Below, in pieces: positions 1 through 59,900 of a DNA stretch of 59,900 nucleotides. Every line of letters starts with the position of its first letter. Positions within the stretch are counted from its first letter, which is position 1. Made by a program: the position numbers and the translations under genes. A model generated the notes under the pieces. It saw only the letters and a program-made list of their open reading frames with translations, was not told the origin of the DNA and searched no databases. Origin of the DNA: an uncultured Azospirillum sp. (GTDB lineage: Bacteria; Pseudomonadota; Alphaproteobacteria; Rickettsiales; UBA3002); contig CAZZCK010000005.1 in NCBI GenBank assembly GCA_964652475.1, positions 1,658-61,557 of the forward strand, in the 5' to 3' direction.

Positions 1-10
1 GGATGAAATC

Positions 11-1474
11 CTAAAACTTCCCCTCGAGCCACTTGGCTACCGGTTCCCACATTTGGGTGCGGGCGTTTTTGCCGACGACCATGCTGACATGGCCGCATTC
101 GGGGTAAATGACACTACAGCGTTTGATGAGTTTGGTGAGTGGCTCGGCGCAGCCGCGCGGCACGATCGCATCCTTGGTGGGGATGACGGCTAACGTAGGG
201 CAGGTGATTTCAGCGGGCTCAATCCACCGCCGGCCAATTTTCCATTGATGTTTGGCGAGTATATTCCCCTGCGGCCAATCCACAAAGCATTCCTCGGCGA
301 CTTTGTTGGCGAGCGGCACGCCGTCATTCACCCATTGCTCGACGGCGAGGAAGTGGTTTTTCTCCGCCTCGGAGAGGAACGGGTAGCGGCTGAATTTTTC
401 CTGCACGCGCCAGGGGTCGATGAGGTGAAACACGGTTTGCGTCACCACCGGCGGCACAGGGCATTGGGTGCTGATCCATTGCCGCAGCATGGTTTGGGTG
501 GCTGGCGCAAGCAGCACGGTGGGTGTATCCTTGGCCGTAAAATCCCACGGGGTGGCGAGCAGTATCAGCGCATCCACCTCTTTGGCGGCGAGCTGCGCCA
601 TGGCGGTGGTGAAAATACCGCCCATGCAGTAGCCGAGTAGGGCGATTGGCCCGTCATGCTGCTCGCGTAAGGCATGCAGCGCATCGAGCGCATAAAAGCT
701 GATATAATCCGCCATCGCGAAATCGCATTCATCGGCATTGGGGCTGCCCCAATCGAGAATCAGGGGGCGAAATCCACGAGACTTCAAGAAATCGACAAAG
801 CTCACCTCGGGGTATAAATCGAGCACGGTCGATTGATTGATGAGTGAGGGCACGCATAGTACGGCCACCGCATCCGTCGCCTCGGGCGCACAATCAAATA
901 GCTGCGCACTGCCGCGGCTCCAAATCACGTCATAGTTTGTTTCGGGGCGTTCGTAGTCGCTCGCCAAATAGGCCTGCATGCCCTGCAAAAAACCCGTGCT
1001 GCGGTTATAGGCCTCGCTGCTAAGGCTACTTAGAAATTCGGGGTTGAAGAAGTCGCTGATGAAGTCAGTAAAATTGAGGCTGTCATCCCGGGCTTGTCCC
1101 GGGATCTCCCACCACAACTTCGTTTCTTTCTCGTCTTTATTGCCATGGAGTGCGTTGCGGGAGATCCCGGCATAAAGCCGGGATGACGACTCATTACGTG
1201 TGCTTGCCGCGCTTTGTGGCTGGCTTTGACTGAAGGCGCTTAGCATTTGCTCGCTGAGTTTTGCCCATGGCTCGCTTGCGCTTTGCCACAGGTTTTGCAA
1301 CTGCTCGCTTGCCTGTTCGAGCGGGCTTTTCGGTCGCATCCAATCGGGCATGAAGGCGGCGAAGCTCGCGCTCCACGGCATCGAGGCGTTCGGCAAGATC
1401 CCCGATTGCATCATCGCGAGCATCAGGTGCATGGGCAGGGCGTCGGGGATGCGCATCATGGGCAGGCTTTCCAA
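11..1474 (-). CDS. phaC: Poly(3-hydroxyalkanoate) synthase PhaC-like alpha/beta hydrolase. This is the main reading frame; the 5' end probably continues in another frame.
   Basis: 487-aa ORF with the lipase-box-like motif GYCMGG (G-x-C-x-G) in an alpha/beta-hydrolase core resembling PHA synthases. It sits divergent to phaR. It carries an in-frame palindromic element at 1081-1188. The track start is a TTG. Confidence 0.8.
   Translation of the reverse strand: MESLPMMRIPDALPMHLMLAMMQSGILPNASMPWSASFAAFMPDWMRPKSPLEQASEQLQNLWQSASEPWAKLSEQMLSAFSQSQPQSAASTRNESSSRLYAGISRNALHGNKDEKETKLWWEIPGQARDDSLNFTDFISDFFNPEFLSSLSSEAYNRSTGFLQGMQAYLASDYERPETNYDVIWSRGSAQLFDCAPEATDAVAVLCVPSLINQSTVLDLYPEVSFVDFLKSRGFRPLILDWGSPNADECDFAMADYISFYALDALHALREQHDGPIALLGYCMGGIFTTAMAQLAAKEVDALILLATPWDFTAKDTPTVLLAPATQTMLRQWISTQCPVPPVVTQTVFHLIDPWRVQEKFSRYPFLSEAEKNHFLAVEQWVNDGVPLANKVAEECFVDWPQGNILAKHQWKIGRRWIEPAEITCPTLAVIPTKDAIVPRGCAEPLTKLIKRCSVIYPECGHVSMVVGKNARTQMWEPVAKWLEGKF
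1081..1188. repeat. Family A nested palindromic element (tgtcatcccggg...cccgggatgac), translated in frame within phaC
   Basis: Terminal inverted repeats tgtcatcccgg / ccgggatgac and inner inverted repeats ccgggatctccc / gggagatcccgg. Similar copies lie at 47905-48023, 49209-49291 and 50334-50420. Confidence 0.85.
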
Positions 1475-1655
1475 AATGTTGCATAGCGTCGAGCATGGCG
1501 CGGATGGCGTCGGGGTTGGTCATTTGCCGGGTCATTTGCTCCTGCCACTGGCGCAAAAACTCAGCAGCGCGCTGCTGATTATCCGTATGCTCTGCCACGA
1601 ACGCTCCTAATCCTTGCCAAAGGCGACGAATTAATGCTAGGTCAAGCCAACGCAA
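1475..1655 (-). other. Probable 5' part of phaC in a different reading frame (frameshift or pseudogene junction)
   Basis: The first ~60 codons of ORF 1194-1655 (MRWLDLALIRRLWQGLGAFVAEHTDNQQRAAEFLRQWQEQM...) have GC-rich third positions like real genes. They resemble the W-rich N-termini of class I PHA synthases. The frame changes near a T4 run around 1470-1480. Confidence 0.45.
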
Positions 1656-1698
1656 AAAGAAAGCGTAACCTATTTATTTGAAAATGATTGAGGGAACC

Positions 1699-2202
1699 AT
1701 GAGTAAAAAAAATGCGACGAGCGAGCCAATCGTTATCAAAAAATACGCCAACCGCCGGCTCTATAACACGGATACCTCAAGCTATGTGACACTCGAAGAT
1801 TTATGCGTCATGGTGAAAGACGGTGCCGAATTCATTGTTTATGATGCTAAATCCGGCGAGGATCTGACCCGCACCATCCTCAGCCAAATCATTTTCGAGC
1901 AAGAAGCCAAGGGCGAGCATTTGCTGCCCACCAATTTCTTGCGCTCGATCATTGGCTTTTATGACAATTCGCTGAAGGATGTGATTCCGCATTATCTTGA
2001 AAGCACGATGAAAACCTTCGCCAGCCAGCAAGAAAAAATGCGCGAAACGCTCGGCATGGGGCCCATGGGCAGCTTCGGCCAGGTTGCAAGCCAGCTCGAG
2101 GAAATTGGGAAGCAGAATATGGAAATGTTCACCAAAGCTTTCGCGATGTTTGCGCCCTTTACCGCACCAGTATCGGAAACCAATCCGAATAAAAAGAAAT
2201 AG
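1699..2202 (+). CDS. phaR: Polyhydroxyalkanoate synthesis repressor PhaR
   Basis: N-terminal IKKYANRRLYNTDTSSYVTLEDL is the PhaR signature. A GAGG Shine-Dalgarno precedes the ATG at 1699. Confidence 0.9.
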   Translation: MSKKNATSEPIVIKKYANRRLYNTDTSSYVTLEDLCVMVKDGAEFIVYDAKSGEDLTRTILSQIIFEQEAKGEHLLPTNFLRSIIGFYDNSLKDVIPHYLESTMKTFASQQEKMRETLGMGPMGSFGQVASQLEEIGKQNMEMFTKAFAMFAPFTAPVSETNPNKKK

Positions 2203-2259
2203 CGATTCAATGCCTCGTGTGAGGCTTAGCATCCCACGTTATTGACGCGGGTGACGAGG

Positions 2260-2502
2260 TTACCAAAAGCGTTTAGATGCGAAGACTTTTCCAGAACCTG
2301 TTTTTAGATAACGCTCAAATTCCTGAGCTTTCCTTTTATCTTTAAAGGCGAAATAGCATTCCAGTTCCCAAGGAGCATACTTAGCGGTGTGTTTGGATTC
2401 ACCGGCATTATGTGCACGCAAACGTGACTTCAAATCTTCGGTGAATCCAATGTAGATTTGGTCAGGAAAATTGATGCTTCTGAGCAGATAGACATAGAAC
2501 AC
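2260..2502 (-). CDS. Small GIY-YIG nuclease family protein
   Basis: 80 aa. FYVYLL...IYIGFT...LKSRLRAHN matches the GIY-YIG pattern. It lies directly downstream of tRNA-Pro. Confidence 0.8.
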   Translation of the reverse strand: MFYVYLLRSINFPDQIYIGFTEDLKSRLRAHNAGESKHTAKYAPWELECYFAFKDKRKAQEFERYLKTGSGKVFASKRFW

Positions 2503-2570
2503 AATTTCCTGCAGCCCTCCTGCGCTTACGCTCCGAGGCGTAAGCCACCCGAAGCCCGCAGGGCGAAGGG

Positions 2571-2647
<77 letters not shown>

Positions 2648-2730
2648 ACAGGCCGTTCTTATCCCTGCTTGTTTAGAAAAAAGCAAGCGCTGTGATTGAC
2701 GTTCGCCCTAAATCGCATTACTCAGCATCT

Positions 2731-3621
2731 ATGACACAGGATCACGCTCAGTTTTTTGGCTGCTACACCGCACTCATCACCCCTTTTAGCGGTGATGGCG
2801 TCGATGTGTCAGCGTTCGAGCGGCTGGTCGAATGGCAGATCGGCGAAGGCATCCACGGTCTCGTTCCGTGTGGGACGACCGGTGAATCACCGACACTCAC
2901 CCCCACGGAACATGGGCAGGTGATTGCCCGCGCGGTTGGCGTTGCAAAGGGCCGCGTTAAAATTATGGCGGGGACGGGGAGTAACTCGACCGCCGAGGCG
3001 ATCGCCTACACCCAGCATGCCGAAAAAGTCGGTGCGGATGCGGCGCTGGTGGTGGCACCCTATTACAACAAGCCGACGCAGGAAGGGCTGTATCAGCATT
3101 TCAAAGCGGTAGCGAATGCAACCGCGTTGCCCATTTTTATCTATAATATTCCCGGGCGTTCGGTGGTGAATCTGACCGATGCGACGCTGGCGCGCCTGGC
3201 GGAAATTAAAAATATCGCCGGGGTGAAGGATGCAACCGGCGATCTCGCGCGCGTGGCTACGCTGCGCCATTTGGTGGGGGATCGGCTGGTGCAGTTCTCG
3301 GGTGAGGATATGACGGCCGTGGGCTTCAACGCCATGGGTGGGCGCGGGGTGATTTCAGTTGCAAGCAATATTGCGCCAAAACTCTCGGCCGAGGTGCAGA
3401 ATTTAAGCCTTGCCGGCAAGCACGAAGCCGCGCGCGCGTTACACGCAACCCTGGTGCCGCTGATTAGCAGCATGTTTGTCGAGACCAATCCGATGCCAGT
3501 GAAATTTGCCTCCAGCCTGATTGGCAAATCCGATGGGTCGATGCGCTTACCGTTGGTGCCGCCGACCGAGCAGACGCAGGCCACGGTTCGCGCCGCCTTG
3601 GCTGATCTGAAACTACTTTAG
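2731..3621 (+). CDS. dapA: 4-hydroxy-tetrahydrodipicolinate synthase
   Basis: TALITPF...[15 protein letters not shown] and the overall DapA-like sequence. The ATG at 2731 gives a normal length. Confidence 0.93.
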
Positions 3622-3623
3622 CC

Positions 3624-4076
3624 ATGGCCGAGAAAAAATCAGTCGCCGTTAATCGCCGTGCGCGGTTCGAATACGCCATCGAGGAAGTGTTCGAGGCGGG
3701 CCTCATGCTGGTCGGTACTGAGGTCAAGTCGCTGCGCCTGGGGCGCGCCAATATTGCTGATAGCTATGCCAGCCACAAGGGGGGTGAGATTTGGCTGTGG
3801 AATGCCCATATTCCAGAATATAGCCATGGCAATCGTAATAACCACGAGCCAAACCGCGGCCGCAAGCTGCTACTCAACGCCCGGCAAATCAAAAAACTGA
3901 TTGGTGAATTGAAAGTGCGCGGTACCACGCTTATTCCGCTCGAACTTTATTTTAATACACGCGGCTTTGCGAAAGTGGCGATCGCCGTCGCGCGCGGTAA
4001 GAAACAATACGAGAAACGCGAGGTAATTAAATCGCGCGACTGGAAGCGCGAACAGGGCCGCTTACTAAAAAAATGA
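3624..4076 (+). CDS. smpB: SsrA-binding protein SmpB
   Basis: [29 protein letters not shown] and a basic C-terminal tail, 150 aa. Confidence 0.93.
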
Positions 4077-4287
4077 CGCGAATAAGCCCGATCCTTTGAA
4101 TCCCTTGGCATGGTTTGTCACTTGCATATAGAAGAATGAATGAATAGTAACGATTCTTGTTTTTCGTGAGTGACCCATCATAGGCAGCGTTGCGATGTGG
4201 CTAAGTAAATCGAAATCATCCGGCAAATCACCCACGGTAACTCCGAGGGCGCCCGTACCCGTGCCGTTGCGCAAAGCGGGGGTGAAT

Positions 4288-5391
4288 ATGGCGGATTTGC
4301 TCGTGGGCAATCAGGTCCATTTCCGCGAGGATTGCCCACTTAGCATGGTGGGCGGAAAAATCGCGCGCATCACCGCCACCCGTGATTACCGGTTTGCCGA
4401 CGATCACATCCGCAGTTTTGAACTTACCTTTGCCTCAAAGCGGCGCATCTACCTCACCGTCGCGAGTGATGCACAGGGCCATTATCTCAGCATCGCCCGG
4501 CCACTCAATGCCACCGAGCAAGACGAATGGTTCGGCCGCGATGCGCTAAGCTTTTTTACCGAACCATCAAGCGCCAAATCGATCCGCTGCAAGGCCGATT
4601 TCGCCCGTGAAGGTGAGTGGGTGGGTGAGCGCTACAGCAAAACGGTTGATTGGCTGATGGGCAGCGTGAAGCTTGATTCCGCGCGCCACGCGCAGGAGAT
4701 TCATTATAGCTTGCTGGTCAATGAAGCGGGTGATCGCGCCCTTGAAATTGAATGCCCAGTGATCCCTGATGACCCGCTGTTTTTTGTCACGATCTATCGG
4801 CCAATGGAAGATATCGAGCGCATCGTCGCTGCCGAGGAAATCGCGCCGCCCATCACGACGGCAAGCCCGGCCATTGTCGCCGCCAACGATGATGTGCCAC
4901 CCCCCCAGCCCGAGCCCTCGCTCATGAGCGCCGCACCCAAGCAGCGGATGGATTTTCGGCGGTTGGAACCCAGCAATGAAATGCTGCATGTCGCGCGCCC
5001 CGTGCGCACCGCATCACCGCCGCTGGTTGCTGATGACAGCGAGCCAGAGCGGGCCTTGCCGTCATTTCTACTGCGGCGCGAGCCGGAGGATTATCTCGCG
5101 CTTGACCAAGTGATTGCGCCAGAGCCAGAGCGGGTGCGCCTTGGGCTTCAGGCGGCACAATCGCTGATCGCCGCGGCCATCACGCGCCAGGTGCGCATCC
5201 GCGATGTGCTGCGCGAGATGGTGGGCCTCACCAGTGCGTTGAGTGACGAGGTGATGGTGGAACTGCCGCTGAGCGATGCCGATTACCGCCAGCTGGCGAT
5301 GCGTTATAAGCTGCGCCCCGATCACCGTATCGAGATCCGCGCCCGGCTCGAAGAAGAGCTGCGCGACGCCTTGCTGAATCTGCGTTCATAA
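4288..5391 (+). CDS. Hypothetical protein
   Basis: Long ORF with coding-like composition. The ATG at 4288 is preceded by gggg. It has a globular N-terminal part, a Pro/Ala-rich linker and a helical C-terminal part. No family was recognised. Confidence 0.55.
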   Translation: MADLLVGNQVHFREDCPLSMVGGKIARITATRDYRFADDHIRSFELTFASKRRIYLTVASDAQGHYLSIARPLNATEQDEWFGRDALSFFTEPSSAKSIRCKADFAREGEWVGERYSKTVDWLMGSVKLDSARHAQEIHYSLLVNEAGDRALEIECPVIPDDPLFFVTIYRPMEDIERIVAAEEIAPPITTASPAIVAANDDVPPPQPEPSLMSAAPKQRMDFRRLEPSNEMLHVARPVRTASPPLVADDSEPERALPSFLLRREPEDYLALDQVIAPEPERVRLGLQAAQSLIAAAITRQVRIRDVLREMVGLTSALSDEVMVELPLSDADYRQLAMRYKLRPDHRIEIRARLEEELRDALLNLRS

Positions 5392-5448
5392 GCGACGTGC
5401 CGCTTTGAGAGTTGCATTGCCCGGTTACGCTGCTAGCCTACATCAGTC

Positions 5449-8313
5449 ATGGCGCAGCTGTTCAGCATTCCCCCCGGATACGATATGGCGCGCGTGGCGG
5501 CCGAGCACGTGCTTGCGTCGCATACGAGCGAGGATCTCGCCCATACCATCATGCTGCTGCCCACCCGGCGCAGTATCGCAACGCTGCGCGATGCCTTTGC
5601 CACCGCACTGAATGGCCGCGCGAGCCTGTTGCCGCGCATGATTGCCCTGGGCGATCTCGCACTGGCGTTGCCCAGCCTTCTGCCCGCCCGGCACCGCCAC
5701 TGGCTTGCCGTCATTCCGCCCGCCATGGGCCGTATGGAGCACCGCTATCTGCTGGCACGTTACGCGGCAGTATTCGAGCGCGCGCGCATGGGGCAATGCA
5801 CCGCGCACTATGCACTGAGCCTGGCCGATAGCTTACTCACCTTGCAAGAGGATGCCATCCGTTATGGGGCCGACCTCAACCCGGCGCGTATCCGCGGCCT
5901 CATGTATGGCGATCACGCCAAGCATTGGCAGGATGGCCTCGAGTTTCTGGCGATCCTGAGCGAACATTGGCCCACGATCGAGAAAGAAACCGGCAAAATA
6001 ACGCAGGCCGCGCATGAGCGGCTGCTCATCCATGGGTTGGCGAATCATTGGCGCGATCACCCACCCGCGCATGCGGTCTATGCGCTGGGCTCAACCGCTA
6101 GCCAGCCTGCAACCGCGCAGTTGCTCACGGTGATTGCTGCCATGCCACGCGGTCATGTCATTCTCACCGGGTTTGATGGAAGCATCGATGCGGATGAATG
6201 GCAGGCCATTGCGCCAGGGCACCCGCTTTATTATCCGGCGCAATGGTTGCAACATCAGTCGCTAACGCCGGATGCGGTGGTGCCGCTGGCCGAGCCACAT
6301 CCCCGGGCAAGCCTTTGGCGTGAGTCATTGGCGTCACCGCATCGTATGGCGCAGTGGCGCAGCCAAGCATTGCCGGATTATCAGCATCTACGGCTGATTC
6401 CCTGCATTCATCCCGAGGAGGAGGCCCGCCTGGTCAGCCTCATCATCCGCGAAGGGCTCGAACATCCGGCACGTACGGTCGCGCTCATCACCCCGGATGA
6501 GGGCTTCATGGCCCAGGTCAGCGCCCATCTCAAGCGTTATGGCGTGATTGCCGATCGCTTAAATGCGGGCAGTCTGGCCACCACTCTCGTTGGTAGTCTC
6601 TGGCTAGCCTTGGTGCGCGTGATCGCCACCCCTTCGGATAATCTCGCCGTGCGCCATTTGCTCAATCATTCCGAGCTTGGCCTTGATGCTGGCCTGCTGC
6701 AAGCGCTCGAGCCGGGCTGGCACGGGGTTAGCCGCCGTCGTCCTGGCCAATTGCCCGGGCATGATCCATCGCTCACTGCGCACGCGCAATATGCTCAGCT
6801 CGTCGCATGGCTCAAGCAGCTACTTTCCTTGCAACGTCGCGAATATTTGGCAAGCGCGTGGATCGAGCAGCTTCAGGGATTACTTCATCGTTGGGATTCT
6901 GGCGATCGCACCACCAGCGCAGCCATTACCGAAACAATTGCCCAGATGGAAGCGGCGGATGGGCTGGGGCCGCTCGCCATCGAGGAGTTCACGGCATTAT
7001 TGCTCGAGCATTTTGCGGCACCCACGCGCATGAGTGGTCTTCGCACCCATCCGCGCCTACGCATGCTGACCCCGGTTGAGGCGCGCCTCGCACCGCTCGA
7101 TCGGGTGATTCTCGCGCGGATGGATGATCATCACTGGCCGGGCCATGCGCCAGCAAATCCGTGGCTCAATCAGGCGGCGCAACAGGCGATTGGTCTCCCC
7201 AGCCATGCCGAGCATATCAGCCTGATGGCGCATGATCTGCTGCTACTCGGCAGCGCGCCGGAGGTATTTTGCACCTATGCCAGGCGCGATAGCAGTGGCC
7301 CAACCACCCGCTCGCGCTTCCTCGAGCGGCTGGTGACGCTACTGGCCAGCCATGGGGTTGACGAAGCGGCCATCGCCGCGCCATCCCTACTCGATTGGGC
7401 GAACCGGCAATATGCATGCGATACGCTCGCGCCCGAGCCACCCATCGCGCCGCGCCCACCTGCCGATCTTCGCCCGCGCCGCTTACCGGCAAGCCAGATC
7501 GACCGCTTATTCACCGATCCGTTCAGCATCTATGCGCGTTATGTGCTCGGTTTAAAGCCATTAAGGGCCATCAACGCCGAGCCCGAAGCCAGCGATTTTG
7601 GCAGCCTGACTCACCGCGCGATCGAGGCGTTGACGCATTATTGGAACGCGCATGAGCGCCCGGCCGATGACGCAACCCTTGAAGCTATTGCCGCTGAGGC
7701 CTTGCGCCATGTTGAAGACCGTAGCGCGATTGATCTGTTCTGGCGCACGCGGCTGATGGGGGGCTTACGTTATATCAATGGGCTTGAGAATGAACGCCGC
7801 CGCGCCGAGCCGCTGAGCGTGGCCGCCGAACAGCTGGTCGAGGCGACACTGACGCTACCGGGCGGTGAAACCATCACGCTGCATGGCACCATCGACCGTA
7901 TCGAGGAATCGGCAAGTCGGGGCCGGGTGGTGATCGACCATAAAACCGGTAAAATCCCGAGTGAAAACGAAATCCTCGAGGGCAGGGCGCTGCAGCTGAT
8001 GGTGTATGCCATCCTTCTGAATGCGCACAATAGCACGGTAACGGGTGACATCGCATCCCCTCTGGTCAACGCTGCAGCACCCGTCAGCGCTATCGAGTAT
8101 TGGCAACTGCCTAAGCTAGGCGAGGAGGGGATGATCCGCAGCACCGCGATCCATGAGCGGATCGACGTGCTCGAGGAAAAGCTGAAAACCGCGTTGCTCC
8201 AGATGCTTGACCCCACGACACCATTCTTGGCCCGCCCGGTGCCAAGCAGCAACGACGAACGCTATGGCAATGATTACGACGGCATCAGCCGCTATGATGA
8301 GTGGGCGGGGTGA
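5449..8313 (+). CDS. addB: Double-strand break repair protein AddB (alphaproteobacterial type)
   Basis: 954 aa. The N-terminus FSIPPG...LLPTRRSIATLRDAF and a C-terminal PD-(D/E)xK-like nuclease block (IDRIEE...VIDHKTGK...QLMVYA) support the call. Confidence 0.82.
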   Translation: MAQLFSIPPGYDMARVAAEHVLASHTSEDLAHTIMLLPTRRSIATLRDAFATALNGRASLLPRMIALGDLALALPSLLPARHRHWLAVIPPAMGRMEHRYLLARYAAVFERARMGQCTAHYALSLADSLLTLQEDAIRYGADLNPARIRGLMYGDHAKHWQDGLEFLAILSEHWPTIEKETGKITQAAHERLLIHGLANHWRDHPPAHAVYALGSTASQPATAQLLTVIAAMPRGHVILTGFDGSIDADEWQAIAPGHPLYYPAQWLQHQSLTPDAVVPLAEPHPRASLWRESLASPHRMAQWRSQALPDYQHLRLIPCIHPEEEARLVSLIIREGLEHPARTVALITPDEGFMAQVSAHLKRYGVIADRLNAGSLATTLVGSLWLALVRVIATPSDNLAVRHLLNHSELGLDAGLLQALEPGWHGVSRRRPGQLPGHDPSLTAHAQYAQLVAWLKQLLSLQRREYLASAWIEQLQGLLHRWDSGDRTTSAAITETIAQMEAADGLGPLAIEEFTALLLEHFAAPTRMSGLRTHPRLRMLTPVEARLAPLDRVILARMDDHHWPGHAPANPWLNQAAQQAIGLPSHAEHISLMAHDLLLLGSAPEVFCTYARRDSSGPTTRSRFLERLVTLLASHGVDEAAIAAPSLLDWANRQYACDTLAPEPPIAPRPPADLRPRRLPASQIDRLFTDPFSIYARYVLGLKPLRAINAEPEASDFGSLTHRAIEALTHYWNAHERPADDATLEAIAAEALRHVEDRSAIDLFWRTRLMGGLRYINGLENERRRAEPLSVAAEQLVEATLTLPGGETITLHGTIDRIEESASRGRVVIDHKTGKIPSENEILEGRALQLMVYAILLNAHNSTVTGDIASPLVNAAAPVSAIEYWQLPKLGEEGMIRSTAIHERIDVLEEKLKTALLQMLDPTTPFLARPVPSSNDERYGNDYDGISRYDEWAG

Positions 8314-8658
8314 CTACGCCCCATCCTTCGCTTTAATCGCGGCGATTTTTTTGTCGATTTCAGCCATCGGGTCGATCGGTTGGAAGAAGGTGCTCGCATC
8401 CGCCCCATACATTTCCGCGACTTTTAAGGTCACATCCTCGGGCGGGGTCTCGCCTTCTGCACTTACGATGACCTCGCCGTACGGCTCGAAATTATAGAGG
8501 TCGATGCTGCCAGCGGCTTCGGCGGCCTTAAAGGCCTCAAACTGCGAGGGTTTTACCGCTACATAGCACCAAAACGGCCCGCCATGGTCCATTTTACCAT
8601 ACAGCAGCATAATCACCCGGCTGAGATTATCCGGTGCGTATTTGTCAGTATCAGTCAT
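8314..8658 (-). CDS. Hypothetical small acidic protein
   Basis: 114-aa ORF in coding-like composition between addB and acnA. No motif was recognised. Confidence 0.5.
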   Translation of the reverse strand: MTDTDKYAPDNLSRVIMLLYGKMDHGGPFWCYVAVKPSQFEAFKAAEAAGSIDLYNFEPYGEVIVSAEGETPPEDVTLKVAEMYGADASTFFQPIDPMAEIDKKIAAIKAKDGA

Positions 8659-8686
8659 AAAACCTCAGTGGTTAGAGTCCAGTTTA

Positions 8687-11386
8687 TCAGGCCGCTTTCG
8701 CATTTCCATCCGCCATAATCTGGCGCATCACGTATTGCAAGATACCACCGTGACGGTAATATTCAAGCTCATCTGCCGTGTCGATGCGGCATAGGAAATT
8801 GGTTTTAACCACCGACCCATCGGCGCGGGTGATGGTGGCTGAAAGCTCCTTACGCGGGGCAAGGCCGCTTGAAACGCCGTCAATATCCACCTGCTCATCG
8901 CCCTTCAGGCCAAGGCTTTGCCGCGTTTCACTGTTCGTGAACATCAATGGCAAAATCCCCATCCCCACCAAATTACTGCGGTGAATGCGCTCGAAGCTTT
9001 CGGCAATCACGGCCTTGACCCCCAGCAGGAACGTACCCTTTGCCGCCCAGTCGCGGCTCGAGCCGGTGCCGTATTCTTTCCCCGCAAAAATCACCAGCGG
9101 TGTACCATCGGCCTTGTATTTCATGGCCGCATCGTAAATCGCCATTTCCTCACCCTTATACAGCGTGAAGCCGCCTTCCTTACCGCCCAGCATCTCGTTT
9201 TTAATGCGGGTGTTGGCGAAGGTGCCGCGCATCATCACATCGTGGCTGCCGCGCCGCGCGCCGTAGGAGTTGAAATCCGCCGGCACCACCTTATGCTCGG
9301 TGAGGTATTTCGCCGCCGGGCTGGTTTTGCTGATGTTACCGGCCGGTGAAATATGGTCGGTCGTAATCGAATCACCCAGCAGCGCCAGCACCCGTGCTTT
9401 TTTCACATCCTTCAACGTCCCTTCGGCCACGGTTGGCTTCATGCCTTCAAAATAGGGCGGGTTCTGCACATAGGTCGAGGCATTGCTCCAGCCGTAGGTT
9501 TTTCCTTCCGCGACGTTGATGGCTTGCCACTCCTTCTCGCCGGCGAACACATCGGCGTATTTGGCGAGGAACATTTCGCGGGTGACGACCGAATGCACTG
9601 CATCCGCCACCTCTTTGGTCGTTGGCCAAATATCCTTCAAGAACACTTCTTTGCCATCGGGTGTTTTGCCAATCGCATCCTTGGTAATATCAATATTCAT
9701 GCTGCCCGCAATGGCGTAAGCCACTACCAGCGGTGGGCTGGCGAGGTAGTTCGCGCGAATGAACGGGTGCACCCGGCCCTCAAAGTTGCGGTTGCCCGAA
9801 AGCACCGAGGCGACCACCAGATTATTATCCTTAATCGCGGCTTCGATTGGCTCGGCAAGCGGGCCCGAGTTACCAATGCAGGTGGTGCAGCGATAGCCCA
9901 CGAGGTTGAAGCCGAGCGCATCAAGCGCCTTATCCAGCCCCGCTTTGTGCAGATATTCCGTCACCACTTTGCTACCCGGGGCGAGGGAGGTTTTGACCCA
10001 TGGCTTGGCCTTAAGCCCAAGTGCTGCCGCTTTTTTGGCAACCAGGCCAGCGCCCATCATCACATACGGGTTGGATGTATTGGTGCAGCTGGTGATGGCG
10101 GCCAGCACCACATTGCCATGCTGCAATGTATAATCCGCACCCGACACCGCTACTTCGGTGCCAGCGGGCAGGGTGCCCGCGTTCAGCTTCGGCAGCTCTG
10201 CCGCAAAGCCCGAAGTTGCCTTGCTCAACGCCACCAAATCCTGCGGGCGTTTTGGCCCAGCAAGCGAGGGCTCGACCTTGCCCATATCGAGTTCAAGCGT
10301 ATCCGTAAAAATCGGGTCGGCGTAGCTTTCGTCACGCCACATGCCTTGCATTTTGGCGTAGGCCTCGACCAGCGCAATCGTCGCTTCGTCACGGCCCGAG
10401 ACATTGAGGAAGTTAATCGTCTCCGCATCGATCGGGAAGATGCCGCAGGTCGCGCCATATTCCGGCGCCATGTTGGCAATCGTCGCCCGGTCGGCGAGTG
10501 GCAAATGGTTCAAGCCTTCACCATAAAATTCCACGAATTTACCGACAACCCCTTTGGCGCGCAGCATGTTCGTCACCGTCAGTACTAAATCGGTCGCGGT
10601 CATACCCTCGCGCAATTTACCGGTCAGCTTGAAGCCCACCACTTCGGGGATGAGCATGGAAACCGGCTGGCCCAGCATCGCGGCTTCGGCCTCAATCCCG
10701 CCCACACCCCAGCCGAGCACGCCTAGGCCGTTGATCATTGTGGTGTGCGAATCCGTTCCCACACACGTATCCGGGTAGGCCACCGTCTCGTTACCTTCCT
10801 GTTTCGTCCACACTACTTTGGCGAGATATTCAAGGTTCACCTGATGGCAAATCCCCGTCCCTGGTGGTACGACGCGGAAATTGTTGAAGGCTTTTTGGCC
10901 CCAGCGCAGGAACTCATAACGCTCCATGTTGCGTTGCATCTCGAGTGCGACGTTTTCTTTGAAGGACGTTGCCGTACCCGCATGGTCGACCATCACCGAG
11001 TGGTCGATGACGAGATCGACCGGGGTGAGGGGGTTAATGCGCTCCGCATTGCCGCCCATGGTGGCCACCGCATCGCGCATGGCCGCCAGATCGACCACTG
11101 CCGGTACGCCGGTGAAATCCTGCATCAACACGCGGGCAGGGCGGTAGGCAATGTCGCGCGGCTCTTTTTTATTTTTAAGCCAGGTGCCAAAGGCGGCGAT
11201 ATCATCCTTCGTTACGGTTTGGCCGTCCTCGTTACGCAGCAGGTTTTCCACCAGCACTTTGAGCGAGAAGGGCAGACGGGCAAAATCAACACCGAGGGTT
11301 TTTGCAGCGGCGGGAATGGAATAGGCGGTGTACGTTTTGCCGGCAGCGGTCAGCGAGGTCTTGCTTTGAAGGGTGTTGAGGCCCAT
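8687..11386 (-). CDS. acnA: Aconitate hydratase A
   Basis: 899 aa with Fe-S ligand regions (ITSCTNTSNP, CTTCIGNSG) and GNRNFEGR. Confidence 0.96.
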   Translation of the reverse strand: MGLNTLQSKTSLTAAGKTYTAYSIPAAAKTLGVDFARLPFSLKVLVENLLRNEDGQTVTKDDIAAFGTWLKNKKEPRDIAYRPARVLMQDFTGVPAVVDLAAMRDAVATMGGNAERINPLTPVDLVIDHSVMVDHAGTATSFKENVALEMQRNMERYEFLRWGQKAFNNFRVVPPGTGICHQVNLEYLAKVVWTKQEGNETVAYPDTCVGTDSHTTMINGLGVLGWGVGGIEAEAAMLGQPVSMLIPEVVGFKLTGKLREGMTATDLVLTVTNMLRAKGVVGKFVEFYGEGLNHLPLADRATIANMAPEYGATCGIFPIDAETINFLNVSGRDEATIALVEAYAKMQGMWRDESYADPIFTDTLELDMGKVEPSLAGPKRPQDLVALSKATSGFAAELPKLNAGTLPAGTEVAVSGADYTLQHGNVVLAAITSCTNTSNPYVMMGAGLVAKKAAALGLKAKPWVKTSLAPGSKVVTEYLHKAGLDKALDALGFNLVGYRCTTCIGNSGPLAEPIEAAIKDNNLVVASVLSGNRNFEGRVHPFIRANYLASPPLVVAYAIAGSMNIDITKDAIGKTPDGKEVFLKDIWPTTKEVADAVHSVVTREMFLAKYADVFAGEKEWQAINVAEGKTYGWSNASTYVQNPPYFEGMKPTVAEGTLKDVKKARVLALLGDSITTDHISPAGNISKTSPAAKYLTEHKVVPADFNSYGARRGSHDVMMRGTFANTRIKNEMLGGKEGGFTLYKGEEMAIYDAAMKYKADGTPLVIFAGKEYGTGSSRDWAAKGTFLLGVKAVIAESFERIHRSNLVGMGILPLMFTNSETRQSLGLKGDEQVDIDGVSSGLAPRKELSATITRADGSVVKTNFLCRIDTADELEYYRHGGILQYVMRQIMADGNAKAA

Positions 11387-11513
11387 GAGTATCTCCGTTA
11401 ATATGAACGTGGTTGTAGCGACAGCCTAAATGGATTATTCAGCCGACCAGTGCTTACGCAATGCAAATTCTCGTTATGATTGCATTTTCACGCTATTTTA
11501 TTCATGGGCAGGG

Positions 11514-12131
11514 ATGAAAAGTAACAGTTTGCATCTCGATGCGTTGGTGGTGGGGCGCGACGGCATGGCCTTGACCGCGCCCATCACCACCGTAATCCAT
11601 GCGGGCGAGATGCTCGTCATCCATGGCAGTAACGGCTCGGGAAAATCGACCTTGCTCAAGACCGTCGCCGGGTTACTGCCCCTGATAAGCGGCAAAATTC
11701 GCTTGATTAACGGCGAGGGGGTGGCGGCGCAACCGCTTTATATGGGCCATCAGCGCGGACTCACCCCCAGCTTAAGCGTGCTGGATAATGTGACTTTCTG
11801 GGCACGTGCCAGCAAGCATCCCGAACTGATCCTCGCCGCCATGCGCTATTTTGAACTCGAGGATGCGGCAGCGATCCCGGTTGGCGAACTTTCCGCTGGG
11901 TGGCAGCAGCGCGTCGCCCTCACGCGCCTTATCACCATGCCAAGCAGCCTTTGGTTGCTCGACGAACCCACCGCCAATCTCGACCATGCGGGCATGGCGC
12001 TATTACAATCGCTGATCGAAACGCGCCGCGCGCAGGGCGGGGTGGTGGTCGTCGCCAGCCATATGAAAATGCATGGAGAGTTGATTAGAATGATTAATAT
12101 CAATACTATAAATGATAATCATAAGGCATAA
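11514..12131 (+). CDS. ccmA: Heme exporter ATP-binding protein CcmA
   Basis: Walker A GSNGSGKST, ABC signature LSAGWQQR and Walker B LWLLDEP. ccmB follows immediately. Confidence 0.85.
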   Translation: MKSNSLHLDALVVGRDGMALTAPITTVIHAGEMLVIHGSNGSGKSTLLKTVAGLLPLISGKIRLINGEGVAAQPLYMGHQRGLTPSLSVLDNVTFWARASKHPELILAAMRYFELEDAAAIPVGELSAGWQQRVALTRLITMPSSLWLLDEPTANLDHAGMALLQSLIETRRAQGGVVVVASHMKMHGELIRMININTINDNHKA

Positions 12132-12137
12132 AAACCA

Positions 12138-12785
12138 ATGATGGCCATTTTGCAGCATGAAGTAAAATATTACTTTAAGAATATTCATGAAGCCATTTAT
12201 TTATATGGATATATTATATCCATCATGATTCTTGCGCCGTTTACAACCTCCATCGAGCAGGCGGCAACTCGGGAGCTTGGGGTATTGAGCCTGTGGGTGG
12301 CGCTCGCAAGCGCGGTCGCTCTTGGCTCAGCCTCGCTTTTCGCCCGCGACCGCGAAACGGGGCGCTTGGAGTATTATCCGTTGCTGCCGATCACGCTTGA
12401 GGCCATGATCATCGCTAAATGGCTGGCATTTCTTCTATTTCTCTTGATGCCGCTGCTCGCAGCACTTCCTGTTATCGCGCTGTTATATAATATGAATGTC
12501 AGTGATTTAGCAGGGTTAGGTCTTGCCATTACGCTGGGGACTATCGCGTTGAGCATCATCGCCACCTTAAGTGCGGCCCTGATGAGTGCATTGCCCAAAG
12601 CTTCAGCCATGATCAGTCTCTTGCAGTTGCCCTTATCCATCCCGGTGATCATTTTTGGGGCGAGCTTTTGCCGCAATACCCATGATTTACCGTATGAAAA
12701 TCTGCTATTTTTGATTGGCTTTAGTCTGTTCATGGCACCATTGATGAGCCTGGCCGGGGCGGCGAGCATTCGCCAGTCGTATTAG
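12138..12785 (+). CDS. ccmB: Heme exporter permease CcmB
   Basis: 215-aa polytopic membrane protein directly after ccmA, with CcmB-like size and hydrophobicity pattern. Confidence 0.82.
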   Translation: MMAILQHEVKYYFKNIHEAIYLYGYIISIMILAPFTTSIEQAATRELGVLSLWVALASAVALGSASLFARDRETGRLEYYPLLPITLEAMIIAKWLAFLLFLLMPLLAALPVIALLYNMNVSDLAGLGLAITLGTIALSIIATLSAALMSALPKASAMISLLQLPLSIPVIIFGASFCRNTHDLPYENLLFLIGFSLFMAPLMSLAGAASIRQSY

Positions 12786-13249
12786 TCGCATGCCGGGGCG
12801 GTAATCCATTATCGAAAGGCCGGTAGTCGCCAGACTTCAGGTAAATTGAGATGAAATGCCACATTTTTTGTTACGATTTGACCATTTTTCAGCCAAAAAA
12901 GGCCGCTTTTTTCTATGATTTTGTCATGATTTCCATCCGTTTTTGAATAAAAATCGTTCAAAAATACCCTGGAAGGGGTAGTTGCGCAGCAGAGTCAGAA
13001 CCCGTAGGCCCAGAGCATTCATAATTATCATCACTATATACTGGCTTTATACTGGCTTTCTTATTGCGCCCCACCCAAGCCAAAAGTTTTATAATATGTA
13101 TTATGGGAAATAATTCCAGTTAAAGGTCATCCACAAGATGAACTTATGAAACATCAATGGCTTATTCGGTTATTCAACTGGGTTAATCACAACCTACTGG
13201 TGCGCGATTGGGCATAAACCATCACTTCCAATGGGCATCTCGAAGCGCA

Positions 13250-14038
13250 TTAAGGTCGCACTGCTTTGGAAAATAAGCGAAAAAAGTTATCACTGGTCGC
13301 GCGCGCCACCTCTTCCACACTGACATTCTTGATTTCGGCCAGTTTTTGAGCTGTAAATGCTGTATATGCGGGCTCACAGGGTTTACCGCGATATGGCTCC
13401 GGCGCCAGATACGGCGCATCCGTCTCGACCAATAATCGATCTAATGGAATGCTCTTAAAGCTATCCCGAAGTGTCTGAGATTTTTTGAAGGTGATAATGC
13501 CGGAGGCTGAAATATATCCACCAAGTTTTACTGTATTATCAGATAGATATTTCGAAGAGCTAAAGCAATGAATTAATATACGGAATGGCCCGTTCTCTTC
13601 ATGTTCTTGTGTAAGAATAGCCACCGTATCTTCATCCGCATCGCGGCTATGAACGATGACGGGCAAATCCAACTGCCGCGCGACAGAGATATGGCGGCGA
13701 AACAGCGTCTGCTGTGCCGCACGCGGGCTGTGCTCGTAGTAATAATCGAGCCCCGTCTCGCCAATACCAATCACGCGCGGGTGGTCGGCCTCGCTCAGCA
13801 ATTCGGCTTCGCTGATATCCTCATGAGGTTCGGCTTCATGCGGGTGAATGCCGATGGAGCAGTAAATCTCGGGGTAAGTTTCAGCGAGCTTTTTCACCGC
13901 CGCAAAGTCCGACCGCTTGGTGGAAATGGTCTGCATCAGCCCTATCCCCGCCGCCTTCGCGCGCGCCACCACCGAAGCTGTATCGGCCAGCTGTGGGTAG
14001 TTCAAATGGCAGTGCGAATCGATGAGCATAAATGTCAT
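13250..14038 (-). CDS. tatD: TatD family metal-dependent hydrolase
   Basis: MLIDSHCHL start motif and the TatD/YcfH pattern (GIHPH, GETGLDY, VHSRDA, ETDAPYL). The start could be 14038 or 14029. Confidence 0.9.
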   Translation of the reverse strand: MTFMLIDSHCHLNYPQLADTASVVARAKAAGIGLMQTISTKRSDFAAVKKLAETYPEIYCSIGIHPHEAEPHEDISEAELLSEADHPRVIGIGETGLDYYYEHSPRAAQQTLFRRHISVARQLDLPVIVHSRDADEDTVAILTQEHEENGPFRILIHCFSSSKYLSDNTVKLGGYISASGIITFKKSQTLRDSFKSIPLDRLLVETDAPYLAPEPYRGKPCEPAYTAFTAQKLAEIKNVSVEEVARATSDNFFRLFSKAVRP

Positions 14039-14138
14039 CAATTCTTCATAATCTATGCCTGCAAAAACTGCTATAAGAAATAGTAAGACCGCCCATACGT
14101 GGCGTTATTATACACCAATATTATCCAAGGGAGCCATT

Positions 14139-14996
14139 ATGTCAAAAGAACCGTGGTCGTCAGATGAGCCAAGCGAGTTTACTCTGCCTCCAGCGGCTCA
14201 GTGTTCCTTAAAACGCAAGTCAAAAGGATATCCTTCATTGCCAATTGCAAGGGGGCTCAAAGGTTATTTTGGTCCGGAATCTAATTCCAGAACTGTCGAT
14301 GATACCTGCCCTCGGGATGAGGAAGCGAAAAATCGTACTGAAAATGCTGCTTCCTATGACCAGAAGGCTATTAGAGTTATTGAGGATTATACGAAATTTA
14401 AAGAGGGAACGCCTTATATCACATATAAAGAGTATATAGTATCTCGGCAGACAGAACAGCCCCAGAAGTTTATTAGAGAATCTTACGTCAATGAGCTTAC
14501 GGCTAATCACGGGGTAAAAGGGGAATTGGAATATAAGGCAACCATGCGGCCGGATGGTAAGGCTGGAACGGTTGAGTTTTTTACCAAGCCGTCCTCTGCG
14601 GGGCAGACTTATGACTACTTCCGTATCGAATTAAAGCCGGATGGAACACGTTCGGCGGAAGTCATGACCAAAAAATCCGTTGCACTTGATGATGCGGAAC
14701 CTAAAAAAGACGAAGTGATTGGCACCAAATCGATCGATTATGGGTTGGCAGTGGCGGTGATGCGTAATCACGTCGAACGTATCTTTGACCCAGTTGATGG
14801 CAGAAACACCAATCCCAACAAGGACATGCGGAAATTGTTGGGCAAGAAACCTGTGTCTTTTGTATTTCCTGACTTTATTCAAGAAACCTTGCAAAAGGCA
14901 GGTGCTGCTGCGGCAAATCCAACGGCGGATATCGCGCATGGCTTGGCCGTCAACTATAACGCTGGTGCGCTTAGTATTGGTAGACCGGTTCCGTAA
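14139..14996 (+). CDS. Hypothetical protein (AT-richer orphan gene)
   Basis: The ATG at 14139 is preceded by aagggag. The product is 285 aa and hydrophilic, with no signal peptide and no recognised motif. Confidence 0.6.
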   Translation: MSKEPWSSDEPSEFTLPPAAQCSLKRKSKGYPSLPIARGLKGYFGPESNSRTVDDTCPRDEEAKNRTENAASYDQKAIRVIEDYTKFKEGTPYITYKEYIVSRQTEQPQKFIRESYVNELTANHGVKGELEYKATMRPDGKAGTVEFFTKPSSAGQTYDYFRIELKPDGTRSAEVMTKKSVALDDAEPKKDEVIGTKSIDYGLAVAVMRNHVERIFDPVDGRNTNPNKDMRKLLGKKPVSFVFPDFIQETLQKAGAAAANPTADIAHGLAVNYNAGALSIGRPVP

Positions 14997-15006
14997 CCAA
15001 TCACAC

Positions 15007-16518
15007 CTACTCCACCATCAACCGCGGGAAGACGCCTTCGGGCTTGGGTAGCGCCGTGCCGGGCTTGAGTGCAAACTCGGGTGTGAGGTACAAAAACAAA
15101 CGTTCACCCTCAGGCACGGCGAGCTGGTCGAGCAGTTTTTTGGCCGCATCCGGCGTGAAGGGTTGCAGCATGATAGCGATGCAGCGGATGGATTCCGCAA
15201 GGTAATACAGCACCGAATTCATGCGCGCGAGATCCGTCTTTTTCAACGTCCACGGTGCTTCACGGTCGATATATTCATTGGCGCTGCTGCTCATGTGCAA
15301 AATCGCGCCGATGACTTCGGCGAATTTGCAGCGCTGCATTTGTTCGCGGGCGCTGCTGTGGGTCGCATCGCTCGTCACCCGCACCAACTCCATCAGCGCT
15401 GCATCCTGTGGCTGAATATTTGCGGCATCGACCGTCGGCACCTGCCCGTCGCAGTTTTTGGCGATCATGCTCAGCGTGCGCTGCGCGAGGTTGCCAATGT
15501 TATTGGCGAGATCGGCATTAATCCGCTCGAACATGCTCTGGCGGCTGAAATTGCCATCGCTACCGAACGGCACTTCACGCAGCAGGAAATAGCGGGTTTG
15601 ATCCAGACCGTAGCGCTCCACCAAATGCGCGGGCGAAACCACATTGCCGAGCGATTTGCTCATTTTCTCGCCTTCGATCGTCCACCAGCCATGGGCAAAA
15701 ACGCGTTTCGGCAGTTCCAGCTTCGCACTCATCAGGAATGCGGGCCAATAGACGGCGTGAAAGCGCAGAATATCCTTGCCGACCATGTGCAGATCGGCGG
15801 GCCATTTACCGTCCGCTGCCGTCCAGTAATTCGTCAGCGCATCGAGCCACACATACATGATGTGGGCTTCATCCCCAGGCACCGGAATGCCCCACTTAAA
15901 GGTGGTGCGCGAAATGGAGAGGTCGTTCAAGCCGCCACGCACGAAGCTCAGCACCTCGTTACGGCGGGCGGTGGGGAGAATAAAATCCGGGTTGGAATCG
16001 TAAAAATCGAGGAGTGGCTGCTGGTATTTCGAGAGCTTGAAGAAATAGCTCGGCTCTTCCACCCACTCCACATCCGCCCCCGTTGGCGCTTTGCCGTCGA
16101 CTAATTCAGACTCGGCATAAAACGCTTCGTCGCGCGTGGCATACCAGCCGCCGTAATTGGCGAGGTAAATATCGCCGCTGGCTTCGAGCTTTTTCCAGAT
16201 TTCCTGCGCTGCGGCGATATGGCGCGGCTGCGTGGTGCGGATAAAATCATCGTTACTGAGGTTGAGCGTGCGCGTCATTTCGCGGAAATGCTCGCTCACC
16301 TCATCCACAAAGGCAAGTGGTGGCACACCCGCCGTAGCGGCTGCTTTCTCGACCTTCTGGCCGTGTTCATCGGTGCCGGTGAGGAATTTTACGTCAAGCC
16401 CATCGAGCCGCATGTAGCGCGCAATCGCGTCGCACGCGACGGACGTATAGGCATGGCCCAGATGCGGCTTGTCGTTGACGTAGTAAATGGGGGTGGTGAT
16501 GTAGTATGTATTGGACAT
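15007..16518 (-). CDS. metG: Methionine--tRNA ligase (short form)
   Basis: HIGH-type motif KPHLGHAYT and the KMSKSLGN motif, 503 aa. Confidence 0.96.
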   Translation of the reverse strand: MSNTYYITTPIYYVNDKPHLGHAYTSVACDAIARYMRLDGLDVKFLTGTDEHGQKVEKAAATAGVPPLAFVDEVSEHFREMTRTLNLSNDDFIRTTQPRHIAAAQEIWKKLEASGDIYLANYGGWYATRDEAFYAESELVDGKAPTGADVEWVEEPSYFFKLSKYQQPLLDFYDSNPDFILPTARRNEVLSFVRGGLNDLSISRTTFKWGIPVPGDEAHIMYVWLDALTNYWTAADGKWPADLHMVGKDILRFHAVYWPAFLMSAKLELPKRVFAHGWWTIEGEKMSKSLGNVVSPAHLVERYGLDQTRYFLLREVPFGSDGNFSRQSMFERINADLANNIGNLAQRTLSMIAKNCDGQVPTVDAANIQPQDAALMELVRVTSDATHSSAREQMQRCKFAEVIGAILHMSSSANEYIDREAPWTLKKTDLARMNSVLYYLAESIRCIAIMLQPFTPDAAKKLLDQLAVPEGERLFLYLTPEFALKPGTALPKPEGVFPRLMVE

Positions 16519-16595
16519 GGTGCTTAGTGCCTAGTGCCTGGTGCTTGGTATTTCAACCAAATATTCCAGGCACTAACAACCAGGCACCAGGCACT
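16519..16595. repeat. Intergenic hairpin whose arms are built from tandem oligomers (agtgcct / ggtgc units)
   Basis: The left arm ggtgcttagtgcctagtgcctggtgcttggta pairs with the right arm ccaggcactaacaaccaggcaccaggcact. It fills the holB-metG spacer exactly. Confidence 0.8.
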
Positions 16596-16598
16596 TTC

Positions 16599-17738
16599 TT
16601 ACGCCGCTAGCATATCAAGCTGCTCAGGGCTCATCAGCAGGCGAATGCTCTGGCGTTTATCGAGGTGGAACGTCTCGGTTTGGGTGATGAGTTGGTTGCC
16701 CGCGGCGAGCCAGGCATGGCGCTGATCGGGTAATATGCTCTCGGCAATTGCGGCGATCATCTCGCCTTCGCGGCGGAAGATGGGCGCTGCTTCGGTTGAG
16801 TGTGGGTGAAGGCAGATGCGCGCCATGGCGAGGCGCCAGCTATGGGTGATGGCGGCCCAGACGGCGGGCGCTTTGACCGCCGCCGCACTATCGGCAAATT
16901 TCTGGCGCGTTTCGTGGGTGGTGTTTGGCATCATCGCGTTCAGCCAGCCTTCATACCATTTCAACCCGTCCGCCGCATAGAGCGTGATCGCCTGGCCCGG
17001 CGAGCCATGGGCGAGCGCATAAAGCGCGGCGTAGTCGTGGGTTTCAATCGCGGGGGCAATCTGGCTGAGGATTTCACGGAATGCCGCCTCATCCGGCGCG
17101 CTCAGTTTCAGCTGTCGGCAGCGCGAGCGAATGGTGGGTAATATAGCCAGTGGCTGATGGCAAATGAGCAGCAAAATCGCCCGCGCCGGTGGCTCTTCGA
17201 GGATTTTGAGGAGTGCGTTCGCGGCTTGATTGTTCAGTTGATCGACCGCGTCGATGATGACCACGCGCCACAGGCCTTCCGCCGGGGTCAGGCTCATGAA
17301 CCCAGGCACTTGCCGCGCCTCTTCCACCGTGATCAGGTTTTTTTCGACGTTCTTTTTGGCATCAAAGGCCGGGGTAAGCGTCAGCAAATCCGAGTGCGAA
17401 CCGGCGGCTACGCGCTTAAAAATCGGGTGATGCTCATCCATCGGCGCATGGGTGCTCGCCGCCGGTTTTTCAGGCGCAGGTTCATCGCCAAATAGCGAGA
17501 AGCTCGGTGCCTCCTCTTCCATCGCGCGTGGCGCTTGCGTGCCTGTGTTGAGGATATGGCGCGCGAGATGGTAGGCGAAAGTCGCTTTGCCAATGCCCTT
17601 CGCGCCAGTGATGAGGTAGGCATGGTGCGTGCGGCTTAACGCAAATTCGCGCGTTACCTCGGCATAGGCTGCGTCATGCCCGATCAGCGAGGGGTTCGCA
17701 CGCGGCGCAATGATTTCGATGTCGTTCGCTTTGCTCAT
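16599..17738 (-). CDS. holB: DNA polymerase III subunit delta prime
   Basis: AAA+ clamp-loader N-terminus HAYLITGAKGIGKATFA, SRC-like motif TIRSRCRQL, and synteny with metG and tatD. Confidence 0.85.
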   Translation of the reverse strand: MSKANDIEIIAPRANPSLIGHDAAYAEVTREFALSRTHHAYLITGAKGIGKATFAYHLARHILNTGTQAPRAMEEEAPSFSLFGDEPAPEKPAASTHAPMDEHHPIFKRVAAGSHSDLLTLTPAFDAKKNVEKNLITVEEARQVPGFMSLTPAEGLWRVVIIDAVDQLNNQAANALLKILEEPPARAILLLICHQPLAILPTIRSRCRQLKLSAPDEAAFREILSQIAPAIETHDYAALYALAHGSPGQAITLYAADGLKWYEGWLNAMMPNTTHETRQKFADSAAAVKAPAVWAAITHSWRLAMARICLHPHSTEAAPIFRREGEMIAAIAESILPDQRHAWLAAGNQLITQTETFHLDKRQSIRLLMSPEQLDMLAA

Positions 17739-18039
17739 GATTGCATACCTATCCCACGACCTTTCGCATGCCTGAGTATCTTTTTCAATAGATCTGCGCG
17801 AAACACCTCAAGGGTCGTCTCGCGCTTGGATGGTGAGCGATTGTGGAGCAAAATTTTGCTAAGAACGCAGTCTAATCCATACCCGTGCAAGAAAATCGAT
17901 TGAGATTCCTCTCAACAGTTGCTACATGATCGCTCCCGCTGAGTATATTTGCTCACGAATCACCCTGTTATTGCTACGATCAAGCGATAATGGATGGGAT
18001 AACGGCGCTTCAATGCGCCTGTATATTCTCGGGTTGAGT

Positions 18040-18131
18040 GGAGAGGTGGCCGAGTGGCTGAAGGCGCTGGTTTGCTAAACCGGTTTACGGGTAACACCGT
18101 AACGTGGGTTCGAATCCCATCCTCTCCTCCA
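18040..18131 (+). tRNA. tRNA-Ser (anticodon GCU)
   Basis: ggagaggtggccgagtggctgaaggcg...ttGCTaa..., a long variable arm, ...ggttcgaatcccatcctctcctcca. Confidence 0.92.
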
Positions 18132-18154
18132 TGCTAATAACGGGAGTAACCCCA

Positions 18155-19348
18155 ATGGCCTTGCCTTCATCGAAACGCTGGTTAGAGAAATTTTTTCAAG
18201 CGGAATCGTCAGGTGGAATCGTGATGATTGCGGCGGCCATTCTCGCCATGATGTTGGCCAATGGCGCGACTGCTATCTGGTATCAGGATTTTATCAAAAC
18301 GCCGATTGGCTTTGCCTTTGGCGAAATGAGCGCGAGCGAGCCGCTGAAGCAATGGGTCAAAGATATTTTGATGGTGCTGTTCTTCATGCTGGTGGGTATG
18401 GAGCTTAAGCGCGAAATGCTGGAGGGATTTTTATCCGACCGCAAACAAATTCTGCTGCCATTATTGGCAGCTATTGGGGGTATGGCCGCACCGGCGGCGG
18501 TGTTTTTACTGATCAATCAGGGCATGCCCGAGCATACGCGTGGTTGGGCCATTCCGTCCGCGACGGATATTGCTTTTGCGCTGTGCGTGCTCATGCTGGT
18601 TGCCAAAAAACTGCCGCCTTCGCTCAGGATTTTTCTGCTCGCGATTGCAATTTTCGATGATCTTGGTGCGATTTTAGTCATCGCTGTATTTTATAGTGGC
18701 GCCCTCGCCTTAGCACCGCTGATGCTGGCGCTGGCGTGCATGGTGATGCTTTATCTGCTCAACCGGCAAGCGGTGATGCGCCTTTGGCCGTATCTACTGA
18801 TTGGGATCGCGTTATGGTTCTGCCTCTATCACGGGGGCATTCACACCACCATCGGCGGGGTGATCGTGGGCATGGCGATTCCGCTACGCGGTAAAGAAGC
18901 TTCCTCGCACTCCCCCCTCAATGCCTGCATGCATTTTTTACATCCCTGGGTGAGCTTCGTCGTTTTGCCAATTTTTGCCTTTACCGCCGCCGGGGTCAGC
19001 CTTGCGGGTATCACGCTTGAATCATTATTCGACCCACTGGTGCTGGGTGTCGCTATGGGGCTTTTTATCGGCAAGCAAATGGGCATTTTCGGTACAAGTT
19101 TTCTGCTCGTGAAATTGGGTATTGCTCGCTTGCCCGAAGGCACGAACTGGCGGCATATTTATGGGGTTTCGGTCATCGCCGGGGTTGGCTTCACCATGAG
19201 TTTGTTCATTGGTATTCTTGCATTTGAGAGCCACCATTTGCAAGAACAGGCAACGCTGGGCGTGATCACCGGCTCGTTGCTGGCAAGCCTGTGGGGTTGG
19301 CTGGTGCTACGCTATGCACCAAAATCAGCGGTGAATATTACGCCGTAA
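18155..19348 (+). CDS. nhaA: Na+/H+ antiporter NhaA
   Basis: Polytopic membrane protein with NhaA-like blocks (FFMLVGMELKRE, IPSATDIAFALCVL, AIAIFDDLGAI). The ATG at 18155 follows gggag and avoids overlap with the tRNA. Confidence 0.9.
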   Translation: MALPSSKRWLEKFFQAESSGGIVMIAAAILAMMLANGATAIWYQDFIKTPIGFAFGEMSASEPLKQWVKDILMVLFFMLVGMELKREMLEGFLSDRKQILLPLLAAIGGMAAPAAVFLLINQGMPEHTRGWAIPSATDIAFALCVLMLVAKKLPPSLRIFLLAIAIFDDLGAILVIAVFYSGALALAPLMLALACMVMLYLLNRQAVMRLWPYLLIGIALWFCLYHGGIHTTIGGVIVGMAIPLRGKEASSHSPLNACMHFLHPWVSFVVLPIFAFTAAGVSLAGITLESLFDPLVLGVAMGLFIGKQMGIFGTSFLLVKLGIARLPEGTNWRHIYGVSVIAGVGFTMSLFIGILAFESHHLQEQATLGVITGSLLASLWGWLVLRYAPKSAVNITP

Positions 19349-20425
19349 TCACCGGTCGGCATCACACCCTACCGCGTCGGCAACCCGGGCGAATCCATCG
19401 CGCGCAAGATGTGCGGCCACGCCTTCGTTGATGGTTTTAATCAAGCCAAATCCCTCATAAACGAGCGCGGTATACAGCTGAATCAGCGATGCGCCGGCGC
19501 GGATTTTTGCATAGGCATCCGCCGCGCTGCTTACCCCGCCGACACCGATCAATGGGATTTTTCCTTGGGTGAGGCGATGCATCGTGGCCAGCAGCGCTGT
19601 TGAGGCCTGAAACAGCGGCACACCGCTTAAGCCACCCGCTTCATGGGCGTGCATACTTGACGCCACCGCCTCACGCGCGAGGGTCGTATTGCTGATAATC
19701 AACCCATCAAGCGACGTGGCAAGTGCCGTGTGCGCAATCGCTTCGTAGAGCGCGGCATCGCCATCGGGCGCGATTTTAACGAAAATGGGGCGATGTGGCA
19801 GACCCGAAGCCATCAGCTCGCGGCGACATTGCTGCAAGGCGTCGATCAGATCGCGCAAGGCATCTGCCGTCTGTAAGGCACGCAAGCCCGGCGTGTTGGG
19901 CGACGAGATATTGGCGGTGATATAGTCAACATGCGGATAAATCGCACGCATGGCGGTCACGTAATCGGTGTTCGCATCGGCACTATCTTTGTTTTTTCCG
20001 ATATTGCCACCAACGATACCTAAATCAACCCCATGCCGTTGACGAAACTGCGCCAGGCGCGACACTGCGGCCTCTACTCCATCGTTATTAAAACCAAGAC
20101 GATTGATCATGGCTTTTTCAGCCACCAGACGAAACACCCGCGGTGTTGGATTACCCGGCTGCGGTTTGGGGGTCATGGTGCCAACCTCGATGAAACCTGC
20201 ACCAGCACGCAGGATACCGTGCATACATTCGGCATTTTTATCGAGCCCCGCGGCAACTCCCACCGGGTTGATAAAATCAAGCCCTGCTACCCTTGTTGCA
20301 AGGCTCGCGTGCTGAGCGGTGTAGGCTGGGCCACAGCCAGATTGCAGTGCACGAATGGCTAGCCGATGTGCGCGCTCGGGCGGTAGCGTAAATAAGGCAG
20401 GGCGTAGGCAGGAATAGAGATTCAT
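19349..20425 (-). CDS. pyrD: Dihydroorotate dehydrogenase (quinone), class 2
   Basis: PyrD-like blocks (NPVGVAAGLDKN, GFIEVGTMTPKPQPGNPTPR, NISSPNTPGLR, IGVGGV). The start was chosen at MNLYSCLRP. Confidence 0.9.
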   Translation of the reverse strand: MNLYSCLRPALFTLPPERAHRLAIRALQSGCGPAYTAQHASLATRVAGLDFINPVGVAAGLDKNAECMHGILRAGAGFIEVGTMTPKPQPGNPTPRVFRLVAEKAMINRLGFNNDGVEAAVSRLAQFRQRHGVDLGIVGGNIGKNKDSADANTDYVTAMRAIYPHVDYITANISSPNTPGLRALQTADALRDLIDALQQCRRELMASGLPHRPIFVKIAPDGDAALYEAIAHTALATSLDGLIISNTTLAREAVASSMHAHEAGGLSGVPLFQASTALLATMHRLTQGKIPLIGVGGVSSAADAYAKIRAGASLIQLYTALVYEGFGLIKTINEGVAAHLARDGFARVADAVGCDADR

Positions 20426-20498
20426 GGCGCCAATGCTTAGGTAATGTTTGCGGTAAATGAAAGCATAAACACCCTCTCGCACCACCGATGATTGGGCA

Positions 20499-21677
20499 TT
20501 ACTGCACCTCGATCACCATCGCACGGCGTGGGGTTGGATGCGTCACCTGCCCATCCCCGCGCACGACGGTCACGCCATTATGGCGGCTGCGCGTCAATGC
20601 AACAGGTTCCTTTTGTGGGAGGGTAATGCCCGCGAGTGTAGCCGTTGTAGCAGGGCTGCGATCCGCCACCTGGCGTGGAATACTCAGGATCGATAGCGGA
20701 TCGTATTTGACGCCATCCTTGCTCACGCGGTAATCGAGATGCGCCCCCGTCGAACGCCCGGTACTGCCCACCGCGCCGATGGTTTGCCCGGCACGCACGC
20801 GCTCACCCACCGCGACGGTTTGTTTGCTTAAATGACCATAGCGCGTGAGGGTACCATCGGCATGGCGCAGGGTGATATATTGTCCATAACGGCTGTCAGT
20901 CTTCACTTCGGTGACGCTCGCATCCGCGGTGGCTACGACCGGCGTGCCGGTATCGGCCGCAATATCGATGCCGCCGTGAAAGGTCGGGCGGCCATGGAAG
21001 GGATCCTTACGCACCCCATAGCGCGAGGAAACATATTGCCTTGCATTGAGCGGTATCGGCCATAAAGCATGCCGCGTTAACCCGGCGATAGTTTTACCCA
21101 AACGGCCCCGCATCGTATCGGTAAACGAGGCAAGCGGCGCCTCACCACCAGTATCGAAAAGCGCCAATACCGGATTGATCCGATCAGTATTACCTTCGAT
21201 TTCGTCACTTTCACGGTCGAGATCATCGAGGTTTAGTGGTTCAGGTGATGCATCGTTTGTGGCGACTTCATCAGTAGGTGCAGCCGGTGCTGATGCGCTC
21301 GCGCCGGGTGGTGTTGCTGCGGGTATATCGAGCAATAATGGGCTTTTGGCGCGGCTTGAGACTGAGCTAATCGGTATCGTGCGTGCCCGATCGATACGCA
21401 TGAAGCCGTCGCGCATGCGTGCCTTGTCGGAGGTGAGCACGTAAGGTTGTTGTTTTTCTCCCCCCTCACCGGCAAGCGCAATCCCAGCCGAAGAGCGGGT
21501 GGCCGATGCTCGATCGAGCGGTATGAAGCGCTTCTCTTCACGCACGACTTTCACCGCCGGTGCCTGCTCGGTTGCCACAACCGTCGCCGGCATCATGAGT
21601 AGCAGCATCGACCATTTGAGATAGCTATTCACTTTTCCTCGCTTACGGGTGCGTTCATCACCCGAATATCCTACCAC
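20499..21677 (-). CDS. M23 family metallopeptidase (secreted)
   Basis: HGGIDIAADTGTPV and GSTGRSTGAHLDY motifs, with a hydrophobic signal-like segment MLLLMMPATVVA. The true start may lie downstream of 21677. Confidence 0.8.
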   Translation of the reverse strand: MVGYSGDERTRKRGKVNSYLKWSMLLLMMPATVVATEQAPAVKVVREEKRFIPLDRASATRSSAGIALAGEGGEKQQPYVLTSDKARMRDGFMRIDRARTIPISSVSSRAKSPLLLDIPAATPPGASASAPAAPTDEVATNDASPEPLNLDDLDRESDEIEGNTDRINPVLALFDTGGEAPLASFTDTMRGRLGKTIAGLTRHALWPIPLNARQYVSSRYGVRKDPFHGRPTFHGGIDIAADTGTPVVATADASVTEVKTDSRYGQYITLRHADGTLTRYGHLSKQTVAVGERVRAGQTIGAVGSTGRSTGAHLDYRVSKDGVKYDPLSILSIPRQVADRSPATTATLAGITLPQKEPVALTRSRHNGVTVVRGDGQVTHPTPRRAMVIEVQ

Positions 21678-21784
21678 TCTACCGATCCATGGCCGAGTTA
21701 TCCACCACCCATAGTAAATCTGTTTACAATAACCACTAAATATTGTCTTTCTAGTGATTATTCACCTCGGTGGACGCGCGCGCG

Positions 21785-23239
21785 ATGCATGACCCGTATG
21801 ACAGCCTATTCACTACCCTGCGCGGGCGGCTGCGACTGGGCGTTTCCACCGTTTTTATTAGCCTTTTATACGCACCGTTAGCACTGGCTTCGCCCACCGT
21901 CGGTGATGTGGTAACCAGCCCAAGCACTAGCCCCCTGCCCTCAACCCAATTGCTCGATGATCCGTCCCTAGGCTCTTCCTTGCCACCGCTGGCAACCAGC
22001 ACGCCAGCGGTCGGATTTCCAGTGCAACCCGCCAATGCCGCTGCCGCCGCACCGGTGCTGACTGCACCCCAATTCCCGCCGGTTGATCCGCAAATTGCGG
22101 CCCGTGCTCAGCAAGAGCTCGATGCCCAAACGGCCCGCGAAAAACGGGTGAATGCCGCTGCCAATAGCGTGCGCGCACCTACCGAGATCACACCGGTAGC
22201 TACAGATGCAGCGCCGCTTCTAGAGCCACCCGTCAAGCCATTAGCATCCACTGCAGCGCCTGCGGCAACGACGACGGCTGAAGCCTCGCGTATTGCTATG
22301 CCGCCACGTTTTATTATCACCCAACCGCTCGAAAATGTTTCAACAACGCCGGCTACGCCATCTACCTCAACTCCGGTTATGGCTACGCAAAGAGTACCAT
22401 CGCGAGCCATTGCGCAAACACAAATCGCTGCGCCGACGCAGGGCCTCTCCAAAGCTTCGAAAACCATTTTAAGTCGTATTCCTTCGCGCTTGAACTCGGC
22501 CACGCCCGCCAAAGGCAAAGCGAGCAAACTGGCAATTAACCGGCTCAGCCCCGATATTCAGGCGCTGGTGGGCAAAGAGCCAACCTATGACAGCTACGAT
22601 GCGGTGGGCCTGAGCATCAAGGTGCAGCGCCCCGGACTCGATACGAATTTCGAGCTTAACCGTGCCTTTAATGCGCTGATGGCGGGGGATAGCACCCAGG
22701 CGCTCGAGACCTACCGCAACATCCTATCGACCGAACCCACGAACGAGGATGCATTGTTTGGTGCCGCGGCGACGTATCATCGCTTGGGCGATCTCGACAA
22801 GGCACGGCCTTTTTACGCGCAACTGCTCAAAATCAATCCCAATCATCGTGAAGCCTTGAATAATTTTCTGGCCTTGATCGGCGATGAGTCACCGCAAGAG
22901 GCAGTGGCTGAACTCGAGCGTCTTGAGCAGCGCAATCCGGATTTCAGCCCCATTCCAGCGCAGCAGAGTTTGCTGCTTTCCAAGCTTGGATTCTTTGATC
23001 AGGCGCGCGAAAAAATGCTGCGGGCCATCGAACTGGCACCGGAAAATCTTACCTATAAATATAATCTCGCGGTGATGCTGGATGCCAATGGCAACTATGC
23101 TGATGCCTCGGCTTTATATCGTTTATTGATCGATGCATCGCTCAAAGGGCAAAAAATCCCAGGATCGCTCGAAATACTGCAAAAGCGCCTGAATTTCATT
23201 ACCACGGCCGCTCTTTCTAAATCGCCTTTGGGTGGCTAG
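21785..23239 (+). CDS. Secreted TPR-repeat protein with a Pro/Ala/Thr-rich spacer (PilF/MshN-like candidate)
   Basis: Signal-like N-terminus (VFISLLYAPLALASP), a long low-complexity region, then several TPR-like repeats (ALETYRNILSTEP, ARPFYAQLLKINPNH, etc.). It lies 65 nt upstream of pilT on the same strand. Confidence 0.72.
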   Translation: MHDPYDSLFTTLRGRLRLGVSTVFISLLYAPLALASPTVGDVVTSPSTSPLPSTQLLDDPSLGSSLPPLATSTPAVGFPVQPANAAAAAPVLTAPQFPPVDPQIAARAQQELDAQTAREKRVNAAANSVRAPTEITPVATDAAPLLEPPVKPLASTAAPAATTTAEASRIAMPPRFIITQPLENVSTTPATPSTSTPVMATQRVPSRAIAQTQIAAPTQGLSKASKTILSRIPSRLNSATPAKGKASKLAINRLSPDIQALVGKEPTYDSYDAVGLSIKVQRPGLDTNFELNRAFNALMAGDSTQALETYRNILSTEPTNEDALFGAAATYHRLGDLDKARPFYAQLLKINPNHREALNNFLALIGDESPQEAVAELERLEQRNPDFSPIPAQQSLLLSKLGFFDQAREKMLRAIELAPENLTYKYNLAVMLDANGNYADASALYRLLIDASLKGQKIPGSLEILQKRLNFITTAALSKSPLGG

Positions 23240-23304
23240 CATGTGCGTGCTACAGCATTCCTCTCACTTTTTGGCTATTTTTTCAACGTAACGAGACAGA
23301 CCGG

Positions 23305-24411
23305 ATGGAAATCACTGACCTCTTGATGGCGACGCATAAAAATAAAGCGTCGGATCTTCATATCTCGACTAAAAACCCGCCCATCATGCGGGTGAACGGC
23401 GATATGCTGCCGCTTGATATGCCCGCCCTTGATGCCGAGCAGGTAAAAAAAATGCTGTTCTCGCTGATGACCGAACAGCAGCGCAGTGACTATGAGCGCG
23501 ACCTCGAACTCGATTTCTCGATATCGTTTGGCAATGATTTACGTTTCCGGGTCAACACGTTTAACACGATTTTTGGCGCAGCCGCAGTGTTTCGCTCGAT
23601 TCCCACCAAAATCATGACCCTCGATGCACTGGGCGCGCCGGAAGTGTTGAAGCGCCTGTGCCATTTGCATAAGGGCCTGATTTTGGTCACCGGCCCCACT
23701 GGCTCGGGCAAATCGACGACGCTTGCGGCGATGGTCGATTACATCAATCAGACCTTCAATAAACATATCCTGACTGTTGAGGATCCGGTCGAATTTGTGC
23801 ATACGCCCAAGCGCTCGCTGATTAATCAGCGCGAAGTCGGTAGCTCGACCAAATCCTTTGCCAAAGCCTTAAAATCCGCCCTGCGCGAAGATCCGGACGT
23901 GATTCTGGTGGGCGAGTTACGCGATCTTGAAACCATTCAATTGGCAATGACCGCGGCGGAAACCGGGCATTTGGTGCTGGGCACGCTGCATACCAGTTCG
24001 GCAGCAAAAACCGTCGACCGGATTATCGATGTCTTCCCGTCCGACGATAAGGAAATGGTGCGGGCGATGCTCTCGCTCTCGCTTGAGGCAGTGGTAACGC
24101 AAGCGTTACTCAAACGGGCAGATGGCAAGGGGCGCGTGGCCGCGCATGAAATTATGCTTGGCTCGCCGGCGATTCGTAACCTCATCCGTGAAGCGAAGGT
24201 GCCGCAAATCACCTCGATGATCCAGATGGGTAGCAAAATGGGCATGGTGCTGATGCGCGACTCACTCAACAAGCTATTCGAGACCGGCGTTATTTCGGCG
24301 GAATCCTTGCGCGAACTGCTCGTCACCAGCGCGCAGTCGGAAGAGGAAACAGCGGCAATCAATGCGGCCGTCGCCAAGCGCCCTGCCACCACGCCCTCCA
24401 GCGCATTCTAG
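23305..24411 (+). CDS. pilT: Type IV pilus retraction ATPase PilT
   Basis: Walker A GPTGSGKSTT, ILVGELRD, GHLVLGTLHT and AIRNLIRE motifs, 368 aa. Confidence 0.93.
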   Translation: MEITDLLMATHKNKASDLHISTKNPPIMRVNGDMLPLDMPALDAEQVKKMLFSLMTEQQRSDYERDLELDFSISFGNDLRFRVNTFNTIFGAAAVFRSIPTKIMTLDALGAPEVLKRLCHLHKGLILVTGPTGSGKSTTLAAMVDYINQTFNKHILTVEDPVEFVHTPKRSLINQREVGSSTKSFAKALKSALREDPDVILVGELRDLETIQLAMTAAETGHLVLGTLHTSSAAKTVDRIIDVFPSDDKEMVRAMLSLSLEAVVTQALLKRADGKGRVAAHEIMLGSPAIRNLIREAKVPQITSMIQMGSKMGMVLMRDSLNKLFETGVISAESLRELLVTSAQSEEETAAINAAVAKRPATTPSSAF

Positions 24412-24418
24412 GGGATTT

Positions 24419-25546
24419 ATGGCATATCCGATCCACGAATTACTGACGCAGATGGTGAGGCAACAAGCCTCTGATCTATACCTGACCTATGGCTGCCCAC
24501 CCAAGCTTCGGGTGAGCGACGCGATTATCGATATTGGCAACGAACCGCTTACCGATGTGCATCTCGAAGCATTGATCAACGAAATTTTAACGCCCGACCA
24601 ACAGGATGAATTTCGTTCGACCAATGAGTTGAATTTGGCCCTGAATGTGACGATGAATGCACGATTTCGTGCCAATATTTTTCGTCAGCAGGGACATGAC
24701 GGGGTAGTCATTCGGCGAATTCAGCAGCAAATCCCAACCATCGAATCACTTGGGTTGCCACCAATTTATGGCGAACTGGCGATGGCCAAACGCGGGTTGA
24801 TTTTGGTTTCCGGCCAGACCGGATCGGGCAAATCGACCTCGCTCGCGGCCATGGTGGGGCACCGCAATCAGCACGGTAGCGGGCATATTATTACGGTCGA
24901 AGACCCGATCGAATTTGTGCATCAGCACCAGCAATGCATTGTCTCGCAGCGCGATGTCGGGCTCGATACCTATTCCTATGCGCTGGCGCTTAAAAATGCG
25001 CTGCGCCAACGCCCTGACTTGGTGGTCATTGGCGAAGTGCGTGACCGCGAAGTGATGGAGCAGGCGATTTATTTTGCCGAGACCGGACATCTCTGCATTG
25101 CCACGATTCATGCGAATAATGCTAGCCAAACCATCGAGCGCGTGTTGAATTTTTTCCCGGAAGAGCGCCATCACCAAGTGCTACTCAACCTCTCACTCAA
25201 TTTACAGGCAACCGTATCGCAACGCATGGTGAGCACGCTCAACGGTGAGCGCTGCCTGGCGCTTGAGATCATGCTCAACCGCGGGATCATTAAGCAATAT
25301 ATCGAGCAAGGGAAGATACGCCATTTACGCGAGATGATTGAAAAAGGTACCAGCGAAGGCATGCAAACGTTCGATCAGCATTTATTTTTGCTCTATGAGC
25401 AGCGCATCATCAGCGAAGAAGTAGCCTTGGCGGAAGCCGATAGTGCATCCAATCTGCGGCTGATGATCCAGAATAAGCGCACGATTGATCGCGGCATCGA
25501 GGTTACCTGGCGCGACGCCAAACCCGCCAGCGAAACGGATTTTTAA
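24419..25546 (+). CDS. pilU: PilT-family ATPase, PilU-like paralogue
   Basis: Walker A GQTGSGKSTS, VVIGEVRD and GHLCIATIHA. It lies in tandem directly after pilT. Confidence 0.85.
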   Translation: MAYPIHELLTQMVRQQASDLYLTYGCPPKLRVSDAIIDIGNEPLTDVHLEALINEILTPDQQDEFRSTNELNLALNVTMNARFRANIFRQQGHDGVVIRRIQQQIPTIESLGLPPIYGELAMAKRGLILVSGQTGSGKSTSLAAMVGHRNQHGSGHIITVEDPIEFVHQHQQCIVSQRDVGLDTYSYALALKNALRQRPDLVVIGEVRDREVMEQAIYFAETGHLCIATIHANNASQTIERVLNFFPEERHHQVLLNLSLNLQATVSQRMVSTLNGERCLALEIMLNRGIIKQYIEQGKIRHLREMIEKGTSEGMQTFDQHLFLLYEQRIISEEVALAEADSASNLRLMIQNKRTIDRGIEVTWRDAKPASETDF

Positions 25547-25562
25547 TTGATTACGATGGCTC

Positions 25563-26342
25563 TCAGGCGGCAGCGCTTGAAAGTGCTTTGTTCGCGCCGA
25601 TGGCTTGTAAAAATGCGCGCTCAAGGCTGGTCTCACCGTAGGTTGGCTTGAAGGCAGAGGCGGTGCCGAGATAAACCAGCTTGCGGTCATGAATAATCCC
25701 AATACGGTCACAGATTTCGTCGATATCCGATAAAATATGTGAACTGAAAAAGAGGGTTTTTCCCTCGCGCTTGGCACGCAGCATCACTTCTTTCAAGCAA
25801 ATGCGGGCGCGCGGATCAAGGCCACTCATCGGCTCATCGAGAATCATGAACGGTTGATCGACCATAAAGGCACCCATCAACCCCAGTTTCTGCCCCATTC
25901 CCTTGGAGTAGGAACCGACTTTGCGCTCGAGCACATCGGGGTTCAAATCAAGCTCGGCCGCAAGGATTTTGGCTTTTTCGCGGTCGAGCGTTTTGCCATA
26001 ATACGATAACGCCAAAGCGAGATGCTCGTAACCTTTGAGGTAGCGCGAGGGGACAAATTTTTCAGGCAGGTACGAAAGCTGAGCGCGGGCAGCAACATGC
26101 GTTGAGGCTTGCCCAAAAATGCTCGCCGTGCCGCTATTGGCCTTCGCCAAATCAAGCAAAAGTTTGATCAGTGTGGTTTTGCCTGCGCCATTTAAGCCGA
26201 CAAGACCAAAGATTTCTCCTGGCTCAAGCGCGAAGCTGATATCCTCAAGCACCGATTGTTTGCCATACGATTTCACAATATGGCTCACCACGAGCGGTGA
26301 TGTGGCAAGCGGCGGTGCGCTTAGGGGTTCCGGCGATAGCAT
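25563..26342 (-). CDS. ABC transporter ATP-binding protein (ABC-2/NatA-like), with no adjacent permease
   Basis: Walker A GLNGAGKTT, signature YSKGMGQKL and Walker B FMILDEP. A GGAG precedes the ATG at 26342. It is the last gene of the pilB operon. Confidence 0.85.
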   Translation of the reverse strand: MLSPEPLSAPPLATSPLVVSHIVKSYGKQSVLEDISFALEPGEIFGLVGLNGAGKTTLIKLLLDLAKANSGTASIFGQASTHVAARAQLSYLPEKFVPSRYLKGYEHLALALSYYGKTLDREKAKILAAELDLNPDVLERKVGSYSKGMGQKLGLMGAFMVDQPFMILDEPMSGLDPRARICLKEVMLRAKREGKTLFFSSHILSDIDEICDRIGIIHDRKLVYLGTASAFKPTYGETSLERAFLQAIGANKALSSAAA

Positions 26343-26371
26343 AGAGTCTCCTTCGATCATGCGCGCGAGAT

Positions 26372-27373
26372 TTAGGGGTTAGCAACCGACAGCGGCACGG
26401 GGTCTGGCGGTGGGGGCACCGGCAAGGCTTGCTGGCCGGGGTCGATTGGCGGATTCGTTGCTGGATCGAGCGGATTGGTGCCTGCCTGCGCTGCAGGCAC
26501 AGGAGCCGGGAGCGCTTCGAGCGCTGGCGAATCGACAAAACCTTCAAATAATTTGAAATAGCCCACGGCAAAGGATTGGTTGGGCTTGAGGGTGAAGGTC
26601 ATCGCCTCACGTTCCTCATCAAAGCGAATCGATTGCGACTGAGAAAGCTTGTGCTTCACCGCGGCGGTGGGCGCAAATGCATTAAGCTCGACGCGCCGCT
26701 TGATCGCCTCGCCATAGCTTGGCTGCCATAAAAACGTGGCACTATCACGCGTGACATTGACCACGGTTAAATCGGTGGGGTTCACGCGCGAGGTGATCTT
26801 ATAGCCACTCACCCATAGCGACCAATCCCCCGGCGCATCGTAGGCAATGCTCGCCAGATAAAAGACGGGATATTCCTTGCGATCAACCACCGTTGGCGGT
26901 GCTACGGTTTCAACTGGCGTGGCCGCAACCGCCGTTTTCCCCGTATCCTCGAAGATGCGGATCGCTTGCTTCATGCGCTCGATATCGGCGGGAAGAAAGA
27001 GGATGCTATTCGTTGCATTGCCATAGGAATAGCGCTTAGGCGGTGGCGGCAGCGATGCAGCTTGATCCGGTTGTGCAGTGATTGGAGCTGCTGCTGGCGT
27101 TGCAGCGGTGGTGGCGGGGACTACCGGCAAGGCGTTTGCCGGTGGTGGTACAGGGGGGGCAACTGGAGTTGACGCAATCGCAGGAGCAAGTGGCAGCGGT
27201 GGGGTCGGCGATGGCGCAGCCGTGGGGGATGCGGGCGGTAGTACTGGCACGCTCACCGCAGGCAACGGCAAGGCATCCGGCGGCAGGGTTTGCGCTACGG
27301 TCATGCTCGCACACAACCCGAGCACCATGAGGCCGAGATGGTATTTCATGCGATGCGATGTGATGACCTTCAT
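26372..27373 (-). CDS. Secreted Pro-rich protein with a central beta-rich domain (candidate PilP / GspC-HR / MshK analogue)
   Basis: Signal peptide MKYHLGLMVLGLCASMTVAQT, Pro/Ala-rich tracts at both ends, and a core FYLASIAYDAPGDWSLWVSGYKITS...VVNVTRDSATF. The assignment rests on position and architecture only. Confidence 0.6.
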   Translation of the reverse strand: MKVITSHRMKYHLGLMVLGLCASMTVAQTLPPDALPLPAVSVPVLPPASPTAAPSPTPPLPLAPAIASTPVAPPVPPPANALPVVPATTAATPAAAPITAQPDQAASLPPPPKRYSYGNATNSILFLPADIERMKQAIRIFEDTGKTAVAATPVETVAPPTVVDRKEYPVFYLASIAYDAPGDWSLWVSGYKITSRVNPTDLTVVNVTRDSATFLWQPSYGEAIKRRVELNAFAPTAAVKHKLSQSQSIRFDEEREAMTFTLKPNQSFAVGYFKLFEGFVDSPALEALPAPVPAAQAGTNPLDPATNPPIDPGQQALPVPPPPDPVPLSVANP

Positions 27374-27380
27374 GCGTTTC

Positions 27381-28058
27381 CTATATCAACCGGTTGCGCG
27401 CTTGAGTGGCATCGGCTTTTTTCTCCTCGGTTGCTTTGGGCACCATCCGGATCCAGGTAAATTCGATCGTGGCATCGACCAATAAGGGGGTTGTCCCGGT
27501 TTGGATTTGAGAAAAAAAGACCTCGGAAAGATCGGCATCGCGTTTGATTTCAACTTTATCAATACGCACCAAGCCTGGGGCGGAGCGGCGCAAATCATCG
27601 ATAAATGAATAGACATGAACATCCGACACCGCCTTAAAGCTGATGCTGTAGCGCTGACGCAGCATCACCGTGTAGTTGAAATTGGCCAGTTCGGGTTTAT
27701 CGCTCGCCGCTTCTTTGCTTGATTTGATGTTGGCCTTATTCAAGCCATGCTGCAAGGCGGAGCGCTCCAGAAATTCGCGTAAATCTTCAATCGTTGCCGT
27801 AAAATCATCGCTATTGCGATTCAGCTGAATTTCAGCGTAACGTTTTTGTGACTCGCCGGATTTCTCAAGCTGAGTACGCAAATTACCCAGCAGCGAATTA
27901 TCCTGACTGAATTTACTTTCCATACTGGTTTTTTGTTCCATGCTACTTTGCGCATGCATGCTGGCCGCCGCCAAGAGGCCGCCGCACACCAGCAGAGTGG
28001 CCACGATGATGGCCGCTAATTTGGTAATGCGTTTTGTCAGTTGGCGGTATTTGTTCAT
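27381..28058 (-). CDS. Bitopic membrane protein (candidate PilO / GspM / MshJ analogue)
   Basis: Short cytoplasmic N-terminus, one TM segment (LAAIIVATLLVCGGLLAAA), a coiled-coil segment and a small C-terminal domain. It overlaps the upstream gene by 4 nt. Confidence 0.6.
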   Translation of the reverse strand: MNKYRQLTKRITKLAAIIVATLLVCGGLLAAASMHAQSSMEQKTSMESKFSQDNSLLGNLRTQLEKSGESQKRYAEIQLNRNSDDFTATIEDLREFLERSALQHGLNKANIKSSKEAASDKPELANFNYTVMLRQRYSISFKAVSDVHVYSFIDDLRRSAPGLVRIDKVEIKRDADLSEVFFSQIQTGTTPLLVDATIEFTWIRMVPKATEEKKADATQARNRLI

Positions 28059-29791
28059 GGCCCGACCTTTTGAGGGGGTTGACCGTTGGCTCCCGCCGGC
28101 GCGTCTGGTAATTTTTTAATGCCGCGCAGCCGAATCGTCGCAATCGGGTTGGTGATGATGCGGTTTGAGGTCGCGCCAAGCTCGACGACGGCTTCTTCGC
28201 TGCGTGCCTCATCCGTCCGCCAGGAGAAGGTATCGGCTTTGATATCATATTGCGGTAAGGCGCGGGTAAGCGCGGCAATAAACCCATCTGCCGCCGCATC
28301 GATCGGCACGAGGCTGCTACCGGCCCCAGAAAAATCCACGGTGAGGGTGATGCCCACCGGCAATTCTTCCACCGGGGTGCCCGCGGGTTTAGGCGTGGTT
28401 GGTGCGTCCGTGACTTTGGAGGCATCCCGATCCCATACCATGGAAGTGATGCGCTGCGAAGGTGTCACCAACGGTGCGAGCTGGGCGATAAAATCGTCGA
28501 TCAGTGGCGCATCTTTTACGTAAGCATCATGCGCCGCCACCACGACCGACTTAAAGGCCACATCGGTATCAAGCCCGGCAACCGTTGTTTTCATTTTTTG
28601 TAATTCCGGCTGCAGCTGATTCCATTTGCTTTGCGCTTGCGTCATCATCGATGCGCTTTGGAACGACTCGACCACCGAGGCCCCCGCCAGGCCAATGAGC
28701 AAAAGGGCAATCAACCCGCCACCAATACGCAAGCCGAGCATACCCTGATAGAGCTTATCCAGCTTCATCATGTAGGCGTTGGCGAAGCGCAAGCTGCGTT
28801 TTTTATGGATCCCAAACGCTGCCGCCATCACCACATCGCCAAAGCGATCGGCCGAAAGCGCCGCTTGCTCGAGCCCTAAGCCTTCCGCCGCTTCCAGTGG
28901 CGTATAGGCCACTGCCCGACCAAAGCCAAAGCGCTTGAGATCAAGCGAATCAATCACCTCGCGGGCGGTGATAATCGTTGTGTCAAGATTGGCGTTATCC
29001 TCAAAATCAAGGCGTTTGAGGTATTCAATCGTATTGATGATTTCCTGCTCGATACTGCCGGCCAGCACGGCGGCAATCCCATCATCGATCGCTTGCGAAA
29101 CGCGCGTAAATACCAGCTTACCATCGCGCATCACGACCTGACGAAACCCGGAAACTTTATGGTGCGAAATCAGCAATTGCCAGGCGCGAGGTTTTTCATC
29201 GCTCATGCGTTTATTGAGCAACCCCACGTAATGCGTCGCTTCGACGGGCGTGAGGTAGATGCCTTTCATCTGGTTGGGCAGCTCGAGCAGCAAATCAAGC
29301 CATTCATGCAGTAGCGGCGTTTTTGAAAGGGCCACCAGCAAATATTTCCATTCCTTGCGGCCTGTTTTATCCCGACCGATTTGCAGCGCACCTTTTAAGT
29401 CTTCGGGCTGAAAATCACGCTCAAGGCGGCGCTTGACCAGGCCAGCAATGGATAACGGGCTGACCGGTGGAAAGGTTTGCGGGATATATTGCTGATCGAG
29501 TACGTCGGCTAAAATACTCACTGGTACGTTTGGATTCGCGCGCATGATTTCGACAATGGCTTCGGCATGGTCTTTTCCGGCCGATGGCGCAAATAAACGG
29601 CGCACGACTTTTGCCCCGTGCATAAAAATAAGAATGCCGCCCTCATCGCCGATGATCAAGACAAAGCGTTTACCACCCCCCGCCGGTGGACGGCCTTTCG
29701 CCGATTTTTTCTGGCGTTTCACGCGCGGTGGCTTCGGCGACGTTACTGCACCATTTTCGGAAGGGTTTGCCTGTTTGCGCCCGCGCTTCAT
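28055..29791 (-). CDS. Large bitopic protein (candidate PilM-PilN fusion / GspL / MshI analogue)
   Basis: 578 aa: a basic disordered N-terminus, a ~350-aa cytoplasmic domain, one TM segment (GGLIALLLIGLAGASVV) and a ~190-aa periplasmic domain. It starts 6 nt after the pilC stop. Confidence 0.6.
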   Translation of the reverse strand: MKRGRKQANPSENGAVTSPKPPRVKRQKKSAKGRPPAGGGKRFVLIIGDEGGILIFMHGAKVVRRLFAPSAGKDHAEAIVEIMRANPNVPVSILADVLDQQYIPQTFPPVSPLSIAGLVKRRLERDFQPEDLKGALQIGRDKTGRKEWKYLLVALSKTPLLHEWLDLLLELPNQMKGIYLTPVEATHYVGLLNKRMSDEKPRAWQLLISHHKVSGFRQVVMRDGKLVFTRVSQAIDDGIAAVLAGSIEQEIINTIEYLKRLDFEDNANLDTTIITAREVIDSLDLKRFGFGRAVAYTPLEAAEGLGLEQAALSADRFGDVVMAAAFGIHKKRSLRFANAYMMKLDKLYQGMLGLRIGGGLIALLLIGLAGASVVESFQSASMMTQAQSKWNQLQPELQKMKTTVAGLDTDVAFKSVVVAAHDAYVKDAPLIDDFIAQLAPLVTPSQRITSMVWDRDASKVTDAPTTPKPAGTPVEELPVGITLTVDFSGAGSSLVPIDAAADGFIAALTRALPQYDIKADTFSWRTDEARSEEAVVELGATSNRIITNPIATIRLRGIKKLPDAPAGANGQPPQKVGP

Positions 29792-29797
29792 GCCTAC

Positions 29798-30997
29798 CTA
29801 AAATTTCATTTGCGAGAAGGACTGGTAAAGCGGGCCAAACACTGCGGCAATCACCCAGAAAATCAGCGCCCCCATGACCAATGTCATCACCGGTTGAATC
29901 ATCCCGACCAGCGCATCGACCGAGTCGTTTACTTCGCGGTCATAGAAGAATTTGATGTTGCTCATCGCATCACCCATGTTGCCGGAATCTTCACCGACCT
30001 TGAACATACGAATCACCAAGGTTGGGAATTGATTGGATATGCGCAACGATGCGGTGAGGTTATTTCCCTCAACAATGCTGCGATGGACAGTTTCGACCGA
30101 TTCCTTGATCACCCGGTTTTTGACGACGTTGCGCGCTGCCGTCAGCGCTTCGGGAATGTTGATGCCACTGCTGAACATCACCGAAAAGAAATGGGTGAAA
30201 CGTGCCAGATCGATTTTGCGTAAGGTGGGGCCAATCGCCGGCAGCTTCAGCAGCATACTATCGACCTTATACGCAAAGTTTTCGTTGGCTCGATAGAGCG
30301 CCATACAGATCATGAAGATTCCGATCGGGATACCAAAAATGAGGTGCCAACTCGATTGAAACGCCTCGGAAGTATAGATCAATGCTTTGGTGTGGGCCGG
30401 GATTTTGAAGCCCTGCTCGGTGATGAATTTGAGCAATTTGGGCACGACGGCAGTCATCAGAATCGCGATCACACCCGACATTACCACGAGCAGTACAATC
30501 GGGTAACTAATCGCCTTTTTCACTTTGCGGCGCAGGTCATTCGTCCATTTCAAATGGTTCGACATATTGACGAATGAATCGGTCAGCTTACCATTCTTCT
30601 CACCCGCACCGACCAAACCGATAAAAATTTCATTAAACACACGCGGGTAATTCGCCAGCGCCTGCGACAAGGAGCTACCGGTTTTTATTTTCTCGAGCAC
30701 ATCACTCATGATGTCGCGCATTTTCGCCGATTCGGTCGAGTCGCGCACATCCGCGATCGCTTCATGAATTGGAATCCCGGCGCGGCTTAATTGCTCGAGA
30801 TGCAGACACAGGATAATCATATCCTTGCTTTTGATTCGGGCTTTTTTACTGCTGTTGCGCTTTTGCTCGCGGTAGTTGACGAGGTCGAGGCCCACCTCCT
30901 TCAAGCGCGTTTCAAGATCCACCTCGTTCTCGGCGACCATCGAGCCACGCACCGTGCGGCCACGCTCATTGAGCGCACTATAGGTAAACTGAGCCAT
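29798..30997 (-). CDS. pilC: Type IV pilus / T2SS platform protein (PilC/GspF family)
   Basis: 399 aa with duplicated T2SSF-type cytoplasmic domains and three TM segments. C-terminal ...GPLYQSF..., typical of the family. Confidence 0.9.
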   Translation of the reverse strand: MAQFTYSALNERGRTVRGSMVAENEVDLETRLKEVGLDLVNYREQKRNSSKKARIKSKDMIILCLHLEQLSRAGIPIHEAIADVRDSTESAKMRDIMSDVLEKIKTGSSLSQALANYPRVFNEIFIGLVGAGEKNGKLTDSFVNMSNHLKWTNDLRRKVKKAISYPIVLLVVMSGVIAILMTAVVPKLLKFITEQGFKIPAHTKALIYTSEAFQSSWHLIFGIPIGIFMICMALYRANENFAYKVDSMLLKLPAIGPTLRKIDLARFTHFFSVMFSSGINIPEALTAARNVVKNRVIKESVETVHRSIVEGNNLTASLRISNQFPTLVIRMFKVGEDSGNMGDAMSNIKFFYDREVNDSVDALVGMIQPVMTLVMGALIFWVIAAVFGPLYQSFSQMKF

Positions 30998-31060
30998 AGC
31001 ACTCCATGGGTTGCACGCCGGGCGCGCCGGACAGCATGTTGGTGAACATGGATGAAGCTA

Positions 31061-32929
31061 TTACAAGCGGTCGGTCAGGTCTACCGTATTAATCAGCTCG
31101 GGGATATCTATGCTCCCCGCCAGTACCTTACTGATGCCGTCTTGCACCATCGGCACAAATCCATTTTGCAATGCGTATTCGAGCATCTGATTGCGGGTGG
31201 CTTTGGTCGCGATCAACTCATCCATCCCGTGATCAATCCGTAAAATTTCGTGCACTCCCATACGCCCCTTGTAACCCTTGAAGCCGCAACGTTCGCAGCC
31301 GACAGCTTCGTGCACGGTGGGTGGGTTTTTCTCATCCGCCCCGATCAGGCGGCATTCCTCGGTAGTAGCGGGACGCGGCTTACGACACACCGTGCATAGC
31401 TTGCGCGCCAAGCGCTGCGCCATCGTACAGATCAGCGACCCGGCCAACAAATGCGGCGGCACACCAATATCGCCCAAGCGCGGAATGGTGCCAAGCGCAT
31501 CATTCGTGTGCAAGGTGGTGAAGACCTGGTGACCGGTCAGCGCTGCCCGCACGGCCATTACCGCAGTTTCTTCGTCGCGCACCTCACCGAGGAAGATAAT
31601 GTCGGGATCTTGCCGCATCAGCGATTTAATGCCGGATTGAAAGTCGATCACGCCTTCGCGCACATTGGTTTGGCGAATCAGCGGTAATTGGTACTCGACC
31701 GGATCCTCAAGCGTCATGATGTTCACATCAATCGAGTTGATGTAGCTGAGCACCGAATAGAGGGTCGTTGTTTTCCCCGAGCCGGTTGGGCCGGTGACGA
31801 CGATGATGCCCTCCGGCCGTTTCAAGCAGCGCTTAATCAGCTCGAGATTATGCTCGGAAAAGCCAAGATTTTCAATCGGCACCAGCGATTTCGATTTATC
31901 CAAAATCCGTAAGACCACGTTTTCACCATGCACGGTGGGCTGAGTGGCAACACGAAAATCGACCTCACGGCCAAGCGCCACGATGCTGATGCGCCCATCC
32001 TGTGCACTACGCGTTTCCGCGATATTCATGCCCGACATAATTTTCAGCCGTACCAGAATGGCGGGCCAATAATCGCGGTGGAAGCTGCGAATCTGCTGCA
32101 AAGCCCCGTCGATCCGATAGCGCAGGCGCAAGAAGGATCCCTCCGGCTCGAAATGGATATCCGAGCAGCCCTGTTTGATCGCGTCGATCAGCAAGGCATT
32201 CACCAGGCGTACCGTCGGGTTAACATAGCCCTCTTCCCGGCCATCGAGCTGGGTTTTATCACGAATACCCGTCTCGATTTCGCGCAATACCCCGTCGATC
32301 GACAGGTCGTAGTTATAATAGCGCTCGATGAGATCAATAATTTCGGTTTCGGTACAAAAAATCGGGATAATTTTGATGGATTTATCGAGATGGCGGCGCA
32401 CCTGGTCGATGGCGAGCACGTTGTAGACATCCGCCATCGCGAGCTTCACCGTTTGCCCGGAAAGCTCCACCGGGATAACCTTGTTGCGCATACACACTTC
32501 TCGCGGCACAATCGCCAGCAAGTTGGTGTCGAGCATGGTCGATTTCGAATCAAAGCGCTCGGAACCCGAGCTTTCGGCCAGCACTTCGCCCAGCGCGCTC
32601 TCGGTGATAAAATTCATCGAGATCATGATTGAGCCGAGCAGCTTTTTCGATTTTTGCTGCTCGCGCAGGGCAATTTCGAGCTGATCTTTGGAAATTAAGC
32701 CCAGTGAAATCAGTTTTTCACCAATCCGTACGGGGCGCGCATCCGGTGGTTTTTTACCCAAGCCCGATTCAGGTGGTGCGCCCAGCACTGCTGCAGGCGC
32801 GGCGGTAGGGGCAACATCCTCGGCACGCGGAGCTGTTGCTGGCGCAGCCTCAGCCGTCCGCGCGGCCTTAGGGCTATGCGATAGGAAATCACCTTCGGAT
32901 GCATCCGGCGGGGTCATGATCTCTGGCAT
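31061..32929 (-). CDS. pilB: Type IV pilus assembly ATPase (PilB/GspE family, MshE-like N-terminus)
   Basis: Walker A GPTGSGKTTT, FLGEVRD, GHQVFTTLHT and the tetracysteine CTVC...CERC. The N-terminal RIGEKLISLGLISKDQLEIALREQ matches the MshEN motif. Confidence 0.93.
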   Translation of the reverse strand: MPEIMTPPDASEGDFLSHSPKAARTAEAAPATAPRAEDVAPTAAPAAVLGAPPESGLGKKPPDARPVRIGEKLISLGLISKDQLEIALREQQKSKKLLGSIMISMNFITESALGEVLAESSGSERFDSKSTMLDTNLLAIVPREVCMRNKVIPVELSGQTVKLAMADVYNVLAIDQVRRHLDKSIKIIPIFCTETEIIDLIERYYNYDLSIDGVLREIETGIRDKTQLDGREEGYVNPTVRLVNALLIDAIKQGCSDIHFEPEGSFLRLRYRIDGALQQIRSFHRDYWPAILVRLKIMSGMNIAETRSAQDGRISIVALGREVDFRVATQPTVHGENVVLRILDKSKSLVPIENLGFSEHNLELIKRCLKRPEGIIVVTGPTGSGKTTTLYSVLSYINSIDVNIMTLEDPVEYQLPLIRQTNVREGVIDFQSGIKSLMRQDPDIIFLGEVRDEETAVMAVRAALTGHQVFTTLHTNDALGTIPRLGDIGVPPHLLAGSLICTMAQRLARKLCTVCRKPRPATTEECRLIGADEKNPPTVHEAVGCERCGFKGYKGRMGVHEILRIDHGMDELIATKATRNQMLEYALQNGFVPMVQDGISKVLAGSIDIPELINTVDLTDRL

Positions 32930-33095
32930 GGTTGGTGGTCAAACAAATTACATAAGACGATGCATTATTTTAGAGGATAAGCGCCCCGCTAAGGCAAGTA
33001 AAATCAAAGCAATGTACTTAAATTATGCGCGAACAATCCGTCAGTGTGGTGTTTTTTCTAGCATCGGGTCCATGAGTTGGGCTATGCAACGCGCT

Positions 33096-33224
33096 ATGGA
33101 TCCCAATATCTATATTACCAGCGCTTATCTGATCACGGCCTTACTGCTAGTGGGCCTGTGCGTGCAAACCTGGCGGGCGGCACGCCGTATTACGCGCCAG
33201 CGGCGCGACCATCCCCATCCATGA
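33096..33224 (+). CDS. ccmD: Heme exporter protein CcmD (small ORF not listed separately in the ORF track)
   Basis: MDPNIYITSAYLITALLLVGLCVQTWRAARRITRQRR: one TM segment followed by a basic tail. The stop overlaps the ccmE ATG (ATGA). Alternative starts are at 33072 and 33084. Confidence 0.65.
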   Translation: MDPNIYITSAYLITALLLVGLCVQTWRAARRITRQRRDHPHP

Positions 33225-33673
33225 AAGCCAAACATCAGCGTTTGCTTTGGGTAATGTTCAGCATACTGGTCATGGCGGGTGCCGCCACGATGATGCTCAG
33301 CGCCATGCGCGATACGCTGATATTTTTCTATACGCCAAGCCAATTAAACGAGAAACGCACCCACCCCGAATTTGATGCCAAACGCCCGCTACGCATCGGT
33401 GGATTGGTCAAAGCCAGCAGCGTTCATAACCTTGAAACGGGTGGCATTCGCTTTACCATCACCGATCTGACGCAGGAAATCGACGTGACGTATCGCGGGC
33501 TGCTACCCAGTTTGTTCCGCGAAGGGCAAGGTGTGGTGGCGCAAGGCACGCTCAATGCCGACGGCGCGCTTGATGCCCAGAGCATTCTGGCCAAGCATGA
33601 TGAAACCTACATGCCGCGCGAGGTGATGGAACAGCTCAAAGCCTCGGGTAAATGGAAGGGCGGCGCGCCATGA
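33221..33673 (+). CDS. ccmE: Cytochrome c-type biogenesis heme chaperone CcmE
   Basis: An N-terminal TM anchor plus the heme-binding region LAKHDETYMPREV. Confidence 0.92.
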   Translation: MKAKHQRLLWVMFSILVMAGAATMMLSAMRDTLIFFYTPSQLNEKRTHPEFDAKRPLRIGGLVKASSVHNLETGGIRFTITDLTQEIDVTYRGLLPSLFREGQGVVAQGTLNADGALDAQSILAKHDETYMPREVMEQLKASGKWKGGAP

Positions 33674-35634
33674 TCCCCGAACTTGGTCAGCTTTGCCTCG
33701 TGCTGGCACTGATGATGAGCCTGCTGCAAGCGGCAGTGCCCCTACTCGCGCGCTGGAGCCATCCGCATTCCCTGCTGCATCTCACCAAGCCGATTGCTAC
33801 CGGTGTTTTTCTTTTGATTACAGCTGCATTCACTGCCTTACTGGTAAGTTTTGCCGTTTCTGATTTTTCGGTGTTGCTGGTTGTTCTTCATTCGCATAGC
33901 GCCAAGCCGCTGCTCTATAAAATCGTGGGCACCTGGGGCAACCATGAAGGCTCGATGCTGCTATGGATGTGGGTGCTGAGCGCCTCAGGGTTTTTGGTCG
34001 CCCTCACCCGCGCGCAGGATACGCAACTTAAAGGCATCACCCTCGCTGTGCTCGGCGCACTGGGTGCTGGCTTGCTGGCCTTTATTCTCTTCACCTCGAA
34101 CCCTTTTATTCGCGTTTTTCCAAGCCCGCTGGATGGGGAAGATCTCAACCCGATTTTGCAGGATATCGGCCTCGCGTTCCACCCGCCGACACTTTACGTC
34201 GGCTATGTCGGTTTTGGGGTGGCGTTTGCCTATGCCATCGCCGGCCTATGGCTCAAACGCATCGATAGCAATTGGGCGCGTACGGTGCAGCCATGGATTT
34301 TGCTGCCCTGGAGCTTTCTTACCCTGGGTATTGCCGGTGGCAGTTGGTGGGCCTACCGCGAGCTGGGCTGGGGGGGCTGGTGGTTTTGGGACCCGGTCGA
34401 GAATGTCTCGCTGCTGCCCTGGCTGACGGGTACGGCGCTGCTACATTCCAACCGCGTGCTCGAGCGTCGTGGCCAATTGGCACGCTGGGTGGTGCTGCTC
34501 GCCATTCTCACGTTCACCCTGTCCTTGATTGGCACATTTATTGTCCGCTCGGGGCTGATTACCTCGGTGCATGCGTTTGCTTCCGACCCGGCGCGCGGCA
34601 TGTTCATTCTGGCCTATATCGGTGTCGTCAGCGGACTGGCTTTATGGATGTACGGCGCGCGGGTGAACCATATTGCGGCGAATACATCAATGCAGATCAT
34701 CTCACGCAACGGCTTCATCCTCATCAATAACCTGATTCTCGTCGCCGCGGCAGCGGTGGTGCTGTTCGCCATTCTTTACCCGCTCGCGCTCGAGCTGCTC
34801 GGCCTGCCTGCGATCTCAATCGGCCCGGCCTATTTCAACCGCACCGTGCTGCCGCTCTGCGCTGTGTTGCCGGTGCTTTGCGCCCTCGCCCCTTTGATGG
34901 GGTGGGATGCGACCAGCCTTCATCAATTACGCCGATTATGTCTCACCCTGGGTCCATCCTTGCTGGCGGCGGCGATCATCGGCCTTGCGCTATTTTCCCC
35001 CCTATCGGCGTTGGGAATGGTGGGTATGGCCCTTACCGCCTGGCTCGCTTATGGTAGTTGGTATGCATTGCGCCGCCTGCGTACCGCGCAGCTACGACTC
35101 ACCTCGAGCCAGGGCATTCGCCAGATCGCCAGCATCATCGCCCATTTTGGCTTTGCGATCTTTATCCTGGGCATGACCACCACCGGCCTGATGAAGCAAA
35201 CCTACGACCTGCCCCTTACGCCCGATGCACCGATGGTGGCGGGTGCCTATACGCTTGAGTTGGTCGGTGTCGAGCGGCACGCGCAACATACGTATGAATC
35301 ACGCATCGCCCGTTTTGATATTCGCAAAAATGGGCAAGCCATCACCACCCTTGCACCGGAATTACGCAGCTACACCGTGCGTGGTATGCAAACCAGCGAA
35401 GCGGCGCTCTACTCGACCCCATGGCGCGATCTTTACCTGGTGCTGGGTGAAGCGAATGTTGCGCAAGGCGGGAAAGAATCGCGGCTTGGCATCCGGCTTT
35501 ATGTCACCCCCGGCCAGCAACTGATATGGATCGGCTTTATCCTCGCCGGAGTTGCTGGACTTTTGGCCCTATTCGTTGCATTTTCATCGCGATCACCCGT
35601 TAAGGATTCATCATGCGCCGTATACCCTTCCTGA
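33670..35634 (+). CDS. ccmF: Cytochrome c heme lyase subunit CcmF
   Basis: WGGWWFWDPVEN tryptophan-rich motif in a large polytopic protein. The ATG overlaps the ccmE stop. Confidence 0.94.
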   Translation: MIPELGQLCLVLALMMSLLQAAVPLLARWSHPHSLLHLTKPIATGVFLLITAAFTALLVSFAVSDFSVLLVVLHSHSAKPLLYKIVGTWGNHEGSMLLWMWVLSASGFLVALTRAQDTQLKGITLAVLGALGAGLLAFILFTSNPFIRVFPSPLDGEDLNPILQDIGLAFHPPTLYVGYVGFGVAFAYAIAGLWLKRIDSNWARTVQPWILLPWSFLTLGIAGGSWWAYRELGWGGWWFWDPVENVSLLPWLTGTALLHSNRVLERRGQLARWVVLLAILTFTLSLIGTFIVRSGLITSVHAFASDPARGMFILAYIGVVSGLALWMYGARVNHIAANTSMQIISRNGFILINNLILVAAAAVVLFAILYPLALELLGLPAISIGPAYFNRTVLPLCAVLPVLCALAPLMGWDATSLHQLRRLCLTLGPSLLAAAIIGLALFSPLSALGMVGMALTAWLAYGSWYALRRLRTAQLRLTSSQGIRQIASIIAHFGFAIFILGMTTTGLMKQTYDLPLTPDAPMVAGAYTLELVGVERHAQHTYESRIARFDIRKNGQAITTLAPELRSYTVRGMQTSEAALYSTPWRDLYLVLGEANVAQGGKESRLGIRLYVTPGQQLIWIGFILAGVAGLLALFVAFSSRSPVKDSSCAVYPS

Positions 35635-36155
35635 TCTTTTTATTGCTCGCATTCGGCCTGGCCCTGGCCCTCACCCAGCACAATCAGCCAGTGGCGGCGG
35701 GTGTTACCACCGCCAAAGCATTTCCGGATATGCGCGTCGCCATGCTTGAGGGCAAAGGTGAATGGACGGCCAGCAAATCACTGCCCGGTAACGTCACGCT
35801 CATCAATTTTTATGCGAGTTGGTGTACCCCATGTGCGGCGGAAATGCCGGAACTCATCGCCCTGAAAAAACAATTTCCGAAGTTGAAATTTGTCGGCATT
35901 GCCTGGAACGACACGCCCGAAACGCTGAATAAATGGCTCAAAAAAAATGGCAACCCGTTTGATGTTTTGTTGCTGGATGGCGAAGGCAAAGCGACGATCG
36001 ATTTGGGTATCAAAGGCCTGCCGGAAACACTGATCGTCGCGGCAGATGGCACCATTCGCTACCGCCATGCCGGGCCCATCACCGCCGCCATGCGCGAAGG
36101 GGAATTTGGCACGATGATTGGCGATTTGCTTGCCGAAAAACCCAATGCGAAATAA
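35613..36155 (+). CDS. ccmG: Thiol:disulfide oxidoreductase CcmG/DsbE
   Basis: Membrane anchor plus a thioredoxin fold with WCTPC and GIKGLPET. Confidence 0.9.
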   Translation: MRRIPFLIFLLLAFGLALALTQHNQPVAAGVTTAKAFPDMRVAMLEGKGEWTASKSLPGNVTLINFYASWCTPCAAEMPELIALKKQFPKLKFVGIAWNDTPETLNKWLKKNGNPFDVLLLDGEGKATIDLGIKGLPETLIVAADGTIRYRHAGPITAAMREGEFGTMIGDLLAEKPNAK

Positions 36156-36543
36156 GCTGGTTTTCATTCTAGGTTGTATGTGGATGGCGATGAGTGCCCA
36201 TGCTGCCACGATCGAGCAACCGCTATTACATCATGACCAGGAAATAATGGCACAAAGCCTTTTTCGTGAGCTGCGCTGCGTGGTGTGCGAGGGGCAATCC
36301 CTCGCTGAATCCGACGCAGTGCTCGCCCAGCAGATGCGCGCCGAGATCCGTGCGCAAGTGGCGAATGGTCAAACGCAAACGCAGGTGCTCGACTATTTTC
36401 GCGCACGCTATGGCGATGCAATTTTGCTTAACCCACGCCTCACCGCGCATACGGTGCTACTGTGGCTCGCACCACTTTTGTTTATGCTCCTCGGTGCTTG
36501 GGTAATGTGGCGTAGTCAACGCCTACGAGCGACCCATGAGTGA
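36145..36543 (+). CDS. ccmH: Cytochrome c-type biogenesis protein CcmH
   Basis: Signal peptide, LRCVVCEGQSLAESD (CxxC motif) and a C-terminal TM segment. Confidence 0.87.
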   Translation: MRNKLVFILGCMWMAMSAHAATIEQPLLHHDQEIMAQSLFRELRCVVCEGQSLAESDAVLAQQMRAEIRAQVANGQTQTQVLDYFRARYGDAILLNPRLTAHTVLLWLAPLLFMLLGAWVMWRSQRLRATHE

Positions 36544-36733
36544 ATTCATTTTCTTTGCACTTTATCTGTGCCTCAGCGCGATGCTGTTGGTGGTGATTCC
36601 GGTGATGCTTCACCCCACCTTGCCGATGCGAAAAAAAGTTATCATCTGCCTATTTACCTTTATATTCGTGGTGCCGTTTGGTCTTTTTCTTTATGCAGCA
36701 CTTGGCGTTCCTTCGATGGCGATCGCGCTGTAA
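36536..36733 (+). CDS. Small two-TM protein resembling only the N-terminal membrane module of CcmI/CycH
   Basis: 65 aa with two hydrophobic helices, ending ...YAALGVPSMAIAL. It is translationally coupled to ccmH (ATGAGTGA overlap). No TPR domain follows. Confidence 0.45.
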   Translation: MSEFIFFALYLCLSAMLLVVIPVMLHPTLPMRKKVIICLFTFIFVVPFGLFLYAALGVPSMAIAL

Positions 36734-36826
36734 ATTGACGCCGTTTTCACTGGCCCCGCTTAGCAAATAGGCCTATACTGCGCGCATAATGTCCCTGCCC
36801 CATCACTCTCACTTCAGGAGATTGTT

Positions 36827-37552
36827 ATGCCAGCCACCATGCCAACACCGCGTATCTTATTTGTTGTCACCTCGGCGAATCGCATGGGTAATCTGCCCGA
36901 TGCGACTGGCTCATGGCTTGAGGAAATTGCGGCCCCCTATTATGCGTTTACCGATGCACGCTGCGCGGTCACCCTCGCCTCACCCAAAGGCGGCGCGGCG
37001 CCGATCGATGCGAAAAGCACCCTCGCTGAAAATCAAACCGCTTCCACCCGCCGCTTTGAGGCCGACGCGAAGGCCACCGCGCTACTTGCCAACACCACCG
37101 CCTTATCGGCCATCAACCCCGCAGATTACGACGCCGTGTTTTTCGCCGGGGGCCACGGCACCATGGTCGATTTTCCGGTCGATACCAACGTCAAACGCAT
37201 CATCGAAGCGTGCTACGCGAGCGGCAAGCCAATCGCTGCCGTCTGCCATGGCCCGGCCTGTTTTGTGGGCGCCAATAAAGCAAACGGTGCGGCCATCATT
37301 GATGGCCATCGTTTCACCTGCTTTAGCGATGCGGAAGAAACCTTGGTGGGGCTTGAAACACAAGTGCCGTTTATGTTGGAATCACGCCTGATAGCACAAG
37401 GGGGCACGGCCCAGATTGCCACACCGTTTAGCGCAAAAGTCGTTAGTGACAGGCCGCTCATCACCGGCCAGAACCCAGCTTCGGCCATCCTGGTGGCGGA
37501 GGCGGTGATTCATCAGTTGCGCTTGGCGGACACTACCCGAAAAGTCGCATAA
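36827..37552 (+). CDS. DJ-1/PfpI family (class I glutamine amidotransferase-like) protein
   Basis: ILFVVTS..., YDAVFFAGGHG and the nucleophile elbow IAAVCHGP. Confidence 0.85.
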   Translation: MPATMPTPRILFVVTSANRMGNLPDATGSWLEEIAAPYYAFTDARCAVTLASPKGGAAPIDAKSTLAENQTASTRRFEADAKATALLANTTALSAINPADYDAVFFAGGHGTMVDFPVDTNVKRIIEACYASGKPIAAVCHGPACFVGANKANGAAIIDGHRFTCFSDAEETLVGLETQVPFMLESRLIAQGGTAQIATPFSAKVVSDRPLITGQNPASAILVAEAVIHQLRLADTTRKVA

Positions 37553-37920
37553 TCCTTATAAAAATCCTTGGCAATATTGAAGTCGTACTCACCTTTTTTA
37601 TTGACGGGAATGCGGCAGCATTCATGCTTGATGTCAAAGCTCGGATAATAGGTCATGATCGGTGATTTCAGCAGCCGCTTAAGCACGTAGCCTTCCTCGT
37701 ATTTATCGAGTTTCTTTTTGATTTTCTTATCAATCTTCCACAATTCGCCGATCACCACATCGCTTTTCTTGCCGGTATAATAAAGCAGCGGGTAGGTCTC
37801 ATCCGGCGCTAGGTATAGCACATAGCCTTTGATTTTTTTCTTTTTGATGAAGCGTGCGCCTTCCATATGCTTATGGAGAATGCCGCCTTTTTTGAGCGTA
37901 CCGTAAGCAAAAACTTTCAT
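37513..37920 (-). CDS. Gamma-glutamylcyclotransferase-like (AIG2/GGACT family) protein
   Basis: MKVFAYGTLKKG start motif, ...VIGELW... and Lys-rich. It is clearly AT-richer than its neighbours. Confidence 0.72.
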   Translation of the reverse strand: MKVFAYGTLKKGGILHKHMEGARFIKKKKIKGYVLYLAPDETYPLLYYTGKKSDVVIGELWKIDKKIKKKLDKYEEGYVLKRLLKSPIMTYYPSFDIKHECCRIPVNKKGEYDFNIAKDFYKDYATFRVVSAKRN

Positions 37921-39134
37921 ACGACTCCTTGCTGCAATGCAGGTTTTTGATCCGCCATCCCGTGATGCGCACGCGGACTATCGGCAGTCACTTGCGCAAG
38001 CGGTTTAGCAGAATCGGTGGATAACGCAACCGGCGGATGCAAGGCAGCCGGTGCCGCCTGCGTAAGCCCCATATCTACCCCGTAATGCGCCAGCACTGCC
38101 CGCGGGTCTTGCCCTTGCTTGATCGCGCGCATAGCATCTTTGACTTCATGCATATCGGTCGAGCGATTCGCCAGCTCAACAAACCCAAGGCTCGCCGGAA
38201 AATGATCGAGCAAACCAAACCCGACCAGGAAGTTAAATTTGCCGATGGTAAAATGCGCCTTGCTGGCTGCGGGAATATTACCATAGGTTTGGTTCATCAA
38301 TTCAGCAATGCGGCTTGCTAGCTTGATATCCTGCTGCCCCTCAGGCGATGCCGCTGGTGGTGATTGGTAGTTCGCATCCCGATGTTTGCGGGCCAGTACC
38401 AGCAACGATTCGATATCGCTCGGCTGAAGCACAGAATAGGGATCGATATCTTTATGGGCGATGATGTTGCTGAGCGTTTTTTGTTCTATATCAAAAAACG
38501 AGGGTTTGCGCAGGAAGCCTTCACCATAAAGATACGCACCGATCGCCCCGACACCGACATTCGCATTGGCTTCGTATTTCGGCGCGGTGGATTTGAAATC
38601 ACGTAGCCGATGCCAGGGCATAAAGAAGGCCGAGGCAGTGGCGATCCGCGCTAAGGTCCGCCAGCTATAGGCGTGGCGTGTTGTCGCCAGTGCTTCGTTC
38701 TGGCTTTTGAAAAAGATATCGCCAAGTGTTACATCATCCGGTTTTTTATTTAATTCATAGCCCACGGCTTCAGCGTAAATCGAGCGAATATCGCGCAGTG
38801 TATTGCGGCTATAAAACCCGACAATACTGAAAAACGTTGCGCCCATGCCAAGCGCCGCAAAATTACGCGACAAATAGCGCCCAACGCCGACCTCTTTCCA
38901 GGGCTTAACGACCCCCTCACCGGGCGGTTTGGTCTTACCCAAAAAATTCAGCGGATTAATTTCTTCAATCGCCAGCCAGATGTACCGCGTCGCGACCAGC
39001 GGGGCGAGCAGCTGGGTAAAAATCGAATTATACCAGCGGTGATCCGACCGCAATTGCGGGCTTTGCACCGGCGGAAAGCGACTGTTATCATCAGCGTTCA
39101 TTGATCCATCATCGGTTACAGGCAGCTGCGCCAT
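37917..39134 (-). CDS. Hypothetical protein (possible membrane-associated)
   Basis: 405-aa ORF whose stop overlaps the start of the GGACT-like gene by 4 nt. It has several moderately hydrophobic segments and no recognised motif. Confidence 0.55.
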   Translation of the reverse strand: MAQLPVTDDGSMNADDNSRFPPVQSPQLRSDHRWYNSIFTQLLAPLVATRYIWLAIEEINPLNFLGKTKPPGEGVVKPWKEVGVGRYLSRNFAALGMGATFFSIVGFYSRNTLRDIRSIYAEAVGYELNKKPDDVTLGDIFFKSQNEALATTRHAYSWRTLARIATASAFFMPWHRLRDFKSTAPKYEANANVGVGAIGAYLYGEGFLRKPSFFDIEQKTLSNIIAHKDIDPYSVLQPSDIESLLVLARKHRDANYQSPPAASPEGQQDIKLASRIAELMNQTYGNIPAASKAHFTIGKFNFLVGFGLLDHFPASLGFVELANRSTDMHEVKDAMRAIKQGQDPRAVLAHYGVDMGLTQAAPAALHPPVALSTDSAKPLAQVTADSPRAHHGMADQKPALQQGVV

Positions 39135-39260
39135 CGCGCATGCATCGAAGGTTTATCACCCTTACACCCTACCAGAGAATTATGAAGGTTTGATGACAGG
39201 TCGGGGCATTTATCCGTTAAATATCATGATTCCATAGACATTTGCGGCCACCATGCCTAT

Positions 39261-40568
39261 ATGCGAGGCATGACCTCGATTAAATTGCTTTTAAGCCGCC
39301 GTTTCGGGGCGATGTTTACGGCCATGGCGCTCGGCGCATTCAACGATAATTTCTACAAAAACGCGCTAATTATTATCACAACCTATACGCTGGCGGCGCA
39401 AATCGGGGTGAAGGCCGAAACCCTGCTCAGCATGGCCGGAGCGGCGTTCATTCTGCCCTTTTTTCTCTGCTCGGGGCTTGCCGGTGAAATTGCCGACCGC
39501 GTGCCCAAATACCGAATGGTGCGGGTACTTAAACTCACCGAATTCGTACTGATTGTATTCGCCAGTATCGCATTGGTATATCAGCATTCTTGGTCGCTGA
39601 TGCTGATACTGTTTCTCATCGGCATGCAGGCGGCATTTTTTGGCCCCGCGAAATATGCGATCCTGCCTGAACTACTGAAAAAAGAGGAATTACTGCAAGG
39701 CAATGCCATCATCGAAGCGGGTACGTTTCTGTCGATTTTGCTCGGCACGCTGATTGGTGGGTTACTGATTTTGCGCCCGCATGGACCAGAAATTGTTGCC
39801 ATCGCCCTGGTTGCTGCCAGTGGGCTTGGCTTATGGGCCGCGTACCGTGTGCCTATTACCACCGTGACCAAACCCGAGCTTACGATTCGTTACAATATTT
39901 TTGCCAGCACCTGGAACATGGTTCGCCATGCCTTCCAAAACCCATCCCTCATTTTCCCAATCCTTGGCATCTCCTGGTTTTGGGCAATCGGCGCGACTTA
40001 CCTCACCCAACTCCCGGTGTTCACCAAAGAGATCATCGGTGCCGATGAAAAAGTGGTGACCTTGTTTAATGGTGTGTTTACGGTTGGCATTGCGCTAGGG
40101 TCGTTTTTCTGCCCGCTGGCCATTCAGTGGCTGGGACGTCGTGCCAAGCATCTCTCCGCCATGGCGCTGTTTGGCGTGTTCGCCTTTGGTATTGATGTGT
40201 GTTTCATCGGCCATCATGCGGCACCGCCCTCGGGTGCGTTGATTGGTTTTGTCGATTACCTGACGGCTTCCGAACATCATATCCGCCTGGCGATTGATTT
40301 GTTTTTGCTCGCTTTTTGCGGTGGCTTGTTCATCGTTCCGCTGTATACGCAGCTGCAAACCGCCAGCGAAGAGCACGAGCGCGCACGCACGATTGCCAGC
40401 AATAACGTGATGAATGCCTTTTTTATCGCCTGCGCCTCGATTTTAGCGGCAATCATGTTTGGATTGGCCTTCAGCGTGCTACAGGTGCTGTTTGTTTTCG
40501 CGCTGCTGAATTTACCCGTGATTGGTATGTTGATCTATTCGGCCTATCGCAAGCGCCACGGGCAGTAA
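39261..40568 (+). CDS. MFS transporter (lysophospholipid transporter LplT-like)
   Basis: About 12 TM segments. The N-terminus LLLSRRFGAMFTAMALGAFNDNFYKNALII resembles LplT-type MFS proteins. Confidence 0.78.
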   Translation: MRGMTSIKLLLSRRFGAMFTAMALGAFNDNFYKNALIIITTYTLAAQIGVKAETLLSMAGAAFILPFFLCSGLAGEIADRVPKYRMVRVLKLTEFVLIVFASIALVYQHSWSLMLILFLIGMQAAFFGPAKYAILPELLKKEELLQGNAIIEAGTFLSILLGTLIGGLLILRPHGPEIVAIALVAASGLGLWAAYRVPITTVTKPELTIRYNIFASTWNMVRHAFQNPSLIFPILGISWFWAIGATYLTQLPVFTKEIIGADEKVVTLFNGVFTVGIALGSFFCPLAIQWLGRRAKHLSAMALFGVFAFGIDVCFIGHHAAPPSGALIGFVDYLTASEHHIRLAIDLFLLAFCGGLFIVPLYTQLQTASEEHERARTIASNNVMNAFFIACASILAAIMFGLAFSVLQVLFVFALLNLPVIGMLIYSAYRKRHGQ

Positions 40569-40714
40569 GCATATCGCAGCATCAAAAAAACTGTTGCGGA
40601 TTTTCGCTATCGTTATGGCGTTTCATTATGATATGCGGCTCTCGGCTTTGTCATTCCCACCTCGTCACGTAACGGTTTGAATCCGCTGGCAATCGATTGC
40701 ACAGCCCATCTATT

Positions 40715-40782
40715 TGTCATTCCCGCGAAGGCGGGAATCCACTTGTTAACTCAAGGAGATTCCCGCCTTCGCGGGAATGACA
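40715..40782. repeat. Family B nested palindromic element (tgtcattcccgc...gcgggaatgaca)
   Basis: tgtcattcccgcgaaggcgggaatcc ... ggagattcccgccttcgcgggaatgaca. A solo terminus tgtcattccc lies at 40649-40658. Confidence 0.85.
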
Positions 40783-40938
40783 AATGGCAAGGTTTTTATT
40801 CGAATCTCGTATATTTCACTCTAGGGCAGCGGCCAAGTACGATTGGGTGTTTTCACCAGCCCAGGCTTCGCTCTAACGAGCTTCGCCGGGCATTGCTTCG
40901 CCCAAGGCGATTTTGCTTCACAAAATCGGGGCGAAGCG

Positions 40939-41016
40939 TGGGGCGAGAGACGGGGGTCGAACCCGCAACCTCCGGTACCACAAACCGGCGCTCTAACCAG
41001 TTGAGCTACTCCCGCC
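40939..41016 (-). tRNA. tRNA-His (anticodon GUG) with encoded G-1
   Basis: The reverse complement reads g-gcgggagtagctcaactggttagagc...ttGTGgt...ggttcgacccccgtctctcgcc-cca. The extra 5' G pairs with C73. Confidence 0.9.
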
Positions 41017-41122
41017 ATCGACGATGAGGCTGCGTTAAACGCTAAGTGATCGTAAAAATCAAGAACGATATGCGAACCCGGGCTAGCTTCGCCAGATCTT
41101 AGCCTGCATCACCCGCGACTCA

Positions 41123-42373
41123 CTACGGCTTAGCCAGGCGCAAGCTGCCGAACAGGCCATCGGCTTCATCTTCCGGCCCGGCAGCGAAGTAAAGCGCATG
41201 CGTATCGCCCAGGCTTTCGCCATTGCCAAAGAGAATACCCCAGAGCTTATCGATTACCACCGGCTTACCCTTTTCGTTGCGCATCACATCGATAAATTGG
41301 CGGGTTTTCGCATCATAAGCGGCGATTTCACCGCTGCCGAAATTACCCACCAACAAGGCCCCCGAAAGCGTGCCAAAATTCGCCGGGGCATAAGCAAAAC
41401 CCCACGGTGCGCTCAGCTTACCGCCATCCGCCCAGACATTCACCAGCTTACCCTCTTCGGTAAATTCGGCGACGCGGCCATAGCCAGGCTTGCTAATATC
41501 TTCCTCACCCGCGAAAATTTCACCCGCTTTGCAGCTGCCTTTTTTCACTTCTTCTTTCGGGCAAGCTTGCGTTTTTGCATAGGCGACAAAAATACGATGA
41601 TCACCCGCGGGCGTGGTTAAGGCCTGCACATTGAACGGAGCATATTCGCCCGCATCGACCTTAGCGTTTTTATTGTCATCAAACGGCATATCGAAGGTCA
41701 GGTTGGCAGGTTTGAATGCACCGTCGAACACTTTAATTGCTGGGCTCGCGCCAAAATCAGCGACATAAAGCCGATCAAAATCATGGCTGAGCGCCAGGCC
41801 AAAAAACTGCGCGCCTTCCTTCGATTGATCGATCACGCTGATCGCTTCAGCCGGAAAATCGGTCGTGCCATCGGCATTTTTGCGTTCGGTCCAAGCTGAA
41901 ATAATGCCACCATCGCTCGAGAACAAAAACTTCGAAGGGGCGGTAATCGGCGCTTTACCTTTCACGGTTTGCGTAATGACGAAATCGCGCGTGCTGCCGC
42001 TGAATACCGTACCGGTTGAGAATTTATCATCCCCACCGACAGGCAGCTTCACAATTTTCAAATCATCCTGATGCAATGGACGCAACGCCGGATTCGTGGA
42101 TGCTTGCACATCCCCAACATATTCGTAGCTGATATCTTTCGCCGTCACCCAAAAATGCCCACCGGCCCCTTGCGGGCGAATGGCAATACCCCAGGCGTTG
42201 ATGAAGTTTTTATCGACATTCAAGCTCGGTTTATAGCTCGCCTTATTGGCGACAAAATTGGTCTGCACAAAACGGTTCGACGCGCTTTGTGTAACAGCCT
42301 CAGCGGCATGCGTCATCGATGTGGAAAGCAGCAGCGCTGCGAAGAATGGCATCAGTTTTTTCATTGGCTTCAC
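41123..42373 (-). CDS. Secreted beta-propeller-like protein (resembles the TIGR03118 family)
   Basis: Signal peptide MKKLMPFFAALLLSTSMTHA, then FVQTNFVANKASYKP...NFINAWGIAIRP..GHFWV. The family call is from memory of the N-terminal pattern. Confidence 0.65.
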   Translation of the reverse strand: MKPMKKLMPFFAALLLSTSMTHAAEAVTQSASNRFVQTNFVANKASYKPSLNVDKNFINAWGIAIRPQGAGGHFWVTAKDISYEYVGDVQASTNPALRPLHQDDLKIVKLPVGGDDKFSTGTVFSGSTRDFVITQTVKGKAPITAPSKFLFSSDGGIISAWTERKNADGTTDFPAEAISVIDQSKEGAQFFGLALSHDFDRLYVADFGASPAIKVFDGAFKPANLTFDMPFDDNKNAKVDAGEYAPFNVQALTTPAGDHRIFVAYAKTQACPKEEVKKGSCKAGEIFAGEEDISKPGYGRVAEFTEEGKLVNVWADGGKLSAPWGFAYAPANFGTLSGALLVGNFGSGEIAAYDAKTRQFIDVMRNEKGKPVVIDKLWGILFGNGESLGDTHALYFAAGPEDEADGLFGSLRLAKP

Positions 42374-42625
42374 TCCATGACATTAATGAATTTGAGGATG
42401 CGATAATGCAACCCATCCCAATACGTCAAGCATTAAATGCGAATAACTCGCATTTGCATTTATAGCCATTGCGACCATGAAATAGGTGCGTTTATTTTAT
42501 AAGCAAACACCTGCCTAATATTTAGGCATATAGCTATTTTTAGCGGCACTCCCCCCCATAATTTTTACTTTAATAAATCAATATAACTATATGGTTTGTA
42601 TGGAATTATAGTTAAAAGCTATAAT

Positions 42626-42641
42626 TGGCATGACGGTTGCA
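42626..42641 (+). promoter_or_regulatory. Sigma-54 (RpoN) type promoter upstream of glnB
   Basis: TGGCAT-gacgg-TTGCA with exact GG-N10-GC spacing, 43 nt upstream of the glnB ATG. Confidence 0.6.
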
Positions 42642-42665
42642 AACTCCAAGCCGCATTTCACTTGA

Positions 42666-43022
<357 letters not shown>

Positions 43023-43025
43023 TCC

Positions 43026-43107
43026 GTGAGTGGTGCGTTGTGAGTGGTGGGTAGTGATACGCCCTCGACTCCTTCTTACCACTCACTACTCACGACCCAC
43101 CACTCAC
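43026..43107. repeat. Intergenic hairpin with arms built from tandem gtgagtggtg-like units (glnB-glnA spacer)
   Basis: gtgagtggtgcgttgtgagtggtgggtagtga ... taccactcactactcacgacccaccactcac. Confidence 0.8.
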
Positions 43108-43122
43108 TCCAAGGAGCCTACC

Positions 43123-44529
43123 ATGTCTGCCAAAGAAATTCTCGCCATGATCAAAGAAAAAGAAGCGGTGTTTGTGGACTTCCGCTTCACCGACCCACGC
43201 GGCAAATGGCAGCACACCACCTATATGGCGAACAAGGTCGATGCGAACAGCTTTGAGGACGGCATCATGTTCGATGGCTCGTCGATCAGCGGTTGGAAAT
43301 CGATCAATGAATCCGACATGATTTTGATGCCCGATACTTCAAGCGCATTCATGGACCCATTCACCGCGCAACCCACCATGGTCATCACCTGCGATGTAAT
43401 CGAGCCGTCGACCGGCCAATCCTACGGGCGTGACCCACGCAGCACCGCGCGCAAGGCCGAGGCTTACCTGAAATATACCGGCATCGGTGACACCGCCTAT
43501 TTCGGCCCCGAGCTTGAGTTTTTCATGTTCGATGATGTGAAGTTCGATCACACCATGTTCAGCAGCTTCTATCACCTCGAATCGGAAGAAAACCCCACCA
43601 ATTCCGGCAAAACCTATCCGCATGGCAACCTTGGCCACCGTCCGGCGGTGAAGGGTGGCTATTTCCCCGTTGCTCCGGTCGATTCGGCGGTCGATATTCG
43701 TGGTGAAATGCTGACCACCCTCACCGAAGTAGGTATCACCCCGGTGCTACACCACCACGAAGTAGCCCCAAGCCAGCACGAGCTGGGCTTTGATTTCAGC
43801 ACCCTCACCGCCACTGCTGATAACGTACAAAAATACAAATACGTGATCCAAAACGTCGCCAACACCTATGGCAAATCGGTGACCTTTATGCCCAAACCCA
43901 TCTACGGCGATAATGGCTCGGGCATGCATGTGCACCAGTCGATCTGGAAGGATGGCAAGCCGCTGTTCGCAGGTAATGGCTATGCCGATTTGTCGGAAAC
44001 CTGCCTCTATTATATCGGGGGCATCATCAAGCATGCGAAGGCGCTCAACGCCCTCACCAACGCCTCAACCAACAGCTATAAGCGGCTTGTCCCGGGCTAT
44101 GAAGCCCCCGTGCTGCTGGCTTATTCAAGCCGTAACCGTTCGGCGTCAATCCGCATTCCGTATGTGGCATCGCCCAAAGCGAAGCGTATTGAAACCCGCT
44201 TCCCGGATTCAACCGCAAACCCCTACCTGTGCTTTGCCGCGTTGCTGATGGCGGGACTGGATGGGATCGAAAACAAAATCCACCCCGGTGAGGCCATGGA
44301 TAAAAACCTCTACGACCTACCGCCCGAGGAATTGAAAGATATCCCGACCGTCTGCGGTTCGTTGCGCGAGGCCATTCATGCACTCGAGACCGACCGCGCC
44401 TTCCTCAAAAAAGGCGATGTATTCAGCGACGATCAGCTCGACGCCTATGTGGAATTGAAAAAAGAAGAGCTAGCCAAGTGGGAAATGGCGCCCCACCCCG
44501 TCGAGTTCAAGATGTACTATTCATCGTAG
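43123..44529 (+). CDS. glnA: Glutamine synthetase type I
   Basis: aaggag Shine-Dalgarno before the ATG at 43123, with GS-I blocks ([29 protein letters not shown] and an adenylylation-loop-like NLYDLPPEE). Confidence 0.96.
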
Positions 44530-44582
44530 CGCGATCGGTGATGCGGAGACTATTGTTGTCGCCTCATCGCCGCAAACCTCTG

Positions 44583-44619
44583 AAAAAGGCACCCAGTGTT
44601 TGGGTGCCTTTTTTATTTT
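44583..44619 (+). terminator. Rho-independent terminator after glnA
   Basis: aaaaaGGCACCCA-gtgtt-TGGGTGCC followed by ttttttatttt. Confidence 0.78.
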
Positions 44620-44681
44620 CTTGGGCATCGTGTACGGCAGTGTTAACCTATACTCGTTTGGAATAAAAACCTAACAACCTT

Positions 44682-44750
44682 GTCATTCCCGCCTACGCGG
44701 GAATGACAAAGCTGAGAGAGTGTACAAAAATTAAACGAAATGAGTATAAA
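44682..44750 (+). repeat. Family B hairpin plus a conserved ~40-nt tail, directly upstream of the pilin gene
   Basis: tgtcattcccgcctacgcgggaatgaca + aagctgagagagtgtacaaaaattaaacgaaatgagtataa. It is nearly identical to 51803-51869. Confidence 0.85.
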
Positions 44751-44780
44751 AGAATGTTAGCAGCGACCATCTCGAACGGC

Positions 44781-45518
44781 ATGTCACCCACGCAACGCCA
44801 TGGCTTTACTCTGGTCGAGCTGAGCATTGTGCTGGCCATTATCGGCTTGCTGGTGGGTGGCATACTCGCCGGCCAAAGCCTGATTCGGGCATCCGAGCTG
44901 CGTAGCGTCATTGCAGATGCCACCAGTTACACCAGCAGCGTCAGCCAGTTTCGCGATCAATACCGCGCCCTGCCGGGCGATATGCCCAATGCCGCCAACT
45001 ATTGGCCAGGCACCAGCAATGGCAATGCAGATAGCGTGATCAATGGCGATGAGCGCTTCCAATTCTGGGCGCATTTATCGAATGCCACGCTGGTGGATAA
45101 AAATTTCAGTGGATCGACCGGTGCCGGTGGTGCCAATGATTTTGTCATCGATACGAATATCCCTGGCTCGCGCATCAAGCTTACGGGATTCGCGGCATTT
45201 TATGCTGATCTTTCAGCCACCACCAGCCTTTATGCGGGTAACTTTGGTAATGTGATCAGTTTTGGCAAAACACTGGGGACGAATAACGGCGAGCCAATCA
45301 GCGCAATTTTTACCCCAAGCGATGCCTTGACCATCGACACCAAAACCGACGATGGCATTCCCGGTACGGGAAAATGGATCGCGAATCTCACGGGTGGCGG
45401 TAATTTTGGTAGCAGCACCGCCTGCGCGACCGATGCGAGCGGTAGCGTCACCACCGGCACCTACCGCACCGATCACAGCACCGTGGCCTGCTCGTTTTTC
45501 ATTCGAACGGGGTTTTGA
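44781..45518 (+). CDS. Type IV pilin-like protein (prepilin-type N-terminal cleavage/methylation domain)
   Basis: Short leader MSPTQRHG, then FTLVELSIVLAIIGLLVGG with Glu at +5. Two C-terminal Cys residues (CATD...VACSF) could form a disulfide loop. The ORF-track start at 44703 lies inside the repeat. Confidence 0.8.
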   Translation: MSPTQRHGFTLVELSIVLAIIGLLVGGILAGQSLIRASELRSVIADATSYTSSVSQFRDQYRALPGDMPNAANYWPGTSNGNADSVINGDERFQFWAHLSNATLVDKNFSGSTGAGGANDFVIDTNIPGSRIKLTGFAAFYADLSATTSLYAGNFGNVISFGKTLGTNNGEPISAIFTPSDALTIDTKTDDGIPGTGKWIANLTGGGNFGSSTACATDASGSVTTGTYRTDHSTVACSFFIRTGF

Positions 45519-45533
45519 TTAAAAGCGACTTGC

Positions 45534-46079
45534 CTAAGTCGCCTGGCCTTGGCCTTTGCTGTAAAGCATGAGCGAAATATTCGCGTGGCGGGCTTTGAGT
45601 TCCTCCACATCCTGCTTTTGCATAATGCGATCAAGCGACAGCACCAGCATCTCGACAAAATTTTCGATCACCTGCTCGAGCTGGCGTTTGAGCTTTTTAA
45701 TGACCAGCAATGCGGCATTACGCCGATCTGTCACCCGGTTCTTGAGCTCCGCCATCCCGATATAGATTTTACGTAACGCCCCTTCTACCTTGGTTTTGGC
45801 AGAAGTTTTCTGCCCAGGCTTACCCTCACACAGGCTGACATATTCCTCGCTGAGCACATCCGCCGAATCACCGATCGTTTCGACGAGCGATTCCACCAGC
45901 GCCAGCTGCTCCTCGGGGTCGGCAGCGCCTTGAACCGTCATCAGCAACTCATCCGCGAGGTTATAGAGCTCGTTGATGTCGTAATATTTTTGTTCCCAGA
46001 CTTGTACCTGGCTCATTGCAACGCTTGCCATACCACCCACCGTTTTTTGATCTGTTGTTGTATTCGTTGTCGTTGTCAT
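45534..46079 (-). CDS. Hypothetical helical protein
   Basis: 181 aa with a Thr-rich N-terminus followed by predicted helices. It starts 3 nt after the stop of the upstream Gly-rich gene. Confidence 0.5.
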   Translation of the reverse strand: MTTTTNTTTDQKTVGGMASVAMSQVQVWEQKYYDINELYNLADELLMTVQGAADPEEQLALVESLVETIGDSADVLSEEYVSLCEGKPGQKTSAKTKVEGALRKIYIGMAELKNRVTDRRNAALLVIKKLKRQLEQVIENFVEMLVLSLDRIMQKQDVEELKARHANISLMLYSKGQGQAT

Positions 46080-46082
46080 TGT

Positions 46083-46691
46083 TTATGCTCCCCGTCCATC
46101 GGCCGATCTGAGTTCGTTCACATGCGCCCCACCCTCGCCGCTGACATAGCGTGCGTAGGCCTCATCCGCGTTCTGGCCACGTTCCGCCGAAACGTTCGAC
46201 GCAAATTTACCCGGTTTATCCGCCGGTGCTGGGGCCGTTGCCGCCATGCCCGCACCGATCGAGCCAATCGCCGCCGGATAGCTCGTCAACACTTGCGGCT
46301 TCAAACCAAGTAAGCCGGTGGCGCCACCGATCAATGTTTCCGTCGCCGCCCGCGCATGGGTACCAAGGCTTGCCCCACTCAGTATGCCCGAGGCGGCGTT
46401 ACCAAACCACCATTTGATCGTGCCGCCGGCAATGCCACCTAACCCGCTACCGCCCGAAACAAAGGCGTTGACGGAGTTCGCCGCCGTCCCTGCCGCAAGC
46501 GTAGTGATGGCACTGCCGATACTGCCGCGAAATAACCAGCGCGCCGATTCGATGACGGTGCCGAGCATGCCAATCGGCCAGGCCAATGCGCCGCCGATCA
46601 CCGGGATATAGCCAAGCTTGTTGGCAATCACGTCGAGCGTGCCTTTGCCGGTGCTCGTATAGCCGTCGTCGATGTTACCTAAAAGTGCCAT
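46083..46691 (-). CDS. Hypothetical Gly/Ala-rich hydrophobic protein (glycine-zipper-like)
   Basis: 202 aa with many GxxxG/A-type spacings (IGGALAWPIGMLG, GGSGLGGIAGG, SGILSGASLG, IGGATGLLG) and a polar C-terminal tail. Confidence 0.5.
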   Translation of the reverse strand: MALLGNIDDGYTSTGKGTLDVIANKLGYIPVIGGALAWPIGMLGTVIESARWLFRGSIGSAITTLAAGTAANSVNAFVSGGSGLGGIAGGTIKWWFGNAASGILSGASLGTHARAATETLIGGATGLLGLKPQVLTSYPAAIGSIGAGMAATAPAPADKPGKFASNVSAERGQNADEAYARYVSGEGGAHVNELRSADGRGA

Positions 46692-46769
46692 GATGCTCCG
46701 TAAAGCCTTTTATCTACCCTACATCATAGCATTTTTCCGCAGGCGCAGGATGACAGTTTTGTGACAATT

Positions 46770-46874
46770 CAGGGTTTAGGGGTTAGGGGCTAGGTGTTAG
46801 TAAAAAATAAAAGCAAGTCCTTATATTTTATATCAATTTCTAAACCCTAACCCTTAAACCCTAGCCCCTACCCT
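46770..46874. repeat. Large hairpin with arms built from tandem (t)ttagggg / ccctaa(a) units and an AT-rich loop
   Basis: cagggtttaggggttaggggctaggtgttag ... ctaaaccctaacccttaaaccctagcccctaccct. The right arm overlaps the gpsA stop codon. Confidence 0.8.
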
Positions 46875-47854
46875 TCACTAACCAATGGCCGCTCGAGCAA
46901 GCGCTCAATCGCCAATGCGACTGGTGTGAGGCCACTCAACACCTCGTGAACCGACAGCGCAATCGGCATCGCCACCCCCAGCTTATGCGCCATCTGGCTG
47001 ACGGATTCGGCAGTCGCGATGCCCTCAATCAAGGCACTGCCATAAAATTTCTGCCCACGCCCGATGGCCACACCGCATGCATAGTTGCGCGATTTTGCGC
47101 TGGTACAGGTCAGCATCACATCGCCGATGCCGGACAGGCCCATCAGGGTTTCTTCGTTGCCACCTTTGGCTTTCGCCAGACGCGCCATTTCAACTAGGCC
47201 GCGGGTGATGAGGGCCGCGCGCGCATTTTCGCCAAGCCCAGCACCGTCGACAATTCCGGCTGCAATCGCCAGCACATTTTTCACCGCGCCACCGATTTGC
47301 GTAGCGATCGGGTCATCGTTCACATAAAGCCGGAAATATTTACCCGCCAACGCAAAGAGAATTTTTTCGGTCAGCGATGATTGATGGAGCGCCAAGGTGG
47401 TGGCCGTGGGTGCGCCGGATGCCGCCTCGCGCGCAAAATTGGGGCCTGATAAAATCGCGAGCGGATTATGCGGCAGAATCGACTGTACCACCTCGCTCAT
47501 CAGCATCAGCGAGCCGCGCTCGATGCCTTTCGTTGCCAGAATAATTGGTAAATGCGCAGAAATCGCATCCGACAATGAAATCGCCACCGTGCGCAAGCTT
47601 TGCGCCGGGATGGTGACGATCAGCATGTCGCAGTCGCTTATAAATTCGGTTTTATCGGTAACATCGATCGCCGGGTCGATGAATTGATCGGGCAGATATT
47701 GCGCGTTTTCACGACGGCTACGGATAGACTCGACGACCTGATGGTTACGCGTCCACAAGGTCGCCTTGCTGCCCGCGCGGTTGGCCAAAATAGCCAGCGC
47801 CGTGCCCCAGGCCCCAGCACCAATCACGCCAACATGCGGGGTTTCAGCACTCAT
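46868..47854 (-). CDS. gpsA: NAD(P)H-dependent glycerol-3-phosphate dehydrogenase
   Basis: N-terminal VIGAGAWGTALA Rossmann motif and GpsA-like blocks (GPNFAREA, GAVKNVLAIAAG). Confidence 0.93.
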   Translation of the reverse strand: MSAETPHVGVIGAGAWGTALAILANRAGSKATLWTRNHQVVESIRSRRENAQYLPDQFIDPAIDVTDKTEFISDCDMLIVTIPAQSLRTVAISLSDAISAHLPIILATKGIERGSLMLMSEVVQSILPHNPLAILSGPNFAREAASGAPTATTLALHQSSLTEKILFALAGKYFRLYVNDDPIATQIGGAVKNVLAIAAGIVDGAGLGENARAALITRGLVEMARLAKAKGGNEETLMGLSGIGDVMLTCTSAKSRNYACGVAIGRGQKFYGSALIEGIATAESVSQMAHKLGVAMPIALSVHEVLSGLTPVALAIERLLERPLVSEG

Positions 47855-47904
47855 GCGTTAGCCTCACTGGGGCCCATGGCAAGGTGGCCACCTGAAGTTC
47901 GGCA

Positions 47905-48023
47905 TGTCATCCCGGGCTTGTCCCGGGATCTCCCGCCACATGCGATCATCTTTATTTGCTCTAAAAGAATTACCGCAAGCCGATGGAGATCCCGGTATCG
48001 CCCAAAAGCGAACCGGGATGACA
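47905..48023. repeat. Family A nested palindromic element (intergenic, gpsA-ileS spacer)
   Basis: tgtcatcccgggcttgtcccgggatctccc ... ggagatcccggtatcgcccaaaagcgaaccgggatgaca. Confidence 0.88.
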
Positions 48024-48056
48024 GTTTTACGCTGCATGCGGCATGTCCCAAGCGCA

Positions 48057-51000
48057 TCACGCCACCTTGCTCAGGCCAATGACAAATTGCGCGCCGTCCA
48101 GCTCCTGCGTGATTTTGCTTGCTGCACCCGCGCTGCCTTCACCGATGGATATTGCGAGCGTTTGCTCCTTAATATAATCCCCATGGGCGGCAATTGCGGC
48201 TTTGAAATCCGCTGGCACATCCACCGCAAGGGTGATGCGGTCGCCCACGTTGAAGCCTGCATCCTTACGCGCTTGCTGAATCATGCGCACCAAATCCCGC
48301 GCCCGGCCTTCGGCCTCAAGCTCGGGCGTGATGGTGAGGTCGAGGATGACGAGCGCATCGTTGGTGGAAAGAGGTGCCGCTGAATTTTTATACTCAGGCT
48401 TCGGCTCGAGCAAAATCGTATATTCACTCGCCAGCAGTTTCTCGCCAGCGATTTCGACACCGCCATCCGCAGTGCGGGTCCACTCACCTTTTTTCGATGC
48501 TGGTAAAATCTGTTTCATTTTCTCGGGTAGACGTTTGCCCAGCACTTGCGAATTGATTTGGAGTTTGTAGTCTGCATACTTGGTGATTTCTTCGCTAGAC
48601 GACCTAAAGTTTTTTACATTTACTTCGTCTCGAATAATTTCAGAGCACAAAGATTCAAGCGCCATGGAGTGCATGTTGGTTTCCTGTATAACTGTAAGGC
48701 ACAACAGAGGCTGACGAGATCTTATTTTTGCGCTATTCCGAATCGACAAGGATACCGAACATATGTCCCTTGCTCGATCCATTGCCCACATCATTTGGTC
48801 TGGGCGCATATTTTTAAATATAAAACCATCATTTTGCTGAGGGAAGGTATCCTCTGTTGCAATACCGCTCACATCTGCAAAATCCTGCAGATGGACGCTT
48901 GATGCTTCACCATTCAGGCCACGGTAAACCGCCTCGCTCACAAACGGCAGCAGCGGTGCGGAGGCAATGCACATCAGGTTCAGCACCGTGAACAGCGTGT
49001 CATAGGCGGCTTGTTTATCCGGCGTCATTGCCTCGCCCCAAAAGCGGGGGCGGCTACGGCGGATGTACCAGTTATTCAGCACATCAAAAAACTGGGTGAT
49101 GGCCTCGGTCGCACCGGGCGTATCATACACATCCATGCTCGCTTCGACCTTTAGCACCGCGGCTTTGCATTTGGCGAGGATGTAGCGATCGAGCATGTTG
49201 GTCAGCCCGTCATCCCGGCCTTGTGCCGGGATCCCCTGATGATTGGCTTCATACTCGCTGCGGGAGATCCCGGGACGAGCCCGGGATGACAGCAAATTCT
49301 TCGCCTTCACCCCATCCGCATTTGCATAAAGCGTGAAGAAGTTAAACGCGCTCCACATCGGTTTAATGTTCAGGCGCACCACATCGCGGATGAATTTGCC
49401 GTCGGGATCCACGCGCAAATCCGCCCCGCGCATGACGGGCGATGCCAGCATCATCCAGCGCAGCGCATCGGCGCCATATTGGTCCATCACCTCTTTCGGG
49501 TCGCGGTAATTTTTGAGGCGCTTGCTGTATTTCAGGCCGGTTTCTTCATCAATCACCACGCCGTGGCAGATGACATTTTTGAACGGTGCCTTGCCAAACA
49601 ATGCCGCCGAAAGCACTTGCAGTGTGTAGAACCACCCACGCGTTTGCGCGATATATTCGGTGATAAAATCGGCGGGGAAATTTTCCTCGAACCATTGCTT
49701 GTTCTCGAATGGGTAATGCACCTGCGCGTAAGGCATACTGCCGCTCTCAAACCAGCAATCGAACACATCCTCGATGCGGTGATACTCCTCGCCATCAATT
49801 TTCAGCACCACGGAATCAATGAACGGGCGGTGGAGGTCTGCGACCTCTTGCCCACTTAATTTTTCAATTTCATCTATTGAACCACACACATGGATTTTAC
49901 CACTCGCCGATTTCCAAATCGGAATCGGTGTGCCCCAGAAGCGGTTGCGCGAAATGCTCCAATCCGGCGCAGACTCAATCCCCTTGCCCATTTGGCCGCT
50001 TTGGATGTGGTCGGGGATCCAGTTGATGCTGAGGTTATTCGCCGCCATGGTTGCTTTGATTTTTTGCACGTTCACATACCAGCTGCTCATCGCGCGGTAG
50101 ATCAATGGCGTATCGGTGCGCCAGCAATGCGGGTAGTTGTGCTTGTAGGGTTCGTCCTTCACCAGCTTGCCATTGGCCTTCAGCCAACGCACAATGCGCA
50201 TATTGGCAAGGCCATATTTTGCGATATCCTTCGCGGCGATGTGCTGGGCTTTATCTTCCTCGCTCACCACAATATCCGCTTCCGCAATGCGCGTATCAGG
50301 CACCACCACAAGGCCCGCGAGTTTGAGTAAGCCGTCATCCCGGTTTGCTTCAGCAATACCGGGATCTCCCGCAGGAAGAGCTCCTTCTGAGGGGGATCCC
50401 GGGACAAGCCCGGGATGACAGTTCCAAGCAATATCATAAATATCGGCGGTGAATTTGCCTTTTTCATCGACCGGCACCATCACCTCGATGCCATTATCGG
50501 CGCAGCATTTCTGGTCCGCCTCACCAAATCCGGGCGCCATGTGCACAATGCCCGTGCCATCGCCATCGGTCACGAATTCCGAACCATCGAGCACACGGAA
50601 AGCTTTTTGCTGTTTGCGAATATCGTCGTCGAAATAGGGAAAGAGCGGTTCGTAGGTGAGGTTGATTATTGATTTAATATCACAGCCGTACTGGATGTAT
50701 GATTTTTCCAAAGCATCCCAGTCCTGTGAACTAATGGATTTAGCAATAGGAGGACCAACACGAACAGCTGCATCAAACTGCTTATTTGCGTAAGCAGATG
50801 AGCAAATGAAAACGTCACCATTTCTGCTAAGGACATACGAGTATTCGACGGAGTCTTTTCCAACCGCCAAAGCCAAGTTGCTTGGCAAGGTCCATGGTGT
50901 CGTCGTCCATGCAATGAGGTAATAATTCTCAGCATCGGGTGCGCCGCTCGCACGAAGTTCTTTCGCGCTGTCGGCAGTGAGCTTAAACTTCACATACGCC

Positions 51001-51659
51001 GCTTTATCCTCGCGTTCGCGGGTCGCGTTATCGATGCGGGTCTCGAAGTTCGATACGGGTGACTCCGCCGCCCAGCTATAGGGCATCACGCGCATGGATT
51101 CGTAGATGAGGCCGTTGTTATAAAGCTCCTTAAAGGCCCACAGGCAGCTTTCCATGTAGGGCGTATCCATGGTTTTGTAGTCGTTTTTAAAATCCACCCA
51201 GCGGCCCTGGCGGGTGACATAATATTCCCACTCGCTGGTGTATTTCATCACGCTGGTGCGGCAATACTCGTTAAATTTATCGATGCCGTAGCCCTGAATG
51301 GCGGCGCGGCCGCTGATGCCCAGTTCCTTCTCCGCGCCCATTTCGGCAGGCAAGCCGTGGCAATCCCAGCCGAAGCGGCGCTCGACGCGTGACCCCTTCA
51401 TGGTGTGGTAGCGGGCGATCGCGTCCTTCACGTAACCTGTCAGCAAATGGCCGTAATGCGGCAAGCCGTTGGCAAACGGCGGGCCATCATAGAACACATA
51501 AGCGTTGCTGGTGCCATCCGCCTTTTTTTCGGGGCGGTTATTCACCGATTTCTCGAAGGTTTTGTTCTCGCGCCAGAACTGAAGAATCCCCTCCTCCAGT
51601 GCGGCGAAGTTGGGGTTGGCATCGAGTTCGGGGTAGTGTTTCGTGGTCATGGCGCTCAA
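48057..51659 (-). CDS. ileS: Isoleucine--tRNA ligase, type 2, carrying two in-frame repeat insertions
   Basis: 1200 aa with HIGH-type PHYGHLL, WTTTPWTLPSN (editing domain), YPHCWR and KMSKS-like KYSKRL. It is longer than usual because of the inserts at 49209-49291 and 50334-50420. Confidence 0.96.
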   Translation of the reverse strand: MSAMTTKHYPELDANPNFAALEEGILQFWRENKTFEKSVNNRPEKKADGTSNAYVFYDGPPFANGLPHYGHLLTGYVKDAIARYHTMKGSRVERRFGWDCHGLPAEMGAEKELGISGRAAIQGYGIDKFNEYCRTSVMKYTSEWEYYVTRQGRWVDFKNDYKTMDTPYMESCLWAFKELYNNGLIYESMRVMPYSWAAESPVSNFETRIDNATREREDKAAYVKFKLTADSAKELRASGAPDAENYYLIAWTTTPWTLPSNLALAVGKDSVEYSYVLSRNGDVFICSSAYANKQFDAAVRVGPPIAKSISSQDWDALEKSYIQYGCDIKSIINLTYEPLFPYFDDDIRKQQKAFRVLDGSEFVTDGDGTGIVHMAPGFGEADQKCCADNGIEVMVPVDEKGKFTADIYDIAWNCHPGLVPGSPSEGALPAGDPGIAEANRDDGLLKLAGLVVVPDTRIAEADIVVSEEDKAQHIAAKDIAKYGLANMRIVRWLKANGKLVKDEPYKHNYPHCWRTDTPLIYRAMSSWYVNVQKIKATMAANNLSINWIPDHIQSGQMGKGIESAPDWSISRNRFWGTPIPIWKSASGKIHVCGSIDEIEKLSGQEVADLHRPFIDSVVLKIDGEEYHRIEDVFDCWFESGSMPYAQVHYPFENKQWFEENFPADFITEYIAQTRGWFYTLQVLSAALFGKAPFKNVICHGVVIDEETGLKYSKRLKNYRDPKEVMDQYGADALRWMMLASPVMRGADLRVDPDGKFIRDVVRLNIKPMWSAFNFFTLYANADGVKAKNLLSSRARPGISRSEYEANHQGIPAQGRDDGLTNMLDRYILAKCKAAVLKVEASMDVYDTPGATEAITQFFDVLNNWYIRRSRPRFWGEAMTPDKQAAYDTLFTVLNLMCIASAPLLPFVSEAVYRGLNGEASSVHLQDFADVSGIATEDTFPQQNDGFIFKNMRPDQMMWAMDRARDICSVSLSIRNSAKIRSRQPLLCLTVIQETNMHSMALESLCSEIIRDEVNVKNFRSSSEEITKYADYKLQINSQVLGKRLPEKMKQILPASKKGEWTRTADGGVEIAGEKLLASEYTILLEPKPEYKNSAAPLSTNDALVILDLTITPELEAEGRARDLVRMIQQARKDAGFNVGDRITLAVDVPADFKAAIAAHGDYIKEQTLAISIGEGSAGAASKITQELDGAQFVIGLSKVA
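49209..49291. repeat. Family A palindromic element translated in frame within ileS
   Basis: gtcatcccggccttgtgccgggatcccc ... gggagatcccgggacgagcccgggatgaca. It reads LSSRARPGISRSEYEANHQGIPAQGRDDG on the minus strand. Confidence 0.88.
50334..50420. repeat. Family A palindromic element translated in frame within ileS
   Basis: gtcatcccggtttgcttcagcaataccgggatctccc ... gggggatcccgggacaagcccgggatgaca. It reads NCHPGLVPGSPSEGALPAGDPGIAEANRDDG on the minus strand. Confidence 0.88.
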
Positions 51660-51760
51660 TCAAAAAATGCGTGAGCGAGGGTTGTAACCAACCATGGCAG
51701 AAAAATCAAAGCGTTTGGGATGAAATGTTATAATCGATTCAAATAAAGATCTTACCATTT

Positions 51761-51870
51761 TGTCATTCCCGCGTAGGCGGGAATCTACTTCAATAAAGAA
51801 AGGAGATTCCCGCCTACGCGGGAATGACAAAGCTGAGAGAGGTGTACAAAAATTAAATGAAATGAGTATA
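51761..51870 (+). repeat. Family B nested palindromic element plus the conserved tail shared with 44682-44750
   Basis: tgtcattcccgcgtaggcgggaatc ... ggagattcccgcctacgcgggaatgaca + aagctgagagaggtgtacaaaaattaaatgaaatgagtataat. Confidence 0.88.
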
Positions 51871-51894
51871 ATCACGCCCTGGCGGCGCGCGACC

Positions 51895-52092
51895 TTACGC
51901 GTCGTAATGCGCTTCGACGTTACGCTTTTCACGCGTGAGCTTAATGCGGTTACGGCGCTTTTGTGTGGCCATATTCGCCGAGTCTTCATCGTGCCAAACA
52001 CCGCTCGACGTCGCCATATTAAGGGCCGAGCTGAGCGCGGCATATTGCACCGGCTTGCTGGCATTGGTTTTTTTGTTGATACGAATAAGCAT
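51895..52092 (-). CDS. Small basic hypothetical protein
   Basis: 65 aa (MLIRINKKTNASKPVQY...KRRNRIKLTREKRNVEAHYDA). GGAGAAGG lies just upstream of the ATG, and third-position composition resembles neighbouring genes. No family was recognised. Confidence 0.4.
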   Translation of the reverse strand: MLIRINKKTNASKPVQYAALSSALNMATSSGVWHDEDSANMATQKRRNRIKLTREKRNVEAHYDA

Positions 52093-52340
52093 TTCCTTCT
52101 CCATCCTTGATGACTTAACCTATCACACAAGGGTTAATGTTTGATTAACGAGAAAAAACAAACGGTTTATGCTGCACTGCCGCAGCCTCACCGTTCGATT
52201 TTACCATCATGGGTTGCAGTATGCGCGCGAAGGGAGCCATCCACCAAGGTTTTTCTTGATAGATGACGTAATTTTGCAACAGATATATCATTTTGTTGCC
52301 TAATCGCAACAGATGGTGGCGGCGATTAGCCCGCTATTGC

Positions 52341-53915
52341 CTAAAACTGTAGCAGCATCGCAGCTTTCACATTCGGCAATTTTTCAATCTTTGTCAGAAG
52401 CTTACCATCCACCGCATCATCCACCTCGATGAGGGCAACGGCATGCGTGGCTTCTTTGTTACGGCCAAGATGGAAGTTCGCGATATTGACCTTGGCTTCA
52501 CCGAGCAGCTGGCCAACACCGCCGATAAGGCCCGGTTTGTCCTCGTTCGCGACATACAGCATACGATTTCCGAGCGAGGCTTCGAGCAGTACATCATCGA
52601 GCGCGACGACGCGTGGCTTATCGCCAAACAAGGTGCCGCTGATGGCGAACTGGCCACCATCAAACACCACGGTGATACGCATCAGGGTTTTGTAATGCGC
52701 GGTGCGATCATGGCGGATTTCGCTAACCTCGATGTTGCGTTCTTTGGCCACCACGGGGGCATTCACCATGTTCACCCCTTCCATCAAGGGGCTGAGAAGG
52801 CCATTGAGCGCCGAGGCGGTGAGCGGCTTGGTGTTCAGCTCCGTCACCTTGCCTTCGTATTCGATGGTGACCTTGGTGATGCCGCCACGGGTCATCTGCC
52901 CGGCAAAGCCGCCCAGGCGCGCCGCTAAATCGAGATAGGGCTTCAGGCGTGCTGCGTCCTCCGCCGAAACGCTCGGCATGTTGAGTGCGTTAGTGACGGT
53001 GCCAACGGTGAGGTATTCCGCCATTTGCTCAGCGACTTGAATGGCCACGTTCTCCTGCGCTTCGCTGGTGGATGCGCCCAAATGCGGGGTGGCAATCACC
53101 TGCTCCATGCCAAAGAGTGGATTAGTTTTCGCTGGCTCCTCCTCGAACACATCGAGCGCAGCACCGGCCACCTGGCCCGATTCAATCGCGGCTTTAAGGT
53201 CAGCCTCGACAATTAATCCGCCACGTGCGCAGTTAATAATGCGTACGCCTTTTTTGCATTTAGCGAGGTTTTTCTTATCGAGCAGATTGCGCGTCGCATC
53301 CGTCATCGGCGTGTGCAGCGAAATAAAATCCGCCCGCGCGAGCAAGGCATCCAGCTCAACTTTCTCGACATTAAGCGCCATCGCCCGCTCACTCGAGAGG
53401 AAGGGGTCGTACGAAATTACTTTCATTTTAAGCCCTTGCGCCCGATCGGCCACAATGCTGCCGATATTGCCACAGCCAATCAGGCCCAGGGTTTTCCCGG
53501 CCATTTCGACACCCATGAACTTGTTTTTCTCCCACTTACCGGCATGGGTGCTGGCCGAGGCAGCAGGGATATCACGCGCGAGCGCCATCATGAGGGTGAT
53601 CGCGTGCTCCGCCGTCGTCACCGAATTACCAAACGGGGTGTTCATCACCACAATCCCGTGCGCGGTCGCGGCTTTCACATCGACATTATCGACCCCAATC
53701 CCCGCACGGCCAACCACTTTCAGCTTATGCGCCGCGGCTAGCACGGCGGGAGTCACCTTGGTGGCGGAACGAATGGCCAACCCATCATATTGCCCGATAA
53801 TTTCGATCAATTGATCTTCGGTAAGGCCGGTTTTTAGATCAACTTCGACCCCTTTTTGCTTAAAAATCTCAACGGCAGCTGGGCTTAATTTATCGGAAAT
53901 CAGAACTTTTGGCAT
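52341..53915 (-). CDS. serA: D-3-phosphoglycerate dehydrogenase (long form with C-terminal ACT domain)
   Basis: MPKVLISDKL start, NAD-binding GLIGCGNIGS, RGG...D and H catalytic blocks, and a C-terminal regulatory domain. Confidence 0.94.
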   Translation of the reverse strand: MPKVLISDKLSPAAVEIFKQKGVEVDLKTGLTEDQLIEIIGQYDGLAIRSATKVTPAVLAAAHKLKVVGRAGIGVDNVDVKAATAHGIVVMNTPFGNSVTTAEHAITLMMALARDIPAASASTHAGKWEKNKFMGVEMAGKTLGLIGCGNIGSIVADRAQGLKMKVISYDPFLSSERAMALNVEKVELDALLARADFISLHTPMTDATRNLLDKKNLAKCKKGVRIINCARGGLIVEADLKAAIESGQVAGAALDVFEEEPAKTNPLFGMEQVIATPHLGASTSEAQENVAIQVAEQMAEYLTVGTVTNALNMPSVSAEDAARLKPYLDLAARLGGFAGQMTRGGITKVTIEYEGKVTELNTKPLTASALNGLLSPLMEGVNMVNAPVVAKERNIEVSEIRHDRTAHYKTLMRITVVFDGGQFAISGTLFGDKPRVVALDDVLLEASLGNRMLYVANEDKPGLIGGVGQLLGEAKVNIANFHLGRNKEATHAVALIEVDDAVDGKLLTKIEKLPNVKAAMLLQF

Positions 53916-54126
53916 GGGTTTCTCTCTGTTGAAATAGAATGATTCGGCTACGACCTCGCACCACATTCAAGCCGTCATCCGGGCGAGAAGCCCGATGCGC
54001 AGCTCGATTTTTGTAGCGGTTATGATATTCTCCACTGCTATACCAGCGAAAACTGACATCGCGTTTTTCTTTCGCCATGCTGAATATCAGCTTACGCTAG
54101 GTTGACAAATAGATTTTACGGTGACC

Positions 54127-54762
54127 ATGCAGCCCAACTATTGGAACGATGCAAAAAACCATCTCAGCCGCACCTGCCCGGTGATGAAAAAACTGATCGC
54201 GCATTACAAGGGCGAAGGCTTGATCGCCCGGCCGGATGGCTTTTATTCGCTGCTGCGCGCAATTGTTGGCCAACAAATCTCGGTCAAAGCGGCGGATGCG
54301 GTATGGGCAAAGGTTGAAGCCGCAGTGAAGCCACTCACTGCGAAACAACTGCTCGCGACACCGGATGAAGCGCTACGTGGCTGCGGCTTATCCGGCCAGA
54401 AAGTCGCGTATGCTAAAAATATCGCCGCGTTTTATAAAACGCGCAGAACCGACGCGAGTGCTTGGGCAGTGCATGATGATGCCACAGTGATAAGCGAGCT
54501 TACCGCCATTAAAGGTATCGGCAGCTGGACGGCGGAAATGTTCCTCATGTTTCATCTCGCCCGGCCGGATGTGCTGCCGCTGAAGGATCTCGGGCTGCTC
54601 AAAGCGATGAACCTTTATTATGTCGACGCGCAGCGCTTGGGCGATAAAAAATGGCTAAAAACCGATGAATATGAATCTATTGCCGCCCCATGGGCACCCT
54701 ACCGGACGGTTGCTACCTGGTATTTGTGGCGGGCGCTCGACCCGGTGCCAGTGGCGTATTAG
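54127..54762 (+). CDS. DNA-3-methyladenine glycosylase II-like HhH-GPD protein
   Basis: LLRAIVGQQISVKAA, helix-hairpin-helix IKGIGSWTAEMFLMF and the Asp-containing LPLKDLGL. Confidence 0.8.
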   Translation: MQPNYWNDAKNHLSRTCPVMKKLIAHYKGEGLIARPDGFYSLLRAIVGQQISVKAADAVWAKVEAAVKPLTAKQLLATPDEALRGCGLSGQKVAYAKNIAAFYKTRRTDASAWAVHDDATVISELTAIKGIGSWTAEMFLMFHLARPDVLPLKDLGLLKAMNLYYVDAQRLGDKKWLKTDEYESIAAPWAPYRTVATWYLWRALDPVPVAY

Positions 54763-54846
54763 GGAGGGGACAAATTATCTACCGAAATCACACTATTTAG
54801 GCATTATTGTCATCAAACTGTCATGAAGCGGTGTTAGATTGAAGAT

Positions 54847-56061
54847 ATGGCAGATTCTCAAGACATCGCTAAAAAGAAAAAAAAGCAAGAAGAGGAAGAC
54901 AAGAGCTTTCTCGCTTCTTTGATCAACGGTTTTGGTAAAATTTTTTCAGGTGAGAACAACGATTCTCCCATTGCTGGCTTTGTAAAGGCCATCCTTTCAT
55001 TTCTGAAAAATCTCTTCGATGGCGATGAAGACCTCGATTTCGAAGATGCAAAAACGAAAGAAGATGGGGTAAATGCCAGAACTGAATACGATACAACGCG
55101 GCGTCAGCGCGAAGAGGTGCAGTATAAAGAATATCGCACTCCTGCCGCCAAACGCATCAATGCTGGGACTCTTGCGCAAGCGGTGCGCGATGTAGCGCAG
55201 ATGCGTGCCGAGGCCGAAGCACAAGGCAAGCATTACGAACCAATTGAACCTGTCGAAAATATGCGTCGTATGTCAGAATTTGGGATGCGCACGCACCCAC
55301 TTTATGGCGATCGACGGATGCATCAAGGCGTGGATATTGCTTCAGACACTCCCGGCAAAAAAGTGCCGATCAAAGCGATTATGCCCGGTGTGGTGATCGA
55401 TGTACGCTTTAGCGATAGCTACGGGCTGGTTGTCGAAATGCTGGATATCAACCAGAAACGCCACTTCTTCGCGCATAACGATTCCGTATCGGTCAAAATT
55501 GGTCAGAAGGTCGATCAGGGGCAGCAGCTCGCTGTCATGGGGAAAACCGGCAAAGCAGATGGAGTTCACACCCATTACGAACTGCGTAATAAAGACGGTG
55601 TCCGTGAAGACCCTATGAAGCAATTCGCTGGTCAAAAAATTGAGACCGTTGTTGTCACGGGCAATAACCACGATCACGGAGATGAGGGCACTAAACCCAC
55701 ACCAAAACCTCACGCATTCGCTGGACTCCCTGTGCCACCCCTTGCCTGGAATGGCGCACTCACTCAACCAAACACGGCATCCCCCAAAGTTAACAAGCCA
55801 CCGACAATCGACCCGGATGCACCTAAACCTGCCCCTACTTCATTAGCGGCAGCTACTGCGAAGCCTCTTACCAAGCCAGCGGCTAAACCACCCGTACCAC
55901 CGGAAGATAAAAATGGTGGGAATGTTGCTGAGACAGCATTAGCAAGTGCTCGCGCTGCCGCAGCTTCTGTAACAACAAGACTCGCTGACGCAGGCAGCTC
56001 AATGGTAACTACTGCAAATAGGCTATTAAACAAAATCAGCTCAAATATTCGCCTCGGTTAG
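54847..56061 (+). CDS. M23 metallopeptidase domain protein with a charged/amphipathic N-terminus and Pro/Ala-rich C-terminus; no signal peptide
   Basis: HQGVDIASDTPG and GKTGKADGVHTHYEL motifs. The N-terminus is MADSQDIAKKKKKQEEEDKSFLASLINGFGKIFSG...IAGFVKAILSFLKNLF. Confidence 0.75.
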   Translation: MADSQDIAKKKKKQEEEDKSFLASLINGFGKIFSGENNDSPIAGFVKAILSFLKNLFDGDEDLDFEDAKTKEDGVNARTEYDTTRRQREEVQYKEYRTPAAKRINAGTLAQAVRDVAQMRAEAEAQGKHYEPIEPVENMRRMSEFGMRTHPLYGDRRMHQGVDIASDTPGKKVPIKAIMPGVVIDVRFSDSYGLVVEMLDINQKRHFFAHNDSVSVKIGQKVDQGQQLAVMGKTGKADGVHTHYELRNKDGVREDPMKQFAGQKIETVVVTGNNHDHGDEGTKPTPKPHAFAGLPVPPLAWNGALTQPNTASPKVNKPPTIDPDAPKPAPTSLAAATAKPLTKPAAKPPVPPEDKNGGNVAETALASARAAAASVTTRLADAGSSMVTTANRLLNKISSNIRLG

Positions 56062-56153
56062 CGCTGCTGCCCCATCCAGCTATCTTTCCCATCCCCCATC
56101 CTTTTTCATTGCTGCTTTGCGTGCAAACGCTATCATGCGCGCATAATCATGCG

Positions 56154-56180
56154 GTCATCCCGGGATACACCCGGGATGAC
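56154..56180. repeat. Solo family A hairpin just upstream of purB
   Basis: gtcatcccggg-atacac-ccgggatgac. Confidence 0.8.
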
Positions 56181-56202
56181 CGTTCCAACGATGAGTGTGC
56201 CG

Positions 56203-57510
56203 ATGATCCCCCGTTATTCACGCCCCGAGATGGTCGCCATTTGGCAGCCGGCCACGCGTTTTCAGATTTGGTTCGAGATTGAGGCCCACGCCGCCGACGC
56301 GATGGCCGAGCTTGGGGTCATCCCCGCCGCTGCCGCCAAAGCCATCTGGGCGCGCGCACCGAAGGCCTATGACGATGCCGCCGTCGCGCGGATTGACGAA
56401 ATCGAGGCCACCACCAAACATGACGTGATTGCCTTTCTCACCTACGTCACCGAGCAGGTGGGCGAAGAAGCGCGGTTTTTGCACCAGGGGATGACGAGTT
56501 CGGACGTGCTGGATACCGCACTCGCTGTGCAGCTCGCGCGCGCGAGCGACCTGTTATTGGCGGGGATTGATCGGGTGCTCGCCGCCCTCAAAACCCGCGC
56601 GTTTGAAACCAAAAACATGGTGGTGATGGGGCGCAGCCACGGCATTCACGCCGAGCCGGTGACGATGGGTATTAAATTCGCCCGGTTTTACGCGGAGTTC
56701 GCGCGCAACCGCGAGCGTTTATTGAGCGCGCGTAAAGAGATTGCCACCTGCGCGATCTCGGGTGCGGTGGGCACCTTCGCGAATGTCGACCCGCGCGTTG
56801 AAGCGCATGTCGCCGCCAAAATGGGCCTGGGCGTGGAGCCAGTTTCGACCCAAGTGATTCCGCGTGATCGCCACGCCATGTTTTTTGCGACGCTTGGGGT
56901 GATTGCCTCGAGCATCGAGAATATTGCCACCGAAATTCGCCATATGCAGCGCACCGAAGTGCTCGAGGCCGAGGAGTTTTTCAGCAAGGGCCAGAAGGGC
57001 TCGAGCGCGATGCCGCATAAGCGTAACCCGGTGCTGAGCGAGAACTTGACGGGCCTTGCCCGCATCGTGCGTGGCTATGTCACCCCGGCACTCGAGAATG
57101 TGGCGCTGTGGCATGAGCGCGATATTTCGCATAGTTCGGTGGAACGCATGATCGCTCCGGATGCGACGATTACGCTGGATTTTGCGCTGAGCCGCCTCGC
57201 GGGCTTGGTCGAAAAACTGGTGGTCTACCCCGAACATGCCGAGGCGAACCTCAACAAGCTCGGTGGCCTGATTTTCAGCCAGCGCGTGTTGCTCGCCCTC
57301 ACGCAAAAAGGCATGAGCCGCGAAGCCTCCTACGAAGCCGTGCAGCGCAACGCCATGAAGGTTTGGCTTGAAGGTGCAAACTTTTTACATGAGCTAAAAA
57401 AAGACCCGGCCATTGGCGAAAAACTGAGCACGGATGAGTTATGCGCGCTGTTCGACACCGCCTACCACACCAAGCATGTGGATACGATTTTTAGCCGGGT
57501 TTTTGGGTAG
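56203..57510 (+). CDS. purB: Adenylosuccinate lyase
   Basis: MIPRYSRPEM start and the fumarate-lyase signature GSSAMPHKRNP. Confidence 0.94.
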   Translation: MIPRYSRPEMVAIWQPATRFQIWFEIEAHAADAMAELGVIPAAAAKAIWARAPKAYDDAAVARIDEIEATTKHDVIAFLTYVTEQVGEEARFLHQGMTSSDVLDTALAVQLARASDLLLAGIDRVLAALKTRAFETKNMVVMGRSHGIHAEPVTMGIKFARFYAEFARNRERLLSARKEIATCAISGAVGTFANVDPRVEAHVAAKMGLGVEPVSTQVIPRDRHAMFFATLGVIASSIENIATEIRHMQRTEVLEAEEFFSKGQKGSSAMPHKRNPVLSENLTGLARIVRGYVTPALENVALWHERDISHSSVERMIAPDATITLDFALSRLAGLVEKLVVYPEHAEANLNKLGGLIFSQRVLLALTQKGMSREASYEAVQRNAMKVWLEGANFLHELKKDPAIGEKLSTDELCALFDTAYHTKHVDTIFSRVFG

Positions 57511-57556
57511 CGGCAGGGTGTTCAGTAGTTAGGTTTATGTAAACGTAACCACGTGC

Positions 57557-57653
57557 GTCATTGCGAGCAACGCGAAGCAATCCAGCAAGAAATAATACTT
57601 GCGCCAAAGGCCAGCTGGATTGCTTCGGCCTTTAAGAGGGCCTCGCAATGACG
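57557..57653. repeat. Family C nested palindromic element (gtcattgcgag...ctcgcaatgac)
   Basis: 12-bp terminal inverted repeats cgtcattgcgag / ctcgcaatgacg and inner inverted repeats gcaatccagc / gctggattgc. Confidence 0.85.
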
Positions 57654-57681
57654 GTGAGGAAAATATACACATGAGGTATTA

Positions 57682-57969
57682 ATGAAGCAGCCGGCAGTCT
57701 ATATAATGGCTAGCAAGCGTAACGGAACCCTCTACACGGGCGTTACCAGTAATCTTATCGCCAGAGATTACCAGCATAAGTCTGGCGAAATTGTAGGTTT
57801 TACGAAACGCTATGGATGTAAAATACTCGTATGGTATGAGCTGCATGAAACGATGGAATCCGCTATTCTTCGCGAGAAGCAAATTAAAGGTGGCTCTCGC
57901 AAAAAGAAGCTGTCGCTGATTGAAAAAGATAATCCAGAGTGGCGAGATTTATCCGAGGATTTATTTTAG
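57682..57969 (+). CDS. Small GIY-YIG nuclease family protein
   Basis: 95 aa with AVYIMASKRNGTLYTGVTSNLIARDYQHK (GIY-YIG pattern) and REKQIKG. Confidence 0.82.
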   Translation: MKQPAVYIMASKRNGTLYTGVTSNLIARDYQHKSGEIVGFTKRYGCKILVWYELHETMESAILREKQIKGGSRKKKLSLIEKDNPEWRDLSEDLF

Positions 57970-58005
57970 CTGGATTGCTTCGGCCCAAAGGCCTCGCAAT
58001 GACGG
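57969..58005. repeat. Duplicated right half of the family C element
   Basis: gctggattgcttcggcccaaaggcctcgcaatgacgg repeats 57613-57655 (gctggattgcttcggcctttaagagggcctcgcaatgacgg). Confidence 0.85.
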
Positions 58006-58049
58006 AGTGCGAGGCCGTACCTTGCATCAAAAGGGCCGCGCGGAGTATT

Positions 58050-58574
58050 CTAACCCTTCCGCTCCCGCCGCTTTAACATAACATACACCACATAGGCCCC
58101 CGCCATTTTACTGGCAATGGCGGTGACAATCGTGCTGATGGTGAATACGCCCGCCACACTAAAACTCGCCAGATACCAAAACCCGACCGTATCGAGCGGT
58201 GCGCCGATGGCGGAAGAGATAAGTACGCGCTGTGATAATGGGCGTTTGCTGATGGTAAACACCCACCAATCGACGATTTCGCTGATGGCGAAGGCCAGCG
58301 CGCTGGCCACCGCAATCGCCGGTGGAGCCATGGCGAACGAGATCACGATGCCGATCAGCAGCGGAATAAAAATGCGATGTCCGACCTCGCGCTGGGCAAA
58401 ATCGCGCACCACCAGAATCAACCCGGTGACGACGGCCATGGGCGACCAGGCGCCGCCATCCCACAACGCAAACGTCGGCACATGGGCGAATGACCAGTTG
58501 ACGAGAGGAATGAGAGCCACATACACATACACCCAGCGCCAGGACGAAGCTGGCGTAACTTTTTGAGCAACCAT
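58050..58574 (-). CDS. VUT family membrane protein (YhhQ-like queuosine-precursor transporter candidate)
   Basis: Polytopic ~175-aa protein. The pattern IPLVNWSFA...LILVVRDFAQREVG...AFAISEIVDWWVF resembles DUF165/VUT proteins, recalled from memory. Confidence 0.65.
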   Translation of the reverse strand: MVAQKVTPASSWRWVYVYVALIPLVNWSFAHVPTFALWDGGAWSPMAVVTGLILVVRDFAQREVGHRIFIPLLIGIVISFAMAPPAIAVASALAFAISEIVDWWVFTISKRPLSQRVLISSAIGAPLDTVGFWYLASFSVAGVFTISTIVTAIASKMAGAYVVYVMLKRRERKG

Positions 58575-58583
58575 GGAGCACCT

Positions 58584-59006
58584 ATGACACGTGGATTCGA
58601 GTTGGATCACCGCTTAGCGAAGGATAGCCACGATATCACCAACCTGCCATTATGCAATGTGCGTTTGATGGACAATAAGTGCTTCCCCTGGCTGGTGCTC
58701 ATTCCGCGGGTGGGGGATGCCTCGGAGTGGATCGATTTGGCCCGCGAAGATCAGCACCGCTTGAGCGACGAAATCGCCATTGTCAGCCATGTGCTGCAAG
58801 CGCTGGTGACGCCCGACAAGCTGAATGTCGCCGCCCTGGGCAATCAGGTTTCCCAGCTGCATGTGCACCTCATCGCCCGCTATAAGGCGGATGCGGCCTG
58901 GCCTAAACCCATCTGGGGTGGGGCGGAGGAGCCGTATAGCGAAGCCGAATCCCGCAAATTCATCTACGAACTCAAATCCGCGCTCGATTCGTTGCAGTTG
59001 GGTTGA
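58584..59006 (+). CDS. HIT family protein
   Basis: Histidine triad QLHVHLIARY, 140 aa. Confidence 0.85.
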   Translation: MTRGFELDHRLAKDSHDITNLPLCNVRLMDNKCFPWLVLIPRVGDASEWIDLAREDQHRLSDEIAIVSHVLQALVTPDKLNVAALGNQVSQLHVHLIARYKADAAWPKPIWGGAEEPYSEAESRKFIYELKSALDSLQLG

Positions 59007-59063
59007 ATCTTCACAAAACAATAATAATCAACGGCTAAGTAAATATGCTACTATACAATCGCT

Positions 59064-59603
59064 ATGGCTCCTGTAACAAAAGATGGATTATCACAAGCGA
59101 CTTCTGGCCAATGCTTATTTGATAAGCTGGCTAACTGCCACGAAACAGCGCAGGATATCCGGGAGTCGGTTGCCCAATTACCTGAAAAAGTAAGAGAAGA
59201 TTATATCAGGCATGTGTATTCAAAAATTTCTAGCTTAGACAAGCAAGGAAGCTTAAATATGCAACGATTAAAGACTGATATTGAAAAAATGATAAGATTT
59301 TGTGTTCGAAGCGATCAAAATAGCGATGAATTTGCTTTAGAATACCCGAAAAAGATTCAGAAAAGATTATTTTATGTTGGTATAGGCTTAGGTTTACCGC
59401 ATCACAAGCGGTACGATCAAGATAGGCATCCGATCATAGTTGCACTAGAAACTTGTTTAATAAATTTGAACCAGGAAATTCCGTTAAGTCGCCATCGCAT
59501 AGAAATGAACAGTAGAAGTGTCGCAGCAACTGCGCCATTGCGATCTCATACCGGTGCTGAACTACTCTCACAACTATTGAAGAATGAAGCTCTTGCTGTC
59601 TGA
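59064..59603 (+). CDS. Hypothetical protein (AT-rich orphan gene)
   Basis: 179-aa hydrophilic ORF, much AT-richer than the flanks. No motif was recognised. Confidence 0.45.
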   Translation: MAPVTKDGLSQATSGQCLFDKLANCHETAQDIRESVAQLPEKVREDYIRHVYSKISSLDKQGSLNMQRLKTDIEKMIRFCVRSDQNSDEFALEYPKKIQKRLFYVGIGLGLPHHKRYDQDRHPIIVALETCLINLNQEIPLSRHRIEMNSRSVAATAPLRSHTGAELLSQLLKNEALAV

Positions 59604-59682
59604 ATTTGATTATTTGCCAATGATTATTGGAATCACTTAACACCGCCAAACTTTTGGCAAAGCAACTCAGGCGAATTCAATC

Positions 59683-59765
59683 TGTCACCCCGTCGAATGA
59701 CGGGGTCTCGCGCACTGCATGAGAAAAGCAACGTGCACGGATGCCGTCATACGACGGCATGACAG
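59683..59765. repeat. Family D palindromic element (tgtcaccccgtc...gacggcatgaca)
   Basis: Two hairpins, caccccgtc-gaatgac-ggggt and gccgtc-atac-gacggc, bounded by tgtca...tgaca. Confidence 0.75.
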
Positions 59766-59803
59766 ATTGGGAGTCTTTTGAGAAAGCTTGCCTTCCAGCA
59801 CCC

Positions 59804-59831
59804 TTGACACCGCCGAACTTTTGGTTAGATT
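59804..59831 (+). promoter_or_regulatory. Sigma-70-like promoter for the downstream tRNA
   Basis: TTGACA, a 16-nt spacer, TAGATT, then a GC-rich discriminator gcgcgccc about 20 nt before the tRNA 5' end. Confidence 0.5.
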
Positions 59832-59850
59832 GCGCGCCCAACCTAAGGGC

Positions 59851-59900
59851 GGCTCGGTAGCTCAGTGGTAGAGCAGGGGAATCATAATCCCTTGGTCGGG
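59851..59900 (+). tRNA. tRNA with CAU anticodon (Met or lysidine-modified Ile2), truncated by the window end
   Basis: ggctcggtagctcagtggtagagcagggga-atCATaa-tccct. Only the 5' two thirds are present. Confidence 0.8.

Follow-up and report, generated by a model that had tools for sequence, protein, structure and literature searches.

The window, that is the whole 59.9-kb stretch of DNA that was analysed, carries nine neighbouring genes arranged as two convergent units, and a prepilin gene 12 kb from them. All nine ORFs (9/9) were confirmed at the coordinates of the initial annotation. The three middle ORFs are called X, Y and Z, and the features are:

21770..23239, plus strand: secreted TPR protein, 489 aa (alternative start 21785; TPR_2, TPR_19 and TPR_16 matches)
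23305..24411, plus strand: PilT retraction ATPase, 368 aa (TIGR01420)
24362..25546, plus strand: PilU-type retraction ATPase paralogue (TIGR01420)
25563..26360, minus strand: ABC-2-type (DrrA/GldA-like) ATP-binding protein, 265 aa (PF00005)
26372..27373, minus strand: Z, 333 aa (without Pfam/NCBIfam match)
27381..28058, minus strand: Y, 225 aa (C-terminal domain paralogous to X)
28055..29791, minus strand: X, 578 aa (PilM-like fold in the model)
29798..30997, minus strand: PilC/GspF-type inner-membrane platform protein, 399 aa (PF00482)
31061..32929, minus strand: PilB/MshE-like extension ATPase, 622 aa (PF00437 and PF05157)
44703..45518, plus strand: type IV prepilin (PF07963, TIGR02532, motif HG|FTLVE)

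The pilU and ABC genes are convergent, with stop codons 16 nt apart, and PilU probably starts at the ATG at 24419. The minus-strand junctions from pilB through pilC, X and Y to Z are 63 nt, 6 nt (from PilC to the downstream start of X), a 4-nt overlap and 7 nt. The Z-ABC junction is 11 nt for the longest ABC ORF, or 29 nt if the second ATG is used, giving an ABC protein of ~259 aa. The two convergent units and the junctions described initially agree with the ORF check, the 29 nt being reached via the second ABC ATG.

PilB matches the Pfam models PF00437 (T2SSE, 1.9e-117) and PF05157 (MshEN, 9.7e-19), and its score of 57.7 bits against the c-di-GMP motif model NF053729 is above the cut-off of 38. 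Both 24-residue MshEN motifs are readable, the Walker A, Walker B and tetracysteine motifs are present and intact by motif reading, and identity to relatives is 54–87%. PilC matches PF00482 (T2SSF, 3.4e-50) in two stretches and has three predicted TM segments. Both proteins missed every equivalog cut-off: PilB scored 495 bits against TIGR02538 and 482 bits against TIGR02533, which places it about equally near the PilB and GspE models, and PilC scored 302 bits against GspF TIGR02120 (cut-off 424). Two further ATPases lie above the TIGR01420 cut-off of 319 bits, PilT with 471.6 bits and an AIRNLIRE motif at residue 289, and PilU with 417.5 bits, a Walker A motif and no AIRNLIRE motif. The cluster thus has the T4aP features of an extension ATPase with its platform and a dedicated PilT-family retraction ATPase, together with an MSHA feature, an ATPase with an MshEN c-di-GMP-binding N-terminal domain. 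These domain matches bear out the first description of the locus as a type IV pilus/MSHA-like cluster, and it probably encodes the core of a retractable type IV pilus in a basal Rickettsiales-type alphaproteobacterium.

The N-terminal part of the TPR protein includes a hydrophobic segment, its C-terminal part carries the TPR repeats (~290–460), and it also has a Pro/Ala/Thr region of low complexity. Its similarity to PilW TIGR02521 is weak (36.5 bits against a cut-off of 154), as is its likeness to Tgl. The ABC protein matches PF00005 (ABC_tran, 2.2e-23), has intact Walker A, signature, Walker B and H-loop motifs, and falls below the cut-offs of TIGR01188 (145 bits) and GldA (132 bits).

X, Y and Z matched no Pfam or NCBIfam model, and none of the 246 homologues of X is annotated. 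X comprises a cytoplasmic actin-fold domain (~41–330), a TM segment (356–374) with a coiled coil, and a periplasmic alpha/beta domain (~431–557). Its AF2 model has a pLDDT of 74 overall and above 90 within the domains. The best Foldseek matches of the model are the PilM structures 5eou and 5eoy (E 2e-7, probability 1.0), with further matches to 2ych and 3jc8_Ma (E values in the range 2e-7 to 2e-4, probability 1.0); the PilM structures matched come from P. aeruginosa, T. thermophilus and M. xanthus. GspL structures were not among the 50 Foldseek matches listed. The model suggests that the actin-like PilM component is present as X, by fold only and without a PilM HMM match, and X is predicted to be a PilM-PilN fusion with a GspL/MshI-like topology.

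Y consists of an N-terminal TM helix, a coiled coil and a C-terminal domain, and shares a PilN/PilO-type bitopic topology with the C-terminal part of X. Residues 103–218 of Y aligned by hhalign with residues 442–567 of X (probability 91.6%, E 8e-7), and because Y is paralogous to the periplasmic domain of X, it is the putative PilO/GspM-like partner. The Y family includes 863 representative clusters, those listed being mostly 204–275 aa long. Neither the C-terminal part of X nor Y gave PilN/PilO HMM matches or significant PDB sequence matches, and searches with the Y and Z families gave no PilN/O/P or GspC match for any member even at E<=10. One of 43 distant Y members gave a weak T2SSM match (8e-4).

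Z has a signal peptide, a Pro-rich disordered linker, a short helix (128–145) and a conserved beta-rich domain (~166–280) modelled by AF2 with a pLDDT above 90. The signal peptide is of the signal peptidase I type, without a conserved lipobox. A search with 27 members of the family found no Pfam or NCBIfam match, PilP included, the PDB gave neither a significant fold match nor a significant sequence match, and no GspC-type HR or PDZ domain was found. A PilP identity for Z is not supported, given the HMM result for the 27 members, the PDB fold result and the lack of a lipobox. Z follows Y in every related locus, and is a periplasmic component at the gene position of PilP, GspC or MshK.

The three ORFs had been put forward as a candidate minimal alignment complex distinct from the usual PilMNOP. 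They are indeed not routine PilMNOP matches, the Pfam/NCBIfam and family-wide HMM searches being empty. As alignment-complex candidates, X and Y are plausible from the PilM-like fold and the paralogy; Z entered by position only, gene order being the sole basis for an equivalence to PilP or GspC, and that part of the proposal is not supported. The inner-membrane scaffold proteins of the cluster are too divergent for recognition by standard annotation.

The full gene order, with its ccm and M23/pyrD flanks, recurs in more than 20 of 43 related loci, and in many relatives ccmE/F and M23/pyrD form the borders of the cluster. Linkage survives rearrangement in five loci (L028, L030, L031, L033 and L043). 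L028 reads TPR-PilT-PilU-PilC-X-Y-Z-ABC on a single strand, so that the TPR protein, linked to pilT-pilU in relatives, stays with them there as well; L033 (Ca. Arcanobacter) keeps X-Y-Z-ABC and has neither pilB nor pilC nearby. The ABC gene follows Z in nearly all loci of sufficient length, including L031, L033 and L043, the one exception being L030, where Z is followed by pilC and pilB. This arrangement is not due to chance, since more than 20 independent loci share it and linkage persists in the rearranged ones: the nine genes, and X-Y-Z-ABC above all, are held together across a wide clade. The initial annotation had considered the combination unfamiliar. This survey found the gene order in more than 20 related loci; the conserved X-Y-Z-ABC module is the part of the locus without an earlier description.

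Z and the ABC ATPase could have an unrelated function, for example as part of an exporter, and merely share the operon, as neither is similar to a known T4P, T2SS or MSHA component; ABC-2 ATPases usually pair with a permease, and no permease partner was found in the cluster, nor any multi-TM ORF in the window. However, no linkage is more persistent than that of X-Y-Z-ABC, which is kept in L031, L033 and L043 with X identity down to 32–36%, the junctions are overlaps or gaps of at most 11 nt, and the ABC protein (49–84% identity to relatives) is as conserved as PilC. An unrelated function is therefore unlikely, and the ABC ATPase, included in the cluster from the start, can be retained as an integral and conserved member.

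A six-frame motif scan located the sole prepilin motif of the window, HG|FTLVE, in the ORF at 44703–45518. The pilin has a class III signal peptide, another T4aP feature, and a mature part of ~238 aa with a C-terminal Cys pair. A palindromic repeat lies immediately upstream of the gene. Because the ATG at 44703 falls within this repeat element, the true start is probably 44754 or 44778. Scan and repeat agree with the earlier observation of a single pilin gene 12 kb off, behind a repeat. In L024, a homologue of this pilin (38% identity) lies between the ABC gene and pilU.

The cluster might also be read as a T2SS variant (GspE, GspF, GspL-like X, GspM-like Y, GspC-like Z) that builds a short periplasmic pseudopilus for secreting hydrolases and no surface pilus. 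PilC scores best against GspF, PilB is nearly as near to GspE, and a close PilB relative is named 'GspE/PulE family' by NCBI; X has the fused GspL topology, the T2SSM match occurs in one distant Y relative, and such genes in Micavibrio were classed as an incomplete T2SS (PMC3189940). What makes this reading improbable are the two PilT-family ATPases above the TIGR01420 cut-off, which keep their linkage to the module in L028 despite its rearrangement, and the fold of X, which is that of PilM in the model with no GspL among the 50 matches listed. A GspC-like HR/PDZ domain is absent, a gspG-K pseudopilin operon was not found in the window, and the associated pilin is large, with its C-terminal disulphide pair.

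Every window ORF of at least 150 aa was scanned for a secretin or an A24 peptidase, and neither was found. No secretin was seen across about 43 loci (~20 kb each around the module), including the position after Z. The statement that both genes are absent from the window is thus correct, and it extends to the same operon just outside, since ccmE/F and M23/pyrD bound the clusters of many relatives. The stronger statement, that the system lacks secretin, peptidase and pilin, is not supported. A true A24 peptidase (PilD) lies 6 kb upstream of pilB in L043, and L024 carries the pilin homologue. The Ca. Mitibacteraceae MAGs UBA6178 (L023) and UBA6189 (L017) both carry the same module, and each is listed with one secretin and one PilD, plus PilB/C/T/U, with canonical PilM/N/Q not listed (Schoen et al. 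2022, PMC9352585 Supplementary Data 4). According to the same data set, the secretin is assigned to KEGG K12282 mshL in 90% of family members, and its presence tracks PilB and PilC across Rickettsiales. Multi-locus encoding is typical of T4aP systems (PMC6668835). Because module-bearing MAGs have an MshL-type secretin and PilD elsewhere, and because the Micavibrio cluster that matches in order and size includes a secretin and a peptidase, the apparent lack is read as dispersal; most likely, the genome does encode an outer-membrane pore and a peptidase, at other loci. That the locus has no secretin gene does not argue for a machine that works without one. A secretin-independent device, with X-Y-Z and the ABC ATPase as a new trans-envelope or periplasmic machine, would suit the missing secretin in window and loci, the fold of Z without a PDB match and the tie of the ABC ATPase to X-Y-Z in nearly all loci, but is highly improbable given the mshL-type secretin of module-bearing relatives, the secretin in the order-matching Micavibrio cluster, the retention of a TPR protein such as is found with secretins, and the normality of multi-locus T4aP encoding.

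We therefore regard the machine, with good though not full confidence, as a retractile type IV pilus represented here by its cytoplasmic and inner-membrane core, T4aP-like with MSHA and T2SS-like traits. In such a pilus, PilB would be activated by c-di-GMP and dock on PilC and a ring of X cytoplasmic domains, driving polymerisation of the pilin whose gene lies at 44.7 kb, after its cleavage by a PilD encoded elsewhere. X and Y may form a heterodimer in the periplasm, comparable to PilN/PilO or GspL/GspM, and Z, which has a long Pro-rich linker and a beta domain, could link this subcomplex to an MshL-type secretin encoded elsewhere. The TPR protein may aid secretin assembly or stability, as do PilF, PilW, Tgl and MshN, and PilT and PilU would retract the fibre. 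By analogy with M. xanthus PilGHI and the MSHA ATPase MshM, the ABC ATPase may be an accessory energising or assembly factor.

A further-reaching proposal, offered tentatively, is that X-Y-Z-ABC might serve type IV filaments as a module for alignment and energising that has no earlier description, consisting of a PilM-PilN fusion, a PilO-like partner, a new-fold periplasmic connector Z in place of PilP/GspC, and a soluble ABC-type ATPase as a true working part. It could then represent the pilus scaffold ancestral to Rickettsiales and to related alphaproteobacteria that are possibly predatory.

Earlier work reported type IV pili in this clade (PMC9352585), and they have been suggested to be the device by which ancestral Rickettsiales attached to their hosts (PMC9352585, PMC10847448). 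Published inventories of the basal families contain only PilB, C, D, T/U, pilins and an MshL-type secretin, with an alignment complex not listed. The likely missing scaffold has now been identified, as three protein families without a Pfam or NCBIfam model, and an ABC ATPase is linked to it in nearly all loci. X, Y, Z and the ABC gene are candidates for inclusion in detection models such as MacSyFinder/TXSScan.

The cluster shares with the T4aP systems of P. aeruginosa, M. xanthus and T. thermophilus the tetracysteine extension ATPase, the platform, PilT (AIRNLIRE) and PilU, the PilM-like actin fold predicted for X, a class III signal peptide on the pilin and multi-locus encoding; the bitopic X and Y, whose periplasmic domains are paralogous, are a possible counterpart of the PilN/PilO pair. 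It differs in that PilM and PilN appear as one polypeptide, X, Y and Z have no HMM-level similarity to PilM, PilN, PilO or PilP, and Z is neither a lipoprotein nor PilP-like in fold. The alignment genes follow pilB-pilC, whereas those of T4aP are ahead of pilQ; the secretin of relatives is annotated as MshL, not PilQ, and PilB has an MshEN domain. The M. xanthus pil cluster includes an ABC system, PilGHI.

With the MSHA system of Vibrio (mshIJKLMNEGF plus pilin operon) the cluster has in common the MshEN c-di-GMP domain of the ATPase, a putative fused PilM/PilN-type protein of MshI-like topology with two small envelope proteins encoded after it, and the secretin family of relatives (K12282 mshL); by role, the extra ATPase may correspond to MshM and the TPR protein to MshN. 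In contrast to MSHA, no secretin gene intervenes between those for the small envelope proteins and that for the accessory ATPase, and no mshIJKL block with an in-operon MshL was found in the 43 loci. The accessory ATPase is ABC-type (PF00005), not AAA+ ExeA-like as MshM, and the TPR protein, set beside MshN, has TPR similarity of a generic kind only. PilT and PilU lie inside the cluster, the pilin operon is not adjacent, and X, Y and Z do not match the Pfam/NCBIfam models, which this comparison covers.

Compared with the T2SS platform (GspE, F, L, M, C), the layout of X is that of GspL (actin-like domain, TM, periplasmic ferredoxin-like domain), Y is similar to GspM in its size and topology and through the one weak T2SSM match, and the best-scoring model for PilC is GspF. 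The differences are the retraction ATPases, the modelled PilM fold of X with no GspL among the matches listed, and a locus without a GspC HR/PDZ domain, pseudopilin operon or gspD. Membership of the T2SS is improbable, with PilT/PilU present and GspC, GspD and the pseudopilin operon not in the window.

A cluster in Micavibrio aeruginosavorus ARL-13 (GMV_1530–1544; gene table in PMC3189940, Additional file 4) differs in TPR and PilT gene order and in having a secretin (GMV_1534) and a type IV leader peptidase (GMV_1537) within it. The likeness, which is seen in GMV_1534–1544, was judged by order and length, not by sequence, and takes in GspE (1929 nt), GspF (1221 nt), hypothetical genes of 1767, 645 and 693 nt, an ABC gene (699 nt), a TPR gene (1590 nt), PilT-family genes of 1191 and 1095 nt, and a 744-nt prepilin gene nearby.

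An ORF check found all nine genes of the pilus cluster where the initial annotation had placed them, in two convergent units:

21770–23239, plus strand, TPR protein of 489 aa (alternative ATG at 21785, the start used in the initial annotation)
23305–24411, plus strand, PilT
24362–25546, plus strand, PilU (likelier start at 24419)
25563–26360, minus strand, ABC ATPase
26372–27373, minus strand, Z, unannotated protein of 333 aa
27381–28058, minus strand, Y, unannotated protein of 225 aa
28055–29791, minus strand, X, unannotated protein of 578 aa
29798–30997, minus strand, PilC
31061–32929, minus strand, PilB

The stop codons of pilU and the ABC ATPase gene are separated by 16 nt. Going from pilB to the ABC gene on the minus strand, successive genes are separated by 63 nt and 6 nt, overlap by 4 nt, and are then separated by 7 nt and 11 nt. 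These figures agree with the earlier values except for the last, where 29 nt had been counted from the second ATG of the ABC gene rather than from its longest ORF. Promoter and terminator scans were uninformative, with counts no higher than chance. Both flanks consist of housekeeping genes: M23 peptidase, pyrD, nhaA, holB and metG on the left, and ccmE, ccmF and a DsbE (ccmG-type) gene on the right. The ccm genes are split: ccmB and the gene of a ccmA-like ABC ATPase are at 11430–12785, and ccmE, ccmF and the DsbE gene at 33077–36155; the approximately 20 kb between the two groups are occupied by the pilus cluster and other genes. At its 5′ end, the longest ORF of nhaA (18104–19348) overlaps tRNA-Ser(GCT) (18040–18131), so the true start of this gene is probably farther downstream. 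Between tRNA-His and glnA, the region 41123–42373 (minus strand) encodes a secreted 416-aa protein of the TIGR03118 family (259.7 bits, cut-off 80), which NCBIfam lists as hypothetical and associates with PEP-CTERM systems.

The motor proteins are readily recognisable. PilB carries a T2SSE domain (1.9e-117), an MshEN domain and the tetracysteine motif, and scores 57.7 bits against the NCBIfam model of the c-di-GMP motif (cut-off 38 bits), both halves of which are legible in the sequence. Its scores against the PilB and GspE equivalogs are about equal (495 and 482 bits) and below both cut-offs, and PilC is slightly nearer to GspF by model score. PilT and PilU are both above the PilT/PilU family cut-off, and the AIRNLIRE motif is present in PilT and absent from PilU, as expected of such a pair. 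The ABC protein is a DrrA/GldA-like ABC-2-type ATPase with its Walker A, signature, Walker B and H-loop motifs all intact. No permease for it was found in the cluster, nor any multi-pass membrane ORF among the unannotated ORFs of the window.

The middle ORFs had been expected to give no routine matches to PilMNOP, and X, Y and Z indeed returned none of any kind from Pfam and NCBIfam; their sequence profiles gave only noise against the PDB. The family of X numbers at least 246 proteins, all unannotated, which come from MAGs of alphaproteobacteria and "Rickettsiales"; an exact look-up of the window's own X gave no recorded contig. An AF2 model, built from an alignment of 43 homologues (mean pLDDT 74, above 90 in the folded parts), predicts a cytoplasmic, two-lobed alpha/beta domain (residues 41–330), a long helix with the sole TM segment (356–374) and a periplasmic alpha-beta-beta-alpha-beta domain (431–557). 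When this model was compared with the PDB by Foldseek, PilM ranked first, with a probability of 1.0 for P. aeruginosa 5eou/5eoy (E 2e-7), for 2ych from T. thermophilus and for 3jc8, the machine model of M. xanthus; FtsA and other actin-fold proteins came next. The model, with PilM as its top match, makes X a predicted fusion of a PilM-like domain to a PilN-like membrane and periplasmic part, a topology shared with GspL and MshI.

A single TM helix at the N-terminus of Y is followed by a coiled coil and then a C-terminal domain. By hhalign, residues 103–218 of Y align with the periplasmic domain of X (442–567; probability 91.6%, E 8e-7), and PilO–PilN and GspM–GspL are pairs related in the same way. 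A profile search with Y found 863 representative clusters, the sizes among those listed being mostly 204–275 aa. Apart from a weak T2SSM match (8e-4) in one of 43 distant members, Y showed no similarity to PilN, PilO or GspM, and none of the Y and Z family members matched PilN/O/P or GspC/L when all were scanned at E ≤ 10.

Z begins with a signal peptide typical of signal peptidase I substrates, and no lipobox is conserved in the family alignment. Next come a disordered linker rich in Pro, a short helix and a confidently modelled beta-rich domain (166–280), for which neither Foldseek (best E 0.05, unrelated folds) nor sequence profiles gave a significant match in the PDB. Because of this, the candidate identification of Z as PilP or GspC-HR reduces to gene position, and equivalence to PilP, GspC or MshK is suggested only by gene position and cellular compartment. 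Z would presumably have a role in the machine, as would the TPR protein and the ABC ATPase.

Related loci (43, gathered by scanning genomes and metagenomes and from two contig look-ups) show how closely these genes are linked. The order ccmF-ccmE / pilB-pilC-X-Y-Z-ABC / pilU-pilT-TPR (convergent) / M23-pyrD is identical in more than 20 of them. Identity to the window is 54–87% for PilB, 52–83% for PilC and 49–84% for the ABC ATPase, and 31–57% for X, 21–49% for Y and 24–56% for Z. The genes remain together in rearranged loci:

L028: TPR-pilT-pilU-pilC-X-Y-Z-ABC on one strand, with pilB convergent
L030: X-Y-Z facing pilC-pilB
L031 and L043: pilB-pilC-X-Y-Z-ABC kept
L033 (Ca. Arcanobacter lacustris): X-Y-Z-ABC alone kept

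X-Y-Z-ABC is thus the tightest unit of the cluster, which argues that the ABC ATPase works together with the scaffold proteins. That Z and the ABC ATPase are unrelated passengers is disfavoured, as they are the most persistently linked genes. The gene following ABC encodes a cell-wall-binding protein in two divergent loci, a 1092-aa ankyrin-repeat and SPOR protein in L031:10669-13947 (UBA6187) and a 577-aa PG_binding_1-domain protein in L022:14356-16089; these could be lineage-specific peptidoglycan anchors, comparable to FimV, TsaP and ExeA.

A similar series is found in Micavibrio aeruginosavorus ARL-13, where GspE (1929 nt), GspF (1221) and three hypothetical genes (1767, 645 and 693) are contiguous and continue with ABC (699), TPR (1590), the gene for a type IV leader peptidase, two genes of the PilT family and a secretin gene; nearby is a prepilin gene of 744 nt with high expression (PMC3189940). 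The match in order and sizes suggests that this series corresponds to the present module. A look-up of the Y family clusters returned no named Micavibrio member, and the link remains one of order and size. On these grounds, the same genes were sequenced in 2011 and annotated as hypothetical.

As the initial annotation had noted, the window holds neither a secretin nor a prepilin peptidase: all of its ORFs of at least 150 aa (59.9 kb scanned) were without a secretin or A24 peptidase. No secretin was found beside the module in any related locus, and the large unexplained neighbours in divergent loci, scanned as candidates, were CysNC, HtpG, AlaRS, an Ank/SPOR protein, a PG-binding protein, ATP synthase and an OEP-family protein. 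L043 carries a genuine A24 peptidase gene 6 kb upstream of pilB, and BLAST and tblastn found no further copies of this PilD in the window or across all loci. In three divergent loci (L043:14-3464, L023:4709-6619 and L026:4536-6470), pilB is closely preceded on its upstream side by genes of sulfate assimilation (cysH, cysNC), and in L043 the peptidase gene is immediately upstream of them. Two loci, L017 (UBA6189) and L023 (UBA6178), both Ca. Mitibacteraceae, belong to MAGs in the analysis of Schoen et al. 2022 (PMC9352585); L031 is from UBA6187, Athabascaceae. Supplementary Data 4 of that study, an automated annotation (MacSyFinder, KEGG), gives each genome of the Mitibacteraceae a single member of a secretin family (90% of whose members are annotated K12282 mshL) and a single PilD, together with PilB, PilC, pilins and two to three copies of PilT/PilU, with canonical PilM/N and PilQ families in Athabascaceae only (PMC9352585). 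By these inventories, module-bearing Mitibacteraceae genomes do have their secretin and peptidase elsewhere, the alignment complex having been overlooked. That the system itself lacks both components was not supported, and a secretin-less machine, in keeping with the gene content around the module, is disfavoured by the published inventories and by the Micavibrio cluster, which also has both.

A six-frame motif scan of the window found one prepilin (HG|FTLVE and a C-terminal Cys pair) at 44703–45518, and a homologue with 38% identity lies between the ABC gene and pilU in L024. A short palindromic, REP-like element (core ATTCCCGC-N4-GCGGGAAT, flanks TTTGTC/GACAAA) occurs at 40712–40785, 44680–44710 and 51765–51825, with five copies in the window (none expected by chance), two set as hairpin pairs, and one copy each in L001, L010 and L020; the pilus cluster contains none. 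Because ATG 44703 of the longest pilin ORF sits within a copy (GGGAATGACAAA), translation of the pilin probably starts at Met 44754 or Met 44778. A start at 44778 gives an 8-residue leader and a precursor of about 246 aa, near the 247 aa of Micavibrio GMV_1530. Beside the pilin gene are two unannotated minus-strand ORFs, 45534–46079 (181 aa) and 46083–46691 (202 aa, Gly/Ala-rich, one hydrophobic segment), homologues of which (38–62% identity) adjoin the cluster-flanking M23 peptidase in L014 and L016.

The findings are best read as a type IV pilus machine of the retractile kind, with its motor and inner-membrane genes clustered here, and an MshL-type secretin, PilD and further pilins elsewhere. 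Type IV pili have already been reported as "present" in basal Rickettsiales (PMC9352585); a Wolbachia cryo-ET preprint and a Comchoanobacter paper, considered as pilus leads, both concern T4SS. The arrangement had been called unrecognised; its order recurs in related loci. Three points appear undescribed: that X and Y are the PilM-N/PilO-type scaffold that had been missing, the Z family, whose fold is unassigned, and the ABC ATPase as an obligatory part. For specialists in pili and Rickettsiales the interest is moderate, and detection models could be improved with these results.

Compared with known systems, a GspL/GspM-like layout and a GspF-nearest platform protein are shared with T2SS, but the conserved linkage with two retraction ATPases disfavours reading the cluster as a T2SS. 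PilT/PilU, the PilM fold and a large pilin are shared with T4aP, in which genes at several loci are normal (PMC6668835). An ATPase that bears MshEN, a fusion protein of the PilM/N type and an extra ATPase and TPR protein are shared with MSHA, and the secretin of relatives is annotated as mshL. The system is no clean member of T4aP, MSHA or T2SS, and mixes traits of these systems.

Follow-up and report, generated by a model that had tools for sequence, protein, structure and literature searches.

The ileS gene of the window (the whole stretch of 59,900 nucleotides that was analysed) was found to contain two copies of a palindromic repeat, termed here family A, both of which lie in frame and leave the open reading frame intact. 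It is very probable that these are palindromic elements whose in-frame insertion has been tolerated by ileS. Judged from its sequence, each insert is a member of the CGTC-tagged REP superfamily, that is, of the Ssn-related motifs (SRMs). The presence of an in-frame palindromic repeat in a housekeeping enzyme is already known, from Rickettsia since 2000 and, in the form of CGTC REPs with one case in an ileS, from further Alphaproteobacteria since 2013.

The ileS gene and its two inserts

48057..51659, minus strand: ileS, type 2 isoleucyl-tRNA synthetase (IleRS), 1200 aa, both inserts inside, ORF intact with no stop
50334..50420, minus strand: insert 1 at site 1 (aa 413-443), in the C-terminal portion of the CP1 editing domain; two GTCAT-tagged hairpins in a head-to-head dimer (strict SRM hairpin 50392-50420(-), longer-loop partner hairpin 50334-50365(+))
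49209..49291, minus strand: insert 2 (site 2), aa ~790-818, in the loop joining the last catalytic-body helix to the first anticodon-binding-domain helix; head-to-head hairpin dimer (strict SRM hairpin 49263-49291(-), partner hairpin 49209-49232(+))

The product of ileS had been assigned as a type 2 IleRS in the initial annotation, and the PDB comparison favoured the same assignment, eukaryotic cytoplasmic IleRS and bacterial IleRS2 giving the best matches (E 1e-175 to 1e-199) against ~1e-64 for type 1. Insert 1 was found to encode NCHPGLVPGSPSEGALPAGDPGIAEANRDDG (aa 413-443, minus strand) and insert 2 was found to encode LSSRARPGISRSEYEANHQGIPAQGRDDG (aa 790-818, minus strand), exactly as first reported, followed on either side by the resumption of IleRS sequence. 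The HIGH-like and KMSKS-like residues were invariant across the alignment of IleRS orthologs (n=120, identity 55-76%). With both inserts in place, the gene is under purifying selection; its identity to the ortholog P0001 was 84% at codon position 1, 88% at position 2 and 57% at position 3. An artefact of assembly or annotation can practically be dismissed, and so can a pseudogene: insert 2 recurs at an identical junction in an independent MAG (GCA_033763655.1), the ORF is uninterrupted, the catalytic motifs show conservation and most substitutions are synonymous.

Since the element lengths are 86 and 82 nt, the entry frames of the two inserts differ by one base while the exit frame (CGG GAT GAC GGN) is common to both, which confirms the different entry frames and the common exit described earlier. 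The element had also been described as open in more than one frame. This is true (2.72 open frames), but it is not a special property, as shuffled sequences contained 2.71 open frames, the expectation from base composition, and selection for multi-frame openness was rejected. No bias towards multiples of three was found in the element lengths.

In the AlphaFold2 model of IleRS (mean pLDDT 80), only the inserts fall below pLDDT 50 and the flanks are confident. The low values were found at residues 416-441 of insert 1 and at residues 793-800 and 808-819 of insert 2, the latter flanked by confident helices at 755-782 and 820-843. Mapping onto a structure, which had been suggested as a check, thus placed both inserts in low-confidence loops between well-folded segments; the placement is a prediction only, because few aligned sequences have residues there and low pLDDT is expected anyway. 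The two inserts would give the IleRS extra floppy or disordered loops of ~32 and ~27 residues.

Each insert was predicted to fold with ~-51 kcal/mol (z ~-4.2), so that the hairpins in the mRNA would be very stable. In some yeast mitochondrial genes, GC-hairpin inserts are bypassed. Ribosomal bypassing of the present inserts, or their removal from the RNA or the protein, is nevertheless very unlikely. Every in-gene copy is stop-free with the frame kept, and the indels between orthologs are multiples of three (6 nt at site 2, in-frame at site 1), which would be needless if the inserts were skipped. The inserts are also far below the size of an intein or a group I/II intron, and the Rfam scan of the window matched tRNAs only, by which a known RNA family for the element was excluded. 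The inserts are presumably translated, as the frame-preserving indels between orthologs indirectly suggest, and tryptic peptides across their junctions would include those covering ...IYDIAWNCHPGLVPGSPSEGALPAGDPGIAEANR and ...NLLSSR / ARPGISR / SEYEANHQGIPAQGR.

Empty, filled and decayed sites in orthologs

At site 1 the modal ortholog was found to contain IYDLPDLKLQGLVVV, and at site 2 it contains ANADGVKAKEITTSENMLDRYILAK. Clean indels had been anticipated at both sites, with homologous residues in orthologs as the contrary observation; on alignment with 120 IleRS orthologs, most were found to be without homologous residues at either site, and both inserts are therefore clean in-frame gains. 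Insert 1 (net gain ~32 aa) is not present in the modal ortholog, and insert 2 (net gain ~27 aa) is missing in 95 of the 121 sequences. In P0007 and P0011, the nearest relatives without inserts, both sites were found to be empty in the DNA. The ortholog P0001 was found to contain an orthologous element at site 2, with an identical junction and a 6-nt indel, and a 13-aa in-frame remnant alone at site 1, where the difference consists of in-frame deletions. The ileS ORF is intact in both the source genome and P0001.

Some insert was present in loop 1 of ~41% and in loop 2 of ~21% of the clade orthologs; these shared-loop frequencies, together with the nucleotide-level conservation of the hairpins given below, have been less well described before. 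In other orthologs, site 1 was found to contain unrelated short elements, whole DUF559 or GNAT domains, or SPLxGE-type repeats, which argues for a generally permissive loop.

Alternatively, the elements or a homing-type nuclease may prefer a sequence at the two IleRS loops, in place of selection filtering random landings. Such targeting is suggested by the filling of the two loops and the ileS-gpsA junction with different hairpin families in scattered branches, by the DUF559 endonuclease-domain inserts at site 1 and by the left junction, at which DLPD is replaced by DI(P/A)W in many orthologs with independent inserts. This junction change is not explained by a simple insertion model. However, the GNAT domains, SPLxGE-type repeats and other unrelated inserts at site 1 fit a permissive loop better, and a comparison of filled and empty alleles of metG, both ileS sites and the ileS-gpsA spacer revealed no convincing target-site duplication and no shared target motif. 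In the same comparisons, the loop residues beside the insertion sites were found to have changed since insertion as well. Downstream of site 1, the source IleRS does not differ from the empty P0007. Past a few codons the flanks follow the species phylogeny and therefore contain no co-conversion tract, by which homing with co-conversion of a gene segment was excluded. Targeted insertion is on the whole regarded as unlikely.

Anatomy and other copies of the family A repeat

The family A unit was found to have the structure (T/C)GTC-ATCCCGGG-CTTGT-CCCGGGAT-CTCC, in which a hairpin is formed by a (C/T)GTCAT tag, an 8-bp stem (ATCCCGGN/N'CCGGGAT) and a loop of ~5 nt. The pattern GTCATCCCGG-N6-10-CCGGGAT gave 8 matches in the window against 0.01 expected. 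The copies align as terminal inverted repeats of ~32 nt round a variable core, and all full copies are inverted (head-to-head) pairs. The eighth stem position was Watson-Crick in 27 of the 30 distinct hairpins, with all four pair types present, whereas shuffles averaged 9.6 and reached at most 17; the hairpins used as search bait were left out of this count. The 8-bp stem is held by covariation. The hairpin scan gave hits in species-representative genomes, and the closest DNA available for comparison was 78-84% identical. A blastn search of PLSDB for plasmid-borne relatives gave no match.

The further units in the window are as follows.

11..1474, minus strand: PhaC-like ORF, 487 aa, carrying a family A copy
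1081..1187, minus strand: family A copy 3, in frame, in the variable N-terminal linker of the PhaC-like alpha/beta hydrolase
47905..48022: family A copy, intergenic, in the ileS-gpsA spacer
56154..56180: single family A hairpin (GTCATCCCGGGATACACCCGGGATGAC), upstream of purB, the fifth unit
51759..51841: family B doublet (TGTCATTCCCGCGTAGGCGGGAATC), ~100 nt upstream of the ileS start
40713-40785 and 44679-44720: further family B units

Three of the four full family A copies lie inside genes, two in ileS and one in the PhaC-like ORF, as had been counted originally, the copy at 47905-48022 being intergenic; over 60 kb, this corresponds to three of the five units. Most PhaC-like orthologs do not contain the residues of the 1081..1187 copy. 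Orthologous copies were found in the PhaC linkers of P0124 and P0136, where the hairpins are conserved and the flanks are unalignable. The ileS-gpsA site is empty in L116 and L119, the stop of ileS overlapping the start of gpsA there, whereas other hairpin families were found at this site in L118 and L120. A hairpin was also found in the relative L050 at the position homologous to 56154..56180. Among other loci, in-frame family A copies were found in metG (L004), the same metG site being empty in the window, and in a TrmFO-like gene (L074). The copy of L030 was left out of the in-gene count (read-through of a GIY-YIG ORF and a folK-like ORF). In high-GC loci of the Sphingomonas type, the long ORFs that run across copies look spurious, being Arg-rich antisense frames, and these copies were counted as intergenic.

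Conservation of the hairpins

The longest perfectly identical run between two ileS orthologs (76% identical), a run of 51 nt, was found to be at the strict SRM hairpin. In the comparison of ileS with P0001, the third-position identity was 87% within the element and 57-64% elsewhere. The 51-nt identical run is not accounted for by neutral insertion and subsequent drift alone. A function in the host, served by the in-gene hairpins or the loops that they encode (e.g. control by Ssn-SRM of the recombination of essential genes with incoming single-stranded DNA, or an ileS mRNA structure with an effect on expression), would be consistent with the two observations above, with the conserved hairpin in the PhaC linker amid unalignable flanks, with the compensatory stem changes and with the modulation of transformation by NTS-Ssn in Neisseria (PMC11893778). 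On the other hand, the inserts are missing in most orthologs, the nearest ones included, and the site-1 copy of P0001 is decaying. Gene conversion among copies, or between the arms of one element, could conserve the hairpins instead, and the orthologous comparisons number two only. Such an exaptation is considered improbable.

Comparison with known repeat systems

The sequence of the elements had been described as unrelated-looking beside that of the Rickettsia palindromic elements, and this did not hold, as the hairpins match the SRM pattern and the architecture of CGTC/TGTC-tagged REPs, the class in which RPE-4 and RPE-6 are placed (PMC3733652). The tag of CGTC REPs is CGTC (or TGTC/CCTC) and is unpaired; their stem has 8-9 bp and starts from AT, the loop measures 4-5 nt, a short tail follows, and dimers inside housekeeping genes code for 20-30 aa (PMC3733652). 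Family A was found to contain the tag, the stem, the loop, the tail and the head-to-head dimers, and its inserts encode 29-31 aa. It also shares with CGTC REPs the mostly head-to-head arrangement and the occurrence mainly in Alphaproteobacteria. It differs in the specific ATCCCGGG stem with the CTTGT loop, in the uncultured lineage with a genome of ~2 Mb and in the presence of two dimers in one type 2 ileS. An intragenic dimer is listed in ileS of Erythrobacter litoralis, at sites other than those found here, and others in glyS, truB, dnaE2 and polA (PMC3733652 supplement). RPE-4 and RPE-6 of R. conorii were placed in the CGTC REP superfamily by Di Nocera et al. 2013 (PMC3733652), and a kinship of family A to them would follow from that single study.

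The analogy with the Rickettsia palindromic elements, drawn from the first inspection of the window, proved apt, as in both a palindromic repeat lies in frame in genes whose orthologs are without it. The present host is not Rickettsia, and the present elements are shorter (82-117 nt) than RPE-1 (~100-150 nt). The shared properties are the in-frame position in unrelated essential genes, the tolerance of surface loops and the later decay (Ogata et al. 2000, 2002). The peptides of families A, B and C gave no match to NCBIfam models, the curated RPE domains included, at E up to 10, and membership of the curated RPE domain families was excluded.

Among other small repeats, Coxiella QMITE1/QMITE2 (PMC5896051) and enterobacterial RU/ERIC (PMC2759123) are likewise non-autonomous and can add coding sequence, but they overlap gene ends or make short ORFs and are not in-frame insertions in the interior of an essential enzyme. 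In comparison with a classical IS-derived MITE, the inverted repeats are clear, whereas no duplication was found at the metG, ileS and intergenic junctions, where the loops have diverged since insertion.

The inverted doublets of tagged hairpins also resemble REPINs (Bertels and Rainey 2011; Nunvar 2010), which are mobile units without target-site duplication. It may thus be supposed that a Y1/HUH transposase of the IS200/IS605 type moves the doublets, as for GTAG-tagged REPs, and that the GIY-YIG association is incidental or has another role. The inverted tagged-hairpin pair, the lack of a target-site duplication and the covarying structure are those of a REPIN, and a comparison with IS200/IS605 is made in the Ssn paper itself (PMC11893778). 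In contrast, the tag here is GTCAT and not GTAG, the flanked gene encodes a GIY-YIG nuclease and not a Y1 transposase, and REPINs are essentially extragenic. No Y1 (HUH) transposase or RAYT was seen beside the hairpins in ~0.9 Mb of loci, in which the bracketed genes are GIY-YIG ORFs, and no RAYT flanked by CGTC units is reported in any species, nor any enzyme linked to CGTC REPs (PMC3733652). Mobilisation by such a transposase therefore seems quite unlikely.

Ssn-like GIY-YIG genes and Ssn-related motifs

57682..57969, plus strand: Ssn-like single-domain GIY-YIG nuclease gene, 95 aa, Pfam GIY-YIG E 2e-14
57558-57651: full element of a third GTCAT...ATGAC palindrome family, bracketing 57682..57969
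57970-58004: right-end half copy of the third family, bracketing 57682..57969

The hairpins that bracket the Ssn-like gene of the window belong to another family and not to family A. In L041, a GIY-YIG ORF homologous to this gene (5797-6144) was found exactly between two family A hairpins, which form a 37-nt inverted repeat with 95% complementarity, and the GIY-YIG ORFs of L110 and L030 lie 0-13 nt from a hairpin. The hairpin-associated ORFs gave Pfam GIY-YIG scores of E 1e-14 to 1e-17, and the nearest solved structure to the GIY-YIG protein was the UPF0213 protein 1zg2 (E 3.5e-4).

An SRM is a hairpin that adjoins a gene homologous to ssnA (single-domain GIY-YIG, ~94 aa), often on both sides (PMC11893778). 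The published search pattern HGTCWYN(0-2)YYVSBRHN(0-5)WNVSBRGN(0-2)RNCYNB gave 8 matches in the window, whereas 0.3 were obtained with 50 dinucleotide shuffles. The matches contain one hairpin of each full family A copy (4 of 4), both ileS inserts included, the partner hairpins being degenerate and failing the strict pattern. Hairpins of families A and B both match it, and the family B doublet TGTCATTCCCGCGTAGGCGGGAATC fits the consensus of Neisseria NTS and CGTC-1 REPs (NTS consensus from PMC11893778). The repeats are hairpins of 20-50 nt with a conserved, oriented 5' tag, and some of them adjoin a single-domain GIY-YIG gene.

SsnA, for which the CDD family is cd10448, cuts ssDNA beside NTS/SRM hairpins, and SRMs flank ssnA (Chenal et al. 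2025, PMC11893778). The bracketed single-domain GIY-YIG genes found here show the same SRM-ssnA-SRM layout. They differ in that three of the five family A units lie in genes, whereas only 2% of NTS are intragenic in N. meningitidis, and MITE-like doublets, in-frame coding insertions, RPEs and CGTC REPs are not discussed for that system (PMC11893778).

Proposed origin of the inserts

The insert may be regarded as a non-autonomous, MITE-like pair of head-to-head tagged hairpins round a short variable core, copies of which would land throughout the genome. Copies surviving in coding DNA would be those with a multiple of three bases, without a stop in the frame of the gene and in a surface loop tolerant of extra residues. 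The IleRS of this clade would offer two such loops, in the C-terminal portion of the CP1 editing domain and at the point where the chain enters the anticodon-binding domain. The inserts would be transcribed and translated as disordered IleRS loops, probably neutral or nearly so, and would afterwards persist or decay by in-frame deletion. The nucleotide-level conservation of the hairpins could result from selection on the hairpin, or from templated repair or gene conversion between copies.

An Ssn-type nuclease may act on the hairpin in single-stranded DNA. That a GIY-YIG single-strand nuclease of the Ssn type mobilises the element in trans is put forward tentatively, at somewhat less than even confidence; Ssn has been demonstrated as a nuclease and not as a transposase (PMC11893778). 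It is more doubtful, though conceivable, that SRM-ssn-SRM units are autonomous mobile elements of which the doublets are miniature derivatives, with hairpins that are constrained in essential genes and repeatedly recolonise the IleRS loops.

Implications

The same class of hairpins was identified in 2025 as the binding sites of the Ssn single-strand nuclease (PMC11893778). In the present lineage, Ssn-like genes were found to be bracketed by hairpins of the kind that build coding inserts, a link contained in neither PMC3733652 nor PMC11893778, and it makes the movement of RPE-like coding palindromes a testable question. The IleRS clade represents a natural experiment, in which dozens of orthologs have these two loops filled by short elements of various kinds or by entire domains. 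These orthologs could map the insertion-tolerant sites of a class I synthetase and could separate selection from gene conversion as the process by which in-gene hairpins are kept.

The isoleucyl-tRNA synthetase gene and its two insertions

The minus strand of the window at 48057-51659 was found to contain a single uninterrupted ORF of 1200 aa, whose top matches among solved structures were eukaryotic cytoplasmic IleRS and bacterial IleRS2 (E 1e-175 to 1e-199), whereas type 1 IleRS matched at about 1e-64. The window ileS therefore encodes a type 2 IleRS, in agreement with the initial annotation, whose translations of both inserts were reproduced exactly. The features considered here are as follows.

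Features of the window
1082-1187: family A copy, inserted in frame in a PhaC-like gene at its variable N-terminal linker
2260-2502, minus strand: second, more divergent GIY-YIG ORF of 80 aa (Pfam E 5e-16), beside the tRNA at 2574-2647
40713-40785, 44679-44720, 51759-51841: family B units, two doublets and one singlet, TGTCATTCCCGCG(A/T)AGGCGGGAATC, fitting the Neisseria NTS/dRS3 consensus
49209-49291, minus strand: insert 2 (site 2), family A
50334-50420, minus strand: insert 1 (site 1), family A
57682-57969: Ssn-like GIY-YIG gene of 95 aa, with a third palindrome family (GTCAT...ATGAC) on either side

The query was aligned with 120 homologs (55-76% identical) encoded by uncultured Alphaproteobacteria, an identical protein being absent from the database. 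At site 1 the modal ortholog contained IYDLPDLKLQGLVVV and the query IYDIAW, 31 further residues and LLKLAGLVVV, and at site 2 the modal ortholog contained ANADGVKAKEITTSENMLDRYILAK, the query being about 27 residues longer. Both sites were found to be empty in the DNA of the nearest relatives, P0007 and P0011, so that the inserts, which have no homologous residues in these or in the modal ortholog, are clean in-frame gains, as had been proposed. In the ortholog P0001, from an independent MAG (GCA_033763655.1) with a syntenic ileS-gpsA context, the site 2 element occupied the identical position to the nucleotide, its core was recognisably orthologous and it differed by a 6-nt indel, and site 1 contained just a 13-aa in-frame remnant. 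Both insertions are thus older than the split of lineages with 76% identical ileS, and the site 1 insert is decaying in frame in P0001. Such frame-preserving indels form the main argument, an indirect one, that the inserts would be translated.

Codon identity between the query and P0001 was 84%, 88% and 57% at positions 1, 2 and 3, respectively, and the HIGH-like and KMSKS-like residues did not vary across the IleRS alignment; with its inserts present, ileS is a functional gene. Of the nucleotide stretches identical in the two genes, the second longest (47 nt, codons 458-473, about 50241-50287) was found to fall in a clade-specific segment, PDTRIAEADIVVSEEDKAQHIAAKD, that is absent from solved IleRS structures.

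Site 1 is in the C-terminal part of the CP1 editing domain, and site 2 is the loop before the helical anticodon-binding domain. The alignment to the isolated Thermus editing-domain construct 1wk8 reached query residue 406, and full-length structures resumed at about query residue 485 (chain residue 374-375 in the eukaryotic enzymes, 361-362 in 8c8u and 1ile). An AlphaFold2 model from a 97-sequence alignment (mean pLDDT 80) gave pLDDT <50 for residues 416-441 and 793-819 between confident flanks such as the helices 755-782 and 820-843; since pLDDT can in part be expected to drop wherever residues are present in few of the aligned sequences, this mapping is supportive of loop positions rather than proof.

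Identity of the inserted element

The pattern GTCATCCCGG-N6-10-CCGGGAT was found 8 times in the window against 0.01 expected and the copies align, which bears out family A as a real repeat. The four full copies contained terminal inverted repeats of about 32 nt on both sides of a variable core of 20-50 nt, with a total length of 82-117 nt, and each ileS insert had a predicted fold of about -51 kcal/mol (z about -4.2). The conserved hairpin was (T/C)GTC-ATCCCGGG-CTTGT-CCCGGGAT-C.

Three lines place this family. The degenerate Ssn-related motif (SRM) pattern (Chenal et al. 2025, PMC11893778) gave 8 window matches against 0.3 in shuffles, namely one hairpin per full family A copy and the arms of two of the three family B elements. 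The architecture agrees with the definition of CGTC-tagged REPs (PMC3733652), with units paired head to head, a CGTC/TGTC tag, an 8-bp stem beginning with AT and a loop of 5 nt. Covariation maintains the stem: in 30 distinct partner hairpins, none used as bait, the eighth stem position was Watson-Crick in 27, with all four pair types, whereas shuffles averaged 9.6 and reached at most 17 of 30, and the next inward position was unpaired. The earlier description of the sequence as unrelated-looking therefore calls for correction, and its openness in more than one frame is what base composition predicts. No match to plasmid sequences was found, no target-site duplication was found when filled and empty sites were compared, and an Rfam search of the window gave tRNAs and no other RNA family.

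Recurrent occupation of the two loops

At least 6 extra residues were found at site 1 in 50 of 121 sequences and at site 2 in 26, and both sites were filled in 20 against about 11 expected if independent; filled and empty states were interleaved in a neighbour-joining tree. Site 1 contained GTCAT-type insert families (HPERSEGS...SPQND, TPAQAGVH...GLRRND, SREGGNP...RLRGGD) as well as SPLxGE-type repeats, and in 16 orthologs Pfam placed an entire folded domain (about 150-230 aa) in frame inside the loop.

Whole-domain inserts at site 1
DUF559/Vsr-like PD-(D/E)xK endonuclease: P0009, P0018, P0027, P0029, P0037, P0065, P0085, P0094, P0114
GNAT acetyltransferase: P0039, P0047, P0070, P0092, P0097, P0117, P0120

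The equivalent position in the window ileS is aa ~412-444 (about 50330-50425). The DUF559 inserts were bounded by SPLxGE...PPQGGS-type sequences resembling inverted repeats, and short SPLxGE-type inserts occupied the same site in other orthologs, which points to a second family of mobile elements that would have miniature forms of its own.

As the insert kinds at site 1 are unrelated, the most economical reading is a loop that is permissive in general and often inserted into, target preference at the ileS loops being a possible alternative to it. At the left junction of site 1 (about 50421-50435) many filled alleles, from many different element families, contained DI(P/A)W or DIP(F/L) and empty alleles DLPD, and the flanks beyond tracked species phylogeny; the DI(P/A)W junction may be due to the chemistry of insertion, to descent from an old allele lineage or to convergent adaptation at the loop base.

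Hairpin conservation and other copies

Query and P0001 ileS share no identical run longer than the 51 nt over the site 2 SRM hairpin, and third-position identity was 87% inside the element against 57-64% outside. In the PhaC-like gene the hairpin was essentially identical in three orthologs with an unalignable flanking linker, and in both genes the partner hairpin contained a compensatory C-G to G-C swap. In these comparisons the hairpins are more conserved than a neutral loop predicts, which fits either hairpin-level selection or gene conversion between copies.

Three of the five family A units in the window were within genes. Most orthologs of the PhaC-like gene did not contain the linker copy, and P0124 and P0136 carried family A at the same position. 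A hairpin scan of species-representative genomes gave >115 loci, with copies in frame in metG of L004, a MAG that shares about 81% identity with the window (where the metG site is empty), and in a TrmFO-like gene (L074); copies in high-GC Sphingomonas, Parvibaculum and Bosea loci appeared intergenic.

The ileS-gpsA spacer (47855-48056) was found to contain a family A doublet, the relatives' loci L118 (4400-4529) a different GTCAY-hairpin doublet and L120 (4254-4434) two other hairpin elements, and in L116 (13483) and L119 (4585) the two genes overlap with zero spacer. A family B doublet precedes the ileS start by about 100 nt, and another is close to the tRNA at 40942-41015. A palindrome of GTGAGTGGTG-type repeats with 30-nt arms, 83% complementary, lies at 43026-43107 just outside glnA, and the site 2 insert VTSDEWQVTSD...VTRHPSP of P0004 may belong to the same family. 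A GTCAY-tagged hairpin pair, GTCACCCCGTCGAATGACGGGGT and GTCATGCCGTCGTATGACGGCAT, was found at 59684-59763 near the tRNA at the window end, one of the two also being present in L116 (20093-20115). Adjacent paralogous P-loop ATPase genes, probably PilT/PilU-like, were 76-78% identical across the Walker A region (23678-23812 and 24798-24932, 1120 nt apart).

Candidate mobilising enzyme and relation to known elements

In the loci analysed, these hairpins adjoin short ORFs for single-domain GIY-YIG proteins (Pfam E 1e-14 to 1e-17). In locus L041 such an ORF was exactly flanked by two family A hairpins forming a 37-nt inverted repeat, 95% complementary, and in L110 and L030 it was 0-13 nt from a hairpin. 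The GIY-YIG gene at 57682-57969 has a full palindromic element on one side (57558-57651, termini GTCATTGCGAG...CTCGCAATGAC) and a right-end half copy on the other (57970-58004), and is spanned by a larger inverted repeat (57573-57599 / 57956-57982); the ORF at 2260-2502 had no detectable inverted repeat on its flanks. The layout is the same as that of SRM-ssnA-SRM, which Chenal et al. compared to an insertion sequence, having shown Ssn to be a site-specific single-strand DNA nuclease (PMC11893778). That report gives NTS, the Neisseria repeat of this class, as rarely intragenic (2%), with no mention of RPEs, CGTC REPs or coding insertions; Di Nocera et al. 2013 concluded that CGTC REPs have no dedicated transposase (PMC3733652). 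By inference, the doublets may be miniature derivatives that Ssn-type enzymes, whose demonstrated activity is that of a nuclease, would move in trans.

Alphaproteobacteria are the main hosts of CGTC REPs, whose intragenic dimers code for 20-30 aa (PMC3733652). The link to Rickettsia palindromic elements, described as the extreme case of in-frame MITE fusion in a 2024 review, rests on the same study, which assigned RPE-4 and RPE-6 of R. conorii to the intragenic CGTC REPs, whereas the peptides encoded here gave no match to NCBIfam RPE models. The supplement of the 2013 study lists a dimer in E. litoralis isoleucyl-tRNA synthetase (ELI_13550, residues 467-488) and further dimers in glyS, truB, dnaE2 and other genes. 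As coding dimers were thus described in 2013, including one in ileS, the window inserts are a further case of a known phenomenon.
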